Below are positions 1 through 64,000 of a DNA stretch of 64,000 bases, piece by piece (position 1 is the stretch's first letter; every line of letters starts with the position of its first letter). Under the pieces are notes generated by a model. That model searched no databases. It saw only the letters and a program-made list of their open reading frames with translations, and was not told where the DNA came from. Source of the stretch: Cenococcum geophilum (Eukaryota). The stretch covers positions 7,688,001-7,752,000 of the forward strand of contig CP158635.1 of assembly GCA_050273025.1 (NCBI GenBank), read 5' to 3'. The translations under genes were made by a program, and so were the position numbers.

Positions 1-394
1 CAGGTAACGGATTCTAGGGTAGGAGGGCGGCGGGCTAATTAATGGCCATAAAGCCGGCCGCGGGGGGAGCGATAGAAGCGGCAGCGGTAGTGGTAGCGGT
101 AGTGGTAGGGGCGGGGAGGGCCCTAGCGGCAGCTATAGCTACAGCAGCTATTTATATATTAGTATTTTCTTAAATTCTTAAATTCTTTTATAGTACTAAT
201 ACTTACTAGCACGCTTATCTGCTGGGACCGAAGTCCTATATATAGGCACCCCAGCCTATAACAGCGGCGGCATAGACGGCGGCACTAAGAGGCTGCGGCC
301 TGGCGCGGACATGGCGGCGGCAGCGGCGGTAGTAGTGATGGTGGTAGTAGTGGTGGTAGTAGTAGTGGCGGCAGCGGTGGTAGTAGTAGCAGTA

Positions 395-590
395 TGTTGG
401 AATTACAAGGTCATAAGGTCACAGCGGAGCAGTCTTGAGGGTCTAATTGATGATAGAGATGACGCAGACGATGAATATTGATTGATTCGTGATGCAGTAG
501 ATGCGGTTGATGTCTATGTAGATTGCATGAGGACTTCGACCTCACGACGTGTCCAGAGCTTAGTTAGCACCCCCATCGCTAATTCTGACA
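395..590 (-). repeat. 3' LTR of Copia element
   Basis: near-identical to 3026-3221, TG...CA termini. Confidence 0.95.
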
Positions 591-743
591 CTCCCCTATG
601 CTGACGATGCTCTGCTCGTCTGTCCTAAATAGGCAATTATGAAGCTATTCCCAAATGCCTTATAAGCGCCATTCGGCCTACGTATAGAGGGAAAACCTAT
701 AGTAGGCGAAAAACCTCCGTAACTTGCTCCGTTAGTTGCTCCG

Positions 744-1480
744 TTAATTACCGATTCCTAGCGTTATACAGTGCTTTGTAAATTGGTTGATTAATAGCTG
801 TTTCGTGTTGTACGGAAGGTTAACTGTACCCTTACTGTTATAGTAGAGCGTAGGGATAAAAGGGTTGTCGTTATCTCTCTCCCCTAGATCTCTCGTCAGC
901 TTCTTAAGCCATACTGCTAACCTTGCTCCTTCTGATGCTGCCATAATCTCTGCTTCTATTAAGCTCAATGCCGTCAACTTCTGCCTTTGAGCCATCTAGA
1001 TTACCGCTCCCCCATAGCGTATAACTGCTATGCCTTAGAATGATATCCGATTGTGTTTATTATATTATCACATTTAAGGGGGCGGATTGCAGTTGTCCAT
1101 TTTCAGCCGTTAATCTCGATTGATTTGGAAACCTATAAGTACCTCTGCAGGACCTAGGTCTTTATATCTACGATCAGCATATCGTCAACAAATAATAAGA
1201 TGTATACTTTATTTCCATCTAAAGCCATTCTCTCGGTGCCTACTTTCTTGTAGTGACGGCTTAGCTGCTACCTTCGCCATTAGGAACCTAAAGGTGTTGC
1301 ATTATATAATAGACGCAAATGTCTCGAAATAGTTAATATTGGGGGTCTGCTTGTTTCCCCGAATGTATAGTCTTGTCTTCTTGCGAATTACTTCTCCTTT
1401 GGCGTTGTACTTGTTTGGGAGTAACGACCTTCCTTCTAGTACTCTCCCCCTTATAATAGTATAGGTGTGCAGTCTCTTTA
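744..1480 (-). pseudogene. Copia RT (N-terminal part) and RNase H fragments
   Basis: KKTRLYIRGNKQTPNINYFETFAS (RT); AQRQKLTALSLIEAEIMAASEG (Copia RNase H). Confidence 0.85.
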
Positions 1481-1509
1481 GTACGGGCGTCCCACCCTTA
1501 GCATTACCT

Positions 1510-1905
1510 TGCAGATTTAAGCGTCCCACTTGATCTTAACCTAGGCTTCCTACTTAATTTAAGTGGCCCACTCGGTCTTGACCTGGGCTTCCTATTTAGC
1601 TTAAGCGGCCCACTTAGTCACCATCTGGCCTACTCGTAGTTCCCACTACTGGAGTCTCTGTTGGTACTTGGTCTTAACTTAGGCTTCCCACTTAATTTAA
1701 GCGGCCCACTTAATTACTATCTTACCTACTCGCAGTTCTCGCAACTAGAGTCTCTGTTAGCGCGTTTAAGGTAGTAGGGGGAGGTCTAGGTCGGTTCGGA
1801 GCTTAGCTTATAGTGTAATTTAAGCGTCCCGCTTGATCTTAATTTAAGCGTCCCGCTTAATCTTGACCTAGGCTTCCTACTCGATCTAAGCGGCCCACTC
1901 GGTCA
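1510..1905. repeat. Imperfect tandem repeats (TTAAGCGGCCCACT core) inside Copia
   Basis: motif ttaagcg(g/t)ccc(a/g)ct recurs about 7 times together with acctaggcttcc. Confidence 0.75.
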
Positions 1906-2049
1906 CCCTATCTCGTAGCTTGCTTATAGTATATACCTGACGTGCTCTATAAGGGAACCTATACTTGTTATAAGCATAGCACGTTTAGGGTTAAGGTAGG
2001 TAGATTAAATCGCTATCGAATTCTTCCTCAGCTATTGCTACATTCCCTA

Positions 2050-2965
2050 CTTCCTCTGCCTTAGGAGCACCTTAATCTTTCTTCTTAGCGTTATTAAATT
2101 GGAATTGTCTGAGTAGGGGACAGTCTTCCTAGTAGTGGCCTTCCTGATAGCATACTCTGCACTTGTCTTTCTGTGGTGGCCTTGGCTCCTTGCTATAGCT
2201 ATAGCTCTTGCCTACTTAAGACGACGAGCTATGGCGATAACGTGATAAGGAATAATTGAATCTACCAGCACAACCTCTGCCCCTTGTTTGACCTTAATTT
2301 CCCCTTCTCCCCCTAGGTTTGTCTTTCCTCTCTTATACAAGTACTGCATTTGGTACCTATATAGGGCGAGCAATCTTATGCTCCTGAAGAAGGGTAATAC
2401 AACTCTTAAGGTCTTGTTTGTCTCGTAGATACCAGGTCTTCGTATTCTGCCACATGATATTGCTTGGGAGGGCCAAGAGAAGCTGCTCTTTAATATCGTC
2501 GTTAGTAAGTGCTTAAGGTGTCGAAGCTAGATTAATCTTAAATTGATTTAGTATATGGATAAACTTGACAATTTATATCTTCTCTAGGTTGAATGTGGTG
2601 CTATAAAACTCTTTGCGAAGTCTAGACATATAGACCTCGTCTTTAGCCTTATTAAACTTCTTTATTCCTTCCTATATTCCTTAAATATTATACGCCTTTA
2701 TTATTATACGCAGCTCTTCCTAACGGTCGTCTTCTATCGAATTGTAGATGATCTTATTTGCTTCCCCTCGTCTTCTTCTTCCGTCAGCTAAATTGACTTA
2801 ATTTGGGTCCTCTGCACTAGTGATAAAATCCTAGCTCTCTAATATGATTAGGGCTGCCTTATAGGTGCGCTCTTAGTCTGCAAAGTTGTCTCCATTAAAA
2901 ATGACGATTTTGCCTGCCTTGTGATCGTACGTAGGTATCGTTGAGGTTGAGGTAGAGGAGGTCAT
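2050..2965 (-). pseudogene. gag: Copia gag
   Basis: ATG at 2965 MTSSTSTSTIPTYDHKAGKIVIFNGDNFAD...; CCHC knuckle CRVCYQEGHY*EDC at ~2120-2165; RIP stops. Confidence 0.85.
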
Positions 2966-3025
2966 TTTTGGGGGTCGATTTTCGAGTTAGGAGGTAGGAG
3001 AGATTTGCTACCCGGGCTTATAACC

Positions 3026-3221
3026 TGTTGGAATTACAAGGTCATAAGGTCACAGCGGAGCAGTCTTGAGGGTCTAATTGATGATAGAGATGACGCAGAC
3101 GATGAATATTGATTGATTCGTGATGTAGTAGATGCGGTTAATGTCTATGTAGATTGCATGAGGACTTCGACCTCACGACGTGTCCAGAGCTTAGTCAGCA
3201 CCCCTATCGCTAATTCTGACA
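3026..3221 (-). repeat. 5' LTR of Copia element
   Basis: near-identical to 395-590; adjacent PBS. Confidence 0.95.
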
Positions 3222-3420
3222 CAGTAGGAGCAAGAGTAGAAGACGCAGCAGCAGCAGCAGCGGTAGTAATAGTGGTGGTAATAGTACTATTGCTTAAGGA
3301 AGAAGACGACGACAACGACGACGACGACGTAAATAGCTATTGTTAATATACGTCACGTGATCAATTGTGTGAATCTATATCACGCGATTATTACGTAAAG
3401 GCAGCCTTATGTCACCACTA

Positions 3421-3620
3421 TAATAGTAGGCTAGTAGCAGGGCAGCAGTAGGGTAGTAGTAGGGCAGTAGGGTAGTAGGGCAGTAGTAGGGCAGTAGTAG
3501 GGCAGTAGTAGGGCAGTAGTAGGGCAGTAGTAGGGCAGTAGTAGGGTAGTAGTAGGGTAGTAGTAGGGCAGTAGCAGGGCAGTAGTAGGGCAGTAGCAGG
3601 GTAGTAGCAGGGTAGTAATA
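3421..3620. repeat. 11-bp minisatellite (AGTAGTAGGGC) in Helitron 3' region
   Basis: tandem units visible; shorter array at 10221-10312 in the second copy. Confidence 0.9.
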
Positions 3621-3673
3621 GGACTTCGTCCTAAAAGGACTTCGTCCTAAAGGACAAAAGCCCGCCGTAGGCG

Positions 3674-3736
3674 CGAGAAATAAGTAAACTTTTCTAAGGA
3701 ACTGAAATTTTCCTTGGAAAATTTGCTTATTTCTCG
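3674..3736. other. 63-bp terminal palindrome of Helitron copy 1
   Basis: CGAGAAATAAGTAAACTTTTCTAAGGAA...TTCCTTGGAAAATTTGCTTATTTCTCG; preceded by small hairpin CGCC-GTA-GGCG. Confidence 0.9.
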
Positions 3737-4378
3737 TCTCTGTATATACTAAGTTAATTTTAAGTAACGTCTTTAATTGGTTTAGAAAAATCCTGGTCAC
3801 CTAATATTTCACATGCTACCCTATTAAATTCGCAACCCTTCTACACTTACGATGCACCCCCTAATATTGCCTAAATAAAATTTCTTTTAGTATAGATTTA
3901 TAGAGCTTATAAAGCGCTTTAAAATGGTATTACTTCTATCTAAATATCCTAAGGTTAGGTAATATTATACTAATATAAAGCTTCAGAGCTCTACAGAGAA
4001 AATTTTAAAGGGGGTACACGGAGCTCTGCATGGAGCTCTGCGAAAGCTCTATATAAAGCTCTATAAAAACTCTGCACAATATTCTATAAAAGCTCTATAT
4101 AAAGCTCTATATAAAGCTCTACTTAAAGCCTATCTAGAGCTCTAAAGCTCCTACCCTTACTACTTAAATACTACTCCCTACCTACCGCCTAAATGCCTTC
4201 TAATCGTATATTTTATAATAGCTATAATTAGTATCGCTTTTTTACTAACTTTATAATAAACCGTCTTAGAGCTCTGTATAAGACCTATAAATCTTACAAA
4301 GTTAATTCTTTATTTACTCTTCTAACCTACTACCTTTCTAACTCTATATATATAGGGGAAAAGGAATAGACGGTCTTA

Positions 4379-7300
4379 ATGACCTTTAGTAGACCTTCTA
4401 TAGCCTATAAACCAAACTACAGCCGCTACTACTTCCGCTACTACTTCCGCTACTACTTCCGCTACTACTTCCGCTACTACTTCCGCCGCTGCTTCTCCCC
4501 TTATACCACCTATATCAATCTAGCCGCGACTACCTATATTAATTTAGCCGCGACCTACTACAGTCCGCCCTATCGCGGAGCAGCTAGATTGTAGTCCTAC
4601 TACCGTCCGCTCTATTACGGAGCAGCTAGATCTTAGTCCTATAGACATTACCTATAACTTTTACGCGGCCCTACATTGGATTGATAAACGTGTTAGTATA
4701 TTACAGCCTAGCAATCCACAGTTTAAAGCCTACTATAAGCATAGTAATATAGACCTCCCTCTATTCTAGCCTTCGCTAAAATATCTACGCGACCTTTTAG
4801 AGTCCCGTAGTACTTCTGCTAGGTAGTTTAGGGAGCGGCTCCGCGGATATAATATAGTATTGGCTTTTACGTCCGTAAACTGTACTATTACTAACTATAG
4901 TATAGCCTAGGGCGGCCTAAATTGCTTCCAGATATATGGTAAGCTTTACTATCTATAGGGCCCGCTAGAGCCTCCTACTAATATTACTCCGCGGTATACC
5001 TAGCTATACTTTTACAACCCTAGTTATACTATAGATGTCCGGCTATAGGCCTGTCCTAATACCTAGCTAAATATAACTATTCTGTAGTGCCTTACTGCTA
5101 TGCTATCTAAGGTACGGAATCCTTTTATCGCCCTTTATTAAACCGCAAGAAAACGGCTTTAGGCTTAGCCCGTAATAGCCCTATTACAGATTATCTTAAA
5201 CCTATAGATGCGGCTTATCTTAGAGGCTAGTGCTAATTAGCGCCGCAAGAACCTCCTAATAAGTAATAAGGTGGCCGTTATTATACCAAATAAGTACAGT
5301 AATGCCAGCTTTCGCGATATTGTGCTTATAAAGCGTTATATACCTAATAAGTAGCCGCGTTACTGCTGTATTAACTTAACGTATACTATATATATGCCGC
5401 TCCACTATATACTGCTCTTCCCCCGTAGTAATACTAGCTGGCACTAGGGTCTCTAGCTACGCGACTCTAATTAAGCCCGCTAGCGAGACCGTTTAACGTA
5501 GCGGGCGTACTTTTAGTTCTACCTATACGTCTATAATAACTCTAAGTTAGTCCCTTTTGCCTACTGCCGGCTATTTTAGTAGTACGTTATAGATATATAG
5601 GCGCTATATAATTAGAATAAACTTAACTAGATCCGTTCCTACTAACCTAATCTCTATATAGAGCTATATAACGGTGTTACAGATACTCTTACCCACGCTA
5701 ATCTGGACCCTTAATTATTAGGCCGCTATATAGTCCTTCCATTAAGTTTCCTTAGCGGAGCTCACTTTATTAGGCAGTGCTATTAGAATTTAATAGCTAT
5801 TATCTATAAATATAGCCGTCCAAGCATATTTCTTACGTTTACTGCTAACTTTAGGTGGGACGAGATTACCCGCGAGCTACTACCTAGGTAGACCGCTATA
5901 GATAGGCCTAATCTAGTTGCGCACGTCTTCCGTATAAAAGTTACCCACTTCTTATACGACCTAAAACGGAAGTAGATCTTCAGCCGGTACCGCAGCTATA
6001 TTTAGACCATCAAGTACTAAAAATGGGGCCTGCCCTATTAGTACCTACTGCTTTTTTTACATCCGTATAACCGCGACAGGCTGCTAAACCTAGCCGTTAT
6101 CAACCGTTTTATATCCGCGGAGCTTCCGCAGCCGGAGGATAATCCCACTAGTTATCTTACTAAGATTATAAAGTTAATAATGGTTTACGGCCCTTGCGGC
6201 TCCTAGAATCCGTAAGCTCCCTATATAGTTTTGCTAAGGCTAGGCCTTCTGCTAACCTACTTAAAGCGGTACCCTAAGCCTTTTAACCCTATTACTATTG
6301 TGCATAAGGACGGCTATTTAGAATACCGCTGTTATAATAATGGGCGGATATAGTCTATCCGCTTACCGGGGCCTTTTAGAGCTACGTTTAAAATAAATAA
6401 CCGCTAGATTATTCCGTATAGCCTATATCTAACTATAAAGTACTATGCCTATATAAATGTTAAGATCTACGCCTCTATAAAGTCCGTTAAGTATATCTAT
6501 AAGTATATATATAAGGGGAATAACCGCACTACCTTATAACTTACGGACGGCGATAAGGTAAGCTAGTATTTATAGGGCCGTTATATTAGCCCCTCTAAGG
6601 CTATCTAGCGGATATTTAAGTTTCCTATTTATAAGGAGTCTCCCCCTATAATCTAGCTTACGGTGCACCCTCTAGGTAAGCAGCCCGTATACTTTTAGCT
6701 AAACTAATCCGTAGAGGAAATCTAATAGCGCCTTAAGCTCTCCTACTCTACGTTAACGGCCTTCTTTAAGTATAACGTGGAGTATAAGGATGGCCGTAAC
6801 CGCCTATATTAAGACTTTCTTAAGCGGTATATCTTTTATATAAAGTAATGGGAGTAGCGTCTACGCCAGCGAGGCCTTATAATAGGCCGTATATATTACT
6901 ACAGTCCCATTACAGGCGAGAGGTTCTACTTACAGCTACTACTAACCTCCGTTCCTAGCCCTACCTCCTTTAAAGACCTCCGTACTATTGCTAGTATAGT
7001 CTATTTAACCTTTTAGGCCGCCTATATGGCCCTAGGGCTACTAGAGGATAACTATAAGTGGATTAATTACTTTATAGAGGCCGCCGTTTTTGCTACTAGC
7101 GCCTAGCTACGCTCCTTATTTATAACCGCTTTAGTTTACGGCCCTATTACGGAGCCAGTTACTTTATAGGACCGCTTTAAACAGTTTATCTATAATAATC
7201 TACCTTACTTTCTAGCCTAGCAGCCTAATATTCCTATAGTTGGCGAGGATAACAACGCCTATTTTAATTATGGCCTATACCTTATCTATCAGATGCTTAC

Positions 7301-8813
7301 AAATTACTAAAAGACACTTACAGACTATAGTCTACCCTAGTTTTAGCACTAGTAGGCCGTTATTACTAAGGGAAATAACCTGCTTCTTATAGCGGAGCTA
7401 TAGCAATACAACCCTATAGAGGAAGGTCGCTAGTTTACTAAGCTACGCTAGCAGCTAAATACCAATCAGGCAGCGTGCTTTAATACTATTATTGCCGCTA
7501 TAGATACGGGTTTATAAACGGCCCATTTCTTCCTCTAGGGCCCTATAGGCACCGGTAAAACGTTTCTCTATTACTGCCTCTACTACTACTACCGCTCGCG
7601 CGGTAAAATTGTTCTTTGCGTAGCTTCTTCTGGTATTACGGCCCTTTTACTACCTGGCGGTTATACTACCCACTTTCGTTTTTAGATACCTCTTAATCTA
7701 TATAAAGAGTCTACTTGCAATATCTCTAAAAGCTTAAATCTGGCTAAGCTTTTACGCCATACCTCTCTGCTTATTTAGGATGAGGTACTAATATAGCACC
7801 GCTACTACTTTAAAGCCGTATACTATATACTTACGGACGTCCGTTCTAACGACTCTACCTTTAGCGGACTCCCTACTATCTTAGGTAGTAACTTTACTTA
7901 GATATTACCTATTGTCCCACAGGGGAACCATATAGCTATTATAGGTGCCTACCTATAGCGTTTATTCCTCTAGCCTACCTTTTATATACTATTCCTGCGG
8001 TTAAATATGCGTGTCTACTAGGGTAAGGCTAATTAATAGTTCGCAGCTTAGGTACGGAACTTATTTTATAATACGTCCCTATCTAGTAGCGTTACTATCT
8101 TACCTAGTATAGCCTAGTTACGGTCTAAGGAACCCTTCTATAAGTATATATACCCTCCGCAACTGCTTACGCGGGCATATACTACTCCTAATACCTTCCG
8201 CGATCGCGCTATCCTAACCGTCCGTAATAATACTGTCCTTACGCGGCTCTACGGCTCCCTAAGCACCTTTTATTCTATAGACTCTATAGAGTAAAATAGA
8301 GAAGATAATTATATAAAACTGCCGCCGGCGGAGCTCCTGCAGACATTTAACCTTAATAGCCTACCTCCGTTAAAGCTTTCCCTAAAGGTAGGCGCGCCCG
8401 TAATCCTTTTACGGAACCTCTACCCTAATAAAGGGCTCTATAACGGCACCTATATAGTTATTACGCGCGTAGGCCGCCGCTGTATTAAAACTGAGATACT
8501 TAGTGGCAGCTTTTATAACCAGCTACGGCTAATTTCTCGCATTAAGCTTACCTCTACGGAAGGAGAACTGCCGTTTATCGTCAGTAGAAGGCAGTTTCTA
8601 ATCTGGCTGTGCTTTGCTATAACCGTAAATAAGTTATAGGGCTAGTCTTTTAACTTTATTGGCGTTAATTTACGTATGCTAGTCTTTACGTATAGGCAGC
8701 TATATGTTGTACTATTAAGAGTAACGGATATAGCTAGGCTTTTGCTATTACTGCCGTAGGATGGGGATGCTATAACTACCAATATTATATATCTAGAGGT
8801 ATTGCTTTTATAA
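4379..8813 (+). pseudogene. Helitron Rep (HUH endonuclease)-PIF1 helicase
   Basis: de-RIPed motifs: CxxC zinc region MDITCDFCAALHW (~4640), RPSIFLTFTAN (~5815), IEYQKRGLPH (~6010), KYIxKYIYKG (~6490), Walker A QGPxGTGKT (~7535), IWDEVPM (~7773), C-terminal IYPEVLL; start uncertain. Confidence 0.93.
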
Positions 8814-9029
8814 TAAGGTATATTATTTTATTATATAACTACTTCTATAACTACCCTATAGGGCCAGTAAAACCTCTATAAGTGCCCCGTAGGGTCTAGT
8901 AAACACTCCCTTTTTCCTCCCTTTTCCCCCTCCTCTACCCCCCTCCTCTACCCCTCCCCTACTCCTCATTCTTACCTCCCTCCCACTCCTCAACTATATC
9001 CGCTAAATAGCGGAGCAGCCCTATAACCT

Positions 9030-10115
9030 ACTAGCGCCCTATAGGGCGAAAACGGGCGCGGGCAGGCGGGGCCTCCTCCTCTTTATTATTATCGTCGTCG
9101 TCATCATCGTCGTCATCGTCGTTATCGTTGTTGGCGGCGGCGGCGGTAGTAGCGGGAGGGACTAGGGCGCGGGAGGACGCGTAGGAGGATACGCGGCCGC
9201 GGCGGACCGGTAGGGTAGCGGTAGTAGCTGCGGCGGGGGCAGACGCTATTATCTCTATTAGTTATGCTTTTTACTATTATATTACTAACTTATAGGCCTA
9301 AAAGGAGCAGCGCGCCCCTTCGCTACTATAATAGCAGTTAGCATAGCTGCCGTGTAGCTGGCCCGCGACTAACACACACTTTATAAATAGGCTACCGCCC
9401 TATACGTACGACGTATAAGCCTACGGGGCTACCGTACCCCGGCTTTACGCTAGGGCTGCCTTTATATTTAGGGCCCTGGCCTTAAGGCGGATCCCCTAGT
9501 AGACCCTAGAAGCTCTACCTAGGCTAGAAGCCCACTATAAAGATACACCCCAAACGCGCGGTAGGGAACGTAGCGCCCGCATTATAGCTATATTGGCGGT
9601 GGCGGCTTCGGCAGCAGTAGTAAGCGCGGTAGGTAAGGGATTCTAGGGTAGGCGGGCGGCAGGCTGCGGGAGGGCGGTAGGCTGATTAATGGCCGTAAAG
9701 CTAGCCAGGGGAGGAGTGGCGGCAGTAGCGGCGGCGGCAGCGGTAGTGGCGGGAGCGGGGAGGAGCCAGGCGGCTGCCGCAGCTACAGTACCTATTTACA
9801 TATTAGTATCTTCTCAAATTCTTAAATTCTTTTATAGTACTAATACTTACTAGTATACTTATCTGCTGGGACCGAAGTCCTACGCGTAGGCACCCTAGCC
9901 TAAGACGGCGGCGGCGCGGACGGTAGTACGGAGAGGCGGCGGCCGGGCGCGGATATAGCGGCGGCAGCGGCGGTAGTAGTAATGGTGGTGGTGGTGGTAG
10001 TGGTAGTAGCGGTAGTAGTAGTAGCAGTAGGAGTAGGAGCAGAAGAAGCAGCAGTAGCAGCGGCAGTGGTAATGGTAATAGTGATAGTGCTGTTGCTTAA
10101 GGAAGAAGATAACGA
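9030..10115 (-). pseudogene. Helitron cargo gene with DUF3716-like Cys-rich domain, spliced
   Basis: 9301-9462 de-RIPs to EAALAQSRGTVAPQACTSCVQGGGPFVECVLVAGQLHGSCANCHYGSEGARCSF; GTAAGT...CTAA...TAG intron at ~9791-9850; low-complexity Thr/Ala/Pro N-terminus; ends approximate. Confidence 0.72.
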
Positions 10116-10382
10116 CGACAACAATAATATAAATAGCTATTATTAATATACGTTACGTAATTAATTATATAAATCTATATCACGCGATTATCATATAAAG
10201 GCAGCCTTACGTCACCACTATAATAGTAGGGCAATAGTAGGGCAGTAGTAGGGCAGTAGCAGGGCAGTAGTAGGGCAGTAGTAGGGCAGTAGTAGGGTAG
10301 TAGTAGGGCAGCTACTTAGTTCCTAAAAGGACTTCGTCCTAAAAAGGACTTCGTCCCAAAGGACAAAAGCCCGCCGCAGGCG

Positions 10383-10445
10383 CGAGAAATAAGTAAACTT
10401 TTCTAAGGAACTGAAATTTTCCTTAGAAAATTTGCTTATTTCTCG
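10383..10445. other. 63-bp terminal palindrome of Helitron copy 2
   Basis: same as 3674-3736; preceded by CGCC-GCA-GGCG hairpin. Confidence 0.9.
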
Positions 10446-10829
10446 TAACTATATACTTAGGTTTTTACCTAATAATGCCCCCCCCTTTAAAAAGGGTTGT
10501 CTTCAATCCCCTATATACTTAGGCCTTAATAAAACCCTATAAAAACCTTAATAAGGAAAAAATTGGAAGGGAAAGAGCGTCCTAATTTTGCGCATAGAGA
10601 GATAGGTAGTACACTTACGCGAAGATGTTAAGGAACTTCAACCGCCGGTCAAAGTTGTCTAATTAGTTAGATTTGGCTTACTAAAACTTCCCTATATTTC
10701 ACTAAGCTAATAGCGATTTTATATACCCGGTATGGAAAATCCTAATTAGTTTATTTAATAGGTAAAGCTAGTAGCTTAATACTGTCACCCAAATTTAGTA
10801 GACACGAAATATTCCAAAAGCTTACTTAT

Positions 10830-11480
10830 ATAGGCAGGTCGCTAGTACCTCGCGGGTAGGTTATAGGTTACTCGCATACAGCTAGATTTAGGACGGTAAG
10901 GCTATATGCCCATTAAACCCGCCGCTAACCCTTACTTTAGCTTTGCGCTATATAGGCGTAGCGCTGTATATACTTTGCGGGTAGGTTATAGGTTACTTAT
11001 ATATAGCTAGATTTAGGACAATAAGGCTATATACCTATTAAATCCGCCACTAACCTATACTTTAGCCTTATGCGTTATCTATATAGTATATACATAGAAT
11101 AGTGTATAAGTTGTCTATACAGGTCACTATTAGCAGGTCACTAGTAGGTCGTAGACCCCGGTTAAAGGACACTAGTTATAGATAGGTATAGGACAATATA
11201 AGTCATTAGTATAGGTTACTACTAGTAGGTTACTAGCGGGTTAAAAACTTTAGTTAAAGGACCTTAGTTACGGACGAACCTATCTAGTATAAGTTATTAG
11301 TGTAGGTTACTACTAGTAGGTCACTAGTAGGTTGTAAACCCTAGTTAAAGGACCCCGGTTATAAATAGATGTATTACCTAATATATATAAGTCGTTGGTA
11401 TAGGTAGGTTATTACTAGTAAGTTACCAGTAGGTTATAAACCCTAGTTAAAGGACTCTAGTTATAAACGGGCCTGTTTAC
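10830..11480. repeat. Internal tandem repeats (2x ~125 bp, then ~4x ~90-100 bp)
   Basis: gcgggtaggttataggttact... at ~10852 and ~10977; ...ggttaaaggac... units at 11130-11470. Confidence 0.8.
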
Positions 11481-12649
11481 CAAGTTCTTATATATAAATA
11501 GTTTGTAAAGGTAGTATAGAGTAACAAACTAGGTCTTAGAAGAGTACTTTTAAAGGGTTGTAGTATATACAGTATATTAACGAATTAAGCTTCGTCACCA
11601 TTATACGCTATAGTCCCGCCTATAAGTCGCCGGCAAGTCGCTAAGGAGTTGCCAGGGAGTCGCCGGGTTGCGTTAGAGTGTGGCTTATATAGGATATTAA
11701 TAAATTAAGCTTCACCCCATATATATACCGTAACTCTTACTATAAGCATTAGCTTATTCCTTAATCCCTATATCCTCTACCTTTCTTTAGTATAAGCTAT
11801 GTCTTAGTAGCAACGCTTACCTTTTACGTACGCTTTAGCTATAAGGCTGGGTAGTAGTATACTAGCTTTATAAAACGGTTTATAAGGATAAAGAGGTGTC
11901 TTAGACTTAGGGAGATCCGTAATAGTTAAGTAAATAATACTACTAGGCTCGTATAGGGGCCTTAAGGGCTACAGCTCACTATAAGGTGTATAGCGGCGTA
12001 ATTTAAGCGTTAGTAGGTATTGCAGTACCTAGGTATTTGTGGAGGTCCTTAGTAAGGCTAGACCTTATTGTGCCTTAGAAGTCCTTAACTGTTACTAGCA
12101 AGAGCTTACCCCTAGGTAGTTACGTATAGAGTGTATAAAGGCGTCCCTTATACTCTATAGATAGATAAGTGACTTAGGGGTATTCCGTAAGCCGTTTCGG
12201 CTAAAGTAGCTACTACTACTATTGCCGTGGTATAAGACTCTACGCGAAGTTAATGCTAGTAAGGTGACTTACAGGGTTGTTATAGGGGACTGTCGCCTGG
12301 GCTAAGGGTCTAGCGCTATAGGTTGGTTAAAGTCTTAGTGAAAATAGTAAGACGCTCTAGTCCGCCGGCGCTAGGTTATTAGTGTAGTAGCATTAGGGCC
12401 GCCTATAAGGCCTATAACCCGCAACTTTTTGGTATAGTATAGGTATAGACATAGTTAGGTCGTGATGTAACTATATAATATATACGTTTAGGGGTATACA
12501 GTATTTAAGCCTTCTGCCTATACTAACATCGGGTTATAATATCCTGCGCACGATATATATTTAGGGTATACGGTATCTAAATCTAATATTAGGTCGCGAT
12601 ATCCTATATATAATGCGTTTAGGGTATACGGTATCTTAGTCTTAGGTAG

Positions 12650-13934
12650 CTTAGTATTAAGGTTAATTTAGTACCTATTATTATATTAAGTATATAGGCG
12701 GACTTCGCTAGGGCGTATCTATCGCAATATATACCATAATGCGTTCCTCTTCTCCCTTTATATTAGGCCCTAGTTGCAGCTAAGAGGCACGCCGCTAGGG
12801 CTTTAGGTTTTCCGAAAGCCGTACTTACCGCTAGTATTCTTTACAATATATATACGTAGCGCTAGCGTTCGTCTAGCGACTTGTATTCGTAGCGCCGGCG
12901 TCTAAGGGGCCCTCTAAGCCATCTAGCTGTTAAGTAGTCTCCCCAGAAGTTTAGCTAGGAAAGCGTTGCCTTTCTAAGGTTTTGTCCTCTAACCCTAACC
13001 CTATAGAGCTTAAGGTATAACCGCGCTTTAAGCGCAAGGATTTGCTACTACTAACTACATAATCTTCCGTAAGCTTTATAGTGTTAAGTAGTTACTCTAT
13101 ATAGCGGATTTCTATAAAGAGGTCCTTAGCGGTTTTTACCTATATAGCGAAGAGCTCTGCTTATAGGTAGGTTAGAAGGCGTAAGAACCAAAAGTCTACC
13201 TGTTAATTAGGGTCGATAAAAGGGGTATATAAGAAGAGGTTCTCTAAGCTATATATACGGGCTAAGAAGGTATTAAACTTCTAGTTCTCCTTTATTACAG
13301 TTATATAGTATATAGTAGCATTTTTAAAGCGTTTTACTATAGGGTTCTTAATCTGGTCTTATACTATAGTCTTAAGTTTGTCCTATAGTAGAGGACCTTT
13401 ATTTTTAGCGCCTAGGCAGCAATGCACTAGTTAGGCGACTATCTTTTTTTTTATAAGACCTTCGATGGCCTAGCGTGTACGTCACTTACAGTTATAGTTA
13501 GCGTCGTAGATCTTAAATCGGTTCTTAATTACAGCAATCCACCAGTTAAACTTCTATTAAGTAGTGCCACTAATATTAGGTGGTGACTTCTTAACTAGGG
13601 CGTTAAGATTCGTTTATTGTATACATTTAATACGTAACTTATATTTGTCACTAGAGAGGTAATAGGAGGGCTTTATTAAATTAATAATACTCCGTAAGTT
13701 GGCTATTTTATTAGCCAGCTTATCTAGCTCCTTTAGGTTAGTAGTATTTAGTAAAACGCTAGTAACCTTACTAAGCTCCTATTAGGCCTAGGTGTATAAG
13801 TTAAACTAGTCTCTAGATATCTAATCGTTTTAAGGTTTAAGAGGTGGCTTAGATACTACTAGTATACTTCTAGCACTAGACTCTAAGGCGTTCTGCCGTC
13901 GTGTTACAGGCGTGTTACCGTTAAGCGTAGGCAT
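12650..13934 (-). pseudogene. gag-like ORF remnant
   Basis: ATG at 13934 MPTLNGNTPVTRRQ...; segment FNWWIAVIKNRFKIYDA resembles a retrotransposon capsid; RIP stops and a frameshift. Confidence 0.5.
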
Positions 13935-14059
13935 TAATCTTGTCTTCGGAGGTATCGTAAAAAGATTAAACCGGCTATCCTCCTAAAGGGATTAGTAAGG
14001 ATTCGAATATAAGGTAAGGATATAGATAGGGAGTTTAATGATAGAATAATAGGGTATAT

Positions 14060-14221
14060 TGTAAGCCGACAAATCCTTAAGGGAGAAGGAGGAGTCTGAG
14101 ATGCAAGGTAAGGAAGGGGTTTCCCTAGGCACGTGCAGAGCACGTGCCTTACAGGCGAGTCGCATGCGAGCCGCCTGTGCCTCGCAGCTATATAACTATA
14201 TACTTAGGTTTTCACCTAACA
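14060..14221 (-). repeat. LTR (162 bp)
   Basis: TG...CA ends, less RIPed than flanks, contains palindrome GGCACGTGCAGAGCACGTGCC. Confidence 0.8.
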
Positions 14222-14711
14222 TTATACCTTATTTATTTAGTAATTAGTATAGTACTTTTATAATTAAATACTTAGCTATAATTATTAGTATATAGATAGC
14301 TAGATATTATTAAAGGGACTTATAATCTATACTCTTAAGTAAAAATTCCACTCTACTCCTATTATATAGTATACACCACTAAAATAAGGCTTATAATGGC
14401 CCTTACTAGGTAATATAAACCTCCTTATTAGTAACCACGTTAAGCTAAGTAATTTTATTCTTATCTAAGATAAAACCTACTAATTCTATAACTTCTTAAA
14501 ATAGCAAGAAACTAATTTCTTTAACTCTTAGAGTTTCTGTATTACCTTTTAAAATTTATAGACTATATAAAGCTTTACAGTGCTTTAGGTAATTAGGCTT
14601 ATTCTTTAAAACTAAACGGTTATATTTTTTAAATAAGAACGGCTTATTTAGTAATATAAAACCATATAATTTAGAGATTGGCTTAGAAGCAAATATATAT
14701 ACTAGCGTTAT

Positions 14712-14946
14712 TGTAACCGACTACCGACACTGCGCTAAGACGCAAGATCACCGCTTGGAAGGCTCCAAGACGGCGTCAACGCCACCCAATATATTGGTTG
14801 CAGATCAATATTGGTGGCAGATTACCGTTCCCATTTCAGCTATCTATTACCCTATCACTTTTACCTTCTTCGTGTATATATAGAGCCTCCAGAGCTATAT
14901 TCACAATTAAGTCGTTCATTTAATTCTTCGCACTGCAAAGCTTACA
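14712..14946 (+). mobile_element. Solo LTR (235 bp)
   Basis: TGTAAC...GCTTACA with 5-bp TSD GTTAT on both sides; TATATA motif at ~14875. Confidence 0.9.
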
Positions 14947-16434
14947 GTTATTATAGGTTTAAATTAGGTTTAACTCTAACTTCTAGATTCCAACTTTATA
15001 TCATTTTGCTATTTAGTAGCATTAGTTTTCTAAGATAATATAAAAGGAATAATAGCCTATCTAGACTAGCTATATAAAGCATATTCCTTCTTAGTTAAGT
15101 TGCTAAGAATCTTCTAAATAAACTAATTGCGTGGTATTTTATCTTTAGCAGTATAAAACGTAGATTTTTTAAGCCTAGCCTTTTATATGTTATCTAAGAT
15201 TATATCTTTTAATTTTCTTAAGGTAATAAATATTAATATCCTATCCCTTCGTAATATTTAAGTCCTTTATTATATTATATAAAGATACTAAGATAGAATA
15301 AAGAGGGAGTGGAGCGTTGCTATAAAAAAGTAAAAGAATCTAGTTAGTAATTGGTAAAGATGCGAGTCTAAAGTAGGTAGGTAAGATAAACCGATTATAA
15401 GAGTTAATTTACTAGGTAAATTACCGTAGTTTTAGGGAGTAAGTTACAGCTTAAAGTAGCAATTAGCGGTTAAACTAATTAATTAACTAATTGATATCGC
15501 GTAGAAGCGCTATATAAGAGTTAGTTAAGGTAGTAGAGGTAAAGAGTAAAGTAAAGTAGATAAGCTTAAGGTGAATACTCTTACTAACAGAATGTAATAC
15601 GCGTAAGTTAAAGGGTAATTTACTATAGCAGATTGCCGCTAAATACGCTTCCTTTAGTTATAGAAAATATTCTTTATAAAACTAGTATAATAGGCGGAGC
15701 TAGAAGTATATTAGAATATCTAACCTAAAAACAAGGGTTAATACGCCTAGGACGTTTTGCCTATCTAGGATTAATATTTTAGCTTAATTAAGACCACTTT
15801 AATATACCCTTTTAAGTAGGGCTCCTAGTGAATAATTAAGACTCTAAATAGTATTAGATTTAAAGCTATAAGGACTAATACTATATACCGCATATATTCG
15901 TAACTACGAAAATAATTATATCCTTAGAGGCTTTAAGCGTTTATTATATTATATACTTTAAAAGTCCCACATTCCAAACTAGTATAATTATTAGTATATC
16001 TACCTATAACTCCTCCGTCTTTAGGTTAACTCTAGCGTCCTAAGCAATATTAAGAAATTTAGGGAAATCTAGAAAACTTATCCACCTTTTTACTAAGTTA
16101 GTTTAAAGTAAACTAGTACCTAAGTCTATATAAATTATAGACCGTGGTATATTCTCTAAATCTTAATATACATAGATTATAAGACCATTAATATACTATA
16201 TCGCTGGAATTACGAATAGTTAATGGTTGTAGTTAAGCTATTTAGAAAGACGCTTGGGGATAAACCTAATATAAGTCTTTAGTATACTATTTAATAATAA
16301 GGATCTAAATATCTTTAGAACGAGGGTAAAGGAGGGGCTAGGTAAGGCAAATACTTTATAGTCTGTAATAGGTTTAGAGGAGTAGCTATTTTATATAGTA
16401 GTTATAATATAAATATATTTTTAAAGGCATATTA

Positions 16435-16740
16435 TAGTAATCTAGAGCAATCTGTGGCAATCTATAGCAATCTTTAGCAGTATATTATAATTTATACAGT
16501 TTGTATAGTTTATATAGTTTATACAGTTTATATAGTTTGTACAGTTTATATAGTTCGTATAGTTTGTACAGTTTATATAGTTTACGCGCTATTTATTTAT
16601 AGGGTAGTAAAAGGCTAGCATTAGTTTAGTAGTTAAGCGTTTTACTATAATTTGCTATTAGATACTGTAAACTTATTATAAAACGCGTGGTGTGCTATTA
16701 GATGCTATAAACTTGTTATAAAACGCACGGTTTGTATAAT
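16435..16740. repeat. 10-bp tandem repeats (GCAATCTGTG, then AGTTTGTAC-type) and a ~40-bp duplication
   Basis: directly visible periodicity. Confidence 0.8.
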
Positions 16741-19269
16741 TCGCTAACAACTATATCCATCTACCGCAAACTGCAATAACTAGCCCAAAATTTTTTTCCT
16801 AATAGTCCTACTTTAATGCTATTATAGAACTTGTTAGTATAGTTAATAAGGGTAAGGTAAGCTTTACTAGGCTTAAAGGTTTTAGGGTATAGTAGAGAGT
16901 GGCGGATTATCTATATAATATTAGGGTATATCTATATAAAGAGGTCTATAAAAACTTTATAGGGGTTCTAGGTTTTGGCTATTTTGGCGTTATTAATATC
17001 GCCTATTTAGGCGCTAGGTAAAAACTAAAGATTATTTTAGAACTGTGCTAGGGACGTATTAGTTTTAGTAGAGGCGCGTATAAGTCGCGATTGTTTTAGG
17101 GTAAAGGTTAATTAGCTAGGGTATAGGGAATTAGTAATTGTAATAGGGCGCAGGTTAAAGGTGCTATAGGTTGTTATAGTGTTATAATAAAGTAGACTAA
17201 ATAACTACGTTGTGGTATAAAGAGGAGAAGAAGGTAGAAAGGGGGTATTATATATAAATAGTAGGGCCGGCCGCTAAGGCACTAGTGGTGGGCTAGCTAA
17301 TAGTAGGAAATAGTATAAGATAGTATAAAATAGTATGCGTTAGGTTAGTGCCGTAACATTAAGTATAGGAGTATATATTTATAAATTTAAATATAGATTA
17401 ATTAGAATTAATTAAATAAGGGAGCGCTATTTCTTTAAAGGCATAGCTGCTCGTAATATAAGGGTAAGATTAGATTATAATGCGTTTAGCGTATTTATTA
17501 AAAACTAAAACTCCGACTACTACTATACTTAAAACTAAAACCTTATAAAATAGGTGCATAATATATTACTATAGGATTCTAAAATTTAACTATGCTAACT
17601 TGTAAGTTGGAATAGTTGGGTATAGTAGATAGTAATATTAATAGTATATCTATATAGCTAAATATGTAACTTTTTAGCTAATTAATAATTAGCTAAGCCT
17701 TAAATACTATATTTTATATAGATTGTTAGATAAAGAACTCCTATTAATTAGTAACGAATTTAGCTATCTATTAGTAAAAAGCCGCTTATATTTTAAGCTG
17801 TGCTATATTAGCAGCACTCTGCTAAGGGGTCTCGACTAGTTTTTAGGGTCTATATAATTCCTATACCCACTTTTTCTCAATTATTTGCATCTATATCTCT
17901 CTAATCCCTTCCTAAAAAAGGCTTATAAAACTATTATTTACTAATACCTTAAAAGTAAAAGTAAATTAAAATACGGTAGAATTTATTAGGATCTCAATTA
18001 ACGTTACTTAGAAAAGCCTTAATCTAGTTATCTACCCCACTCTATATATAAAGGACTAAAGATTATTGCCGTACCTAGAATATCCACTTTAAATACCTAT
18101 ATAAATTTAAGCAATAGCTAATACGGGCTCTCTCTATAGATTATGTATTAGAGTAATAAATATCCTAATCCTAGAGCGTTGTTATAAAGGTTAGGACAAA
18201 AGCAGAAACTAAAATTATATAAATTACTTCTATTTAGGCGGGGCAAAATATATAACAAACTATATGCTAAAGCTTTACTTTATTATAGATAGGATATATA
18301 CTTAAAATAAAGATCACTGCTTCTCTTTACACCTAGGCCAACTCGTAGGCTTTTAGTGCCTAAATTACTTAACCCCCCCTTTAAGACATCCAAATGGCTA
18401 AGGGGAATTCCTTTTCTTTTATGCGAATATAATTAATGCCTTACGTATAAAGGGTTAGTATTAGCAAATGCTTAAACCTAACCCCTATATAAGGGCAATT
18501 ATTACTTATAACTAATCTAGCTTTACCCTATCTCTACAAATCCTATTAAGTTTTAAGTTAATACTAAATATATAGAGCCAGTATTTAATTGCTTATTAAG
18601 CTAGGGGTTGCATTTAATATTATAGGCCGATTATAAAGTTTGGCTCAGGCGTTAGAAGTATAAAGAGTATCTATTTTAGTAGACCGCTAAGCTAGGGTAA
18701 GATATAAATATTTAAAGAATAATATACGCGTAGCGCTAAGCTAAAGCTAAAGCTAAAGCTATCTAAGCTGTTTTTTAAATTTTTCTTTATAATCTCTAGT
18801 GTATAATAAGTCTTTATTTTTATTAAAGACCTCCTTTATAAGTCTAGTGTTAATTTCTCTTATCTTTTTGGATTCTAAGTAAAATATAAAGGCTAGGTTT
18901 TTGTTAAGAACCTTAAAGAACTCTTTAAACCTAAAGCAGCCCTTTCTAGAAAATGACCTCATACCATAGGGTAGCGAGTTTAGTATTTTAGTTAGCGACC
19001 ATTCCCTCAAGCATAACTATGCGCTCTTTTATATTTTTTTGTATAGTGCGTCTAAATTGGTTACTTCTTTACTTTTTTATTTTTATTTTTTTTATATCTA
19101 TTATATTATACTACGTAAAATACTGCGCATGCAGCCTCTAGGTTATGGCGCTATAGTCCTATATATATAAATCCCTTAGGGCAGCTTAATATGTACTAGT
19201 AACTATATCCTAGTAGTTTATAAGCCCCTAAACTAGGGGTTTACAGTTCCTTAGTAAACTACTAAATTA

Positions 19270-22200
19270 TAAGCAACTACTAGGGAATAAGAAAACGGTA
19301 GAAAACTATAAAGAATAAGAAATCCTAACGCCTTTCCCTGTCCTTTTATAATTTATTTCTGTCCTTTTACTTACTAATATCTCTTTTCTAGGAGCCTAGT
19401 AGGAGTTACCTCCTATAGATCCTGCCGTTATTAGCCACTTTCTAGTAGCTATCCCTGTCCTACTTAAAAATAGAAAAAGCGCTTCTCTTCCTTTTTGCGT
19501 ATAAAATAGCTTATTTAAAGAGAGAGAAGAGCCTAGTTTCTTTCGCATTTCTCTTCTTTCTTCCCTATATAGATTGCAGTCTAGTAGTAAATGTCTAGGG
19601 GTTTATAGTGCTCTATATTCCCTAAAGCATCTACCTTCTTTATCCTCTTCTATTACTTTAGTAAAGGATTTAAAATAGCCTTTTCCTAGCTTTAGCTAGA
19701 AGAAAGCCGATTGTAGCCTCTTAGGATATTTATCCTTGGGGGCTTTAAGAGAAAAGGAATGGCTTCCTTTACAGATCCTAGTATAGTGTTTTTCTTTATT
19801 CTTATTCTGCTGCTAGTTGTTTTTCCACTATTCTAGTATCTCTTCTCTTGCCGCTCTCCCTATATAGGCTAAGGAGGTATAAGAAGATTATAGTTTTCTT
19901 CTAGAAAGGCCCTTTTTTGCTAGCTTATCTACTATTTCGTTCCTATAGATTCCTAAATGGCTAGGAACCCAGTAGAAGTTAATAGAGATCCCCTTACTAG
20001 CTAAATAGGAACAGCTTTACGTAATTTTAAAGACTAGTTCTTGCCCCCCTATAGGAGAATTAAGCTGTAATCTCTTAATAGCCGCTTAGCTATCTATAAA
20101 GATATAAACTTGTTTCTCTTCTAGTTTTTATTATTTTAGGTATTTTAGGGCCCTATAGACTGCATAAAGCTCTGCGTTTATAATTTCTATATAGGGTCCT
20201 AGATTCCAATTCGTTACATATTTAATCCTATTTCTCTCCCCTATTTTACATATAGCAGCTACATTTAATTTATTGTCTTTAGAGCCATCTATATAGTATA
20301 TATCTACTAGGTCCCACTCTAGGGATTCTTATAAATTTTCTACTAGTCTTAGATATTCTTATACAGCTTCTTCTTTACTACCCCTTAAGATAGAAAAGAA
20401 TGCAGAGATAGGAGGAGACCACGGTTTTTGCCATTCTAGAGAGATTCTCTCTATTTTTTAGTTTTAAATTAGCTGCTGAACTCTAAAGGCTAAAGATAGT
20501 AGCTGTGTCTTTAGCTGTAAGAGGTACTTTATAGTAGAGTTTTTAGGGCTAGAACTAGAGCTAGAATTAGCTGCTAATTTATCCCTATCTTTATTAATCT
20601 CTTCTATATAGACCTTCTTAATTACGTAGTTTTCCTTAAATTTTAGGATTCTTAATGCGTAGTTATTGCAAAGCTTTTTAAATCTAATTCTAGGAGGAGG
20701 AATAGAGGCTTTAATCTCTACAGCTTGGCTAGGAGATCCTTTAAACGCTCCTAGAACTAGTTTTAGGGCCTTATTTTATAGAGATTGGTACCTATCTAGT
20801 AGGTAGTCTCTAGATTTGCTTTTCCACTAGCATTATACACTATAGTCTGCTATAGTGGTAACGCAAGCTATATAGAGCTGTCGTAGGGCTTATAGAGATA
20901 GACCTCTTTATATATTACCTAGTCTTCTAATTAAATAGAAGGCTATTTTTGCTTTAGAGATTTATATTTCTATATATTGTTTAAAAGTAAGCTTAGAGTC
21001 TAGGAATACCCCTAACTACCTAACTAGGGGTTTAGGAGATATTTCTACGTCTCCTAGCTTTAACCCTTCTTCTATAGTAGTGCGTTTACTATAGAAGTGT
21101 ATAAGCTCTGTTTTACTAACGTTAAAACTAATAGTAGCTTCCTTAGCTTTAGATATTAGCTCTAGCGCTATTCTCTCTAGCTTTTTACAATTAGATTTGG
21201 CTAAATTTGAGGTAACCGTAATTGCAAAATCGTCTATATAGCTAAGAGAGTAGGCTCCTTCTGTTTATATACTGCAGATATTGCGTATATATAATATAAA
21301 TAAAATAGGGGATATAGGCAATCCCTGTGGTATCCCTGTTTCTAGTTTTACTTTTTCTTATATTTACCCATTAAAGGAGAGCTATAGCTTTCTATTGCTA
21401 AGGAAAGTAGCTATCTATTATATAAACGCTATAGGTAGTCCTAGTTCCTTATAGATAAATAAAAGCTGGTTTTTAGAGATATAGTTAAAAGCTCCTCTTA
21501 CGTCTAGGAATAACGTAGTGGCTATTCTTTATCTAGCTTTTTTCCTACTATTTTTAAATTAGATATTATTTAGAAGTAATAAGACTGCGTTTATTACAGA
21601 CCGCTGTCTTCTTCCTCCTAGTTAAGAATCTTAAAGTAAGCTAGTAGTACTAGCTAGATATCCTAATCTAGTAGTAAAGATCTTTTCTAAAGTCTTTCCT
21701 AGGTAGTTTAGTAAGGAGATAGGTCTATAGGACTTTGGTAAGGAATAGTCCTCCTTATTTGCTTTAGGGAGAATAACTCCTTAAGCTTCTCTCTAGACCT
21801 TTAGCTAATAGCCTAAGATAAATAAAATCCTATAAATTCTATATAGAAGATCTTCTATAGTAGGGTAGGCCTTTTATGGAATTATAAAAGATATCCTATA
21901 TGGTCCTGGAGCCTTTTTATTAAAGCTAAAGAAAATTGCTTATTTAACTTCTATTTTCTCTAGTTCTAGCTATTCCCATTTATTATCTATTATATAGTCC
22001 TTCCACTCTATAGGGCTAGTAGAAGGGGGGGTTTAGGGAATAGAGTAGTTGTAAAAGCTTTACACTAGTCCTCAAAGCTTTTTACTAGTCTAGTAGTCCC
22101 GTCTTTGCTATACTGTAAACTAGGGATTATTCGCAATATTCTCTTCTTTGTATATTTTAGGGCAGTAAAAACTTCTTTTCCTTATGCTTTTTCTAGGAAG

Positions 22201-23478
22201 CTATTCTAGCAGCTAGTCTTAGCTTCTCTTATTACGTAGAAGTATTGATTTTTGGCTTCTTTATAGGCTTCTAGTCTAGAACTTCTAGTAGGTTGTTCTT
22301 CTTAAAGTCTTCCTAGTTTTACCATTTTTTGTCTTTTCTTTAGAAGCTCTTTATTCCACTATAGTTTAGAGAATTCGCAGGTTCTAGATCTAGGGATAGC
22401 TTTCTCTGCTACTAGCTTTATACCTTTAGTAAGATCTATTACTAGATTATTTACTAGTGTACTTAAGCTTCTATCCTTAGGTCTATAGGAATCTTCTAAA
22501 GAGACTAGGGGACCTTTTTCTCTTATCTCTATATAGGGATTTTCTCCTACTAGTTCTTCTTGTACTAAAAGTTTGGCTTCTAGTTCTAGCTCTAGAACTT
22601 GCTCTTTTAAAGAGGTAGAGAAAAGCTCCTAGTTTGCCTTTTTATAGAGAAAGGAGTTTCTTAAAGAGGGTTTAGGTATCTTTACATCTCTCTAGTAAAT
22701 AGAGAGAATGCTATAGTCTTGTAATTAGATCCTGTTTCTTCTATTATAGTCTAATTATCCTAGGTATTTTCTTAGAAGTTTCCTAAGTAGAAGGCTAGGT
22801 CTATAATAGACTTTTCCCTTATATTAGATCTATAGAAGGTCCCTTCCTATTTGTCTGAATTTAGTAGTTGGCAGTTATATTTATCTAGCCAGTCTACTAG
22901 TTCTTTAGCCTCCCTAGTTAGGTTCCTGGTTAGCGCGTTCCACTATTTATAGTATAGGTTATAGTCTCCTATTAGTACAAAAGGGAGATCTATTTCCAGT
23001 TCTAGAATAGCCCTAGAGATAGTAGTTATACTACTTCTTTAGGTTCTAGAGTTTTCGTCTAGTTGTCTCTTATTATAGATATTAAATAGTAGAAATCTTT
23101 TAAGTTGGCCATAGATTTCTAATACTATAATATCTATATCTTTATAGATATCCTCCCTATTTCTATATTATAGAATACTAGAAATAGTTTTCCTTATATA
23201 GATAGCTACTCTAGGTCGAATAGCTAGATTACTAGGGAGGATTAGTTTAAATGTAGGATGTAGAATAAAAAAGTAGGATTCTTTTTGTCTATCTTTCTAG
23301 GTACTAGGCTCTTATACTAGAATAATATCTATTTTTTTCCTAAATCCTATTTCTAGTAGGGTTTGCTATACTTCTTATCTTTTTCCTGCATTATGTTATA
23401 TAAAGGAGATTTCTCCCCTAGTTTTAGAAACTAGAGAGATCTTTTCTTCTTCCTGTATAGAACCTTCTAAGCTTATAC
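19270..23478 (-). pseudogene. LINE ORF2: APE endonuclease, reverse transcriptase, RNase H
   Basis: motifs KAPGPYRI (~21900), YRPISLLN (~21715), FLDVRGAF (~21500), GIPQGLPISPILF (~21310), SYIDDF (~21230), WVPSHLGIYRNE (~19950); ends approximate. Confidence 0.92.
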
Positions 23479-23479
23479 T

Positions 23480-25046
23480 TATTAATATACTAGCTTAGCT
23501 ACTTTAAGAGACTTACAGTCTTTGCTATTAGCAAAGTGATTTTCTTTATAATTACTGTAAAGAGGGGTAGTATGCTCGCAAGGTCTTCCTATTATATTAT
23601 AAGTGGAACAGAAGTGGTCCTTAGATAAATATACCACTGCATAAAATCGACAGGCCTTAGTAGAGCATCTATCTCCTATATAGCCAAATTTTTGGCAACT
23701 TGTACACTGTGTAGTAGGAGAGACTTTTAGGTATTTAACTACCTTAGCAGCTACCCCTGCAATTAGGATTTCCTTCTACTTAAGAATTTCCTATCTTTTC
23801 TCCTTATTTTCTATAGTAAAGACTATAGAGCCGAACCTAGTTTGTAGATTATATCTCTTTTCCCTAGGTAAGATCTATTTAGGTAATCCCTGTATTCTAA
23901 TAGGATTAAAAGTCTCTATTTCTTCTTTTAGAAGTTTAGAGCCTCCTTTTCCTAGGAAAGGGAAGATAGGGACGCCGTAAGCTACTACCTAAGCCCAGGG
24001 CTCTAGTTTTTGTTCCCTTTTAAAAGAGAAGTAGTTAGACCAGATTTCCTTATGTTTAACTAAATACTCTACATCGTATTCTTCTGTAGTTGTAAGGAGA
24101 ATATTCTGCTTTTCTCTAGTTTTAGCTATAGTAGCTATTACTAGCTTCTTTATTTGCAGTTTAGATATAAATAGTTAATTAACTTAATTTCGTAGAGAGA
24201 AGACATCTAGAGGCTGGTCCTTTTAGTCTGTAACTAGGACTAGTCTCCTTTCTTATAATACTTCTTTTTTCCTCTAGTAGAGGTAGAGCTAGTAGGACTA
24301 GTAGGAGGAGATAAGGAGGGAGGGGGAGAGGGAGAGGTAGTAGAGGAAGAGGTAGTAGAAGAAGAAGGAGCAAAAGTAGAAGAAGAGAGGCCCTTCTTTA
24401 GCTTCTTTGCATAGGTTTGCGTTTTTAGGGCTACCTCCTTATGGAGAGCTCTTACTTCTTCTACTAGTCCTTTTAGGACATCTCTTTCTTTTCTTTCCTT
24501 TTCTTTTGTAAAGGGATTTTCCCCTACTAGGACACTCTGTACGTAGTCCCTTAGTAATTTAACTTGCTCTTTTTCTTCTTTTTTTTCTTCTTTTAGCCCT
24601 ATATAGGCCTGGTTTAGGTTATATAGAGCCATTTATAGGTGCTATTTTAGAGAAGAGGTAGAAGAAGGTATACTAGCCGAAATAGGCTTGGGTATTAGTA
24701 GCCTTCTTCTTTAGTTTTGGTTCTCTTTTCTATTTTTAGAAGATGATTGCCTTCTTTTCCTTCTATTCTTTTTCTCTACGTCCTCCCTAAATAGGTAGGG
24801 AGAGGGTAGGAGAGAAGAGGAAGAGAAGGTAGGTAAGGTAGGTAAGGTAGCTAAAGTAGTTAAGAGTTTGTCCTTACTTGTCTCTATAGTGTCTTTACCT
24901 TTAGAAGGCTTAGTAGCCTAAGGTTCTCCTGTCCTAAATAGGCTAGAGTAAGAGGGGAAAAGGAAAGTGAATTCCTTATTACTTGTCTTTGTATTATTGT
25001 CTTTTGGAGGCTTTTTAGGCTTAGTAGCCTAAGGATTCTTTAACAT
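23480..25046 (-). pseudogene. LINE ORF1 (gag-like, zinc knuckles)
   Basis: QCTSCQKFGYIGDRC knuckle at ~23665-23710; coiled-coil and Ser/Pro fragment in ORF 24240-24632. Confidence 0.85.
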
Positions 25047-26407
25047 TTTATAGGGGGGTTTCCTAGTTTTTTCAGTAGATAATAACCTCCTTAGGTCTCT
25101 TATCTCCTAGTCCTAAAGGTAAAAAACTAAGCAAAAAGCCTTGCTAGTTTTTACTATCCTTTTTTACCTTTTCTTCTTACTAATCCTACTAGAGGATTTC
25201 TAGGGAGACTAAGTTAGAAGGTAGTAGAAAAACTAGCTAAAAAAGACTAGCGTGGTTATTTTCTTTTCTCTTTAGAAGTAGAAAAAACTACTAAAAAAAG
25301 GACTTATTAGGCTTTTGCTAGCAGAAAAGCCCTAAAGGCAATCCTCCTCTTACTAAGGAAAGTCTGACTGAAAGAGATATAGAAAAGTACCTACACCCCC
25401 TATTTTATTAGGCTTTTACTTTCTATAGAAGAAAAACCTAAGAAAAGTCTATATTTTGTAGTTTTGGTATTAGTAGTAGTAGTATGTAAGAGGCCAGCCT
25501 AACCAGAACGTATAATTATCTAATTAACAGTGTTACTAGTAAGTAGAAGGTAAGTCAAAGGTAAGTCAAAGGTAAGTTAAAGGTAGAATAAGTTTTACAT
25601 ATTAAAGGACAAATGCTTCTAACCACTTCTATTTAGAGACTAATCGCTAATTCTTCTCTAGAGGGGAACCAGCTTCCTATATATTTCTTTTAAGACGCTA
25701 GTAAAACCTTTCGCCCCTAACCTATTTAACTGTGTCTTCTAGAATATAGATAGGATATAGATAAAACCTCCTACCGTCTTATTGGATATATACCTCTTAG
25801 GGGATTCCGTTATAATTGCCTTCCCTTTTAGGGTCTTGGTTCTCTAAGACTTCGCCTCTACTAAGCTTTTATAGAGTTCCGGCTAAAACCACTAGGGAAA
25901 CCCTTAGTGGAAAGGTACTCTATAATGCAACTTATTGCCAGCTCTTTACTAGCGCGGAACTTTACTTTATCTTTTGTTCCTCTACTCTTCTCCTACCCTA
26001 GCTCCTTATAGTGTTTTCGTAATAGGATTTTAATAATAGTAATAAAAATTTGGTGGGATTCACCTCTTTAATTTTAGGAATTTGTTATAAATAGATCTAG
26101 AGGTTATCCGGTGCGACGCGTTAACTAACCACTATTCCCATTCACCTAAATAGGCCTTAATAATAACGTCTTTTATTTTAATTTCTTTCTGTTTATAAGT
26201 TATTATCTTTCCCTTGTCCTTCCATTAATAATACTATTTATCTCATTCTTAAATAGGCTGTTTTCATTATATCTTGCCTTTTAGCTTCTATATTTCTAGC
26301 CGTACTTCTATTACTACCTTATTATCTTTTCTTAACGCGTTTATAAGTAATAGGATCCCTACCTTATCTCTTATAACGATGCTAACTTCTTAAAGTATTC
26401 TTTTATA

Positions 26408-27225
26408 ATAGCTTATGGTCCTTCTACGCGTCCCTAGACCGGCGGCAGTGTCGTTAATCTCCCGGTAACGCCCCAGACAGCGTCTATTACTCCTGCGGCA
26501 GTTTCCCTAAAATGCTATTGTCACTACGTTTATACTCTTATATAGGATCCTTCCTACGTCTATAAGATGCCTCGCTCTAGCAAAAATAAATCTAAGTGCT
26601 CCTATTATCGCAGTAGGAGAAAGACCTACGTTCTGGTATTTCCCATTCCGTTCTATTCTAGATTTCGCTAATTATACTAAATCCCTACTGTCTATATATA
26701 TAAGACTTGTAGGCTCTAACGCGCTATCTAAGATTTTTACTAATATCCTAATAGTAACAGGCAGGGATAGAAGGTGTCTTCCCTTACTTATAGACTCTTT
26801 AATTCTATAAGGGTTTCTACTACTATAAAGACGTAACGTTCTTAGATATATAGTGTCTAAAAGCGCATATATAAACAGCTCGTTCTTATTAATGATAACA
26901 TTCATACTCTTACGCGGGCTATTCTGGCTAGGTAAGTTTCTCTAGTGACTTACTTAGGAACTGTGCTAATTCCTTTAGCTAATATCTTTTTAATCCCTGC
27001 TTAGACGCCGATTTGGAACCTAGGGATACTAAGGATAGTAACAAAGGTTAAGATAAACGTTCTCCTCGCTAGTCTCCCGCCTATGCTAGTCCTTCTGGTA
27101 CCCGTTATTCCAAAAAGAATATTAGTGGAAGTGCTAATACTTCTAGGGATAGAGGAGCTAATAATACCATTAATAATAACGTTAAGATGGAAGAGGAGGC
27201 TCCTATTACTACTACTAGTGTTTAA
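26408..27225 (+). pseudogene. Antisense three-exon accessory gene with a six-Cys cluster inside the Gypsy
   Basis: exons ~26408-26635, 26681-26931, 26979-27225 stay in frame after de-RIP; intron 2 GTAAGT...GCTAAT...TAG; CxxC-x11-C-x10-CxxC-x6-C. Confidence 0.65.
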
Positions 27226-27699
27226 GTTATTACCTAGCTCTTTTCTTCTTTTTATAGAATAGCTTTATATAGTGCCTCTCAGGTGCCTCTAGGATACCCT
27301 ATTATTAGGAATTAACTTTATACTTTAGGGATGCCTTTATTCTAAGCTTTAGTGACAATCTATATAAACCCAGTGCACTACTATAATCCCCATATATAAT
27401 AAACGGGTGGTATTCCTATAGGTGCCTTATAATTCCTTAAAATTTCTAATTCTTTATAGGCTGTTTTTTTACTCCTTTTTATACCATTAACTCTACTGCG
27501 TATCTCTAGTGCCAGGCCAAATACTCTCCTTTTATCCCTAGGGGATCTTTCTAAATCCCTAAGGCTACTTCTTATAGTGCTACTACTCCTTTTTGGACAG
27601 CGTCTTCTTTAAATAGTATCCCTAGTGGTTCTCCTATGGATCCCTATAGGCTTCCTCTTATAGGATTTTAGGATCCCTGTTATAATAGCGAAACGTTTC

Positions 27700-30600
27700 C
27701 GTTCTTAATGCCTATACTTAATCCTATAGTTTTAATTTACGGGGTCTTCCCTATTACTTTACCTGTGGTATATCCGGAACCATTTTTAAGTCTTTACCTT
27801 TAGTTCTTAGGAAGGTTTTAATTATGGTATTATATCCTAGCTAAAGGTACTCCTTAGGTTCCCAACTGTTATATGCCTAGGAGTATCCTTCCTAATAACC
27901 TAAAAATTCGCGCTTCTTCTAGCGCCATCTTTGGTCTAAAATATCTTCTATATTCTATTCTAGTTCCCTATTAATTTCGCTAGGTAGGGGCGGTTCCGCA
28001 CCATTTCTTCTCTTATATAGCTCTAGTAAGGAAATATAAAATATGGGATATATTAGATAAGATTTTAGTAATTCCAATTTATAGGCTTAGTTTCCTTTAG
28101 TTTTCTTAACTATCTTAAAGGGTCCGAGCTACTGGTGATCTAGCTTCTTCTTAATGCGTTTTATTTAGATATTTTTTATAAATAGTAAGACTTCGTCTCC
28201 TATCTCGAATTCTTTTAGCATATGTTTTTTGTTATAGTATCTTTTTTATATAGCCTAGGCGTTTAGCAAGTACTTTTTAAGTTCCTCTCTACGAATTCTT
28301 ATTTGCTTAATTCTTTTAAATACTACTAGTGCCTTTCTTTTAGGAACAATATCCTTAATGTTTTAGGGGTTATTTACTTTTACCCCAAATAATGCTTTAT
28401 AAGGGGTTATTTTTGTGCTGCTATAGATGCTTATGTTATACACATGCTACATTAGAGCTAACCACAATATCCAATTATCCTGTTAATAATTAATATAGTA
28501 GCGGAGGTAGTGTTCTAACAACACATTTAGACGCTTTGTTTGCCTATTTGTTTACGGGTAAAAGGCAGTGCTTATCCTTCGCCGTATTTTTAATAAGAGA
28601 CAGAATAAAGACCAGAATATACTATTAAATACGGTACCTCTATTAGATATAATTCCCCTTAGCGTACTAAACAAGAGCCACTGTTCTAAAAATAGGTCTA
28701 TCAGTTTTGCTACTGTGATTATTGTTATAACAGCAAAGTATCCTAAAAACTTTGTATACCTATTGATGATTACTAAAATAGCGTTAGCAACCTCTCCAGT
28801 TCTTATCTTAGTAGGGGGTAAACCTATAATAAAATCCATTGTTAATTCTGACATGGGTCCCTACGGAATAGGAAGCACTAATAACTCGCCGTATAGGCGA
28901 TGCCTGGATATCTATATCCTTTAGCACATATTACACCTTAATATATAGTCCTTAACCTCTTTAGACATTTTATCCCAAAAGTATTTCCTTTAAACGGCCT
29001 TAAGGGTTCTATTGGCACCATAGTAACCCCTAAAAGGGTTGTTATAGAAGACCTTTAGAATTTCGTCCCAAATCGCTTAGTCCTTTAGAATATATGCAGC
29101 ACCCTTAAAGCGCAATAGACCCTTTTGGTCTTGCTACTATAGCTTCTTAGTAACTCCAGCTAAGTTAGTCTCTACTATATCTTTCCACCTCTCCCTAGAG
29201 GCGAAGGCGTCCCTTTATTAAGCTTAAAGAAGAAAATCCGGAAAGGTTTTATACAGATTACTTACTTCTATTTCGCCTGCCGCTATTATAGACTTAAGGC
29301 GTGGTACAAGACGTTTTAAACTATTAGTGCCAGTAGATTCTCCTGCTATTATATAGTATACCATGCTGCAAATAGGCATTTTACCTATCCCCCTTAGATC
29401 TAAAAACTCGCAGCTAATATACCGTTAAGTTAAAGGTGCCGTAATACCTCTAGCATATCCTATAGAATTCTCGCTAATTCTAGGATACGCTAACTTTATA
29501 ACGTCTACTTAGTCTATAACCTAGTCTATAACTATATCCTACGGCTCTATAATTGTGTCGCTTTGCAGCTGCATTACTAGGACCTCTACCCTACCGCAAA
29601 ATTCTATAGTTCTAAGGAAAGAGTCTTCTTTCTTCCTAAGCAAATTTTGTAATATGGGGATTATTTCCCCTATGCTATCCTAGATCCTCCCTATCTTATA
29701 ATCCGGACGTCTTAATAACCTATCGGCAGGATTTGTCTTCCCTAGGCGGTACATAATTTTAAAGTTGTACTGTAATAGTGCCTCTACCTATCTTACTTAT
29801 TAACCGCTTAATACCTTTATAGTTATAAAGTATTTTAGGTTATTATAGTCTATAAGGACTTTAATAGGATAATTGCTTCCTATATTATAATGTCGCTAGT
29901 GCTTTATTACTGCGATTATCGCGAGCAGCTCCTAGTTGTGTATTATATAATACTGCTTTATAGGGGTTATTTTCCTTAACCAAAACGCCACAGGATGCTA
30001 TTTTCCGTCTTTTAATTAAGATATAATTGCCCCTAGGGTAAAGCCGGATGCATCCGTTTTAAGATATATATATAGCTCCCAGCAGAAGTATATTAGGATA
30101 GGCGCCAATATAAATAAATCCTTTAACCGGTCTATAGCCTACTTAGTAGCTTCCCTAAATATAAAGGGTCCTAACTTCTTGCCATTCTTAGATCCTTTTA
30201 GTAGATTAGTAATTAGAAGTATTACTTATAAGTAGTAAATAATAAACGTTTAGTAGAAGTTCGCCGTGCCTAGGAAAACCTATACTTCTCTAAATGTCGT
30301 AGGGTAGGGCTATTCCCTAATAGCGTCCACCCGACTTTTCTCTATTAATACTCCGTTAACGCTAATAATAAAGCCCAAAAAATTAATACTAGTAGCATAG
30401 AACGTGTACTTTTTTAGGTTTATATAGAGCTTATATTCCCGCAGTCTTTCTAGTATTATTTATACGTGGTACGTATACGCTTTATAGTTATTAGAGTAAA
30501 CTATAATATTATTAAGGTAGACTATATATATTATATCTAACAGGCCTAATAATGCCTTATTAATATAGGCCTAAAATATCGCTAGTGCGTTGGTAAGCCT

Positions 30601-31650
30601 AAATAGCATCACTAGGTACTTAAAGTGGCCGTACCATATTTAAAACGCCGTTTTCCACTTATTGCCGGCTTTAATCCGGATTTAATAGTATACATCTTTT
30701 AGATCTAATTTTATAAATATCTTCGCGCCTAATAGCCTATTAATAAGCTCCCCTATTAAGGGTAACGGGTAGCAATTCTTTATAGTAATCTTATTTAGCG
30801 CCTAATAGTCGACACAGAGGTAAAGGGTCCTATCCTTCTTGGGTATAAATATAATCGGTGCCCCTGCCGGGCTTATAGAGGGCCAAATCCATTCTCTCTA
30901 AAAATTATCTACTATATATTAATATAGTACCGCTAGCTTATTTTCTAATAGGTTATATAGTGGTCTAAAAGGAGGTTATTTATTCCCTATATCTATCTCG
31001 TGCTTAACCAATATAGGGTTAGGTAAGGTTTATGCAGCCTCTTTACTAGAAATATCCTCTAAGTTTGTATATTTCTATGGAATCTCTAGTTTCTTAACTG
31101 CGTATAGCCAGATATCTGAAAATAAATATCCCGTGTCCCCGTTCTTGGTATTAAGAGTAGTATATATAGCATATACCCACCCTTCTTCTTATATATAGTT
31201 TAAGAAAGTCTTTTAATCTTCAACTATAATGCGCGGTTAAGACTTCCAATGTTAATACAAGGCCAAAGGCTAATTAATGTCCGGATTAACTTAGTAAAGC
31301 TATAGGTATCCTAAAATAAGGTTATACCCCTTAATTTCTACGGCATAGAAGCGCATCTCCTATATATCCCATAGACCACCGCAGTCCTAGCTGGCCATAG
31401 AAAAAGCCTATTCCCCATAGTATGGAATCTAGTGGCCTCTAATACTTTAAATAGTGCGTACCTATAAGCCGCTAAGGTCCAAATCTAATTCTTTTACTAG
31501 TAATTAAGAAATAAACCCTATACTTGCGCCACTATCTATAAGGCAGTCTCGCGTTACCTATTTATTATTAACTTAAATAGAGACAGGAATAACCATACGG
31601 CAGTTTACTCCCTCCTTCTCTTACTAGCCTAGTATAAGGGAGTAAAGATC
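27700..31650 (-). pseudogene. pol: Gypsy pol (protease, RT, RNase H, integrase, chromodomain)
   Basis: LIDSGASIGFIS (~31520); [13 protein letters not shown] (~30750); MLFRLTNALAIF; TDASGFTLGA (~30050); MDFIIGLP and INRYTK (ORF 28552-28854); chromodomain VEDILDQR...WEGY...SWEP (~27850-27960). Confidence 0.95.
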
Positions 31651-32800
31651 CACTAGGCTATCTCTTTTCCCGATTAGGCCAACTCTTACTTCTTCTACTA
31701 GTAAAAGCGGCTTATATGGCCCTTCTTACCGTAGTTATAATAGGTGCGTGTCTCCTAGTTCCCCTCCTACAGATTAGGTCTCTGCCTATTATTATTTTAG
31801 GGTTAACTAGCGTTACTCTAGGGCTGCGAGGCCTACTCGCGTTGTCCTTCTATAGAGCGGTTAGGTCGGAATCTGCCCCTATTATTAAAGCTAGGTCTAG
31901 TCCTACGCTCTTTATTATTAGCGTCTCGTTCCTTTTACTTACCTAAATAGTCTCTTTTAGCGCTCTTGATCCAAATAGCTTTAGAGATAAGCTTTTCTTA
32001 AGAGGTAGGAATTTTGCCCTTCTCTTATATAGCCTATTAAATCTTAGGTTATAGCTTAGCGAGTAGCTGGTGAAGTTATATAGCGTCATCCCATAGATCC
32101 GAGTAGGGTATATTATCTTCTAGTTCTTCTAAGTAGTTTACAAACTGGACTATAGTCTAACCATCCCGCTATTTGGCGTCGTAGTATCGCTAGTTATAGT
32201 CCATCCCTTAATTAGTAGGGTCTTAGACCTAATTAACTAACTAGGTCCTAAGTTCGCTAAATTTAAGGGGTGTAGTAAGTTTCTTCTTGTAGTATATCTA
32301 TAAACTCTTAATAGTGCTATATAGGAAGGTAGAAGCAATTAGTGTCTAATTATACTCGTTAGAGTAACGTTTCGGATCTAGCCAAAACTTAGTTTTATAT
32401 TATTGGATAAAACGATTATAGTTCCGAAGACTATTACTATAGTACTTATTAGGTTCCTTTATACGGAACCTAGGTTTTTCTAACGTTATAGCATAGTATA
32501 GCGTTACCCCTTTAAGTCCGCTTCGTATCTAGGGTGTCTATACTTCCCCTAATTATCCTTATAATTGTTCTTAGTAGTCTTAATATGCTTATCTTAATTA
32601 TATCTTTAACTCCTTTGTTTTTTGTAAGGTCTCGTATAGCGACCGCTCTAATGACTCCCTAGCGGTAATTATTCCTAAGGGTCTCGCAAGGTTAGACGGA
32701 CTAGCCGTGGCTTCTTTATAGGAAGAGGGAATGCGCTCCTCTGGAAAGACTCTTTAAGCCTCTTATAGTAAGGGCGTTGCTTTATGGGGTATAGGAGTAT
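31650..32800 (-). pseudogene. gag: Gypsy gag
   Basis: position between 5' LTR and protease; degenerate CCHC knuckle near 31700-31750. Confidence 0.7.
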
Positions 32801-35800
32801 AGTTTATTATTGTTAATTAATAGCCGTACGTTCCTAACGGATTATAAGTAATTAGAATTGTAAGAGGCTAGCTTAACCGGAATGTATAATTATCTAATTA
32901 ACAGTATTACTGGTAAGTAGAAGGTAAGTTAAAGGTAAGTCGAAGGTAAGTTAAAGGTAGAATAAGTTTTACGTATTAAAGGACAAATGCTTCTAACTAC
33001 TTCTATTTAGAGACTAATTACTAGTTCTTCTCTAGAGGGAAACCAGCTTCCTATATGTTTCTTCTAAGACGCTAGTAAAACCTTTCGCCCCTAACGTGTC
33101 TAACTGTGTCTTCTGGAACATAGATGGGACATAGATGAAACCTCCTACCGTCTTATCGGATATGTACCCCTCGGGGGATTCCGTTACATAGTAGTAGTTT
33201 TAGTGTTCTTATCCGTGCTTTACTTATACGCTAGGACCCCTTTTACTAAGGCCTCTATCGCAGAATAAAGGGGGTAATAAGGGGAATAAGTCTAACTCTA
33301 GCTCGCTAGGTAGGCAGAATTAGGTCTTAGGAGTTAGGAAAACGATAGTTTTTGATGGTAAGATGGGTATGCGTAAGTTTGGAAGTGCGGCGCCACCTTT
33401 TAGTAAGGTTGCATGTGCGGTAAAGGTTTACTTCTTTACTCTCTTTCCTAGCTATAATTAATATTATAAGTAAACAGATGTTCTCTAGAACCTTTTAAGG
33501 CGATAAGGTGCTTATAATCTATAATAATTTAAAGATTTATTTAGCTGCTTTTAAAAAACAAAGTTAAGGTTATAATAGTAGGGGTTAGTATATTTAACCA
33601 GATAAATAGGGATATAAGCTTTATATTATAGCCAATTATCTCTAATAAATTCGCTAACGGTTTGGATAGAAACTAAAAATACCTTAATCTTCTAACGCGC
33701 GCGCGTATTATTTTTATATCTAAGACCCTATAACTACTAATAAATAGAGCAATTTGTGGGTAGAAATATCCAATTGCCTACTTAGCATATTTAAGATAAG
33801 TTATATCCTTATAAGATAGTAAATTAGTTAAGCTAATAGGCCTAGGAGTTTACTATTTAATAATTAATAACTAAAAATTAAACCATATTCTCTCTAATGT
33901 ATTATTTATCTATACTACTAATACGGAGTAGGTAGTGCCCGTAAATCCTATATACCTTAGTGCTTATCTTTAAGTACATATTAAGATAAAGCGTACCACA
34001 ACTGCTCTACTTCTCTATCATCGATTTAGATAAGGATTATACGCTTTTATTACTAGGATCTTATTAGAGTTAATAGGTATAATTATAGATAAGCTAATAT
34101 AAATTCCTAAGGCAATAGAATTTCAATAGTAGAACCATAAGTTAATATATTAGGAAGAGCAATATACTAAACTAACATATGCTATTAACGCAGTCAAAGT
34201 AGCTACAATTTATTAAAAAGCCTTTATTGGCTAATTAGAAACTCGTATAGTTTAAATAGATAGGGACTTGTTTTTACACTAGGAGATAAAAAGAAATTAG
34301 AATAAACGCTTGCTAATAATTCTCTTATCCAAATTTCTAAAACTTCGCAAGACTAAATTTAACCTGCTTATACTAAACGCTTTCGATTTTATCTTATTCG
34401 CTAGCTAGTATTTAAAGACGCTTTCTAATATATACCTTGGCCAAATTATTTTAGAGAATCCATATTAAGATCCTAGTATATCAGTAGAACTAGGTTAAAT
34501 ACTACGAAATTATCAATGGTGCTAAGGTTATTTAATACCTTATTACGTAGTAATAACTTTACTACCCTATCCACTACCTTATTTTGCCTACTACTGTCCT
34601 AGTTAATAACTACACTTAGAGAGAAATTTGTCACTACTATGGGTTAATAATGCTTCTTTAAAGTTAAAGGGCTTAGTACTAACCTGTAAGAGTGGAGTAT
34701 ATAAAAGTTACTTTCTAGCGCCGTGTCGGGAGTAGTGTATTAACGATTAAATTAACTATTTAAGCCATAACACGCTAACAATAAGGCTGGCCTATAGGTA
34801 AATTTAATAAGTTTAAATTAAGCAGAGGGGATAAATAAGCACTTAGATTAGCTAAATTAACTAAATATATACAGGCCGCTATAAAACGTATAAACCATAC
34901 TAGCTTCTTAATTTCCTTCTTTAACTAATACGCTTAGATAAAAAGTAAATCCCCGTATTCTCTTGCTACTATCTTTCTTAGTATATCTTTAAGCATCGTT
35001 ACTAGGTTTGTATTTATGAATATCTTTTAGATTCCTTAGTAGACCTTTTCTATAAATATATTAATCTAAGCCTTATTACCTTCTAAGATATCTAGGTATA
35101 ACTATATCTCTAGAACCCCGACAGCCCTTTCTTAGATCCTCTATGCCCGCTTCTAAAACACTAATAGAGAATAATTTCCCCCAAATATTTAGTTTTTTTT
35201 TTATAACAGTGTCCTAATCGTATTCGTTGTTGTGAGTTTGCTAATATATAAACTAACTTTCGTTATTTAAACGTCTGCGCTTTCTCAGTTTCGAGAAGGA
35301 GTAGGCATTAGCATTAGTATAGGGTTTAGGTGCCCTAGCACTTAGGTTTAACAGATAAGATTACTAGCATTTGCTTTGCGTACTAATGCTTAAGAAACCC
35401 TGCGTAGAATATAGCTCCGGCTATAAACTATCCCTAAAATATCGCTTGTAGAAACTCTTAATAGGCTTAGGCTGCCCCTAAGGTAGCCTAACTATTATAT
35501 AATAACACAATTCTAAAAGCGGAGAACTTGTAAGATTGCAGCTGTGTGAAAAATCCTAACTATAGTAAAAGTTCCTAAGTAAGTAACTATGGGCAGCTTC
35601 GTAGACTTACTCTCTTATAATAGTTAAGTCTGTATATTGGCAATAGATAATGTAGTTATAATATAAACTTAGGAATTTCTGCCTAGGGAAATGTGGTAGT
35701 TTAAATAGCGCGGCCACTATTTTAATAGTAACGTAATGCTAGCTAAAAGCAATTTGTAAAGGATCCGACCGAACACCTTCGTTAAGAGGCAATATTTGTC

Positions 35801-36129
35801 ACGAAGCTCGTATTAAGCTGTTTATTGATAAAATGGGTTGATTGATTGATGGTGTCTTGATTTGACCTTGGACCTAGGGCCCTCGGGCTAAGATAAAGAG
35901 GTTTACAATGCACGTGACTCGTGCACGGTCTACGCCTTTAGAGAATACAGGTTATCTAACACACCCCCTTAGCTTTAAGCTCTTTAAGGTTAAAGCTAAC
36001 TACCTTTCTACCAAATTCTGCCAACTAATTAGGATTTTCTATGCCCGGCATGGAAAATCGCTATTAGCTCGCTTACGGCTAGCGCCTTAGTGACCCTTCT
36101 TGTGCTTGTTAATACGTTAATTAAACCGT

Positions 36130-39100
36130 AATCTTATCTAAATCCTTTTGTCTTGCTCTAATACTATCCCTGAGGTCCTCTAGTTGCTTCTCCTTATTTA
36201 GCCACTCCTTAATATCCACTATTCCGATTATATTAACGAAGCTTTAAAACCTCTGCTTGGGTAGGGCCTTTATAAGTCCATTGGCGATTATCTCCTTTAT
36301 CACTGTCCATTAAAATTATACTTGTCTTATTGCGTATTCCTAACGTAGCTAGTGTTAATGGATGTTAACGTATTAGAGCTTTGTAATTAGCTTTACCGTG
36401 TCTTCTATAATTAGTTAAAGTGTCTAGGTGTTGTTGTATTTAATAATTAAGGACTTATTTAGGCGTAGCGTTATTGCTTTAAATAGCCTACTAATAAAGA
36501 TAGCTTCCTTTGCTGTCTGTAATAGGGCTAATAACTCGGCTTCTGTGCTTGACGTTATAACTATACCCTGCTTATTTACTCTCTAGGCAATTGGCCCCCT
36601 AAATAGCTTTATAATGTATCCTTATAAGCTCTTTCTGTTAACGGAATTGTCCGCGAATAATGCGTCGCTGGTATAGATAAATAATTGCGCACCGTCTCTT
36701 CCGTTGTCTCGTCCTTTGTCGCGTATTCCTTTATCTTTCCCTCTACCATTCGTTCCTTCCTTATCTCCTCTATAGCAGATTGCTCTGCTTCTTGTGCTAT
36801 ACAGGTACTAGATAACTCTTTCTGCCGCTTAATAATGCTCTTGGCTTAGGTTCTAATTGAACCTTACTAGCTGTAATACTGCGAAGGCAATATCCGGACG
36901 CGTTGTAGTGGCTGTATAGAGTATTAAACCCAATTTTCTTTGATATAGTATTGTAGAGGCTGGTAGGGATATAGGACGGACTAATAGGTCTGTATTGGGG
37001 GACGGAGGCGTTAGACGGATTATATGGTGATCGGTAGGGAGGAGTTCTGATTCTGCCATAGGAGTGTCTGGAAGACGCCCTCTGAGATCTATCTTATACT
37101 AATTAGCTATCTTCTCTATATAGGCTTCCTGGGATAGCCATAGGAGCCTCTGGCTATAATTGCGTAGTATATAGATTCCTAGGAACCATTTTAGCTTGCT
37201 AAGGGTACTTATCTAGTATTCCTTGCTCAGCTCCTTAATTGCTTTTTAAGCTTTTTTCTTATCTGTCTTTTAGTAGCAGAAGACAATATTATTAACGTAG
37301 AAGAAGACGACTATTTTACCTTTTAGCATAACACACGGCTTTTAAGGTACCTCTTTAAAACCCAATTCGTTTAATAAGCTTGTGAGATTCTTCTGCTATA
37401 ATAGTGGTGATCGTTGTAGTCCGTATAGGGCTTTTCTTAAGCGCAGTACTTTGTCTGTTTTTCCTTTATTGAACCCTAGCGGTGGCTTTATGTAGATAAT
37501 CTTGTTAAGATTGTAATGGATAAACGCATTAACTGTATCTATCTGTGTCATCTCCAGGTTGAATTTTGCGGTGATCGCTATAAGGGTTTGGAAGGTTATA
37601 CTAGCTAATGTAGTAGCTCTTATAGGTAGGTCTCCTGGGGCCTGTTGATTTCCGCAAACTACTAAGCGTGCCTTATATTTCTGGAGAAATTTGTGCTTAT
37701 TTGTCTTGTAGACGAACACCTATATTAAGCTAAGGACCTGCTGTCCCTTTATATGCTTCTTATCTGTTTCTTAAAACAACCTTATTTAATAATGAGATTA
37801 GAGATAAGCTCGCTGAGCTTTTTGGAACTAATCTTAAAAAGGATGCGTATTAAGGTCGCGGATTGACTAAGGTGGCGGAGGTAAGTTCTTCCTATATAAT
37901 CTAATATTACGTATTCTGCCTGATTTTAGCTTGCTATTGTTAAGTTGACTATTAAGGTTAAACTTTCTTCCTGCTAAGAAGGCGCCGTGATAGGCTAAAG
38001 TGATCCTTTTGGTAATAAAGTTTTTGAACCTATAATCGCCGGCTTCCTTAAATGAGTCTTTAACTAAGTTATTAAGTACCCCCTGAGTGTTAAATGCATC
38101 TCCTGCTTGATAAGCGATGTCTTGATTAGTATTTTGTATATCTAACTTTATAGGATACTTAACGTAAAAGGCATATGGAGATTCTTTGTCTTCTTCCGTT
38201 GGAGGTGGCGTATAATATGCATCTTTAAGAGCTCTTGCAAGCTTAAAATCTACTAACTTATTAAAGGCTTGAACTGGCTTATTAACATTATTATCTTTCT
38301 CTTAAATTAACGGTTTAAATACTTCTTTATTATCTTCTAGAAGAACCTTATTCTTAGTTAGGCTATTAGGAAGTTAAATTTTCTTAATTAGCGTTTCTAA
38401 TTCGGCGTGTAGATCCTTTAAGATGTCCGTTTGCTTACCGTTAAAGAACGTCTTTTTGTTAAAGATGACGTCCCTAGTAGAGATGACGATACCTTTATAG
38501 GGGATCCAGATCCTGTAGATATTGGTAGAGTTATAGCCAACGAGGTAGCTGATATGGGCTCGCGGATCTAGCTTGCTTAGCCTTTTCTTCTTTAGCTGGG
38601 CGTCCGACGTTATTGCGTACGCTCTATAGCCGTAGGCTTTTAGGTACGCTAGTTGCGGTTTTCTTAATCTTCTATTCGCTAGGTAGGTATGAAACCTCTT
38701 ATATAGCGATTTCCATCTATTGCTTTCTCGTGGCGTTCGATCTTAAAGGTATACTATATAGTTCACTATCTCGTTCCATAGATTATGTGGTAGATTGGCA
38801 GTAATTCTTATGGCACGTCCTTTCTTAATAATAATACCCCCTAAGCGTTTGGCGGTACCGTTTTATGCTTGCGTATATGGCGCTAAAGGCTTAAATGTAA
38901 TCCCTTGCGTCCGTAGCCATTTAAGGGTTCTTCTTCTCCCTAGCTCGTTGTCTAATCTAATAGTGTTAACTTTAAGGTTATACCTCAGACGAATCTATTA
39001 GGTGAAATCTTTAAGCACTTATAGTGTCTCCTTCTTCTTGCTATACGTTGTTATAAAATACAAGAAGGTTCTTCCTAAGAAGGTATTATGGATGAATATA

Positions 39101-40998
39101 ACTCGTATAAATCCAGTATACGCTTCCTTAAGGTTAGTCTAGTTAATATAGAGGTTAAGATAGGGTTTATTAATTTTCTGTTCTAAGAACCTTCGTAAGA
39201 CCTAATGCTTAATTTTAGCGAGACTGTAGTGTTAATATTCCGTCGTCTTTGGGCCTTGAAGCTTAACTCCTAGGGCGTTAAGACCTAGATAATAAAGGCT
39301 TATAGGTCCTGGATAACCTAGACGCAGATATTATAGACGTGCATCTCCTTTTAAGTCTGGATGTGCGTCTCTTAACGATATCCGCTTCCGTTGACGGCGC
39401 GTTAGACGGCTAATATTGAATGCGGATTTTAAGTTTCCTAATTGGACGTATTTGATAGTCTATTATCTATGACGTTCTTCCATTTAATATAGGATTGTGT
39501 TATCCTTTTAAACGATAAGATTGTTGTCTCCTTTATTATTCTAGTAGTATCCTCGTTTTTAAAGTAGACGGAACAACACTAGATTTGTATTAAAGTCCGT
39601 ATAAAAGGCAACGTCCTTAAGACGTAGAATTCCTTTACTCTTGTTTAGTTTTGTGACTTAAATAGTAACGTCGCCGTAGCCTAGTATAGGCACTTGTGAG
39701 CTGCCGGCGATAACATATTTATGTCTTAAAGCTTTCTTAAAATTATAAAAATGAGAGAGGTTATTAAAGATATAAAGAGTGGTTCCTAAGTTAAGAATAG
39801 TTAATAGCTTTAATAGATGGAGTTAATTGGTGTAATATAATTCTAGGAATATTACATTAGCTTCTCCCTTAATCTTAACTTCCTGGCTCTTGTCCTATTA
39901 TTATTAAGCCTCGTCTTCTTATTCTTTAAGTTTAATCTTTATAACTTAGTTAGCGAGGTCCTTATTCTTTTCTACCTTCTTTAGTGCCTTTTTAATGCGA
40001 GCATCTCCTATTATAACTCCTATAGGTCTCTTATCTTTAAATAAACACTAATAGTCCTTAAGGGAGTGTCCTTATATTCCGCACGCTAAGTACTTAGGCG
40101 TTGGCTTCTTATAGGACGTCTCCTTATTTACTAATGTCCCGGCTCTCTTTAAGCGTCTATTGCGTGCTAAGGCTCCTCTTTATAAACCTTTAGTAGTATT
40201 AGAGTAATCCTTAATAGCTTACTCTATAAAGTCTGCATTAAAGGTACTCCCCTTTATAGTAGCATTGGCTTTCTTTAAGGGTCTTATGAGTCCTTCTTGT
40301 AGCTCCTTTACTACTCTGCGGTATTTGGAAGATCTCGACTTTTAAGGGTTATTTGACTTGGTAGTGTACTTCACATAGTAGGCGTTGCTGAAAGGTTAAA
40401 TAACGTCTACTAAATCTTAAAGCCAGATTCCTTCTGATATTTAAGGGATCTTATACTTCTCTCCTAGTACTATTATATGTTCCCATTAATCTAGCTATTG
40501 GTTTAATTTTAATAACTATTTAAACCCCTTAAGGGCTTCTATATACTAGTATTATACCTTCTTCCTAACAAACGACGAGGTAGGTTCTATATTCTCCTTT
40601 AACTAAGATAGCCATTCTTTGACGGTTAAAGAAGGGTTAAGTAGTAGCTTCTTCTAAATTAATACTGTGGACGTGATCTAGGTGCGTATCTATTGCAAAT
40701 ACTCTTCTTATTTTAGGAAGTACTTTATATCTTGGTTATAGTATCGTCTACTATTCTCGTACGCTCTCTATTAATTCGTCGAGAGCTGTATATATAAGGT
40801 TGCATTCTCATTAAAGTCTGTGACCTTTAGAAGAGGTGGTTTTTCAAATAGACCTTCTTAAGGTGCTTCTATGGCTGGGTCAATGTAGGCCCAAATTTGC
40901 TAATCTATAAGGGCTTGTAGTTGCCAGATCTATTACTCCCAGTCTTCTAGCTTATTAAGGATAATCATAGTTAACAAACTTAACGTTAGTGGAGTCAT
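36130..40998 (-). pseudogene. Copia gag-pol
   Basis: YKARLVVCGNQQ, RLRKALYGLQRSP, TRPDIAFAV (RT); LDPRAHISYLVGYNSTNIYRIW (integrase C-terminus); RIP stops. Confidence 0.95.
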
Positions 40999-41034
40999 TT
41001 AACTGATAGGTAAAGGAGGAATTAAGATGGTATT

Positions 41035-41310
41035 TTGTCGTTAGGATCGTCCTTATTATTAGGATCGTCCTTATTGTCAGGATCGTCCTGTGACGATTGA
41101 GATGGAATCTCGTGGAATCTCGTGGAATCTCGTGTTAGGATCGTCCTTTGACGATAAGGTCGAATCTCTCATTAGGATCGTCCTGTGACGATGAGGTTGA
41201 ATCTCGTAGAATCTCATGGAATCTTGTCCTGTGATAATTGAGGTAGGATTTCTATCAGAGTCTGCGTCTTGACGATGAGGTGTTAGAGTCTGACGATGAG
41301 GTAGAATTTC
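41035..41310. repeat. Short tandem repeats in the Copia 5' UTR
   Basis: AGGATCGTCC about 5 times, GGAATCTCGT about 4 times. Confidence 0.8.
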
Positions 41311-41595
41311 TTTAAATGATTGAATAATAGCTAAATAGCTTCTTGTCTCGGCGGACCGGGCTCATAACTGTCACGAAGCTCGTATTGAGCTGTTCATTGA
41401 TGAAATGGGTTGATTGATTGATGGTGTCTTGATTTGACCTTGGACCTAGGGCCCTCGGGCTAAGATAAAGAGGTTTACAATGCACGTGACTCGTGCACGG
41501 TCTACGCCTCTAGAGAATACAGGTTATCTGACAATATTACTACTACGTAACTTGGTTGATATATATTAAGTTAGGTTTATTTACTTTAAAAGCTA

Positions 41596-41671
41596 TCCGT
41601 TTTAGGCTAAGCTCGGTTACTTTCTAAATTTCTTAAAATTTGGAAAGTAGTTGAGCTTAGCCCGAAATGAA
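41596..41671. mobile_element. 76-bp TA-flanked palindrome (miniature TIR element)
   Basis: arms TCCGTTTTAGGCTAAGCTCGGTTACTTTCTAAATTT / AAATTTGGAAAGTAGTTGAGCTTAGCCCGAAATGAA differ by transitions; TA on both sides. Confidence 0.6.
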
Positions 41672-41899
41672 TATTATATCCTAATGTCCGTCCCTAGGTC
41701 GCGTAAAACCTACTATACCGCAAAATATAAGGGGTACTTTAACTTTAAGCGACCATAACTCTGTACACACGTTAAGATTTATTATAATTCTATATAAGTC
41801 GTATAATAGAGCTTCTTTTAAACATTTAGGACAGCTCCCGCCTATAAATTATATTTATATTATCGCCTTTACGCCTAATTTATAGAGAGCCTCCTTCTA

Positions 41900-42300
41900 T
41901 AGCATAATAGAGTTCCTTCCCTATAGCACCGCTATTATGCTCTTACTACTCTATAATACTTATAAACAATCTTATTAAGCCTTAGAACCTTACTATAATA
42001 CTAAGAAGTTATTATTAGCCTTATACCTACTATCGCGTATAAATTTATATAAGGCCGCTACCCTAGTCGGTACTTCTAATTAAACTAACTACCGATTTTG
42101 GCTAGTATAAAACGACCCTATACCTACATAATTATCGCGGTGTAATTTATTTATAATAACTGTTAGGCCTATAGCTGTATGGAGTCTTGGCAGGCAGGCC
42201 AACCTTAGCCCTATAGCCTTACAATCTCCTCTAGTTAACTAACTCGACTCTCTAAAAATACCTATAGAATTCGCCACCTTATAAGGGTCTGGCCGGTAGA
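41900..42300 (+). pseudogene. Possible protein kinase domain remnant
   Basis: IKP*NL and IKLTTDFG in one frame (41973-42102), VWSLG (~42177) in a shifted frame. Confidence 0.35.
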
Positions 42301-42799
42301 GGTCAGCCACTCTCCCTACTAGCGGGGGCGAGCTTAAAGTATTTTACGCTTTAATTACCTGCTACAAATACCGCTAATTATACTACCCGTCCTAATAAGC
42401 CTTTATAGATATTTTGGGCTTAAATATATATTTATATGGTGAAAATAGTCAGCTAACTAGAATAATTATAGGACTGATATATAGAGGCAGCAACAGAGCC
42501 CCTAACTTTATAGTTATATATCTCTTAACTTTAGACTTTTAAGTGCTTATAAGGTATACACTTCTAGAGCGTAAAAAATAACCAATATTGGTAAAAGTAA
42601 ATGCCCTACTAATACGAGAAAGCTATAGTTTAGCGCTTAAGCTAATATATATAGTATTCTTATAAACGATATATCGCACTAGCTTAACCCTAAACGCTTA
42701 ACCATGTCCTTTAATTATCTTATATATAATTATACTGTCCTATTTAAGTCTAAATAGTATATAGGTAGTATAGACTAAGGAAAGTTACAGATTAATAGT

Positions 42800-43450
42800 G
42801 CTCTTTTATTAGACTAATAACGTTCCTAATAATAATGGACAAATAGCTTTGTATAAGGCTATATAAGCAAGCCATATTTAAGCTATTAGAGTACTGTTAG
42901 ATTTAAGTATAAATATTAAGGCTTAAGATAATAATAGACGGATAGCTCTATATAAGCTGGCATAAATAGAACTGGCTAAAGTTATATTTACTAGAGGTTA
43001 AGTATTATATAAAATCGCTTGTTTAAAGGATATAATTGGCTATAGACTAGAATATAAAAGAGAAAGATAATAAAAGCAATTATAAAGGGAGTTTACTAAA
43101 GCACTAGAAGCGCTTCTAAGTTAGGGCGCTAATATTAACGCCTAAGACAAGAATGGACAATCCCCTTTATACAAACTAGCATAAGTAGGGTCGGTTTAGG
43201 CCATTAGGAAGCTTCTAGAGAATAGTGCTAACGTTAAATCTTAAGACAATAATAGATAGACGGCTTTGTACGAGCTGGCACAAATAGGACTATTTAGAAT
43301 TATATTTATTAGAGATTAAGTATTATATAAAATCACGTATTTAGAGGATATAATTAGCTACAAACTAGAACGTAAAAGAGAAAAATTATAAAAGCAATTA
43401 TAAAGGGAGTTTACTAAAGCACTAGAAGCGCTTTTAAGTTAGGGCATTCT
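42800..43450 (+). pseudogene. Ankyrin-repeat gene remnant with an internal 318-bp duplication
   Basis: de-RIPed NGQTALH...AIRVLLDLGANIEAQDNNGRTALHEL and GANINAQDKNGQSPL; GTTTACTAAAGCACTAGAAGCGC at 43091 and 43409. Confidence 0.75.
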
Positions 43451-45779
43451 CGTTAAGAGATATCTAGACAGCGTCTTAGCTATAACGAACCTTGCGGCTA
43501 CTCCTAAAGATTATAGAAAGCTAGATAAAGTAGCTATAATAAAAATGGATAAGGGTTTTAGTATTTTTTATTCTAAATCTTACTATATACAAACACACCT
43601 TCCCCTTAAGAAGAGTTCTATTATAAGTCTAGTTAAAAGCCTTATATTAATAAAGAGTTCTCCCTATTAAGACTTCTATATATATATATATCCTAATAGA
43701 AATGCTTAGGATGACTGGAAGTTAATACTGCTAATAATTCCTAAACCATTACGATACTGGCTACAATTCGACTCCCCTTATAATTACATCCCCTATTAGA
43801 CTTATACTCTCGGTTTTAATAAGCCAAAAGATTTTTTAATCCCTCTTATTATAGTAGGAGCCCCTATAATTATCCCTATTCCCTATAAATAGCTACTAAC
43901 CTCTAGCGTTTCCCCTCCTCCTAATCCCTATCTAAAGCTTATTAAACTTTCTAACCTACTAACTGCCACTATAATTAAGGAAATCCTTAACACGTTTAAA
44001 GAATATTTAGGATTCTATTTGCTACTAAACGGAATACTTTAGATTATAGTACCTAAAATTTTCGATCGGGAGTAGGCTTCTTCGCATCTCCTAAATGGGT
44101 TTAGTAGGCTTTAGGTCTGCTATATCTTATAGATAATACGCCCTACTATAGACAAATCTTCTAAACCTATTAGTGCGAAATCCAGCATCGCTAGTGGCAG
44201 CGTTTTAGGCAATATGCGCTTCTTTTTTAAGACGCCCTAATAACCAATTACTACAGGCGTAGCTTTATCTTTACAGCTTAATAGCTTTATAAAAGCGAAG
44301 AAAAAAGCCTCCTAGTCTAAAAAGAGATATCGGGGAAGGATTAGCCTAAAAATGAGGTGTAAAAACAAAACCTACCTTATAATATTAATATATGTTATTA
44401 TAGAAGCCCTTAGAGCGAAAAGCTAGGATGTTACGCCTTTTTGGTCCAAATTATATAGTTCTTATACATATTTAAATAGAGGGTAGGCAGATAAGGTTGA
44501 GATCCTATCTTTAAATAAAGAGGTATGCTAAATCCTACGTCCTGCGACAACGGAATCCTACTAACTAAGTAAAAAGATTGGTAAGGTTATAAAGACCTTT
44601 AATCTTAATACTAAAAAGTACCCGAATAGATATAGGAACGATGTCACTCTAGTTAAAGCTTTTAAAGAAGATCTTACGGCAGAGGTCAAATCCCCTATTT
44701 TTGACCTTAGATGGCTTTCTTGTAAAGGCTAGGATTAACTCCGCTAGCATATAAGCTATATAAAACTCTTAGGCTCTATAGACAGGACGTACTAAAAAGA
44801 CTACCCAGCTAAAAGTATGAAGTTAGATAGAATCTCTAAGTATTTAGTATAGCCTACAAAATTCTCCTACTGTAATTTTCTATCCTTAAGAATAACTAGC
44901 TAATATAGGCGCAGATTATAGGGACTAGAATCCTTTATAACTAATAGCTATTTATTAGGCCCGGAAACGTAAACGACTTATAAATTAAGATTGGGCAGCG
45001 TATAAACTAGTTAGATCTTATTAAAAGCTATATCTTATATTATATCTTGCCGGACTTTAAGGAGCCGACTAGTTAAAGTGCAATAGCTTTATATACAGAA
45101 GGAGTGCGGTCTAATAAAAATACGGAATCGAGCGTCTTAGGGTTTTAGTCGTTTATATAATAGGCGCAAGTTAATATATATAATCTAAAGGACAAGCATC
45201 TAATAAAGAGGCTAGAATTAGGTTAGGTAGCTTTTTATAGGGCATATTAGGTACTAATAGAGATAATAAATAATCATAAGATAGTTTTAGTTATAGTTAA
45301 GTAGACAATTCGGTTTCCAAGGGTATAAAATATCTATTAGAAATAAATCTCCTTATTAGTTTACTAAATTCTATTACGCGCAGCCTATATAGGGCTACTC
45401 ACCGCTTCTAAGGTAAAAAGCCAGATATTACTTATGCAGCCCCTAGTATAACCTATAAAACTATTAAGATTACAACAACGGTTGCAAAACTGTTAATTAT
45501 TAGCATACGTCCAGGGCTTCCTGACCAGCTTAACAAGCATGGCGGCTTAGGGTTGTTTTGGATAATGCGAATAAGCGAGCATAAAATATCCTTATCCAAT
45601 AGAAAATGTATAAAATATCACAATTGAGAAGGATAAAAGTGCCCTGTGCGGGGCTTTTCTACCCTAACTAAGTAGAATTTAGCAGAATTTAGTAGATATT
45701 GCAGATATTATAGATATTATAGATATTACAGATACTGCGGATATTGCGGATATTATAGTAGAAACAGGTCCCTATATAC

Positions 45780-47900
45780 CTCTCCCCCTAACTATATAGT
45801 AGTTAAATACTTAAAGAAAAATTCCCTATCCCTCTTACAGTTCTTCTCTAATGCTAATTCTTTAAACACTCTGTTTTCTTAAGAGTTTTAAAATCTATCT
45901 ATATTCTCTCCCACAATACCATATAACGTCCTCCTAAAAAGACTCTTTCTAGCTTATTACTTATTGCTAGAATTAAGAGAATTTTAATTGCTATAAGTGA
46001 GAGCCATAGCCAGCGCTTTCGTTATTGTTCCTAAGACCACCACTAAAGTGTAGTCGTTAAAATCTTATACGGCGTCTTAGAGATAAAGTCCTTATACTTA
46101 TCCTAACTTTTTAGTTAAAACATTATACTATTAAGATCCTCGGCAATCTTATTAAACTTATTAAGGTCTTAAGCTAGAGCTAGCTTTTTATATAATAATA
46201 TACTTTTAGGCGTAGAACTCCTATTCTAATATCTTTCCTAAAGCTCTTTAATGCTATTAAGTGCAGGCTTACGCCACTCCTTTTCCCAAACCTGCTTAAT
46301 ATATCTTATATAATGGGCTGGATAAAGAATAAATGCAGCGGCGTAAAGGGGCGAGATATCTATTTTATAGTAATATTTATTAAAGGTATTTTAAGTATTT
46401 CTAATACGTTTAGAGAACTCTTTATTAGATATATACTCCTTCTATTATATAATATTAGCTAAATTAGAAAATAAAGTAGGGAGATAAACTAACCTAAGAT
46501 TTATTAAGGTGCTTAATTATAATATCTATTATAAAGAGTACATTCTTAAGCGTTGCTTCATATCCCTGGTATTTTAGGGTTACCTAGTAGAATATCTAAA
46601 GAAACCTTTTTATTATATAAAGCGCCTCCCAGTCCTTTAGACTAAGATAGCCCTTTTTTAGTGTATTAAGATTACGCTTAGTATACGTATTAAGGGCAGA
46701 CTCTTTCTAAATTGCTACGCTAAGTATAAAATACTAGCTATTCCATCTTGTATAATTATTAAGCGGAATTCTTCTCCCTATATGACTTTTAAACTCCCTT
46801 ATATAACTAGCTAAGCTATGGGTGTATATAGTAATATTATAAAGCTTTCTAAGTACGCTAAGTTTCCAAAATGTATTACTCTTCTCTTCCTCCTCTTTTA
46901 GATCCAACTCTTTTCCTTTTGCCTTATCTTCTTCGTACAACTTAATATTATTAAGACTTATTAAGTTTTTAAAGAGGAAATCCTAAACGGCAAGGTTTAG
47001 AATATAACCCTAATAGCAGATCCGTTGGTAAACGGGGTTCCATTTAATTCCTTCTTCTTAGAAAAGCTAGTCGCTTATTATACAGCAGAGCTTATTATTT
47101 ATAGTATAGTTATTGGATATAACAGTACCCAGCTTTTACGTAATCCCGTAGTTCTTAAGCACTAAAAGGAAAGTATTCTATTACTTGTCCCCGCTATAAG
47201 AGGCTACTATATGGAGGCCAAGAGAGTGTTTATAAGCTTTTCCTAGCTATTAATAAAATGGCCGCAAATCGCGAGGAGAAGGTGATTATTTAAAGAGGTC
47301 TAGATATTAACGGAGAGATAAATACTTATTAGTGTAGACTGCAGCCTCTTTCGTACAATATCCTTTTATAATAGCTATAAGTTATAAACTTTTTTTACTA
47401 ACTATTAAATGGGCTATAGTTATATGGCCGTCTACTTTAAGATTAATTGACTATAAAAGGACATAGAACTCCGACCACTTAACTATTTAAAATAGTAGGT
47501 TTTGTATAACAATTAATGTAATGAGGGCCTTATTAATAACTTCCTTATTTAGGACCGCTTGGAGTACTTCTAAATCTAGCTCTTCTATCTTATTTTAAGA
47601 TAACGCTTTAAAGTAAAGATCTTTTAATTAATCCTATATTACTTCTTTATATAACTAGTTTAGGCTTAACCGTAATGCTATGCTTTAACGCCAAGTAGTT
47701 TTGGAAATTAGAAGTTAACTACGCAGTGTATAACTCTATACAGTGTTTATAATAGAATAAAAGACGGGAATTTTTATTTTATACGAGCTTATTACTACCT
47801 AGTGGGCGGGTATGCTCCCATATTAAAAGAGCTAAGCGACCTCTTATATTTTTTAATTTAGAGGTATTAGCAGAGTCAAGAGCTTCTAATTCTACTTCTA
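45780..47900 (-). pseudogene. hAT-family transposase remnant
   Basis: RIPLNNYTRWNS (ORF 46734-46940), RICY*GYILNLAV (~47000), dimerization domain WW...IPAMSDEPERVFS (~45930-46045); TIRs not resolved. Confidence 0.88.
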
Positions 47901-48566
47901 AAGTTATATTTATATAATAACAAAGAAGTAAACCTTTAAACCGGAAAAGTAATAGTCCGACGTCTAAGCGGGCTTAAACCGCCTAGGCCACGCACACTTA
48001 GGCCAAATCTTAACGTTGTCACCAAAGGTAAGCCCCTTTCTCGGAAAAGTTAGCAAAATTCTATATACGGCTTAGTTAATACCTAGAAATACCTAGTACG
48101 CCTTAATATAAGATAGGGCGCGGAGTTAGACTTGCTCTAAAAGTATAAGATAATATATTGCATTTTATATATTTTCTAAGAAAAAAATATACGTTTAGTC
48201 CTTTTTCTAGTACATAATAAACGATTATAATAAAACCTAGCGCTAGGTTTCTAAAGGTATATAATTACTAGTAAAATTGGCTTAAAGCTTTTTTAAGACT
48301 GAAAAGTAACCGTCTAATAACCGTCCAGTAATAGTCCAGTAGAGGTCTAGATGTAGTATAGGTAACTATTCTTAAGGGGTACTACTAGGAATTTGGCCTT
48401 ATCTACTAAATTTTCTAAGAAAAATCTTAAAAGCGGGCATACGCCGTAAGCACGAATTTTTTAACGTAGTAGATACTAAATCTTATTATAAATTCTAAAT
48501 ACGCACTTATAATTCATCGGAAAAAAGAGGAAAAACCATAAAAAAAGTTTTATCTTTTTATTGCGC

Positions 48567-49890
48567 TAATTAAGATTATTATTATCCTAAGGCCGAGATT
48601 CCCCTTTAAGTTCTCGGTATTTCTAAGCAATTTAGTAATTACTCTTATATACCTCCACCTTTAAACCTTTTTAATATATAAAAACTTCGTTAAAACCTAG
48701 CAATTTTCCTTAATATTTAGCTCTTGCCCTTGCAACATCCTCGGTATTAATTATTTAACGTTTTAACCAAGCTTTTAATACTATTTCCATCTATTTTATA
48801 CGCCTACTTTACTTAGAGCTCTTATTAACCCTAGAAAAGTCCTTCTAAAAAGTAGTTTTACTAGAATATATACTATATATTAATAAAATAGTCTATAAAA
48901 TAAAGTATAATTAGTAAATATAGGTAGGGCTTTTAATATAAATTAGATATATTAATACCTTTTACTCTAAATAGCCCTTTTTTTAAGGTTTCCTAAGACT
49001 CTTTTACTACGCCACAGTATAATTAAGCCTAATATTTTAATAGAATTGGAATAACTTTTACTTTTATAAGTAAAGAGTAGTACTAATTATAAAATAATTA
49101 AGAAATATTATTAGTATAACTAATAATTCCATGCGGCCATATAATATCCTTATTTAAGAACTTTAGTAGTATTCCATTTATAGTAATTTTCCTAAATAGG
49201 TAATAGTTTTCTTAGAGTAGTAGAGAATATTTAAGGGTATTTAACTAGAAAATTAAGGTTAATACTTAAGGTTAGTTAAGGTGCTAAACGGCATTAAACT
49301 AAGATAAATTTCGTATAAATTTTATAAAAGTCTCTTAAAGACCTTGCTATACTAAAGTAAAATCTCTAGCAGTCTTAATATTCAAGTTAAAATTAAATGA
49401 ATTCTGCCTTTAAATAGTAACCTCTACTTAGAGAGGTAAAGCGCGATCTTTTTCTTAATACAGCTAAGATATATTAGAGAAATTCTTAGAGACTAAAAGA
49501 GTATAAAAGTGGGTCTTAAAGGGACTAAAAAGTAAAGGTATTTTTTAGTATTTTTAAAGATCATTTATACGGTATAGGTGAATTCTTAGAGGATTAATAT
49601 CCTTTATATCGGATTCTTTAAGAAACTGCACCGTTTCTCCTTTATCTTGCCTAAAGAAATTAATTATATTTTTCTATTAAGGATATACTCTTATTACGGT
49701 TATACTAATATTTCCTTATAAATTGCAATATCTTTATATATTCTTTTTTTAGATTAAATAAATTCCTTAGTAAACCTAAGAAGCCGTTTATTTTAAACGG
49801 CAACTACAGTATCTTAAGCTTTATTTCTTATTAAACCTAAGGTTCCTCCTATACCCCAAGCTGCTACTTTTTTCTTTTTAATAGAGCCAT
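48567..49890 (-). pseudogene. Unknown gene divergent from the tyrosine recombinase
   Basis: ATG at 49890; de-RIP readable stretches such as MEIVLKAWLKRQIIDTEDVARARAK; probable introns; no domain recognised. Confidence 0.45.
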
Positions 49891-50145
49891 ATTGAGAAAA
49901 ATAATTACAATAATAGAACTTTTAGAGATTTTATTAAAAATATCTTAAAATTTTAGATATTTAATTTTAGATTTATATAGTAAAAATGGCTGCATTAGCG
50001 GTTTTTTCTATAAACGCTAATTATTTTTTAGATTTCTTTAATAAAGGACTTACCCCACACCTTATTTTTACTAAAAACCTTCCAATTATTTTCCACGCAT
50101 ATAAGCCTTAGAAAAATTAAGAATTACTTTCTTTCTTCTTGGAAA

Positions 50146-51725
50146 ATGTCTTATCTCTCTTAAATTAACTCTTTTCTTTTATTATTAGATACTAAAACTC
50201 CCTTAAATTCTATATAGAAAGCTATAAAAGATACTAAAATTAATAAGGAACTTAATAAGCAATAAGAGATTTTAGTAGCAGAATCTAATAATTCTGTTAA
50301 AATTAATAAGTTATTTAAAACTATATATAAGGCTATAGAGGGTATATTAGCACCTCTAACTTTATTAGGTTATATAGGGTATATTTCCTATATATTCTAA
50401 AAATTTAGTTAAAAATACTTATATCTAATAAAATTATTCTAGGCAAATAAAAAAGTATATTAAATTTATAAAAAAGAAAGCCCTAGAGCTTGAAAAGTTC
50501 GTTAAAAAGCTAAATAAAGATGTTCTACTATTAATATGCCTATGGATTTAATCTGTCTATAAAAAGGCCACACCTAGCTTATCTTCTTAGTTACTATAAG
50601 AAAGTAAGAATAGAACCTAATTATATACGCAAAAAATGCGTATAGCAGTCTCCTATTTCTATGCTCACGAGGTTCGTTTTAAAAGTAATTAATTTTTTAA
50701 GAAAAGTAATAGAGAATGGACAGAAAACCTAATACTTTTAGATATTGTAGTAAGATATATAAGAAGTCTATATAAACAAAAGGTATATTTTCTTTCTCGG
50801 TAATACCAATAATTATTTACTATTTACTATAACTAACGCTATTTTATAAACGTATATAGAAGAAACGCAAAAAAGTATAAAAGTAATTACTATATTAAAG
50901 CTTTAAGAGCTTTACGAATATAACGAATCTTAAATATACTTCTTAGTTATCCCGTCTTCCTATAGGTTAAGAAAGACGGATTTAAGGAGGTGTTTATCAG
51001 CGTATTATAATAAGCCTTATATATACAATAGCTTTTGCCTATTTTCTTAGATTTAATAAGGTTCTACATATTAAAGTTCGGTATATTTAAATCCATAACC
51101 TTACTACTAGAAAGGTTAAACTTACGCTTAATTTTCGGAAAACACATTAAATAGGAGGTAAGATATTAAAATTTTAAAAGTATATCTAATTTTAACGGCT
51201 TTATAGAAATCTAACCCTTTTTTCTTTACTTTAACCAAGAAGAGCCCTAGCTTAATATACCCACTCTTCTACTTAAATGGCTAGATATCTCAAAAGTTAC
51301 ATTAAGTTACTTATTTAGACTATTTAATGCATTTAACTAGCCAATAGTTAGTAAAAATATTAAATTAGTAGGTTTTTTATTATTTTATAGAGAGTTTATT
51401 ATTTTAATATTTTATCTAAGCCTCTAGAGTTTTTCTTTAGAATTTTTAATAAAATCTTATTAATATTAGGGAAGATCCGCTTGTTTATAGGGGCCACTCC
51501 TTTTAAAGGGGTAGCGTTTAGTATTTTTCTAGTAAAAAATGCTAGGGAATTCGGAAATTATATAGTTAGGAAGGCTAGAGCTTAGAGTTTAATTCTTTAA
51601 CAATTATATAGTATCTTCTTAGTAAAAACAATAATCTAATTAAATCTTATAAGGATTATATAAATCCTAAGGCTTAAAAAGGTACCTTATATCCTTATTA
51701 TAGAAGATCTTATAATTGTGCTTAA
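50146..51725 (+). pseudogene. Tyrosine recombinase (Crypton-like), multi-intron, RIP-inactivated
   Basis: de-RIPed motifs HAQKMRAAVS (~50625), AFACFLRFDEVL (~51030), LDFRKTHQ (~51127), YGGHSFRRGGVQY...W...WGGWS (~51486-51580), C-terminal CxxCGRSCxC; GT...AG introns. Confidence 0.85.
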
Positions 51726-52217
51726 TATATAGTTTTATTAGAATATCTTTATATATATATTTAACGTAAGTAATAGGGTTATAATGGATGGTATAGCTAT
51801 AATAGTAAGACCTTACTACCTTTTTAAATAGACTTCCTATCTACCTAATTAAGTATATTACTAGTTCTAAAATTAAAATAATAGAAACCTACCTCTATTT
51901 TAAATATATATTATATTCTTTAATTAATATCTAATATAGATCCTATATAGGCCTATATAGACTACTCCATATATAAAGAAATTTATATATTTATAAAAAA
52001 AAGCTCCTAGTATTATATTTTAAATACTTATACTATAATACCTTACTAGCCTTTATAACCTAATCGTAATAAAACTATATAAATCGCTACTAATACTTAG
52101 CGTTTTAGCTATTATAATAATTAGAGAGCCTATATAAAAGCCTATAGATTAGATCTTATAAGATATAAGCTTTATACTTTTTAAGTAATCTAATATATTA
52201 AAATAGTATTAAATTTA

Positions 52218-52932
52218 GGACAACGATAGCCATACACCCCCTAAATGATACGTGTACACCCCCCAATTGATACGCATACACCCCCTACCTCATTTGGTTT
52301 AGATGCATCCTCATTAAGTTAGATGCTCCCTTATTAAGTTAGAGTATCATATACGTTTGACTTGTTTGCGTCTACATCGCGAAAATTAAAGTATGCGCCA
52401 TATAGGTTTTATAACTGCAATATCACAATTATATCTTAATTTTAGTTATAGTATAAGTAGTAGAGTTAAAATTGGAACGCGCTAAAGTCGATTAATTGGA
52501 TTACGCGGTGCTTTATGAGGCGTCGCGTAAACTAATTTGCGTGCTACTACCTCTGCTGCCTCTGCGCCCACACCCGCGCCCACGCATGCGCCTATTGGGA
52601 CCTAAAATAATAACTCTACTTCGTATTTAAGAGCTTATAATTATAGAGCGTCGCAGTAGTTAGCTAATTAACTCTATAACCTACTTTATAATTACTAATC
52701 GCGTTAACAGATCTACTTATAAAGAGCCTTTAGCATTTAAACAAAATACTAGGGCTTATACTTTGGTTTTCGCGATTAGGCGTAAACAAGTCAAACGCAC
52801 GTGATACTCTAACTTAATAAGGGAGCATCTAACTTAATAAGGATGCACTAAACCAAATGAGGTAGGGGGTGTATGCGTATCAATTGGGGGGTGTACGCGT
52901 ATTATTTAGGGGGTGTATGGCTATCGTTGTCC
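52218..52932. mobile_element. 715-bp non-autonomous element with ~170-bp TIRs (Mutator-like)
   Basis: GGACAACGATAGCCATACACCCCC... / ...GGGGGTGTATGGCTATCGTTGTCC; flanked by TAAATTTA on both sides. Confidence 0.88.
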
Positions 52933-53754
52933 TAAATTTATAGATCAGGCTTATATTATTAATTTATCTATTTATAGAGTTAGTATCTATATATATAATA
53001 TAATAATAAGGAGGTAAGTTACTAGCCTTTTATACTATTAAAAGATTAGCTTTTAATACTCCTACTTAAATTAATAATATAGGTTAATAACTTTTACTTA
53101 AATTAACTATATAGAAAAGAGAGCTTCTATTTAATCCTTATATAGATTATATAAATAGATAGACTAAGTAAAGTATAGGCTTATTAAACCTTAAAATAAA
53201 CTCTTGTAAAAAAAGTAAAAAAAGAGTATTTAAGTAGATTTCTTTTTAATAAATAAAATCTAAATATTATAGTTTAACTAATCTTTTATAAATTATTATC
53301 CACCTATTCTCTATAAATAGATAGTCTCTTAATAGGGCTATATTTTATACCTATTAAAGAATATATATTAAGTACTTATTTTACCTAAAAATAGCTTTTA
53401 TTAATATTATACTATAGCTTTTTTAACTTTACTTTTTACTTTATATACTTTAATAATTCTTTTACTATTCTTAACCACTATTACTTATTATAGGTTTTAG
53501 ATTATAATATTAGATAATAAAATACTTTTTAGTTTTTTATATAGGGCTAACTACTACCCCTAGAGCCTATAATAGATTAGGTAAATATAAGTAATACTAC
53601 TTTACTTTTTATATAATTATTAAGTAAGTATATGAAAGTGTATATACCTATAAATATTTAAATATCTTAAGAGAATTATTTAAAAAGAATTAACCCCTAC
53701 TAGGTAATACTTAAAGACTTAGTTATATAAAAATAAAAATAGAGGGGGGAAAGG

Positions 53755-55550
53755 TATTATAATAGATATTATAGTAGATATAGAGCTTTATAAAGAGTAT
53801 CTAGCAGGGCTTTTAGTAGAGCCTTTAGTAGAGCTCTATATGGGGCTTTATATAGAGCTTTAAAGAAGCTTTATAGAGAGTATCTAGCGGAGCTTCTAGT
53901 AGAGCCTTTAGTAGAGCTCCATGTAGAGCTTTAGTAGAGCTCTATACGGAGTCTTAGCAGAGCTTCGTGCCGAGCTTTTAGTAGAGCCTTTAGTAGAGCT
54001 CTATATAGAGCTTCGTATAGAGCTTTATATAGAGCTTCTAGTAGAGCCTTTAGCAGAGCTCCGTATAGAGCTTTGGTAGAGCTCTATACGGAGTCTTAGT
54101 AGAGCTTCATGCCGAGCTTCTAGCAGAGCCTTTGGTAGAGCTCCGTGTAGAGCTTTAAGGGAGCTTTATAGAGAGTATCTGGTAAAGCTTCGTATAGAGC
54201 TTCTAGTAGAGCCTTTAGTAGAGCTCCGTATAGAGCTTTAGTAGAGCTCCGTATAGAGCTTTGGTAGAGCTCTATACAGAGCTTCGGTAGAGCTCTATAT
54301 AGAGTTTTAGTAGAGCTTCGTGCCGAGCTTCTAGTAAAGCTCTTAGTAGAGCTCCGTATAGAGCTTTATGTAGAGCTTTAAGGGAGCTTTATAGAGAGTA
54401 TCTGGCGGAGCTTCGTATAGAGCCTTTAGTAGAGCCTTTAGTAGAGCTCCGTGTAGAGCTTCAGTAGAGCTCTATGCGAAGCTTCGGTAGAGCTCTATAC
54501 AGAGTCTTAATAGAGCTCCGTGCAGAGCTTTAAGGGAGCTTCGTAGGGAGCCTCTAGGAGCTTCGTGTAGAGCTTTCTAGCAGAGCTTTCTGGCAGAGCC
54601 TTTGGTAGAGCCTCTAACTTAGTTTTAGCCCATGCCGTATTTAACTAGGAGTCTACTGGTTTGTGGTGATTCTAGCTTAAAGCTAGGCTCTATAATTAAT
54701 TTCCCTAGCTACTAAAGCTTTACTAGAGCTTTATATGGGGCTTTATATAGAGCTCTATATAGGCTCTACACGGAGCTCTATATAGGCTCTATACGGAGCT
54801 CTACTAAAGGCTCTGCTAGAAAGCTCTGCCAGAAAGCTCCGCTAAAAAGCTCTATACAAAGCTGCCAGGGGCTCCCTACGAAGCTCCCTTAAAGCTCTAT
54901 ATAGAGCTCTGCTAAGACTCCATATAGAGCTCTACTAAAGCTCTACTAAGACTCCGTACAGAGCTCTACCGAAGCTCTACATAGAGCTCTACTAAAGCTC
55001 TGCATAGAGCTCTACTAAAGCTCTGCATAGAGCTCTACTAAAGCTCTATATAGAGCTCTACTAAAGCTCTGCACGAAGCTCTACCGAAGCTCTGCACGGA
55101 GCTTTACTAAAGGCTCTACTAGAAGCTCTGCTAGAAGCTTAGCACAAAGCTCTACCAAGACTCCGTACAGAGCTCTACTAAAGCTTTATATAGAGCTCTA
55201 CCAAAGCTCTACACGGAGCTCTGCTAAAGGCTCTACTAAAAGCTTTGCTAGAGGCTCTCTATAAAGCTCCCTTAAAGCTCTATATAAAGCTCTATATAGA
55301 GCTCTACTAAAGCCTTTATTAGAAGCTCGGTATAAAGCTCTGCTAAGACTTTATATAGAGCTTTACCGAAGCTCCGTATAGAGCTCTACTAAAGCTCTAT
55401 ATAGGGCTCTTTAACTACTATAATGTCTACCACAAAGCTCTACGCGAAACTCTATTAAAGCTCTATTAAAGCCTTACGCGGAGCTATATTAAAGCCCTTA
55501 TACTAAGCCTTATATAGAGCTCTATATAGAGCTCTACGTCTATTATAATA
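53755..55550. repeat. Foldback structure of ~11-bp AGAGCTCT-core minisatellite arms
   Basis: 53755-54615 is the approximate reverse complement of 54715-55550; ends TATTATAATAGA / TCTATTATAATA. Confidence 0.85.
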
Positions 55551-56048
55551 TTTATCTCTCTATAACTTCTATAACTATATTAACCCCTAAGACCTAACTT
55601 AACCTAACTTATTATATAGTTTAGTACCCTAGCTACTATATTATTACTTACGTTAGTCTTTATATAGATATCTTAAAATAGTAAATAGTATAAGGGTTTT
55701 AACTTACTTAAAGGCTTTAAGCTCTTCTCCCCCCCCTAGTAGGTACTATACTTCCTTCTATATAAGCTTACTAAGCAGCTATATAACTTACTTATAGTCT
55801 TTTAAGAAAGCCTAGTAGAAGTTATAGAATCCTAAAAAAGATTATACTCTATTTATAGAGGTAGAAGGTTCCTAATATAGCTACCTTATTAGAGTCTATA
55901 GCGATCTTATTAGTTTTAATAATAAAGCCTAGAAACTTTATCTTAATAACGCTAAACTTATTTTTTTAATATCTACCTAAAGGCCTACCTCCTAAAGCCT
56001 TTATAAGACCTTCTTAATATAGATATTATACTATAGCGGGTTGTCTAA

Positions 56049-56430
56049 GGGGTCGTTCGGTTGCAATCTAAAGGCCTTAGATTCAGTTCAGAACAGAGTT
56101 GATCTGGAGCTCCGATCTGATTCTGAGGCGACTGTTCGGTTGAATTCCAGTTCAACTTGACCCCAGCCACAAATTTTTGATGTTCCTCTGACCGCCCAAA
56201 AAACACGCTAAAAGTTACTAAAAATTTGGCAACTTTACTGTATACGGCTTCTGAACTGAAGGTCTTGGCGTCAGTTCAATAAGGAGCCTCGAGCTCCTCA
56301 TTTGAATTCTGAAGCCTTTAGATCGCACGCACTCGTGCTACAGACGCGTGTCAAATCGGGAAGGAACGCGTTCTTTCTACCGGACTTTCAGTTCAGATTT
56401 AAAAGCGTCAGATTGCAACCGAACGACCCC
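56049..56430. mobile_element. PIF/Harbinger (Tourist-like) MITE, 382 bp
   Basis: perfect 21-bp TIR GGGGTCGTTCGGTTGCAATCT; TSD TAA; little RIP. Confidence 0.92.
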
Positions 56431-56442
56431 TAAGTATATTAG

Positions 56443-56880
56443 TATATATTACTTTAAAGTATAGAGATTAACCTTTTGATGTGTATGCGAGCGGCGGGTG
56501 CAGGTTATGCGAATAAGTAAGCAAATGGCCGAAAGTTCGATTATGCAAAAGTTACAAATGGTACTTTTGTGATAAGAAACACCGGCTTATACTTTAGTAC
56601 CAAAAATTCCGCGCTATAGGTCAATTGGTAGTCTTTATACTTTAGATAATATATATAACTATATATTACTTTAAAGTATAGAGATTAACCTTTTGATGTG
56701 TATGCGAGCGGCGGGTGCAGGTTGTGCGAATAAGTAAGCAAATGGCCGAAAGTTCGATTATGCAAAAGTTACAAATGGTACTTTTGTGATAAGAAACACC
56801 GGCTTGTACTTTAGTACCAAAAATTCCGCGCTATAGGTCAATTGGTAGTCTTTATACTTTAGATAATATATATAACTATA
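56443..56880. mobile_element. Tandem dimer of a 217-bp element with imperfect inverted ends
   Basis: two near-identical units, period 217, splitting the Gypsy RT DDILIY coding sequence at a TA-rich site. Confidence 0.8.
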
Positions 56881-58449
56881 TTATCTATAGAGGCTATATA
56901 AAAGTTATCTAAGTAGTTAGAAATAATACTATTAATAAATATCTAAAAGGATATAGGCCCGTTATATAGTCTAAAGGGTAATATAGTGCTTATATAATCC
57001 ATATCTTATATAAAAGGTAGTTAAATCCTCTACCTTTTCCTTTATCTATATAGTAGAAAGTCTATTAAATATCTAGCTTAGTAAAGATTTTAGCTCTTAA
57101 TAACCTGGTTAACGTCTCCCTAATTAATAGTAATAGGTAGCTGTTCTTTTTAGTAATCTTATTAAACCTTTAAAAGTTAATATAGAATTACTACCCCCTT
57201 TAAACTTCTTAGTAATAGAACTAGAGTAGTAAAGGGTATATTACTTAGTATTATAAACCTTTTCTATAGGTCCTCCTATAAGTACGCCTTAACTAGCTTT
57301 AGCTATTTTAGTAATATAATATATATTAGACTAAGGGCTAAATTATAACTACTACCTTTAAGAATAATATTATAGTCTACTCCCTTATAATATAGTAGTA
57401 GCGTATTAGATATAGATCTTAAGAAGTAGTTAGTATACTCTTAGTAAGGCTATAGTAGCTTTTTATAGATAAGTTAATAAAGCTCTTTCTTATTATTAAA
57501 TAGGGCATTTTATCTCTTTTTATTCTTTATTAGTTAGTTTAACTTATAGAAGCTAGTAGATCTAATTATAATACCTTCTTGCTTTACGCCTTATAAGTTC
57601 TTTACTTTAAGTAGTATAATATCTACTACCCTAGCTTCCTTAGTAGATAAAGTCTTCTTAACTCTTAAATTTAAGGTTAGTATTAGCTTAGAGTAAAGTT
57701 AGTCCTCTATCTTCCTAATTATATTTTAGGCGTTAATTCTCTAAGTATATTTATAGTTATATAAGGCCTATATACGCAAGGTAGATTGCTTTAAATTAAC
57801 TTTAATAGGGGACTTCTTATCTTAAAGCTCTATAGTTATAGTAGTATATTTCTTTAATCTATATCCTTTTAGTAACCGTTAATAATTAGTAGGTAAGAGT
57901 TCCTTTCTTAATATAATTATATTACTCTACTAGTTATTATACCTAAATATAATAATCCCCTATCCTTTAATTTTATAGAACTTTAGTTATATTTATTACT
58001 TAATAATTAGCTATAGCTTATAGTATATAAAGGCCTCTTTACCTATACTAGACTTAAATAAGCTTATTATATTAAGATCTACGTCGCTTAATATAACTAT
58101 ATATAGTACTATAAAGGCTATGCCTCTTAAGATCTCTCCTAGCTATATAGGCGCTATATAGATTACTTTAATCTATTCTAAGTATAGACTTTTTTAAAGC
58201 TACCTATTTTCCAACTTTTCCAAGTTAGTAACTATCTTATACTTCTTACTTTAGTATAGGGTATTTATTAGAATAGTATCCTTACTTATTATAGTTATAG
58301 TAGATAATTATTACCTTTATAGTTAGTACTTAAGTTAAAGACTACTTAGATAGGAGACTATTAGTATTATTAGCGCCTTTACTTAAAACTCTTTAAACCT
58401 AGGCTAGTTAGTAGTTACTTTACTCCTTACCTATCTACCTTAGCCCTTA

Positions 58450-61400
58450 AGCGTACTATAAGTGGTCTTATAATAGATATAAAACCTATATTCTTTATCT
58501 CCTACCTTAACTTCTATTAAGATGCGTAGGTTATTATAAAGGTTATTATAAAGCTTCTCCTTCTAATCTAGCGCCTAGGTATACTAGTAAGTAAAGGGCT
58601 ATTTAGTATATTAACCGCGTTATTTTTAGGCGTAAGAATAGTAGAATTATATAAAAGCTTTAGGGTAAAAAGCTAGCGCCTTATATTTAGAAATACCTTA
58701 GTTATAAGAGCCTTCTAGCTATTACTAATAGCCTAGTTACGCTTGTCCTATTATACTATTTAAATTAATATACTTATTAATATAGAGTAACCGCCCTATA
58801 AATATAGCAATCTTCTAGCGCTTAGGAGTAGTAAGACTAGGGCATTATAGACGTATATTCTATGTAAGGTAAAAGACGTATATATAGCACTATAGAAAGG
58901 AGCGCTTTAAAGACGCGCTTATAATCTACCTATAGGTACTATTTTTTATAATAGGTAGGGTCTAGTGGAAGTTACTATAGAAGTATACTATAATTCCGCT
59001 AAAGGGGAGCTGGCGCCTAGGTTTGTTAGTACTATAGAGGTCCTATAAAGTACGTAATACAGCCTTAATAGCGTAGCGGTAGTATATAACTAACTTATCC
59101 TAAAAGATAAGGCGGGTCTACTATAGAAGCTCTATAAGTAAGACTACTTCTAAATACTATAGGTGTTGTTCTTGTCTACATTAATTAGGATCTTAAAGTA
59201 TAAGTAGGTAGTAGTTCTACTAGAGAGTAGCGTTATTATAATACCTAGGGTAGTAACTGCTAGCGCTATATAGTTCTATAACATTTACTAGATAAGTACG
59301 GTATTATATAAAAATATCTTTCTAGTACTACTAGGGCTATTAATAAAGAAGAGACCGCCCTTATTAGTATCTACTATATAGTTAAGCGTGCTAAAAATTA
59401 AGCGCTACCCTATATTAAGTGAAGGAACGCCTTCTATAACCTCCGCCTATAAATCCTTTATAGAAAATCCAAGTTATTTATATAGAAGCTAATTCTAAAG
59501 TAAAGTATACTCCTTAATCTATTTATATTAGGGCTTAGTAAGGTAATAGTATTCTAGATTAAGGTTATAACTAATAAGTAGAGCGCGTAGATAGTAGTGC
59601 GTAAGGTCTTTAGCCTAGGTTAAGAACCGTATAGATTATATATAGTTAGTAAAAGTAGTTATCTACTAGCTCCCTTTAGAATAGATTCTATAGGGCGCGC
59701 AGATCTATAGACCTATAGCTAGCTAGCTAGCTAGTATAATAATAAATAGCTTGCGGAACTACCTTCTAAGCTAAAAGTACGCGGCCTTACGTAGTGCTTA
59801 TATATACTCTATATTATCCTAAAGTAAGCTATATATAAAGTATACTACTTAAAAGGTAGGGTATCCTTACGTCTTTAAAAAAAGTACTAGCTAGTAATAT
59901 TAACTAGAAGAAGCTATAAGTAGTATACCTCCTCCGCGCTAATTAGAATCTAAATAATATAGCTAATAGAGAACCCCTTATAGTAAGGGAGCTACTACTT
60001 ACGCCGCTTATTCTACGTATAGTAAGTAGAAAAGTTATAATAGAATATTTCTATACGCTATCTTATATTCTCTATAAAGAACTATATAAGTATAGTTCTA
60101 TATATAGTATCCTAAGTAAGACGCTTCTCTAAAGCCTAATTAGGCTAGATTATAATAAACTACTAGCCTTCTATATAGATTATAAGCTGCTATATAGGAA
60201 TAGAGCAGCTATATATACAGCACTTATAAATTCTCTCTAAAGCTTTATACGCGGTAATATATAGGGCGTGTATATACTCCTTAATTTTATCTATAAGGTA
60301 CTATAGCCTAGCCCTAGCTGCCTAGGCTTCTAGGGTTATAATAGCGTAATTAGGGCCTTTATATATATACTTAAACGCGTACTTTATAACGTAGTACCCT
60401 ATATAGGGCTCTACGTTAATATACGTATTAGGGCGCTATATCTCTACTACTCTATATATAGCTCCAGCTAGGCTATATAAAGGTAGGGCTATTCTATAGG
60501 CGCTTATATAGCGGCTTATTATTATTTCTAACTATAGTTTCCTTTTAAAAGGTATAAGGGATCTAGAATCTATATATAGGGCGTGGAGGTACTATAGATA
60601 ACAACGTTATATAGGAGCGGCTCCGCTATTAAGTCTAGAATATCCGTCTAAATAACTAGATTAATATCTTTTATAGTTACTAGCCGTAAGCTAGGCTTTA
60701 TAATTACTAGTATATATATATAAGGGAGCCTACACTTCTAAAACTTAATAGTTTAATTAATTATAGTAGTATTACCTAGAACGCGGGACTTTAAAATATT
60801 ATACTATAGCTACTTTAGCTTAATCTAGAAGACATAATCTACTAAATCTAGGTAATTTCTTATACTCTAGCCTACTTTTAGCTCCGCCTAGATTTCTTAC
60901 TAGTATAGGTTATACGTAAAGGTAATAAAATTGGTAGGGGAGCTATAATACCAAGTAAGTACTATAGCGTTAAAATAGGTGTTATATATCTAGTGTGGAA
61001 AGCTTATATAAGATATGGGAAGAATAATATTCTACCTAATATTACGTCCTATAGCCTAATTATTAAGGTAGAGCTAGTTAAGTATACTTGTATACTATAT
61101 AATCTATAGGTTCTTCTAGTTATAGCGTAGCTACTAGAGGCGGACGTTAGTGATTAAGGTATATATCTACTATAATCTTATAAAGTAGCCTTTTAGTAAA
61201 AAGCCAGGAGGAAATAGGACGTTAGAACTATAGGTAATATTTCTACTACTACTACTATAAGACGTATTTATATCTATTATAGCCTTAGCGTATAGTATTA
61301 GCCTTATTAACCTTATTATTACTAGCTATAAAGTCCTCTCCTATCCCTTATAACGTTAAAATAGGTTATTAGGTTATTAATAAGAACTAGCTAATTAAAT

Positions 61401-62660
61401 TAGCTAAATTTAGTACCCGTACTTAGAAATATTGTATTATTCCTATATAAACTACTTATTTTAAAGGCCTTAATATTATAAGGGATAGTATTATTAATAT
61501 TTATTATATAATCCTATAGTACCTATACCCTATTTATAAGGGGGTAGTTAATCTACTAGCTAAGCTTACTACGTGGGTAGAGTAAAGAGTAGTAAAGGGG
61601 GAGGTAAATAGGTAGCTACTTATTAATAAAGTCTAAGCCTCCCTCCTTATTCTATAGTATAATCTAGTAAATACCTTATATAGCTTATATAGAGGTAGGG
61701 ATAAAAGTAGTAACCTTACTTATAGTAGGATAATTATATATATAGGGGGTAGTACTTATAGTTTCTATTATTCTAAATACGCTATATATTTATCTATAAA
61801 TACTATATAAAAGGACTACTATTATATAGAACCTCCTAAATCGTCCTAAGAGTTGCTATATTTGGATTTTTAAAATACTTGGCTATAGCGCTTAAGTTAC
61901 TTATCCTCTCTATTAAATATATATAGTTACGCGAATAAGGCATTACGGCTAGTATAAAGATATAAGGATCTAATCTAGTAGTATAGCTACCCATAGGCTT
62001 AAAAGGTATAAATACTTTAAAGCTACTATATAAGCCGCTTATTAATTATAGTGCTAAGGGATTGGAATATAAAGGAATTATTATAGTAGTAGATAGATTT
62101 ATAGAATTCTTTTAATCTCGGCGTCCGCTATATATATATTTACGCCTTTTAATTCCACTAGTAGCTGCTAGAGATTATATAAGTAGTTTACCTACGCAGG
62201 AACGTATATAGTACTATTAATATAGTAAAAGAAGCAGTAATTCTTTTTATAGATTTAATTTTTCTCTCCTCTAGCTACTATAGGGCCTTATAGTAATTAT
62301 ACTTATATATAGCCCGCTCTATAATAAACTAATAATTAATACCCTATAATAGAGGATCCCTTATAATATTTAGACCTAGCTTATATACCTAACCTATATA
62401 AAATAGGGTGTAATAAAAGCCTATATCTAGTATAGAATATAAACTAGGGTAGGTATTAGCGGTATTTAGAAATAGTAGCTATCTTTATATAGGAGAAATT
62501 CTTCTTACTCTACCTATAGCCTACTAGTACATCTTTACTAGGAGTAGGGCGTAGCTAAAATCTACTAGGGTAGAGGAGGAGTAGGAGTAGAAGAAGGAAA
62601 AGAAGAAGAAGAAGAAATAAGAGGATTATAAGAGCTAGTAGAAACAGGGCGTAGCTCTAT
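58450..62660 (-). pseudogene. Helitron family B Rep-helicase, heavily RIPed
   Basis: de-RIPed PTNFITFTCNPxW (~60900-60940), IEFQKRGLPH (~60720-60750), GGLFFIDGPGGTGKTF (~59310-59360); termini not resolved. Confidence 0.82.
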
Positions 62661-64000
62661 TTATTAACCGGTATACGCTTATATTCACTATAAGTTAGTA
62701 TATATATATTAAAAGAATAAAGGAGAGTAAGAGACTTCTATTAGGCGGTAAAGTAAAAAGACCTAATTGTAAATATATCTTCCTCCTACTAGGGTTACTC
62801 TATTAGCTATTATATAGACTATTATAGAGGCTATAGCTACCTCTAAACGTGTACGTTTAGCTACTATAAGTATCTTTATCTTTTTAAATTATAAGGTATA
62901 CTTATAATAGAATTTCTATAAAGATTTTATAGGGCTTTATACTTTATATAGAGCTCTATATATAAACTTTCTTAACCCCTAAACTTTATACTACTCCTTT
63001 ATAAAACTTAATAGCTCTATATAGCTATAGAGTATATAATTACTACTCCTCTATAATAATGTGTTGCTTAAGGCTATAAAGTAGATATATAGTAGGTAGG
63101 GAGAGTCTTCTATAATTCTATAAAGCGATTTTTATATTATTAATATAGGTAAAAATATTACTATATAAATAGTGCATAAAATATTAGAGTTAGTAGTTAT
63201 TAGTTAAAGTTTTAGTTTAACTTATATTATATATAAAAAATATAAAGAATATTAAAATATACCTAGGTAAACTATATAAGGACTTTAGTACCCTTTAAGA
63301 AAGTACTCCCTAAGAACTTTATAGTAGGAAGGATATATTAATAAAGAATATAGAAAAAGTAGAAGAAAATAGCGCTATATTAAGGCCTAGGCTAGTATAT
63401 AGAGGTAAAGAATATATATAAGAGGTTAATAAGGATAAGAATAAGAAAGAGAAAGAAAGTAAAGTATAAAGGAATACTAGAAAACTAACTACTATAATAT
63501 AGTAATAGATAGACTAATACCAAAGAAATATATATAAAGTATAGGTAAAAAGAAAGTAAGTTATAGAATAGTAATACTATAGAGTAAAATTACTTATTAT
63601 TATTATGATAAGATATTTAATTACGCTATTATAGCTTCTATTAGGGTCTATATAGCGGGTCTATATAGGTATATATATATATAAAAGAGAAAATATACTA
63701 CTATTTAAAGCTAGGTAAAACCTTTCCTTTTACTATTATATAGCCTATATAGCCTCTCTTCTAATTAGTAACTATTAAGTATAAGTAGTTATCTCCTTAA
63801 GGCGCTATAGAAAAGCTATCTTAATATATACTCCTAAGTCCGTCTAGTAGGGTATATAGCTATAGCCTAGGTTCCGTTCCTAGCTACTTTAGTTATTTAA
63901 GTAGGGTATAGGCTAGCGGCCCGCAAGGCTAGTTATATAGAAGGTTAGTAGTAAAGAGGTAGGTATAGAATAGATAGAATTATAGGGATTTAATATATAC

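Follow-up and report, generated by a model that had tools for sequence, protein, structure and literature searches.

A candidate antisense gene between pol and the 3' LTR of a RIP-mutated chromovirus family

The chromovirus and its family

The window analyzed in this study, a stretch of 64,000 nucleotides, consists of AT-rich fungal DNA with strong RIP-type signatures. A Ty3/Gypsy chromovirus of approximately 7.7 kb, whole and RIP-type-mutated, is located on the minus strand at 25485-33188 (Table 1). Its two LTRs have a length of 330 nt each and, read in the sense of the element, their ends are TG..CA. The 5-bp target-site duplication TAGTA was identified at 33189-33193 and 25480-25484, and a polypurine tract adjoins the left repeat, which is the 3' LTR. 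Within the pol frame, Pfam matches were obtained for RVT_1 (E-value 5.7e-20), RT_RNaseH (9.5e-18), Integrase_H2C2 (2.3e-10) and SH3_Tf2-1 (3.7e-10), together with a weak match for Chromo (E-value 0.074), which is below the cut-off. The order of the domains in Pfam, i.e., RT, RNase H, integrase and a C-terminal chromodomain, is as expected for a Ty3/Gypsy chromovirus. The pol frame shows 35-48% identity to fungal chromoviral polyproteins. A total of 599 proteins match pol at an E-value of at most 1e-20, and PF00385 is present in all of the best 120 listed among them.

The repeats and the pol domains on the minus strand identify the element as a minus-strand chromovirus, and therefore the plus strand of 26408-27225 is antisense to it. 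In a first-pass annotation, which was made from the sequence of the window, a spliced gene with a cysteine cluster had been placed on this strand, between the chromodomain and the 3' LTR. This placement holds, with the chromodomain at approximately 27844-27951 on one side of the segment and the 3' LTR on the other.

Table 1. Coordinates of the chromovirus and of the antisense gene model in the window.
Feature	Position	Strand	Description
5' LTR	32859..33188	-	TG..CA ends, approximately 90% identity with the 3' LTR, TAGTA flank
3' LTR	25485..25814	-	repeat pair, TAGTA flank
pol frame (protease, RT, RNase H, integrase, chromodomain), RIP-mutated	27841..31809	-	Pfam matches
region between pol and 3' LTR	25815..27840	.	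approximately 2 kb, no Pfam family in any of six frames
exon 1	26408..26635	+	start, Pro/Ser/Thr-rich N-terminus, seven-Cys cluster with basic patch
intron 1 of the first-pass annotation (uncertain)	26636..26731	+	96 nt, 4 in-frame stops in consensus
exon 2	26732..26931	+	predicted helical segment; 200 nt long in 33 of 39 alignment rows
intron 2	26932..26978	+	47 nt, GTRAGT, CTAAC 12 nt before TAG
exon 3	26979..27225	+	Ser/Asp/Glu-rich tail; stop TAA at 27223-27225

The RIP indices of the element are 1.62 for TpA/ApT and 0.51 for (CpA+TpG)/(ApC+GpT). Among the copies of the family alignment (window 25750-27950), the mutation spectrum was 0.69 for CpA, 0.46 for CpG, 0.17 for CpC and 0.17 for CpT. 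The high CpG share goes beyond what classic RIP, with its pure CpA bias, would give, and may point to another dialect of RIP or to the deamination of methylated CpG.

The antisense segment belongs to an abundant element family. The family alignment comprises 39 rows, namely the window and 38 loci, all of which originate from one metagenome. In all of these 38 loci the segment is present and is colinear with the window from the integrase to the LTR, with a DNA identity of 73-91%. In two DNA runs, 8911 and 9050 contigs that are 80-100% alike were found on 25469-28900, covering all 30 bins of this range. The contig depth over 26408-27225 resembles the depth over integrase and pol. Members of the family without the segment, a possibility raised in the first-pass annotation, were not encountered among the 38 loci. 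An unrelated element nested in the chromovirus was also considered as the origin of the segment. This origin was dismissed, since all copies carry the segment in colinear order.

Single copies carry private insertions in the accessory region. These have a length of 199 nt in exon 1 (L025), 265 nt in exon 2 (L037), 208 nt near window position 26084 (L033) and 142 nt near 27724 (L032), and they may be small nested elements.

Viral contigs were searched with the pol alignment, and 5 loci were found. Among two that were inspected, only L039, an intact-looking element on a contig of 7117 nt, is a close chromovirus. It contains gag at 1209-2462 and pol at 2822-6190, followed by approximately 0.7 kb in which no antisense ORF of at least 50 aa was detected. 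It can be concluded from L039 that not all chromoviruses carry such a gene. Another viral contig, L042, holds an env-bearing element of another kind and was set aside.

Reading frame, introns and possible signs of coding constraint

The window copy of the gene is dead, since its start is lost and the three-exon frame is interrupted by 10 internal stops. The ATA at its beginning had been regarded as a mutated start codon, which agrees with the family, in which 19 of 34 copies begin with ATG and the other 15 with ATA. ATG was also read by contigs of one DNA run. It is located exactly where the open frame begins, with A at -3 and G at +4. The terminal TAA is kept in all 38 copies. The internal stops are without exception TAA or TAG, as described before for this copy. 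Where each of them stands, the 39-row de-RIP consensus has a sense codon, and C>T or G>A changes alone lead from that codon to the stop. These two types account for 114 of the 116 differences between the window copy and the consensus. A TAA at 27049-27051 in exon 3 is present in every copy of the main subfamily; the CAA of the pooled consensus at this position arises because two subfamilies are mixed in it.

The comparison secures only half of the three-exon structure. Start, stop, strand, coordinates and intron 2 of the first-pass model stand, while intron 1 as drawn there is not confirmed. Intron 2 is canonical and secure. GT is found in 36 of 37 copies, CTAAC or CTAAT in 36 of 38 and AG in 36 of 38, and the intron joins the open frame of exon 2 exactly to that of exon 3, so that the frame is corrected. 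Motifs of this quality occur at 0.13 per kb and strand in the window.

The donor of intron 1, GTATTT, is shared by 36 of 37 copies and is non-consensus. Its branch site reads CTAAC in 24 of 37 copies and has the form CTAAT in 4. An acceptor TAG followed by G was found in 6 of the 37 copies with bases at this position, all of which belong to one divergent side subfamily. The remaining 31, including the window, have A at 26731, mostly in the form TAAG. The TAA had been taken for a mutation of this copy; with A in 31 of 37 copies it is not private to it. With TAAG, as in the main subfamily, the AG is displaced by one nucleotide and the frame is lost. Many other introns that keep the frame can be drawn, e.g., from 26636 to 26770 with CTAAT 19 nt upstream. 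Exon 2 contains no Met and an in-frame stop lies upstream of it, hence some intron is needed if exon 2 is coding.

The exons show possible signs of past coding constraint, as judged from the comparison of the copies. In the pooled de-RIP consensus, there are no stops in the 223 codons of the model (76 in exon 1, 66 in exon 2 and 81 in exon 3), compared with 15 in 786 codons of the true pol frame and 3.5-7.6% in non-coding frames. De-RIP removes TpA and thereby opens all frames, and across the two strands of this consensus there are five overlapping open frames with lengths of 99-178 codons. Insertions and deletions are informative as well. Those shared by at least two copies have lengths of -12, -6 and +3 nt in the exons, i.e., all three are multiples of three. 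The 12-nt and 6-nt deletions are located in exon 1 and the 3-nt insertion in exon 3. In the flanks, none of the 6 shared indels is a multiple of three, all of them being 1 nt long (Fisher's exact test against the exons, 0.012).

Shared transversions were classified as synonymous or non-synonymous. In the model frame, 12 of 26 were synonymous, with 5.4 expected (P = 0.003), in a test that is poorly calibrated, as a value of P = 0.007 was also obtained for one of the frames in a control flank. For comparison, 11 of 19 shared transversions in pol were synonymous. The model frame was the best of six frames in exon 1 (5 of 11 synonymous) and in exon 2 (4 of 7). The control frame at P = 0.007 covers 25818-26407 on the minus strand (codon starts with remainder 1) and has 11 of 34 synonymous transversions with 5.1 expected; it contains 15 stops in 198 consensus codons. 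Either this is a coincidence, which calls for caution with the test, or the frame retains a trace of an unrecognised feature.

Considering these observations, it has to be asked whether there is a gene at all. The region of 2 kb could be non-coding, and the gene would then be an artefact of reversing RIP, of choosing frames and splice sites post hoc and of reading Tyr as Cys. The overlapping open frames on both strands fit this explanation, and so do the many alternative introns and the control flank in the synonymy test. The density of shared transversions points in the same direction, because with 33-48 per kb the exons equal the flanks (31-57 per kb) and are at 4-5 times the value of pol (8.1 per kb). 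The bias of exon transversions between codon positions is not significant (8/6/12, p = 0.34). A codon-usage score that was trained on pol follows strand composition, does not discriminate between frames and does not favour those of the model. Finally, the searches for homologues, families, folds and transcripts were all empty. For transcripts, 24 reads matched among approximately 9.3 million records (about 12% of one run), most of them in the LTR and none of them spliced, with copies that are heavily mutated; no RNA run was listed among those that contain the family. However, an artefact of this kind leaves several features unaccounted for. The ATG, with A at -3 and G at +4, coincides exactly with the start of the open frame, and a canonical intron of 47 nt is located exactly at the frame change. 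Indels are in frame in the exons and out of frame in the flanks. In exons 1 and 2, no frame other than that of the model shows the excess of synonymous changes, and mixtures of Cys and Tyr occur at regular C-x2-C spacings. We therefore regard the absence of a gene as unlikely, at a chance of perhaps one in a few.

A further explanation is that the protein is encoded on the minus strand, which is that of the element itself. In this case, an unspliced third sense ORF would follow pol at 27264-26731, and the open frames of the plus strand would only mirror it. With 178 codons this is the longest open frame of the consensus, and it needs no intron and is continuous across the site of intron 2. It has 7 of 17 synonymous shared transversions (P = 0.047) and is better than the model frame in exon 3, where it is the best frame with 4 of 8. 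Nevertheless, its first Met occurs only at approximately residue 122, and the translation consists of about 30% Ser and Arg and has almost no Asp. Exon 1 with the Cys cluster and two of the three in-frame indels lies outside of this ORF, and in neither exon 1 nor exon 2 is it the best frame. The ATG, the intron signals and the terminal TAA would remain without explanation. A sense ORF is thus extremely unlikely to be the origin of the observed pattern.

The predicted protein and known antisense genes

The Cys cluster in exon 1 is real in the family consensus. Its spacing is C-C-x2-C-x11-C-x11-C-x2-C-x6-C, or, written as residues, C-C-R-R-C, x11, C, x11, C-S-H-C, x6, C. It differs in detail from the pattern derived before from the window copy, since the consensus has x11, CRRC and CSHC where that pattern had x10, CRHC and CSYC. 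TGY is kept at the seven Cys positions, in this order, in 23 of 35, 5 of 35, 13 of 35, 2 of 36, 17 of 37, 18 of 37 and 9 of 37 copies. Support for the middle Cys is weak and comes from two unrelated copies. At the Cys positions the copies are mixtures of Cys and Tyr, as predicted for a change of TGY to TAY, and two Arg codons are mixtures of Arg, Cys, His and Tyr. The second half of the cluster, C-x2-C-R-x-R-R-K-x-C, is strongly basic.

The other parts of the protein agree with the earlier description. For exon 2, a helical segment was predicted by AlphaFold2 from a shallow alignment, with helices at residues 12-33 and 37-65 and a mean pLDDT of 79.6. Exon 3 encodes an acidic tail rich in Asp, Glu and Ser. 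The AlphaFold2 model of exon 1 was unusable (pLDDT 50.5).

The cluster had been compared to fungal Zn(II)2Cys6 proteins. The motif of this class is given as CysX2CysX6CysX5-16CysX2CysX6-8Cys in the available part of its description (PMC2447501). The resemblance does not extend to the spacing of the consensus, because x11 stands in the first loop where the motif has x6, and the half that is basic comes second. Like the Gal4 type (PF00172), the predicted protein contains at least six Cys in two C-x2-C...C halves, and a helical segment and an acidic tail follow. Only the second half, with its x6 spacing, resembles one half of a zinc cluster. Zn_clus (PF00172) was not matched in Pfam by any of 32 copies, each of which lacks several Cys, or in the six frames. 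A plain zinc ribbon with four Cys (C-x2-C, x23, C-x2-C) fits the spacing equally well. A further candidate is DUF3716 (PF12511), which we take to be a fungal cysteine-rich domain with six Cys and long loops, close to the arrangement C-x2-C, ~x11, C, ~x11, C-x2-C, x6, C found here. In the 32 mutated copies, PF12511 was not matched at E-values up to 10.

Searches for related proteins gave the following results. No relevant Pfam match was obtained in the six frames or in the 32 mutated copies, where only chance matches (E-value of at least 0.065) occurred. The profile search against the PDB yielded 0 matches, the protein atlas search no usable match and a word-based protein search with exon 1 no candidate. 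An exon 1 profile, which is blurred by mutation, was compared with 1.84 billion representatives and found no homologue outside the family. It matched 3 short ORFs from other copies of the family, and 2 further matches were judged spurious, as they lie inside long, highly repetitive proteins. With the exon 2 profile, the search of longer proteins returned one unspliced ORF, again from another copy of the family. The negative results on homology and fold are weak, because every natural copy queried has lost several cysteines.

These searches bear on the question whether a real gene might be a mere passenger. A host gene could have been captured with its introns in antisense orientation by one ancestor of the family and have no role for the element. 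Its orientation would keep the introns, and the gene evolves fast. Transduction is discussed as an origin of such ORFs in the portion of PMC11963269 that was available. Still, none of the 38 loci and neither of the two subfamilies lacks the segment, and no cellular paralogue was detected among the 1.84 billion representatives with the mutation-blurred profile. Furthermore, the possible signs of constraint date from the spread of the family. A passenger is for these reasons considered quite improbable.

Genes of this kind are already known, and the family described here is a further case. One example, brtn of the element Boty, was reportedly published in Virology in 2011 (417:248, by Zhao et al.). 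In the accessible passages of three articles that cite it (PMC8365987, PMC7264820, PMC4227169), brtn is an additional gene of this grey-mould element that lies in antisense orientation between its pol and 3' LTR. It was the only fungal case found in our literature searches. As far as these passages describe it, Boty shares with the present family the fungal chromovirus host, the slot that separates the 3' LTR from pol, the orientation antisense to gag-pol and the carriage by a whole family. The comparison is restricted to this layout; the exon 1 profile matched nothing outside the family of the window. In plants, additional ORFs that lie antisense between pol and 3' LTR are known from Grande, RIRE2 and Retand, where a TRP28 domain occurs (excerpts of PMC7264820 and PMC11963269). 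They have the same slot and orientation and are present in most copies, and according to these excerpts DNA binding and a regulatory role were suggested for the plant proteins. In contrast to the family analyzed here, they belong mostly to non-chromovirus lineages, and their regions are much longer (2.9-6.6 kb). A TRP28 domain (PF04195) was not detected by Pfam in the six frames and in the 32 mutated copies.

In summary of the family data, the presence in all copies, the in-frame indels, the synonymous excess and intron 2 support a family-wide antisense protein-coding gene, as far as a comparison of sequences can. Our preferred explanation, with a probability of roughly 0.6, is an antisense accessory gene between pol and the 3' LTR that is carried by the family and was killed by RIP in the window copy. 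Before mutation, its product would have been a small protein of approximately 200-225 residues. It would begin with a Pro/Ser/Thr-rich part, followed by the seven-Cys module, the helical segment and the acidic Ser-rich tail. The module is probably zinc-binding. The antisense orientation of the gene would keep its intron or introns from being spliced out of the genomic RNA of the element, and they would be copied at each transposition. By analogy with brtn, the antisense extra ORFs of plants and HBZ, a promoter in or adjoining the 3' LTR would drive the gene. From its architecture and from the same kind of analogy, the protein may have acted in the nucleus, binding nucleic acids and regulating how the element itself is transcribed or silenced.

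HBZ is a spliced antisense gene at the 3' end of a retroelement, and its small product is a nuclear factor in which basic, helical and acidic parts are combined. It is the antisense gene of the retrovirus HTLV-1 (consulted part of PMC11963269). The antisense position at the 3' end, the splicing and the sequence of basic, helical and acidic parts are similar in the chromovirus family, by analogy only, whereas HBZ is a bZIP protein and stems from a vertebrate retrovirus. It is conceivable, although we hold it for doubtful, that a fungal chromovirus lineage encodes its own spliced antisense protein resembling a transcription factor and thus a fungal counterpart of HBZ. Such a protein would combine a zinc-cluster-type module with an expanded first loop, possibly DUF3716, with a pairing helix and an acidic tail, and it would bind the LTR or the silencing machinery of the host. 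If this were true, an orphan domain would receive a function, and it would become easier to approach the question how these elements grew to thousands of copies.

The extra genes of LTR retrotransposons are poorly understood. With a dead copy in the window and a kind of gene that is already known, the finding is solid and unsurprising. Nevertheless, a second, unrelated-looking family with the same layout, a Cys module and an intron that is kept only in antisense orientation suggests that such genes are a regular part of the biology of fungal chromoviruses. It also provides a concrete protein that can be tested for DNA binding and for control of element activity. Moreover, a gene destroyed by RIP can be recovered by the comparison of copies.

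Other repeats in the window

A second LTR retrotransposon, of the Ty1/Copia type, is located on the minus strand at 35792-41533 and is RIP-mutated as well. Its LTRs have a length of 170 nt and are 96% identical, and Pfam identified RVT_2, a retroviral SH3-like domain and Pol_BBD. Between 53760 and 55540, direct and inverted repeats that are 60-69% alike form a dense array, whose units also match 3973-4350. Two local tandem duplications were found at 42815-43445 and 56435-56881. One of them consists of 313 nt present twice with 77% identity; in the other the repeats are approximately 217 nt apart with 98% identity.

Further repeat pairs are located within 1-10500, namely 395-591 with 3026-3222 (98%), 22-461 with 9669-10092 (77%) and 3222-3767 with 10025-10472 (71%). 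Translations of this part contain stretches that are similar to a Walker-A/PIF1 helicase and to a Copia RT, which suggests a putative mutated Helitron and a Copia remnant. A GC-rich island (0.57) is present at 9001-10000.

Follow-up and report, generated by a model that had tools for sequence, protein, structure and literature searches.

A RIP-mutated tyrosine recombinase element with a dedicated partner gene, probably of Crypton type, in Cenococcum geophilum

What kind of mobile element leaves behind two divergent genes, one for a tyrosine recombinase (YR) and the other for a protein of no known family? The question was raised by a locus in a 64,000-nucleotide stretch of Cenococcum geophilum DNA (here called the window), for which a preliminary description had proposed a YR-mobilized, Crypton-like DNA transposon. 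We conclude that the locus is probably a dead, RIP-mutated copy belonging to a multicopy fungal lineage of Crypton-type YR DNA transposons that carry a dedicated accessory gene. The evidence comes from the two genes themselves, from their linkage in related loci, and from the copies, ends and decay of the element.

Two divergent pseudogenes

The features of the locus are listed in Table 1. Remains of retroelements abound in the window as a whole, with a gag-like zinc knuckle near 40 kb among them, and tblastn with intact homologues found no second copy of the element in it.

Table 1. Features of the YR/partner locus, in window coordinates (asterisks are stop codons)
Feature	Position	Strand	Basis or remark
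Whole element relic	48010..51775		~3.8 kb; left end approximate
Partner pseudogene, three exons	~49890-49715, 49652-48960, 48889-48566	-	Homology to L005/L076; stop codon 48568-48566
Spacer separating the divergent start codons	49891..50145		255 bp; presumed shared promoter region
YR pseudogene, five exons	~50146-50377, 50444-50782, 50860-51157, 51208-51352, 51405-51725	+	tblastn with P0038, P0015, P0022, P0039, P0040
Arg I codon	51049..51051	+	Kept; window FLRFNK, relatives LRIDE; Cre R173 in the profile alignment
Catalytic Lys codon	51139..51141	+	Kept; window FRKTH*; aligned with Lys of Cre GRTKT
His-x-x-Arg box	51495..51506	+	GHSF*RG; His kept, Arg II codon is TAA
WGGW box	51567..51578	+	Reads *EG*; both Trp codons are stops
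Candidate nucleophile Tyr codon	51612..51614	+	Kept; window II*YL, relatives TIVRYL
C-terminal Cys cluster relic	51690..51725	+	YPYYRRSYNCA and stop; relatives CxxCGRxCxC

The recombinase gene had been described as spliced and as missed by the automatic list of open reading frames. Four of its five exons were recovered by tblastn of intact homologues, whose matches were co-linear in the three forward frames (50489-50785, 50977-51156, 51206/51239-51370 and 51420/51429-51710) and reached E values of 7e-30 for P0038 (summed), 1.9e-27 for P0015 and 8e-22 for P0022. Reading by eye, we found GT..AG borders and branch-like CTAAC/TTAAC motifs between the matches, and an N-terminal exon (50146-50377) similar to the N terminus of P0038. 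The extent first given for the gene pair, 48567 to 51725, agrees with the stop codons of the two genes (48568-48566 and 51723-51725).

Pfam scans of the locus frames in their RIPed state were uninformative, and of 309 candidates from a word-based search for homologues of the RIPed frame-1 exon, none was at E <= 1. An exhaustive phmmer search with RIPed frame 3 of the locus yielded 31 relatives at E <= 0.001, and a locus search using alignment A2 (alignment A1 was too diverse) confirmed 296 relatives among metagenome contigs. The closest named fragment is from C. geophilum; among Agaricomycetes, Suillus and Paramarasmius are examples of genera that also have relatives. In a protein-language-model atlas, hypothetical proteins of oomycetes made up most of the neighbors of the YR (0.98).

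In soil and root metagenomes, intact relatives carry the full catalytic set (LRIDE, RKT, GHSFRRGG, WGGW and RY), and with it the six residues Arg-Lys-His-Arg-(His/Trp)-Tyr of the tyrosine recombinase superfamily; they end in CxxCGRxCxC. The best solved relative by sequence profile was Cre of phage P1 (E value = 6.6e-6), with Arg I/Glu, Lys, His-x-x-Arg and Trp aligned: the box GHSFRRGG of the relatives lies over GHSARVG of Cre, and the last Trp of WGGW over the Trp of Cre GGW. The alignment with Cre stops just before the candidate Tyr (Y231 of P0015), which is invariant in alignment A2. Cre is only a distant relative within the superfamily and has no partner gene of this kind. Weak matches to Phage_integrase on full-length relatives (P0040, 7.8e-5) also speak for a YR. 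The catalytic motifs noticed originally are present in the window in RIP-mutated form, and so is the C-terminal Cys cluster, whose relic LYPYYRRSYNCA* has Tyr at three of the four Cys positions.

The gene of no known family that was reported to lie head-to-head with the YR, about 255 bp away, proved to be a second pseudogene. Between its start codon at 49890 and that of the YR at 50146 lie 255 bp; the corresponding spacers in two intact relatives are 190 bp (L076) and 181 bp (L005). An intergenic palindrome of 75 bp was also noted in the element. In both L076 and L005 the partner is an intact three-exon gene model, again head-to-head with the YR, and the window matches them with E values of 1e-26 to 1e-28 (tblastx). 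The three partner exons of L076 (P0044/P0045) matched the minus strand of the window at 49652-49377 (E value = 3e-5), 49193-48960 (2e-8) and 48889-48584 (6e-13) in tblastn, and a profile of the partner domain matched minus frames of the window with E values of 1.1e-11 and 2.4e-5. The partner protein has ~400 residues, with a conserved domain of 175 residues.

Linkage and affinities of the partner

Next, we looked into how the partner is distributed across loci related to the YR. The partner domain was present at 48 of 80 loci by profile and at 44 of 80 by tblastn. Thirteen loci have 2 kb or more of upstream and 1.3 kb or more of downstream flank, and a hand count found the partner in 12 of them; one locus with ample flanks (L028) had no detectable partner. 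Gene order followed the YR tree: all 15 divergent loci and the window fell into one 36-row clade (SH-aLRT 98), with none of the 26 convergent loci inside it, and gene order required 3 changes on the tree, compared with a shuffled mean of 15.1 (none of 200 shuffles was as low). Furthermore, pairwise identities of YR and partner were correlated (Spearman 0.62; 814 pairs, 41 loci), a value reached in none of 500 permutations. These results indicate that the partner is a conserved, dedicated companion of the YR, as had been proposed, with gene order tracking the YR tree and the divergences of the two genes co-varying.

We then asked whether the partner could be a known domain in disguise. CryptonF elements, of fungi and oomycetes, are defined in Kojima and Jurka 2011 by a YR protein that also carries a GCR1_C domain. 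The family described here is like CryptonF in its fungal host, its intron-bearing YR and its similar length, but its YR has no GCR1_C (no match to PF12550 at E <= 1 on the five full-length relatives P0038-P0041 and P0043) and ends instead in a short Cys cluster. The element could nevertheless be of CryptonF type with a split gene, the partner being a very divergent GCR1_C protein separate from the YR. Such a split is favored by the atlas cluster nearest to the partner domain, 33% of whose members have GCR1_C, but the score of this cluster, 0.90 (173 of 256 features shared), was also attained by 4-10% of shuffled proteins. An NDC10_II cluster among the atlas neighbors of the YR (0.97) points the same way, as does the partner pattern W-D/E..W...G.P...W, which may resemble GCR1_C. 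Kojima and Jurka 2011 describe Ndc10/Cbf2 as CryptonF-derived. However, none of 50 partner sequences scored above the cut-off of any Pfam family, and GCR1_C was absent from them even at E up to 1-10; the partner profile searched against PDB sequences gave two chance-level matches (E values of 0.3-0.4) and no Ndc10 chain at E <= 10. A split CryptonF is, on this evidence, unlikely.

The partner of one locus (L059) had a sub-threshold match to Myb_DNA-bind_3 (E value = 0.0034). A first structural model of the partner (8 sequences, pLDDT 62) had no fold match (Foldseek best E value = 1.2; VIA best Z = 4.2). A second model, of the partner domain (66 rows, pLDDT 96.1), had none in the PDB (Foldseek best E value = 2.7), in VIA-wide (best Z = 4.4, with an rmsd of 2.7 over 48 residues, to a designed trimer) or among viral structures (BFVD, best E value = 0.61). 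As modeled, the partner domain matches no solved or viral structure, which does not in itself prove a new fold; because there is no structural match, any role given to the partner is a guess.

Copies, boundaries and decay

The preliminary description held that the element was multicopy and RIPed. In run X1 the summed contig depth, which is not a copy number, was 5458-8536 over 48010-51618 versus 86 in flank bins 44401-45202, and contigs matched the element at 80-99% likeness. Part of the stretch was contained in 20 of the 24 listed sequencing runs, and none contained half of its words. Related copies sit in different flanks, and runs containing the family have it in multiple copies. The only skip joint with long sides and three runs behind it was that of a neighboring small TIR element.

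Decay of the window copy was heavy. The aligned codons of the YR and of the partner each contain 20 in-frame stops, and the stops in the frames of the locus are nearly all TAA or TAG. RIP is indicated by TpA/ApT above 0.89 and (CpA+TpG)/(ApC+GpT) below 1.03; the window copy, with a GC content of 0.25-0.27, had values of 1.46-1.54 and 0.39-0.40, and intact relatives had 0.68-0.78 and 1.16-1.37. Over a 12-kb stretch in run X1, 1010 of 1109 variant places (91%) were transitions. By its indices and its transition excess, the window copy is a RIP-affected repeat, and with stops in place of Arg II and of both Trp residues, it is dead: a fossil without function.

Many YR relatives in fungal genomes are annotated merely as hypothetical or as 'DNA breaking-rejoining enzyme', and both genes have introns, as might be expected if the two genes are or once were a pair belonging to the host, or a domesticated recombinase system, of which the window retains only a duplicated, RIPed segment. 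The many diverged copies per run, the different flanks of related copies, the 296 relatives among metagenome contigs and the heavy RIP, which acts on repeated DNA, all argue against a host origin and make it very improbable.

The boundaries of the window copy differ in their support. The right end is placed where DNA homology to a metagenome copy ends (window 49913-51775 corresponds to L023 1-1865, 84% identity). Support for this terminus comes from one independent related locus: L023 and L007 were considered as two copies, which we rejected because their flanks are shared and 98.6% identical. The left end would lie near 48010, its one basis being a step in summed contig depth, which is not copy number, from bins 47609-48009 to 48010-48410. 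It is adjoined by a hAT relic (Pfam scan of 45.2-48.0 kb). L031 was tried as a left-end marker and rejected, because its similarity to L024 begins within the YR gene; it is a truncated copy of no use for that end.

Three relatives could be delimited on both sides (L030 71-4843, L065 742-5635 and L048 189-2748; 4.8, 4.9 and 2.6 kb). They carry the YR and the partner only, with no ORF of a length sufficient for reverse transcriptase (RT). In line with the original reading, which saw no terminal inverted repeats, self-comparison of the three elements found none, nor any long direct or split direct repeats or an internal complementary region. AAAT stands at the start and end of the pair L030/L080; L065/L071 have nothing comparable, and L048/L050 only TC. 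For this family we saw neither empty sites nor excision products nor target duplications. In one further relative, L076, the two ends of the contig carry direct repeats of 230 bp (81% identity), a sign perhaps of tandem copies or of an element that extends beyond the length assumed.

These delimited elements bear on two further explanations. Under the first, a DIRS- or Ngaro-type retrotransposon left its YR end here, with the RT/RNase H part either missing or situated beyond 48567..51725. Such elements carry YRs and are present in fungi, according to the available parts of PMC3783388, and retroelement debris occurs throughout the window, with the zinc knuckle mentioned above. Yet the delimited relatives hold two genes and no RT-length ORF, they lack the inverted terminal repeats, internal complementary region and split direct repeats, and Pfam scans found no RT in the locus frames, in the YR relatives or in the left neighbor, which is the hAT relic. 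We give this explanation hardly any credence.

The second takes the locus for the decayed captain of a Starship or for part of a giant cargo element, rather than for a small autonomous transposon. Starships are, like the elements described here, fungal YR-mobilized class II elements, and the available parts of PMC9156397 and PMC11162782 describe them as common in Pezizomycotina and often RIPed. Unlike them, the YR/partner family has no cargo and is ~100 times smaller, with relatives delimited at 2.6-4.9 kb; it has no DUF3435 (PF11917), which matched neither the five full-length YR relatives nor 22 fragments; and its hosts include Agaricomycetes (Suillus, Paramarasmius), beyond the range that those parts of the two papers give for Starships. 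DUF3504 (PF12012) likewise had no Pfam match on the YR relatives, and a DUF3504 cluster appeared in the atlas only at rank 30 (0.94). A Starship origin is exceedingly improbable. The absence of RT, GCR1_C and DUF3435 noted at the outset was therefore borne out at the level of Pfam; neither Pfam nor the literature searched placed the locus in a described CryptonF, DIRS or Starship layout, and it is not single-copy.

A Crypton-type element with an accessory gene

Cryptons in the broad sense are class II elements that are defined by a YR and have no RT (Kojima and Jurka 2011), a definition attributed also to Goodwin et al. 2003. In the available parts of PMC8092012, a Crypton is likewise a DNA transposon with a YR and without reverse transcriptase, and the delimited relatives, with only YR and partner, are Cryptons in this broad sense. 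The likeness extends to the YR as sole recognizable enzyme, the length of 2.6-4.9 kb, the introns, the lack of terminal inverted repeats and the fungal hosts. The 4-bp AAAT at both ends of L030/L080 compares with the 4-6-bp repeats of Cryptons, although such short repeats were not seen in the two other pairs. The family differs in its conserved second gene of no known family, whereas the second genes described in Cryptons in the Background of PMC13465315 and in sections 6-7 of PMC3212892 encode a DDE transposase, a C48 peptidase or an HTH protein. It may also differ in copy number: the available part of Additional file 1 lists 1-30 copies for most Cryptons, and depth suggests more here, summed contig depth not being copy number. 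Compared by description only, CryptonS (oomycetes and a diatom) is similar in lacking GCR1_C, in having its own conserved C-terminal region and in the extra gene of some members, but differs in its stramenopile hosts, its TATGG termini and its extra gene, a C48 peptidase. The mainly oomycete atlas neighbors of the YR are a lead toward CryptonS. No YR element with such a partner was found in the literature searched; Repbase, Dfam, Goodwin et al. 2003 and bioRxiv supplements lay outside that search, so 'undescribed' is provisional.

As a Crypton-type transposon, the element would be made up almost entirely of its two genes, transcribed divergently. The YR would combine an N-terminal SAM-like domain, a Cre-like catalytic domain and the short C-terminal Cys cluster, and in living relatives it most likely moves the element in the manner of Cryptons, with no reverse transcription: the element may be excised as a circle and then re-inserted by site-specific recombination over a very short shared sequence. 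Its co-inheritance with the YR across Ascomycota-type and Basidiomycota-type lineages makes the partner most likely an accessory factor encoded by the element, perhaps a subunit for DNA binding, targeting or directionality.

More tentatively, the YR/partner cassette may represent an undescribed, ancient superfamily of eukaryotic YR transposons that predates the split between these two lineages, with transposition dependent on two proteins of the element, the YR and a partner of new fold that selects or shapes the DNA substrate, and with dozens of copies in a TE-bloated, ectomycorrhizal-type genome before RIP killed it; we regard this as possible though rather doubtful. If it is true, the two proteins would be a eukaryotic counterpart of an integrase paired with a directionality or targeting factor. 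YR-mobilized eukaryotic DNA transposons are few and poorly understood, and, according to one paper, active Crypton transposition was first observed in 2023. The family would offer a simple two-gene system in which to study target choice and direction control of eukaryotic YR elements. In the repeat fraction of C. geophilum, 17.8% is unclassified according to the available parts of PMC12910237, and the family would give a name to part of the 'unclassified' fraction in very repeat-rich fungal genomes.

The recombinase gene and its relatives

DNA is AT-rich across nearly the entire window, and at 48-52 kb, where GC falls to 24-29% and the longest open reading frames (ORFs) span ~70 codons, the preliminary description had placed a spliced, RIP-damaged tyrosine recombinase (YR) gene. 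Raw frames of this locus had no match in a Pfam scan, and a word-based protein search with the RIPed frame found no relatives. Relatives emerged when frame 3, with stops written as X, was searched exhaustively by phmmer: 31 proteins at E <= 0.001, mostly short ORF fragments with up to 89% identity; the nearest named fragment was from Cenococcum geophilum (89% over 62 residues). Several of the 31 are intact, including P0015 (271 aa), which we then used as the query to reach full-length relatives: P0038 (Emergomyces, 626 aa), P0039 (Physcia, 518 aa), P0040 (585 aa, in a cluster that includes Suillus proteins named "DNA breaking-rejoining enzyme") and P0041 (Paramarasmius, 573 aa). Their tblastn matches to the window were co-linear in three forward frames (P0038, E value = 7e-30) and were separated, by eye, by short GT..AG intervals, bearing out a spliced gene, which we modelled with five exons.

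The motifs LRIDE, FRKT, GHSFRRGG, WGGWS and TIVRY are present in the relatives, whose C-termini read CxxCGRxCxC. A profile of five of these proteins matched Cre (E value = 6.6e-6), aligning LRIDE with LLRIAE, FRKT with GRTKT, GHSFRRGG with GHSARVG and WGGW with AGGW. Their counterparts in the window are FLRFNK, FRKTH*, GHSF*RG, *EG* and II*YL, the Cys cluster has become YPYYRRSYNCA*, and the aligned codons include 20 in-frame stops. The motifs and C-terminal Cys cluster listed earlier were therefore correct, and this copy is dead; the element in the window is a fossil.

RIP, also proposed earlier, is borne out at the locus: TpA/ApT and (CpA+TpG)/(ApC+GpT) were 1.54 and 0.40 over 48010-50145 and 1.46 and 0.39 over 50146-51775 versus 0.68-0.78 and 1.16-1.37 in intact relatives, TAA and TAG made up nearly all stops in six frames, and transitions accounted for 1010 of the 1109 variant places in sequencing run X1 over a 12-kb stretch. 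The un-RIPed metagenome loci L005 and L076 have a GC content of 0.42-0.45.

Coordinates of features in the window and in related metagenome loci
Feature	Sequence	Coordinates (strand)	Remark
Zinc-knuckle pattern	window	~40100-40200 (-)	gag type, C..C....H....C with RIP stops
hAT transposase relic	window	45200-48009 (-)	RIP degraded
Partner pseudogene	window	49890-48566 (-)	ATG 49890; stop 48568-48566
Matches to L076 partner exons	window	49652-49377, 49193-48960, 48889-48584 (-)	
YR pseudogene	window	50146-51725 (+)	N-terminal exon from ATG 50146; stop 51723-51725
tblastn matches of YR relatives	window	50489-50785, 50977-51156, 51206-51370, 51420-51710 (+)	
Small element	window	52210-52932	terminal inverted repeats 52210-52302 / 52848-52940
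Satellite-like repeats	window	~53600-55600	
Match to window 49913-51775	L023	1-1865	84% identity
Partner exons	L076	2098-1911, 1856-1160, 1103-786 (-)	YR ATG 2289
Direct repeats	L076	61-289, 5446-5671	
Tail with 20-nt motif	L076	3498-5105	
Palindrome	L030	2153-2227	
YR-partner gap	L065	2358-3764	1.4 kb
YR-partner gap	L071	7029-12990	~6 kb

The partner gene and its linkage to the recombinase

Metagenome contigs scanned with the YR alignment yielded 296 confirmed relatives, from which 80 loci with flanking sequence were retained. When window 47900-50150 was compared with these by tblastx, L005 and L076 matched on the strand opposite their YR (E values of 1e-26 to 1e-28). The L076 partner gene comprises three exons and 401 codons and lies 190 bp, ATG to ATG, from the YR gene (181 bp in L005). 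Its exons match the minus strand of the window, where the partner relic has 20 in-frame stops; its ATG lies 255 bp from that of the YR gene, which confirms the head-to-head layout described earlier. The L076 N-terminus, MAPKQRKAQRYNREKRQ, is basic, which would fit a nuclear protein. In the intact relative L030, the two divergent start codons flank an imperfect palindrome of 75 bp (79% complementary), which is a candidate for a regulatory site common to both genes or for a protein-binding site.

The partner was present in 44/80 loci by tblastn and in 48/80 by a profile built on the conserved domain at its C-terminus, a count stable over two extra profile rounds. Loci without it are mostly short on one side; by hand count, 13 loci extend for 2 kb or more upstream of the YR gene and for 1.3 kb or more downstream, and 12 of these carry it (sole exception, L028). 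Of the 43 loci for which layout was scored and 150 or more YR residues aligned, 15 had the partner divergent upstream, 26 convergent downstream and 2 upstream on the same strand. On a YR tree built by a quick method from 74 loci, five database proteins and the window, a single 36-row clade (SH-aLRT = 98) held all 15 divergent loci, the window, one same-strand locus and zero convergent members, and layout required 3 changes versus a shuffled mean of 15.1 (0/200 shuffles as low). The window grouped with L023, L007, L005, L076, L001 and the Emergomyces protein (support 99); the Paramarasmius protein fell amid convergent lineages, and the Suillus-type P0040 fell near the base, outside the large clades. 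Pairwise identities of YR and partner were also correlated (Spearman 0.62, 814 pairs from 41 loci, excluding pairs above 95% YR identity; 0/500 permutations reached 0.62). Linkage, layout on the tree and co-varying identities argue, from sequence comparison, that the two genes have long been inherited as a unit, in keeping with the dedicated partner that had been suggested. In L071 the gap between them is wider than in the related L065, so that extra DNA of several kilobases seems to lie there.

Pfam placed no partner sequence in a family, GCR1_C included (three translated exons, 8 long ORFs and another 39 ORFs); one sub-threshold Myb_DNA-bind_3 match appeared. A word-based search gave 7 close relatives, all unnamed. 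A first structural model was poor (pLDDT 62); a second, from 66 rows of the 175-residue domain (pLDDT 96.1, pTM 0.84), predicts alternating beta-hairpins and helices, one helix of 34 residues. This model had no convincing match in PDB by Foldseek (best E value = 2.7), VIA-wide (best Z = 4.4 over 48 residues) or BFVD (best E value = 0.61), which is not proof of a new fold. The sole lead came from a language-model atlas, whose nearest cluster (score 0.90) has GCR1_C on 33% of members.

Copies, ends and neighboring repeats

We compared contigs from four public runs with this 12-kb stretch of the window at a likeness of at least 80%. Summed contig depth, which is not copy number, was 5458-8536 over 48010-51618 in X1 versus 86 in flank bins 44401-45202, and 929-1661 over the element in X5, where the flank is almost absent. 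These depths show many diverged copies, as the preliminary description had supposed; the 64-kb window holds no further copy. At the right end, homology with L023, which forms a single locus with L007, stops; the left end is just a depth step near 48010, adjoining the hAT relic. Three delimited elements, L030/L080 (4.77 kb, 91% identical to each other), L065/L071 (4.89 kb) and L048/L050 (2.56 kb), consist of YR, partner and non-coding tails, and in them terminal inverted, long terminal and split repeats were not found. AAAT stands at both ends of L030/L080; no such end repeat occurs in the other two. Near either end of its contig, the intact relative L076 carries direct repeats of 230 bp (81% identical), which may reflect tandem copies or a repeated target; the 1.6-kb non-coding tail after its YR gene contains six copies of a 20-nt motif (three in L005).

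The hAT relic on the left (Dimer_Tnp_hAT, E value = 3.1e-4, just below the Pfam cut-off) has ~3 times the summed depth of the YR element in X1. The small element on the right has 93-nt terminal inverted repeats (98% complementary), and X1, X5 and X10 contigs fuse 52209 to 52933 with 8 letters in common, an empty site carrying an 8-bp duplication such as hAT-type elements produce. Its GC content is 0.39, and it was probably inserted after most RIP, since its composite RIP index is 0.67 versus ~1.1 around it. The satellite-like repeats, partly GC-richer and with many back-and-forth joints, have by far the greatest summed depth of the compared stretch (up to 67,868 in X1), and the L023 tail carries repeats of the same kind. 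The zinc-knuckle pattern suggests an LTR-retrotransposon relic upstream.

Classification and a possible mechanism

As stated in the preliminary description for RT, DUF3435 and GCR1_C, none of these, nor DUF3504, was found on the YR relatives. CryptonF, defined in PMC3212892 by GCR1_C fused to the YR, does not fit, as this defining feature is absent; the DUF3435 of Starships is likewise missing, and DIRS/Ngaro elements are set aside by the lack of RT and of terminal inverted or split repeats. CryptonS, compared by description only, is without GCR1_C and has its own conserved C-terminus and at times an extra peptidase gene; oomycete neighbors of the YR in the atlas (score 0.98) are a lead toward CryptonS. 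In the full-text literature searched, no YR element with such a partner was described. A 2026 paper on Cenococcum geophilum reports, in the passages searched, 94% of transposable elements as RIP affected and 17.8% as unclassified, and these passages say nothing of tyrosine recombinases, DIRS or Cryptons (PMC12910237).

By analogy with Goodwin's model of Crypton transposition (summarised in PMC9977147 and PMC13465315) and with CryptonF-1_cRei, observed to be active in Chlamydomonas, excision of the element by the YR would be followed by its recombination with a short target that matches in sequence, and the partner might act by binding DNA of the element or of the target, or by determining direction. 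That the family is an undescribed superfamily in which the second protein is obligatory is a tentative reading that we consider rather unlikely. Since a passage of PMC8092012 defines Cryptons in the broad sense as DNA transposons by the YR alone, and the YR here occurs without RT, the element is a Crypton in that sense. The earlier observation of a candidate Crypton-like two-gene element is confirmed and its interpretation supported: the family is a widespread two-gene YR element of the Crypton kind.
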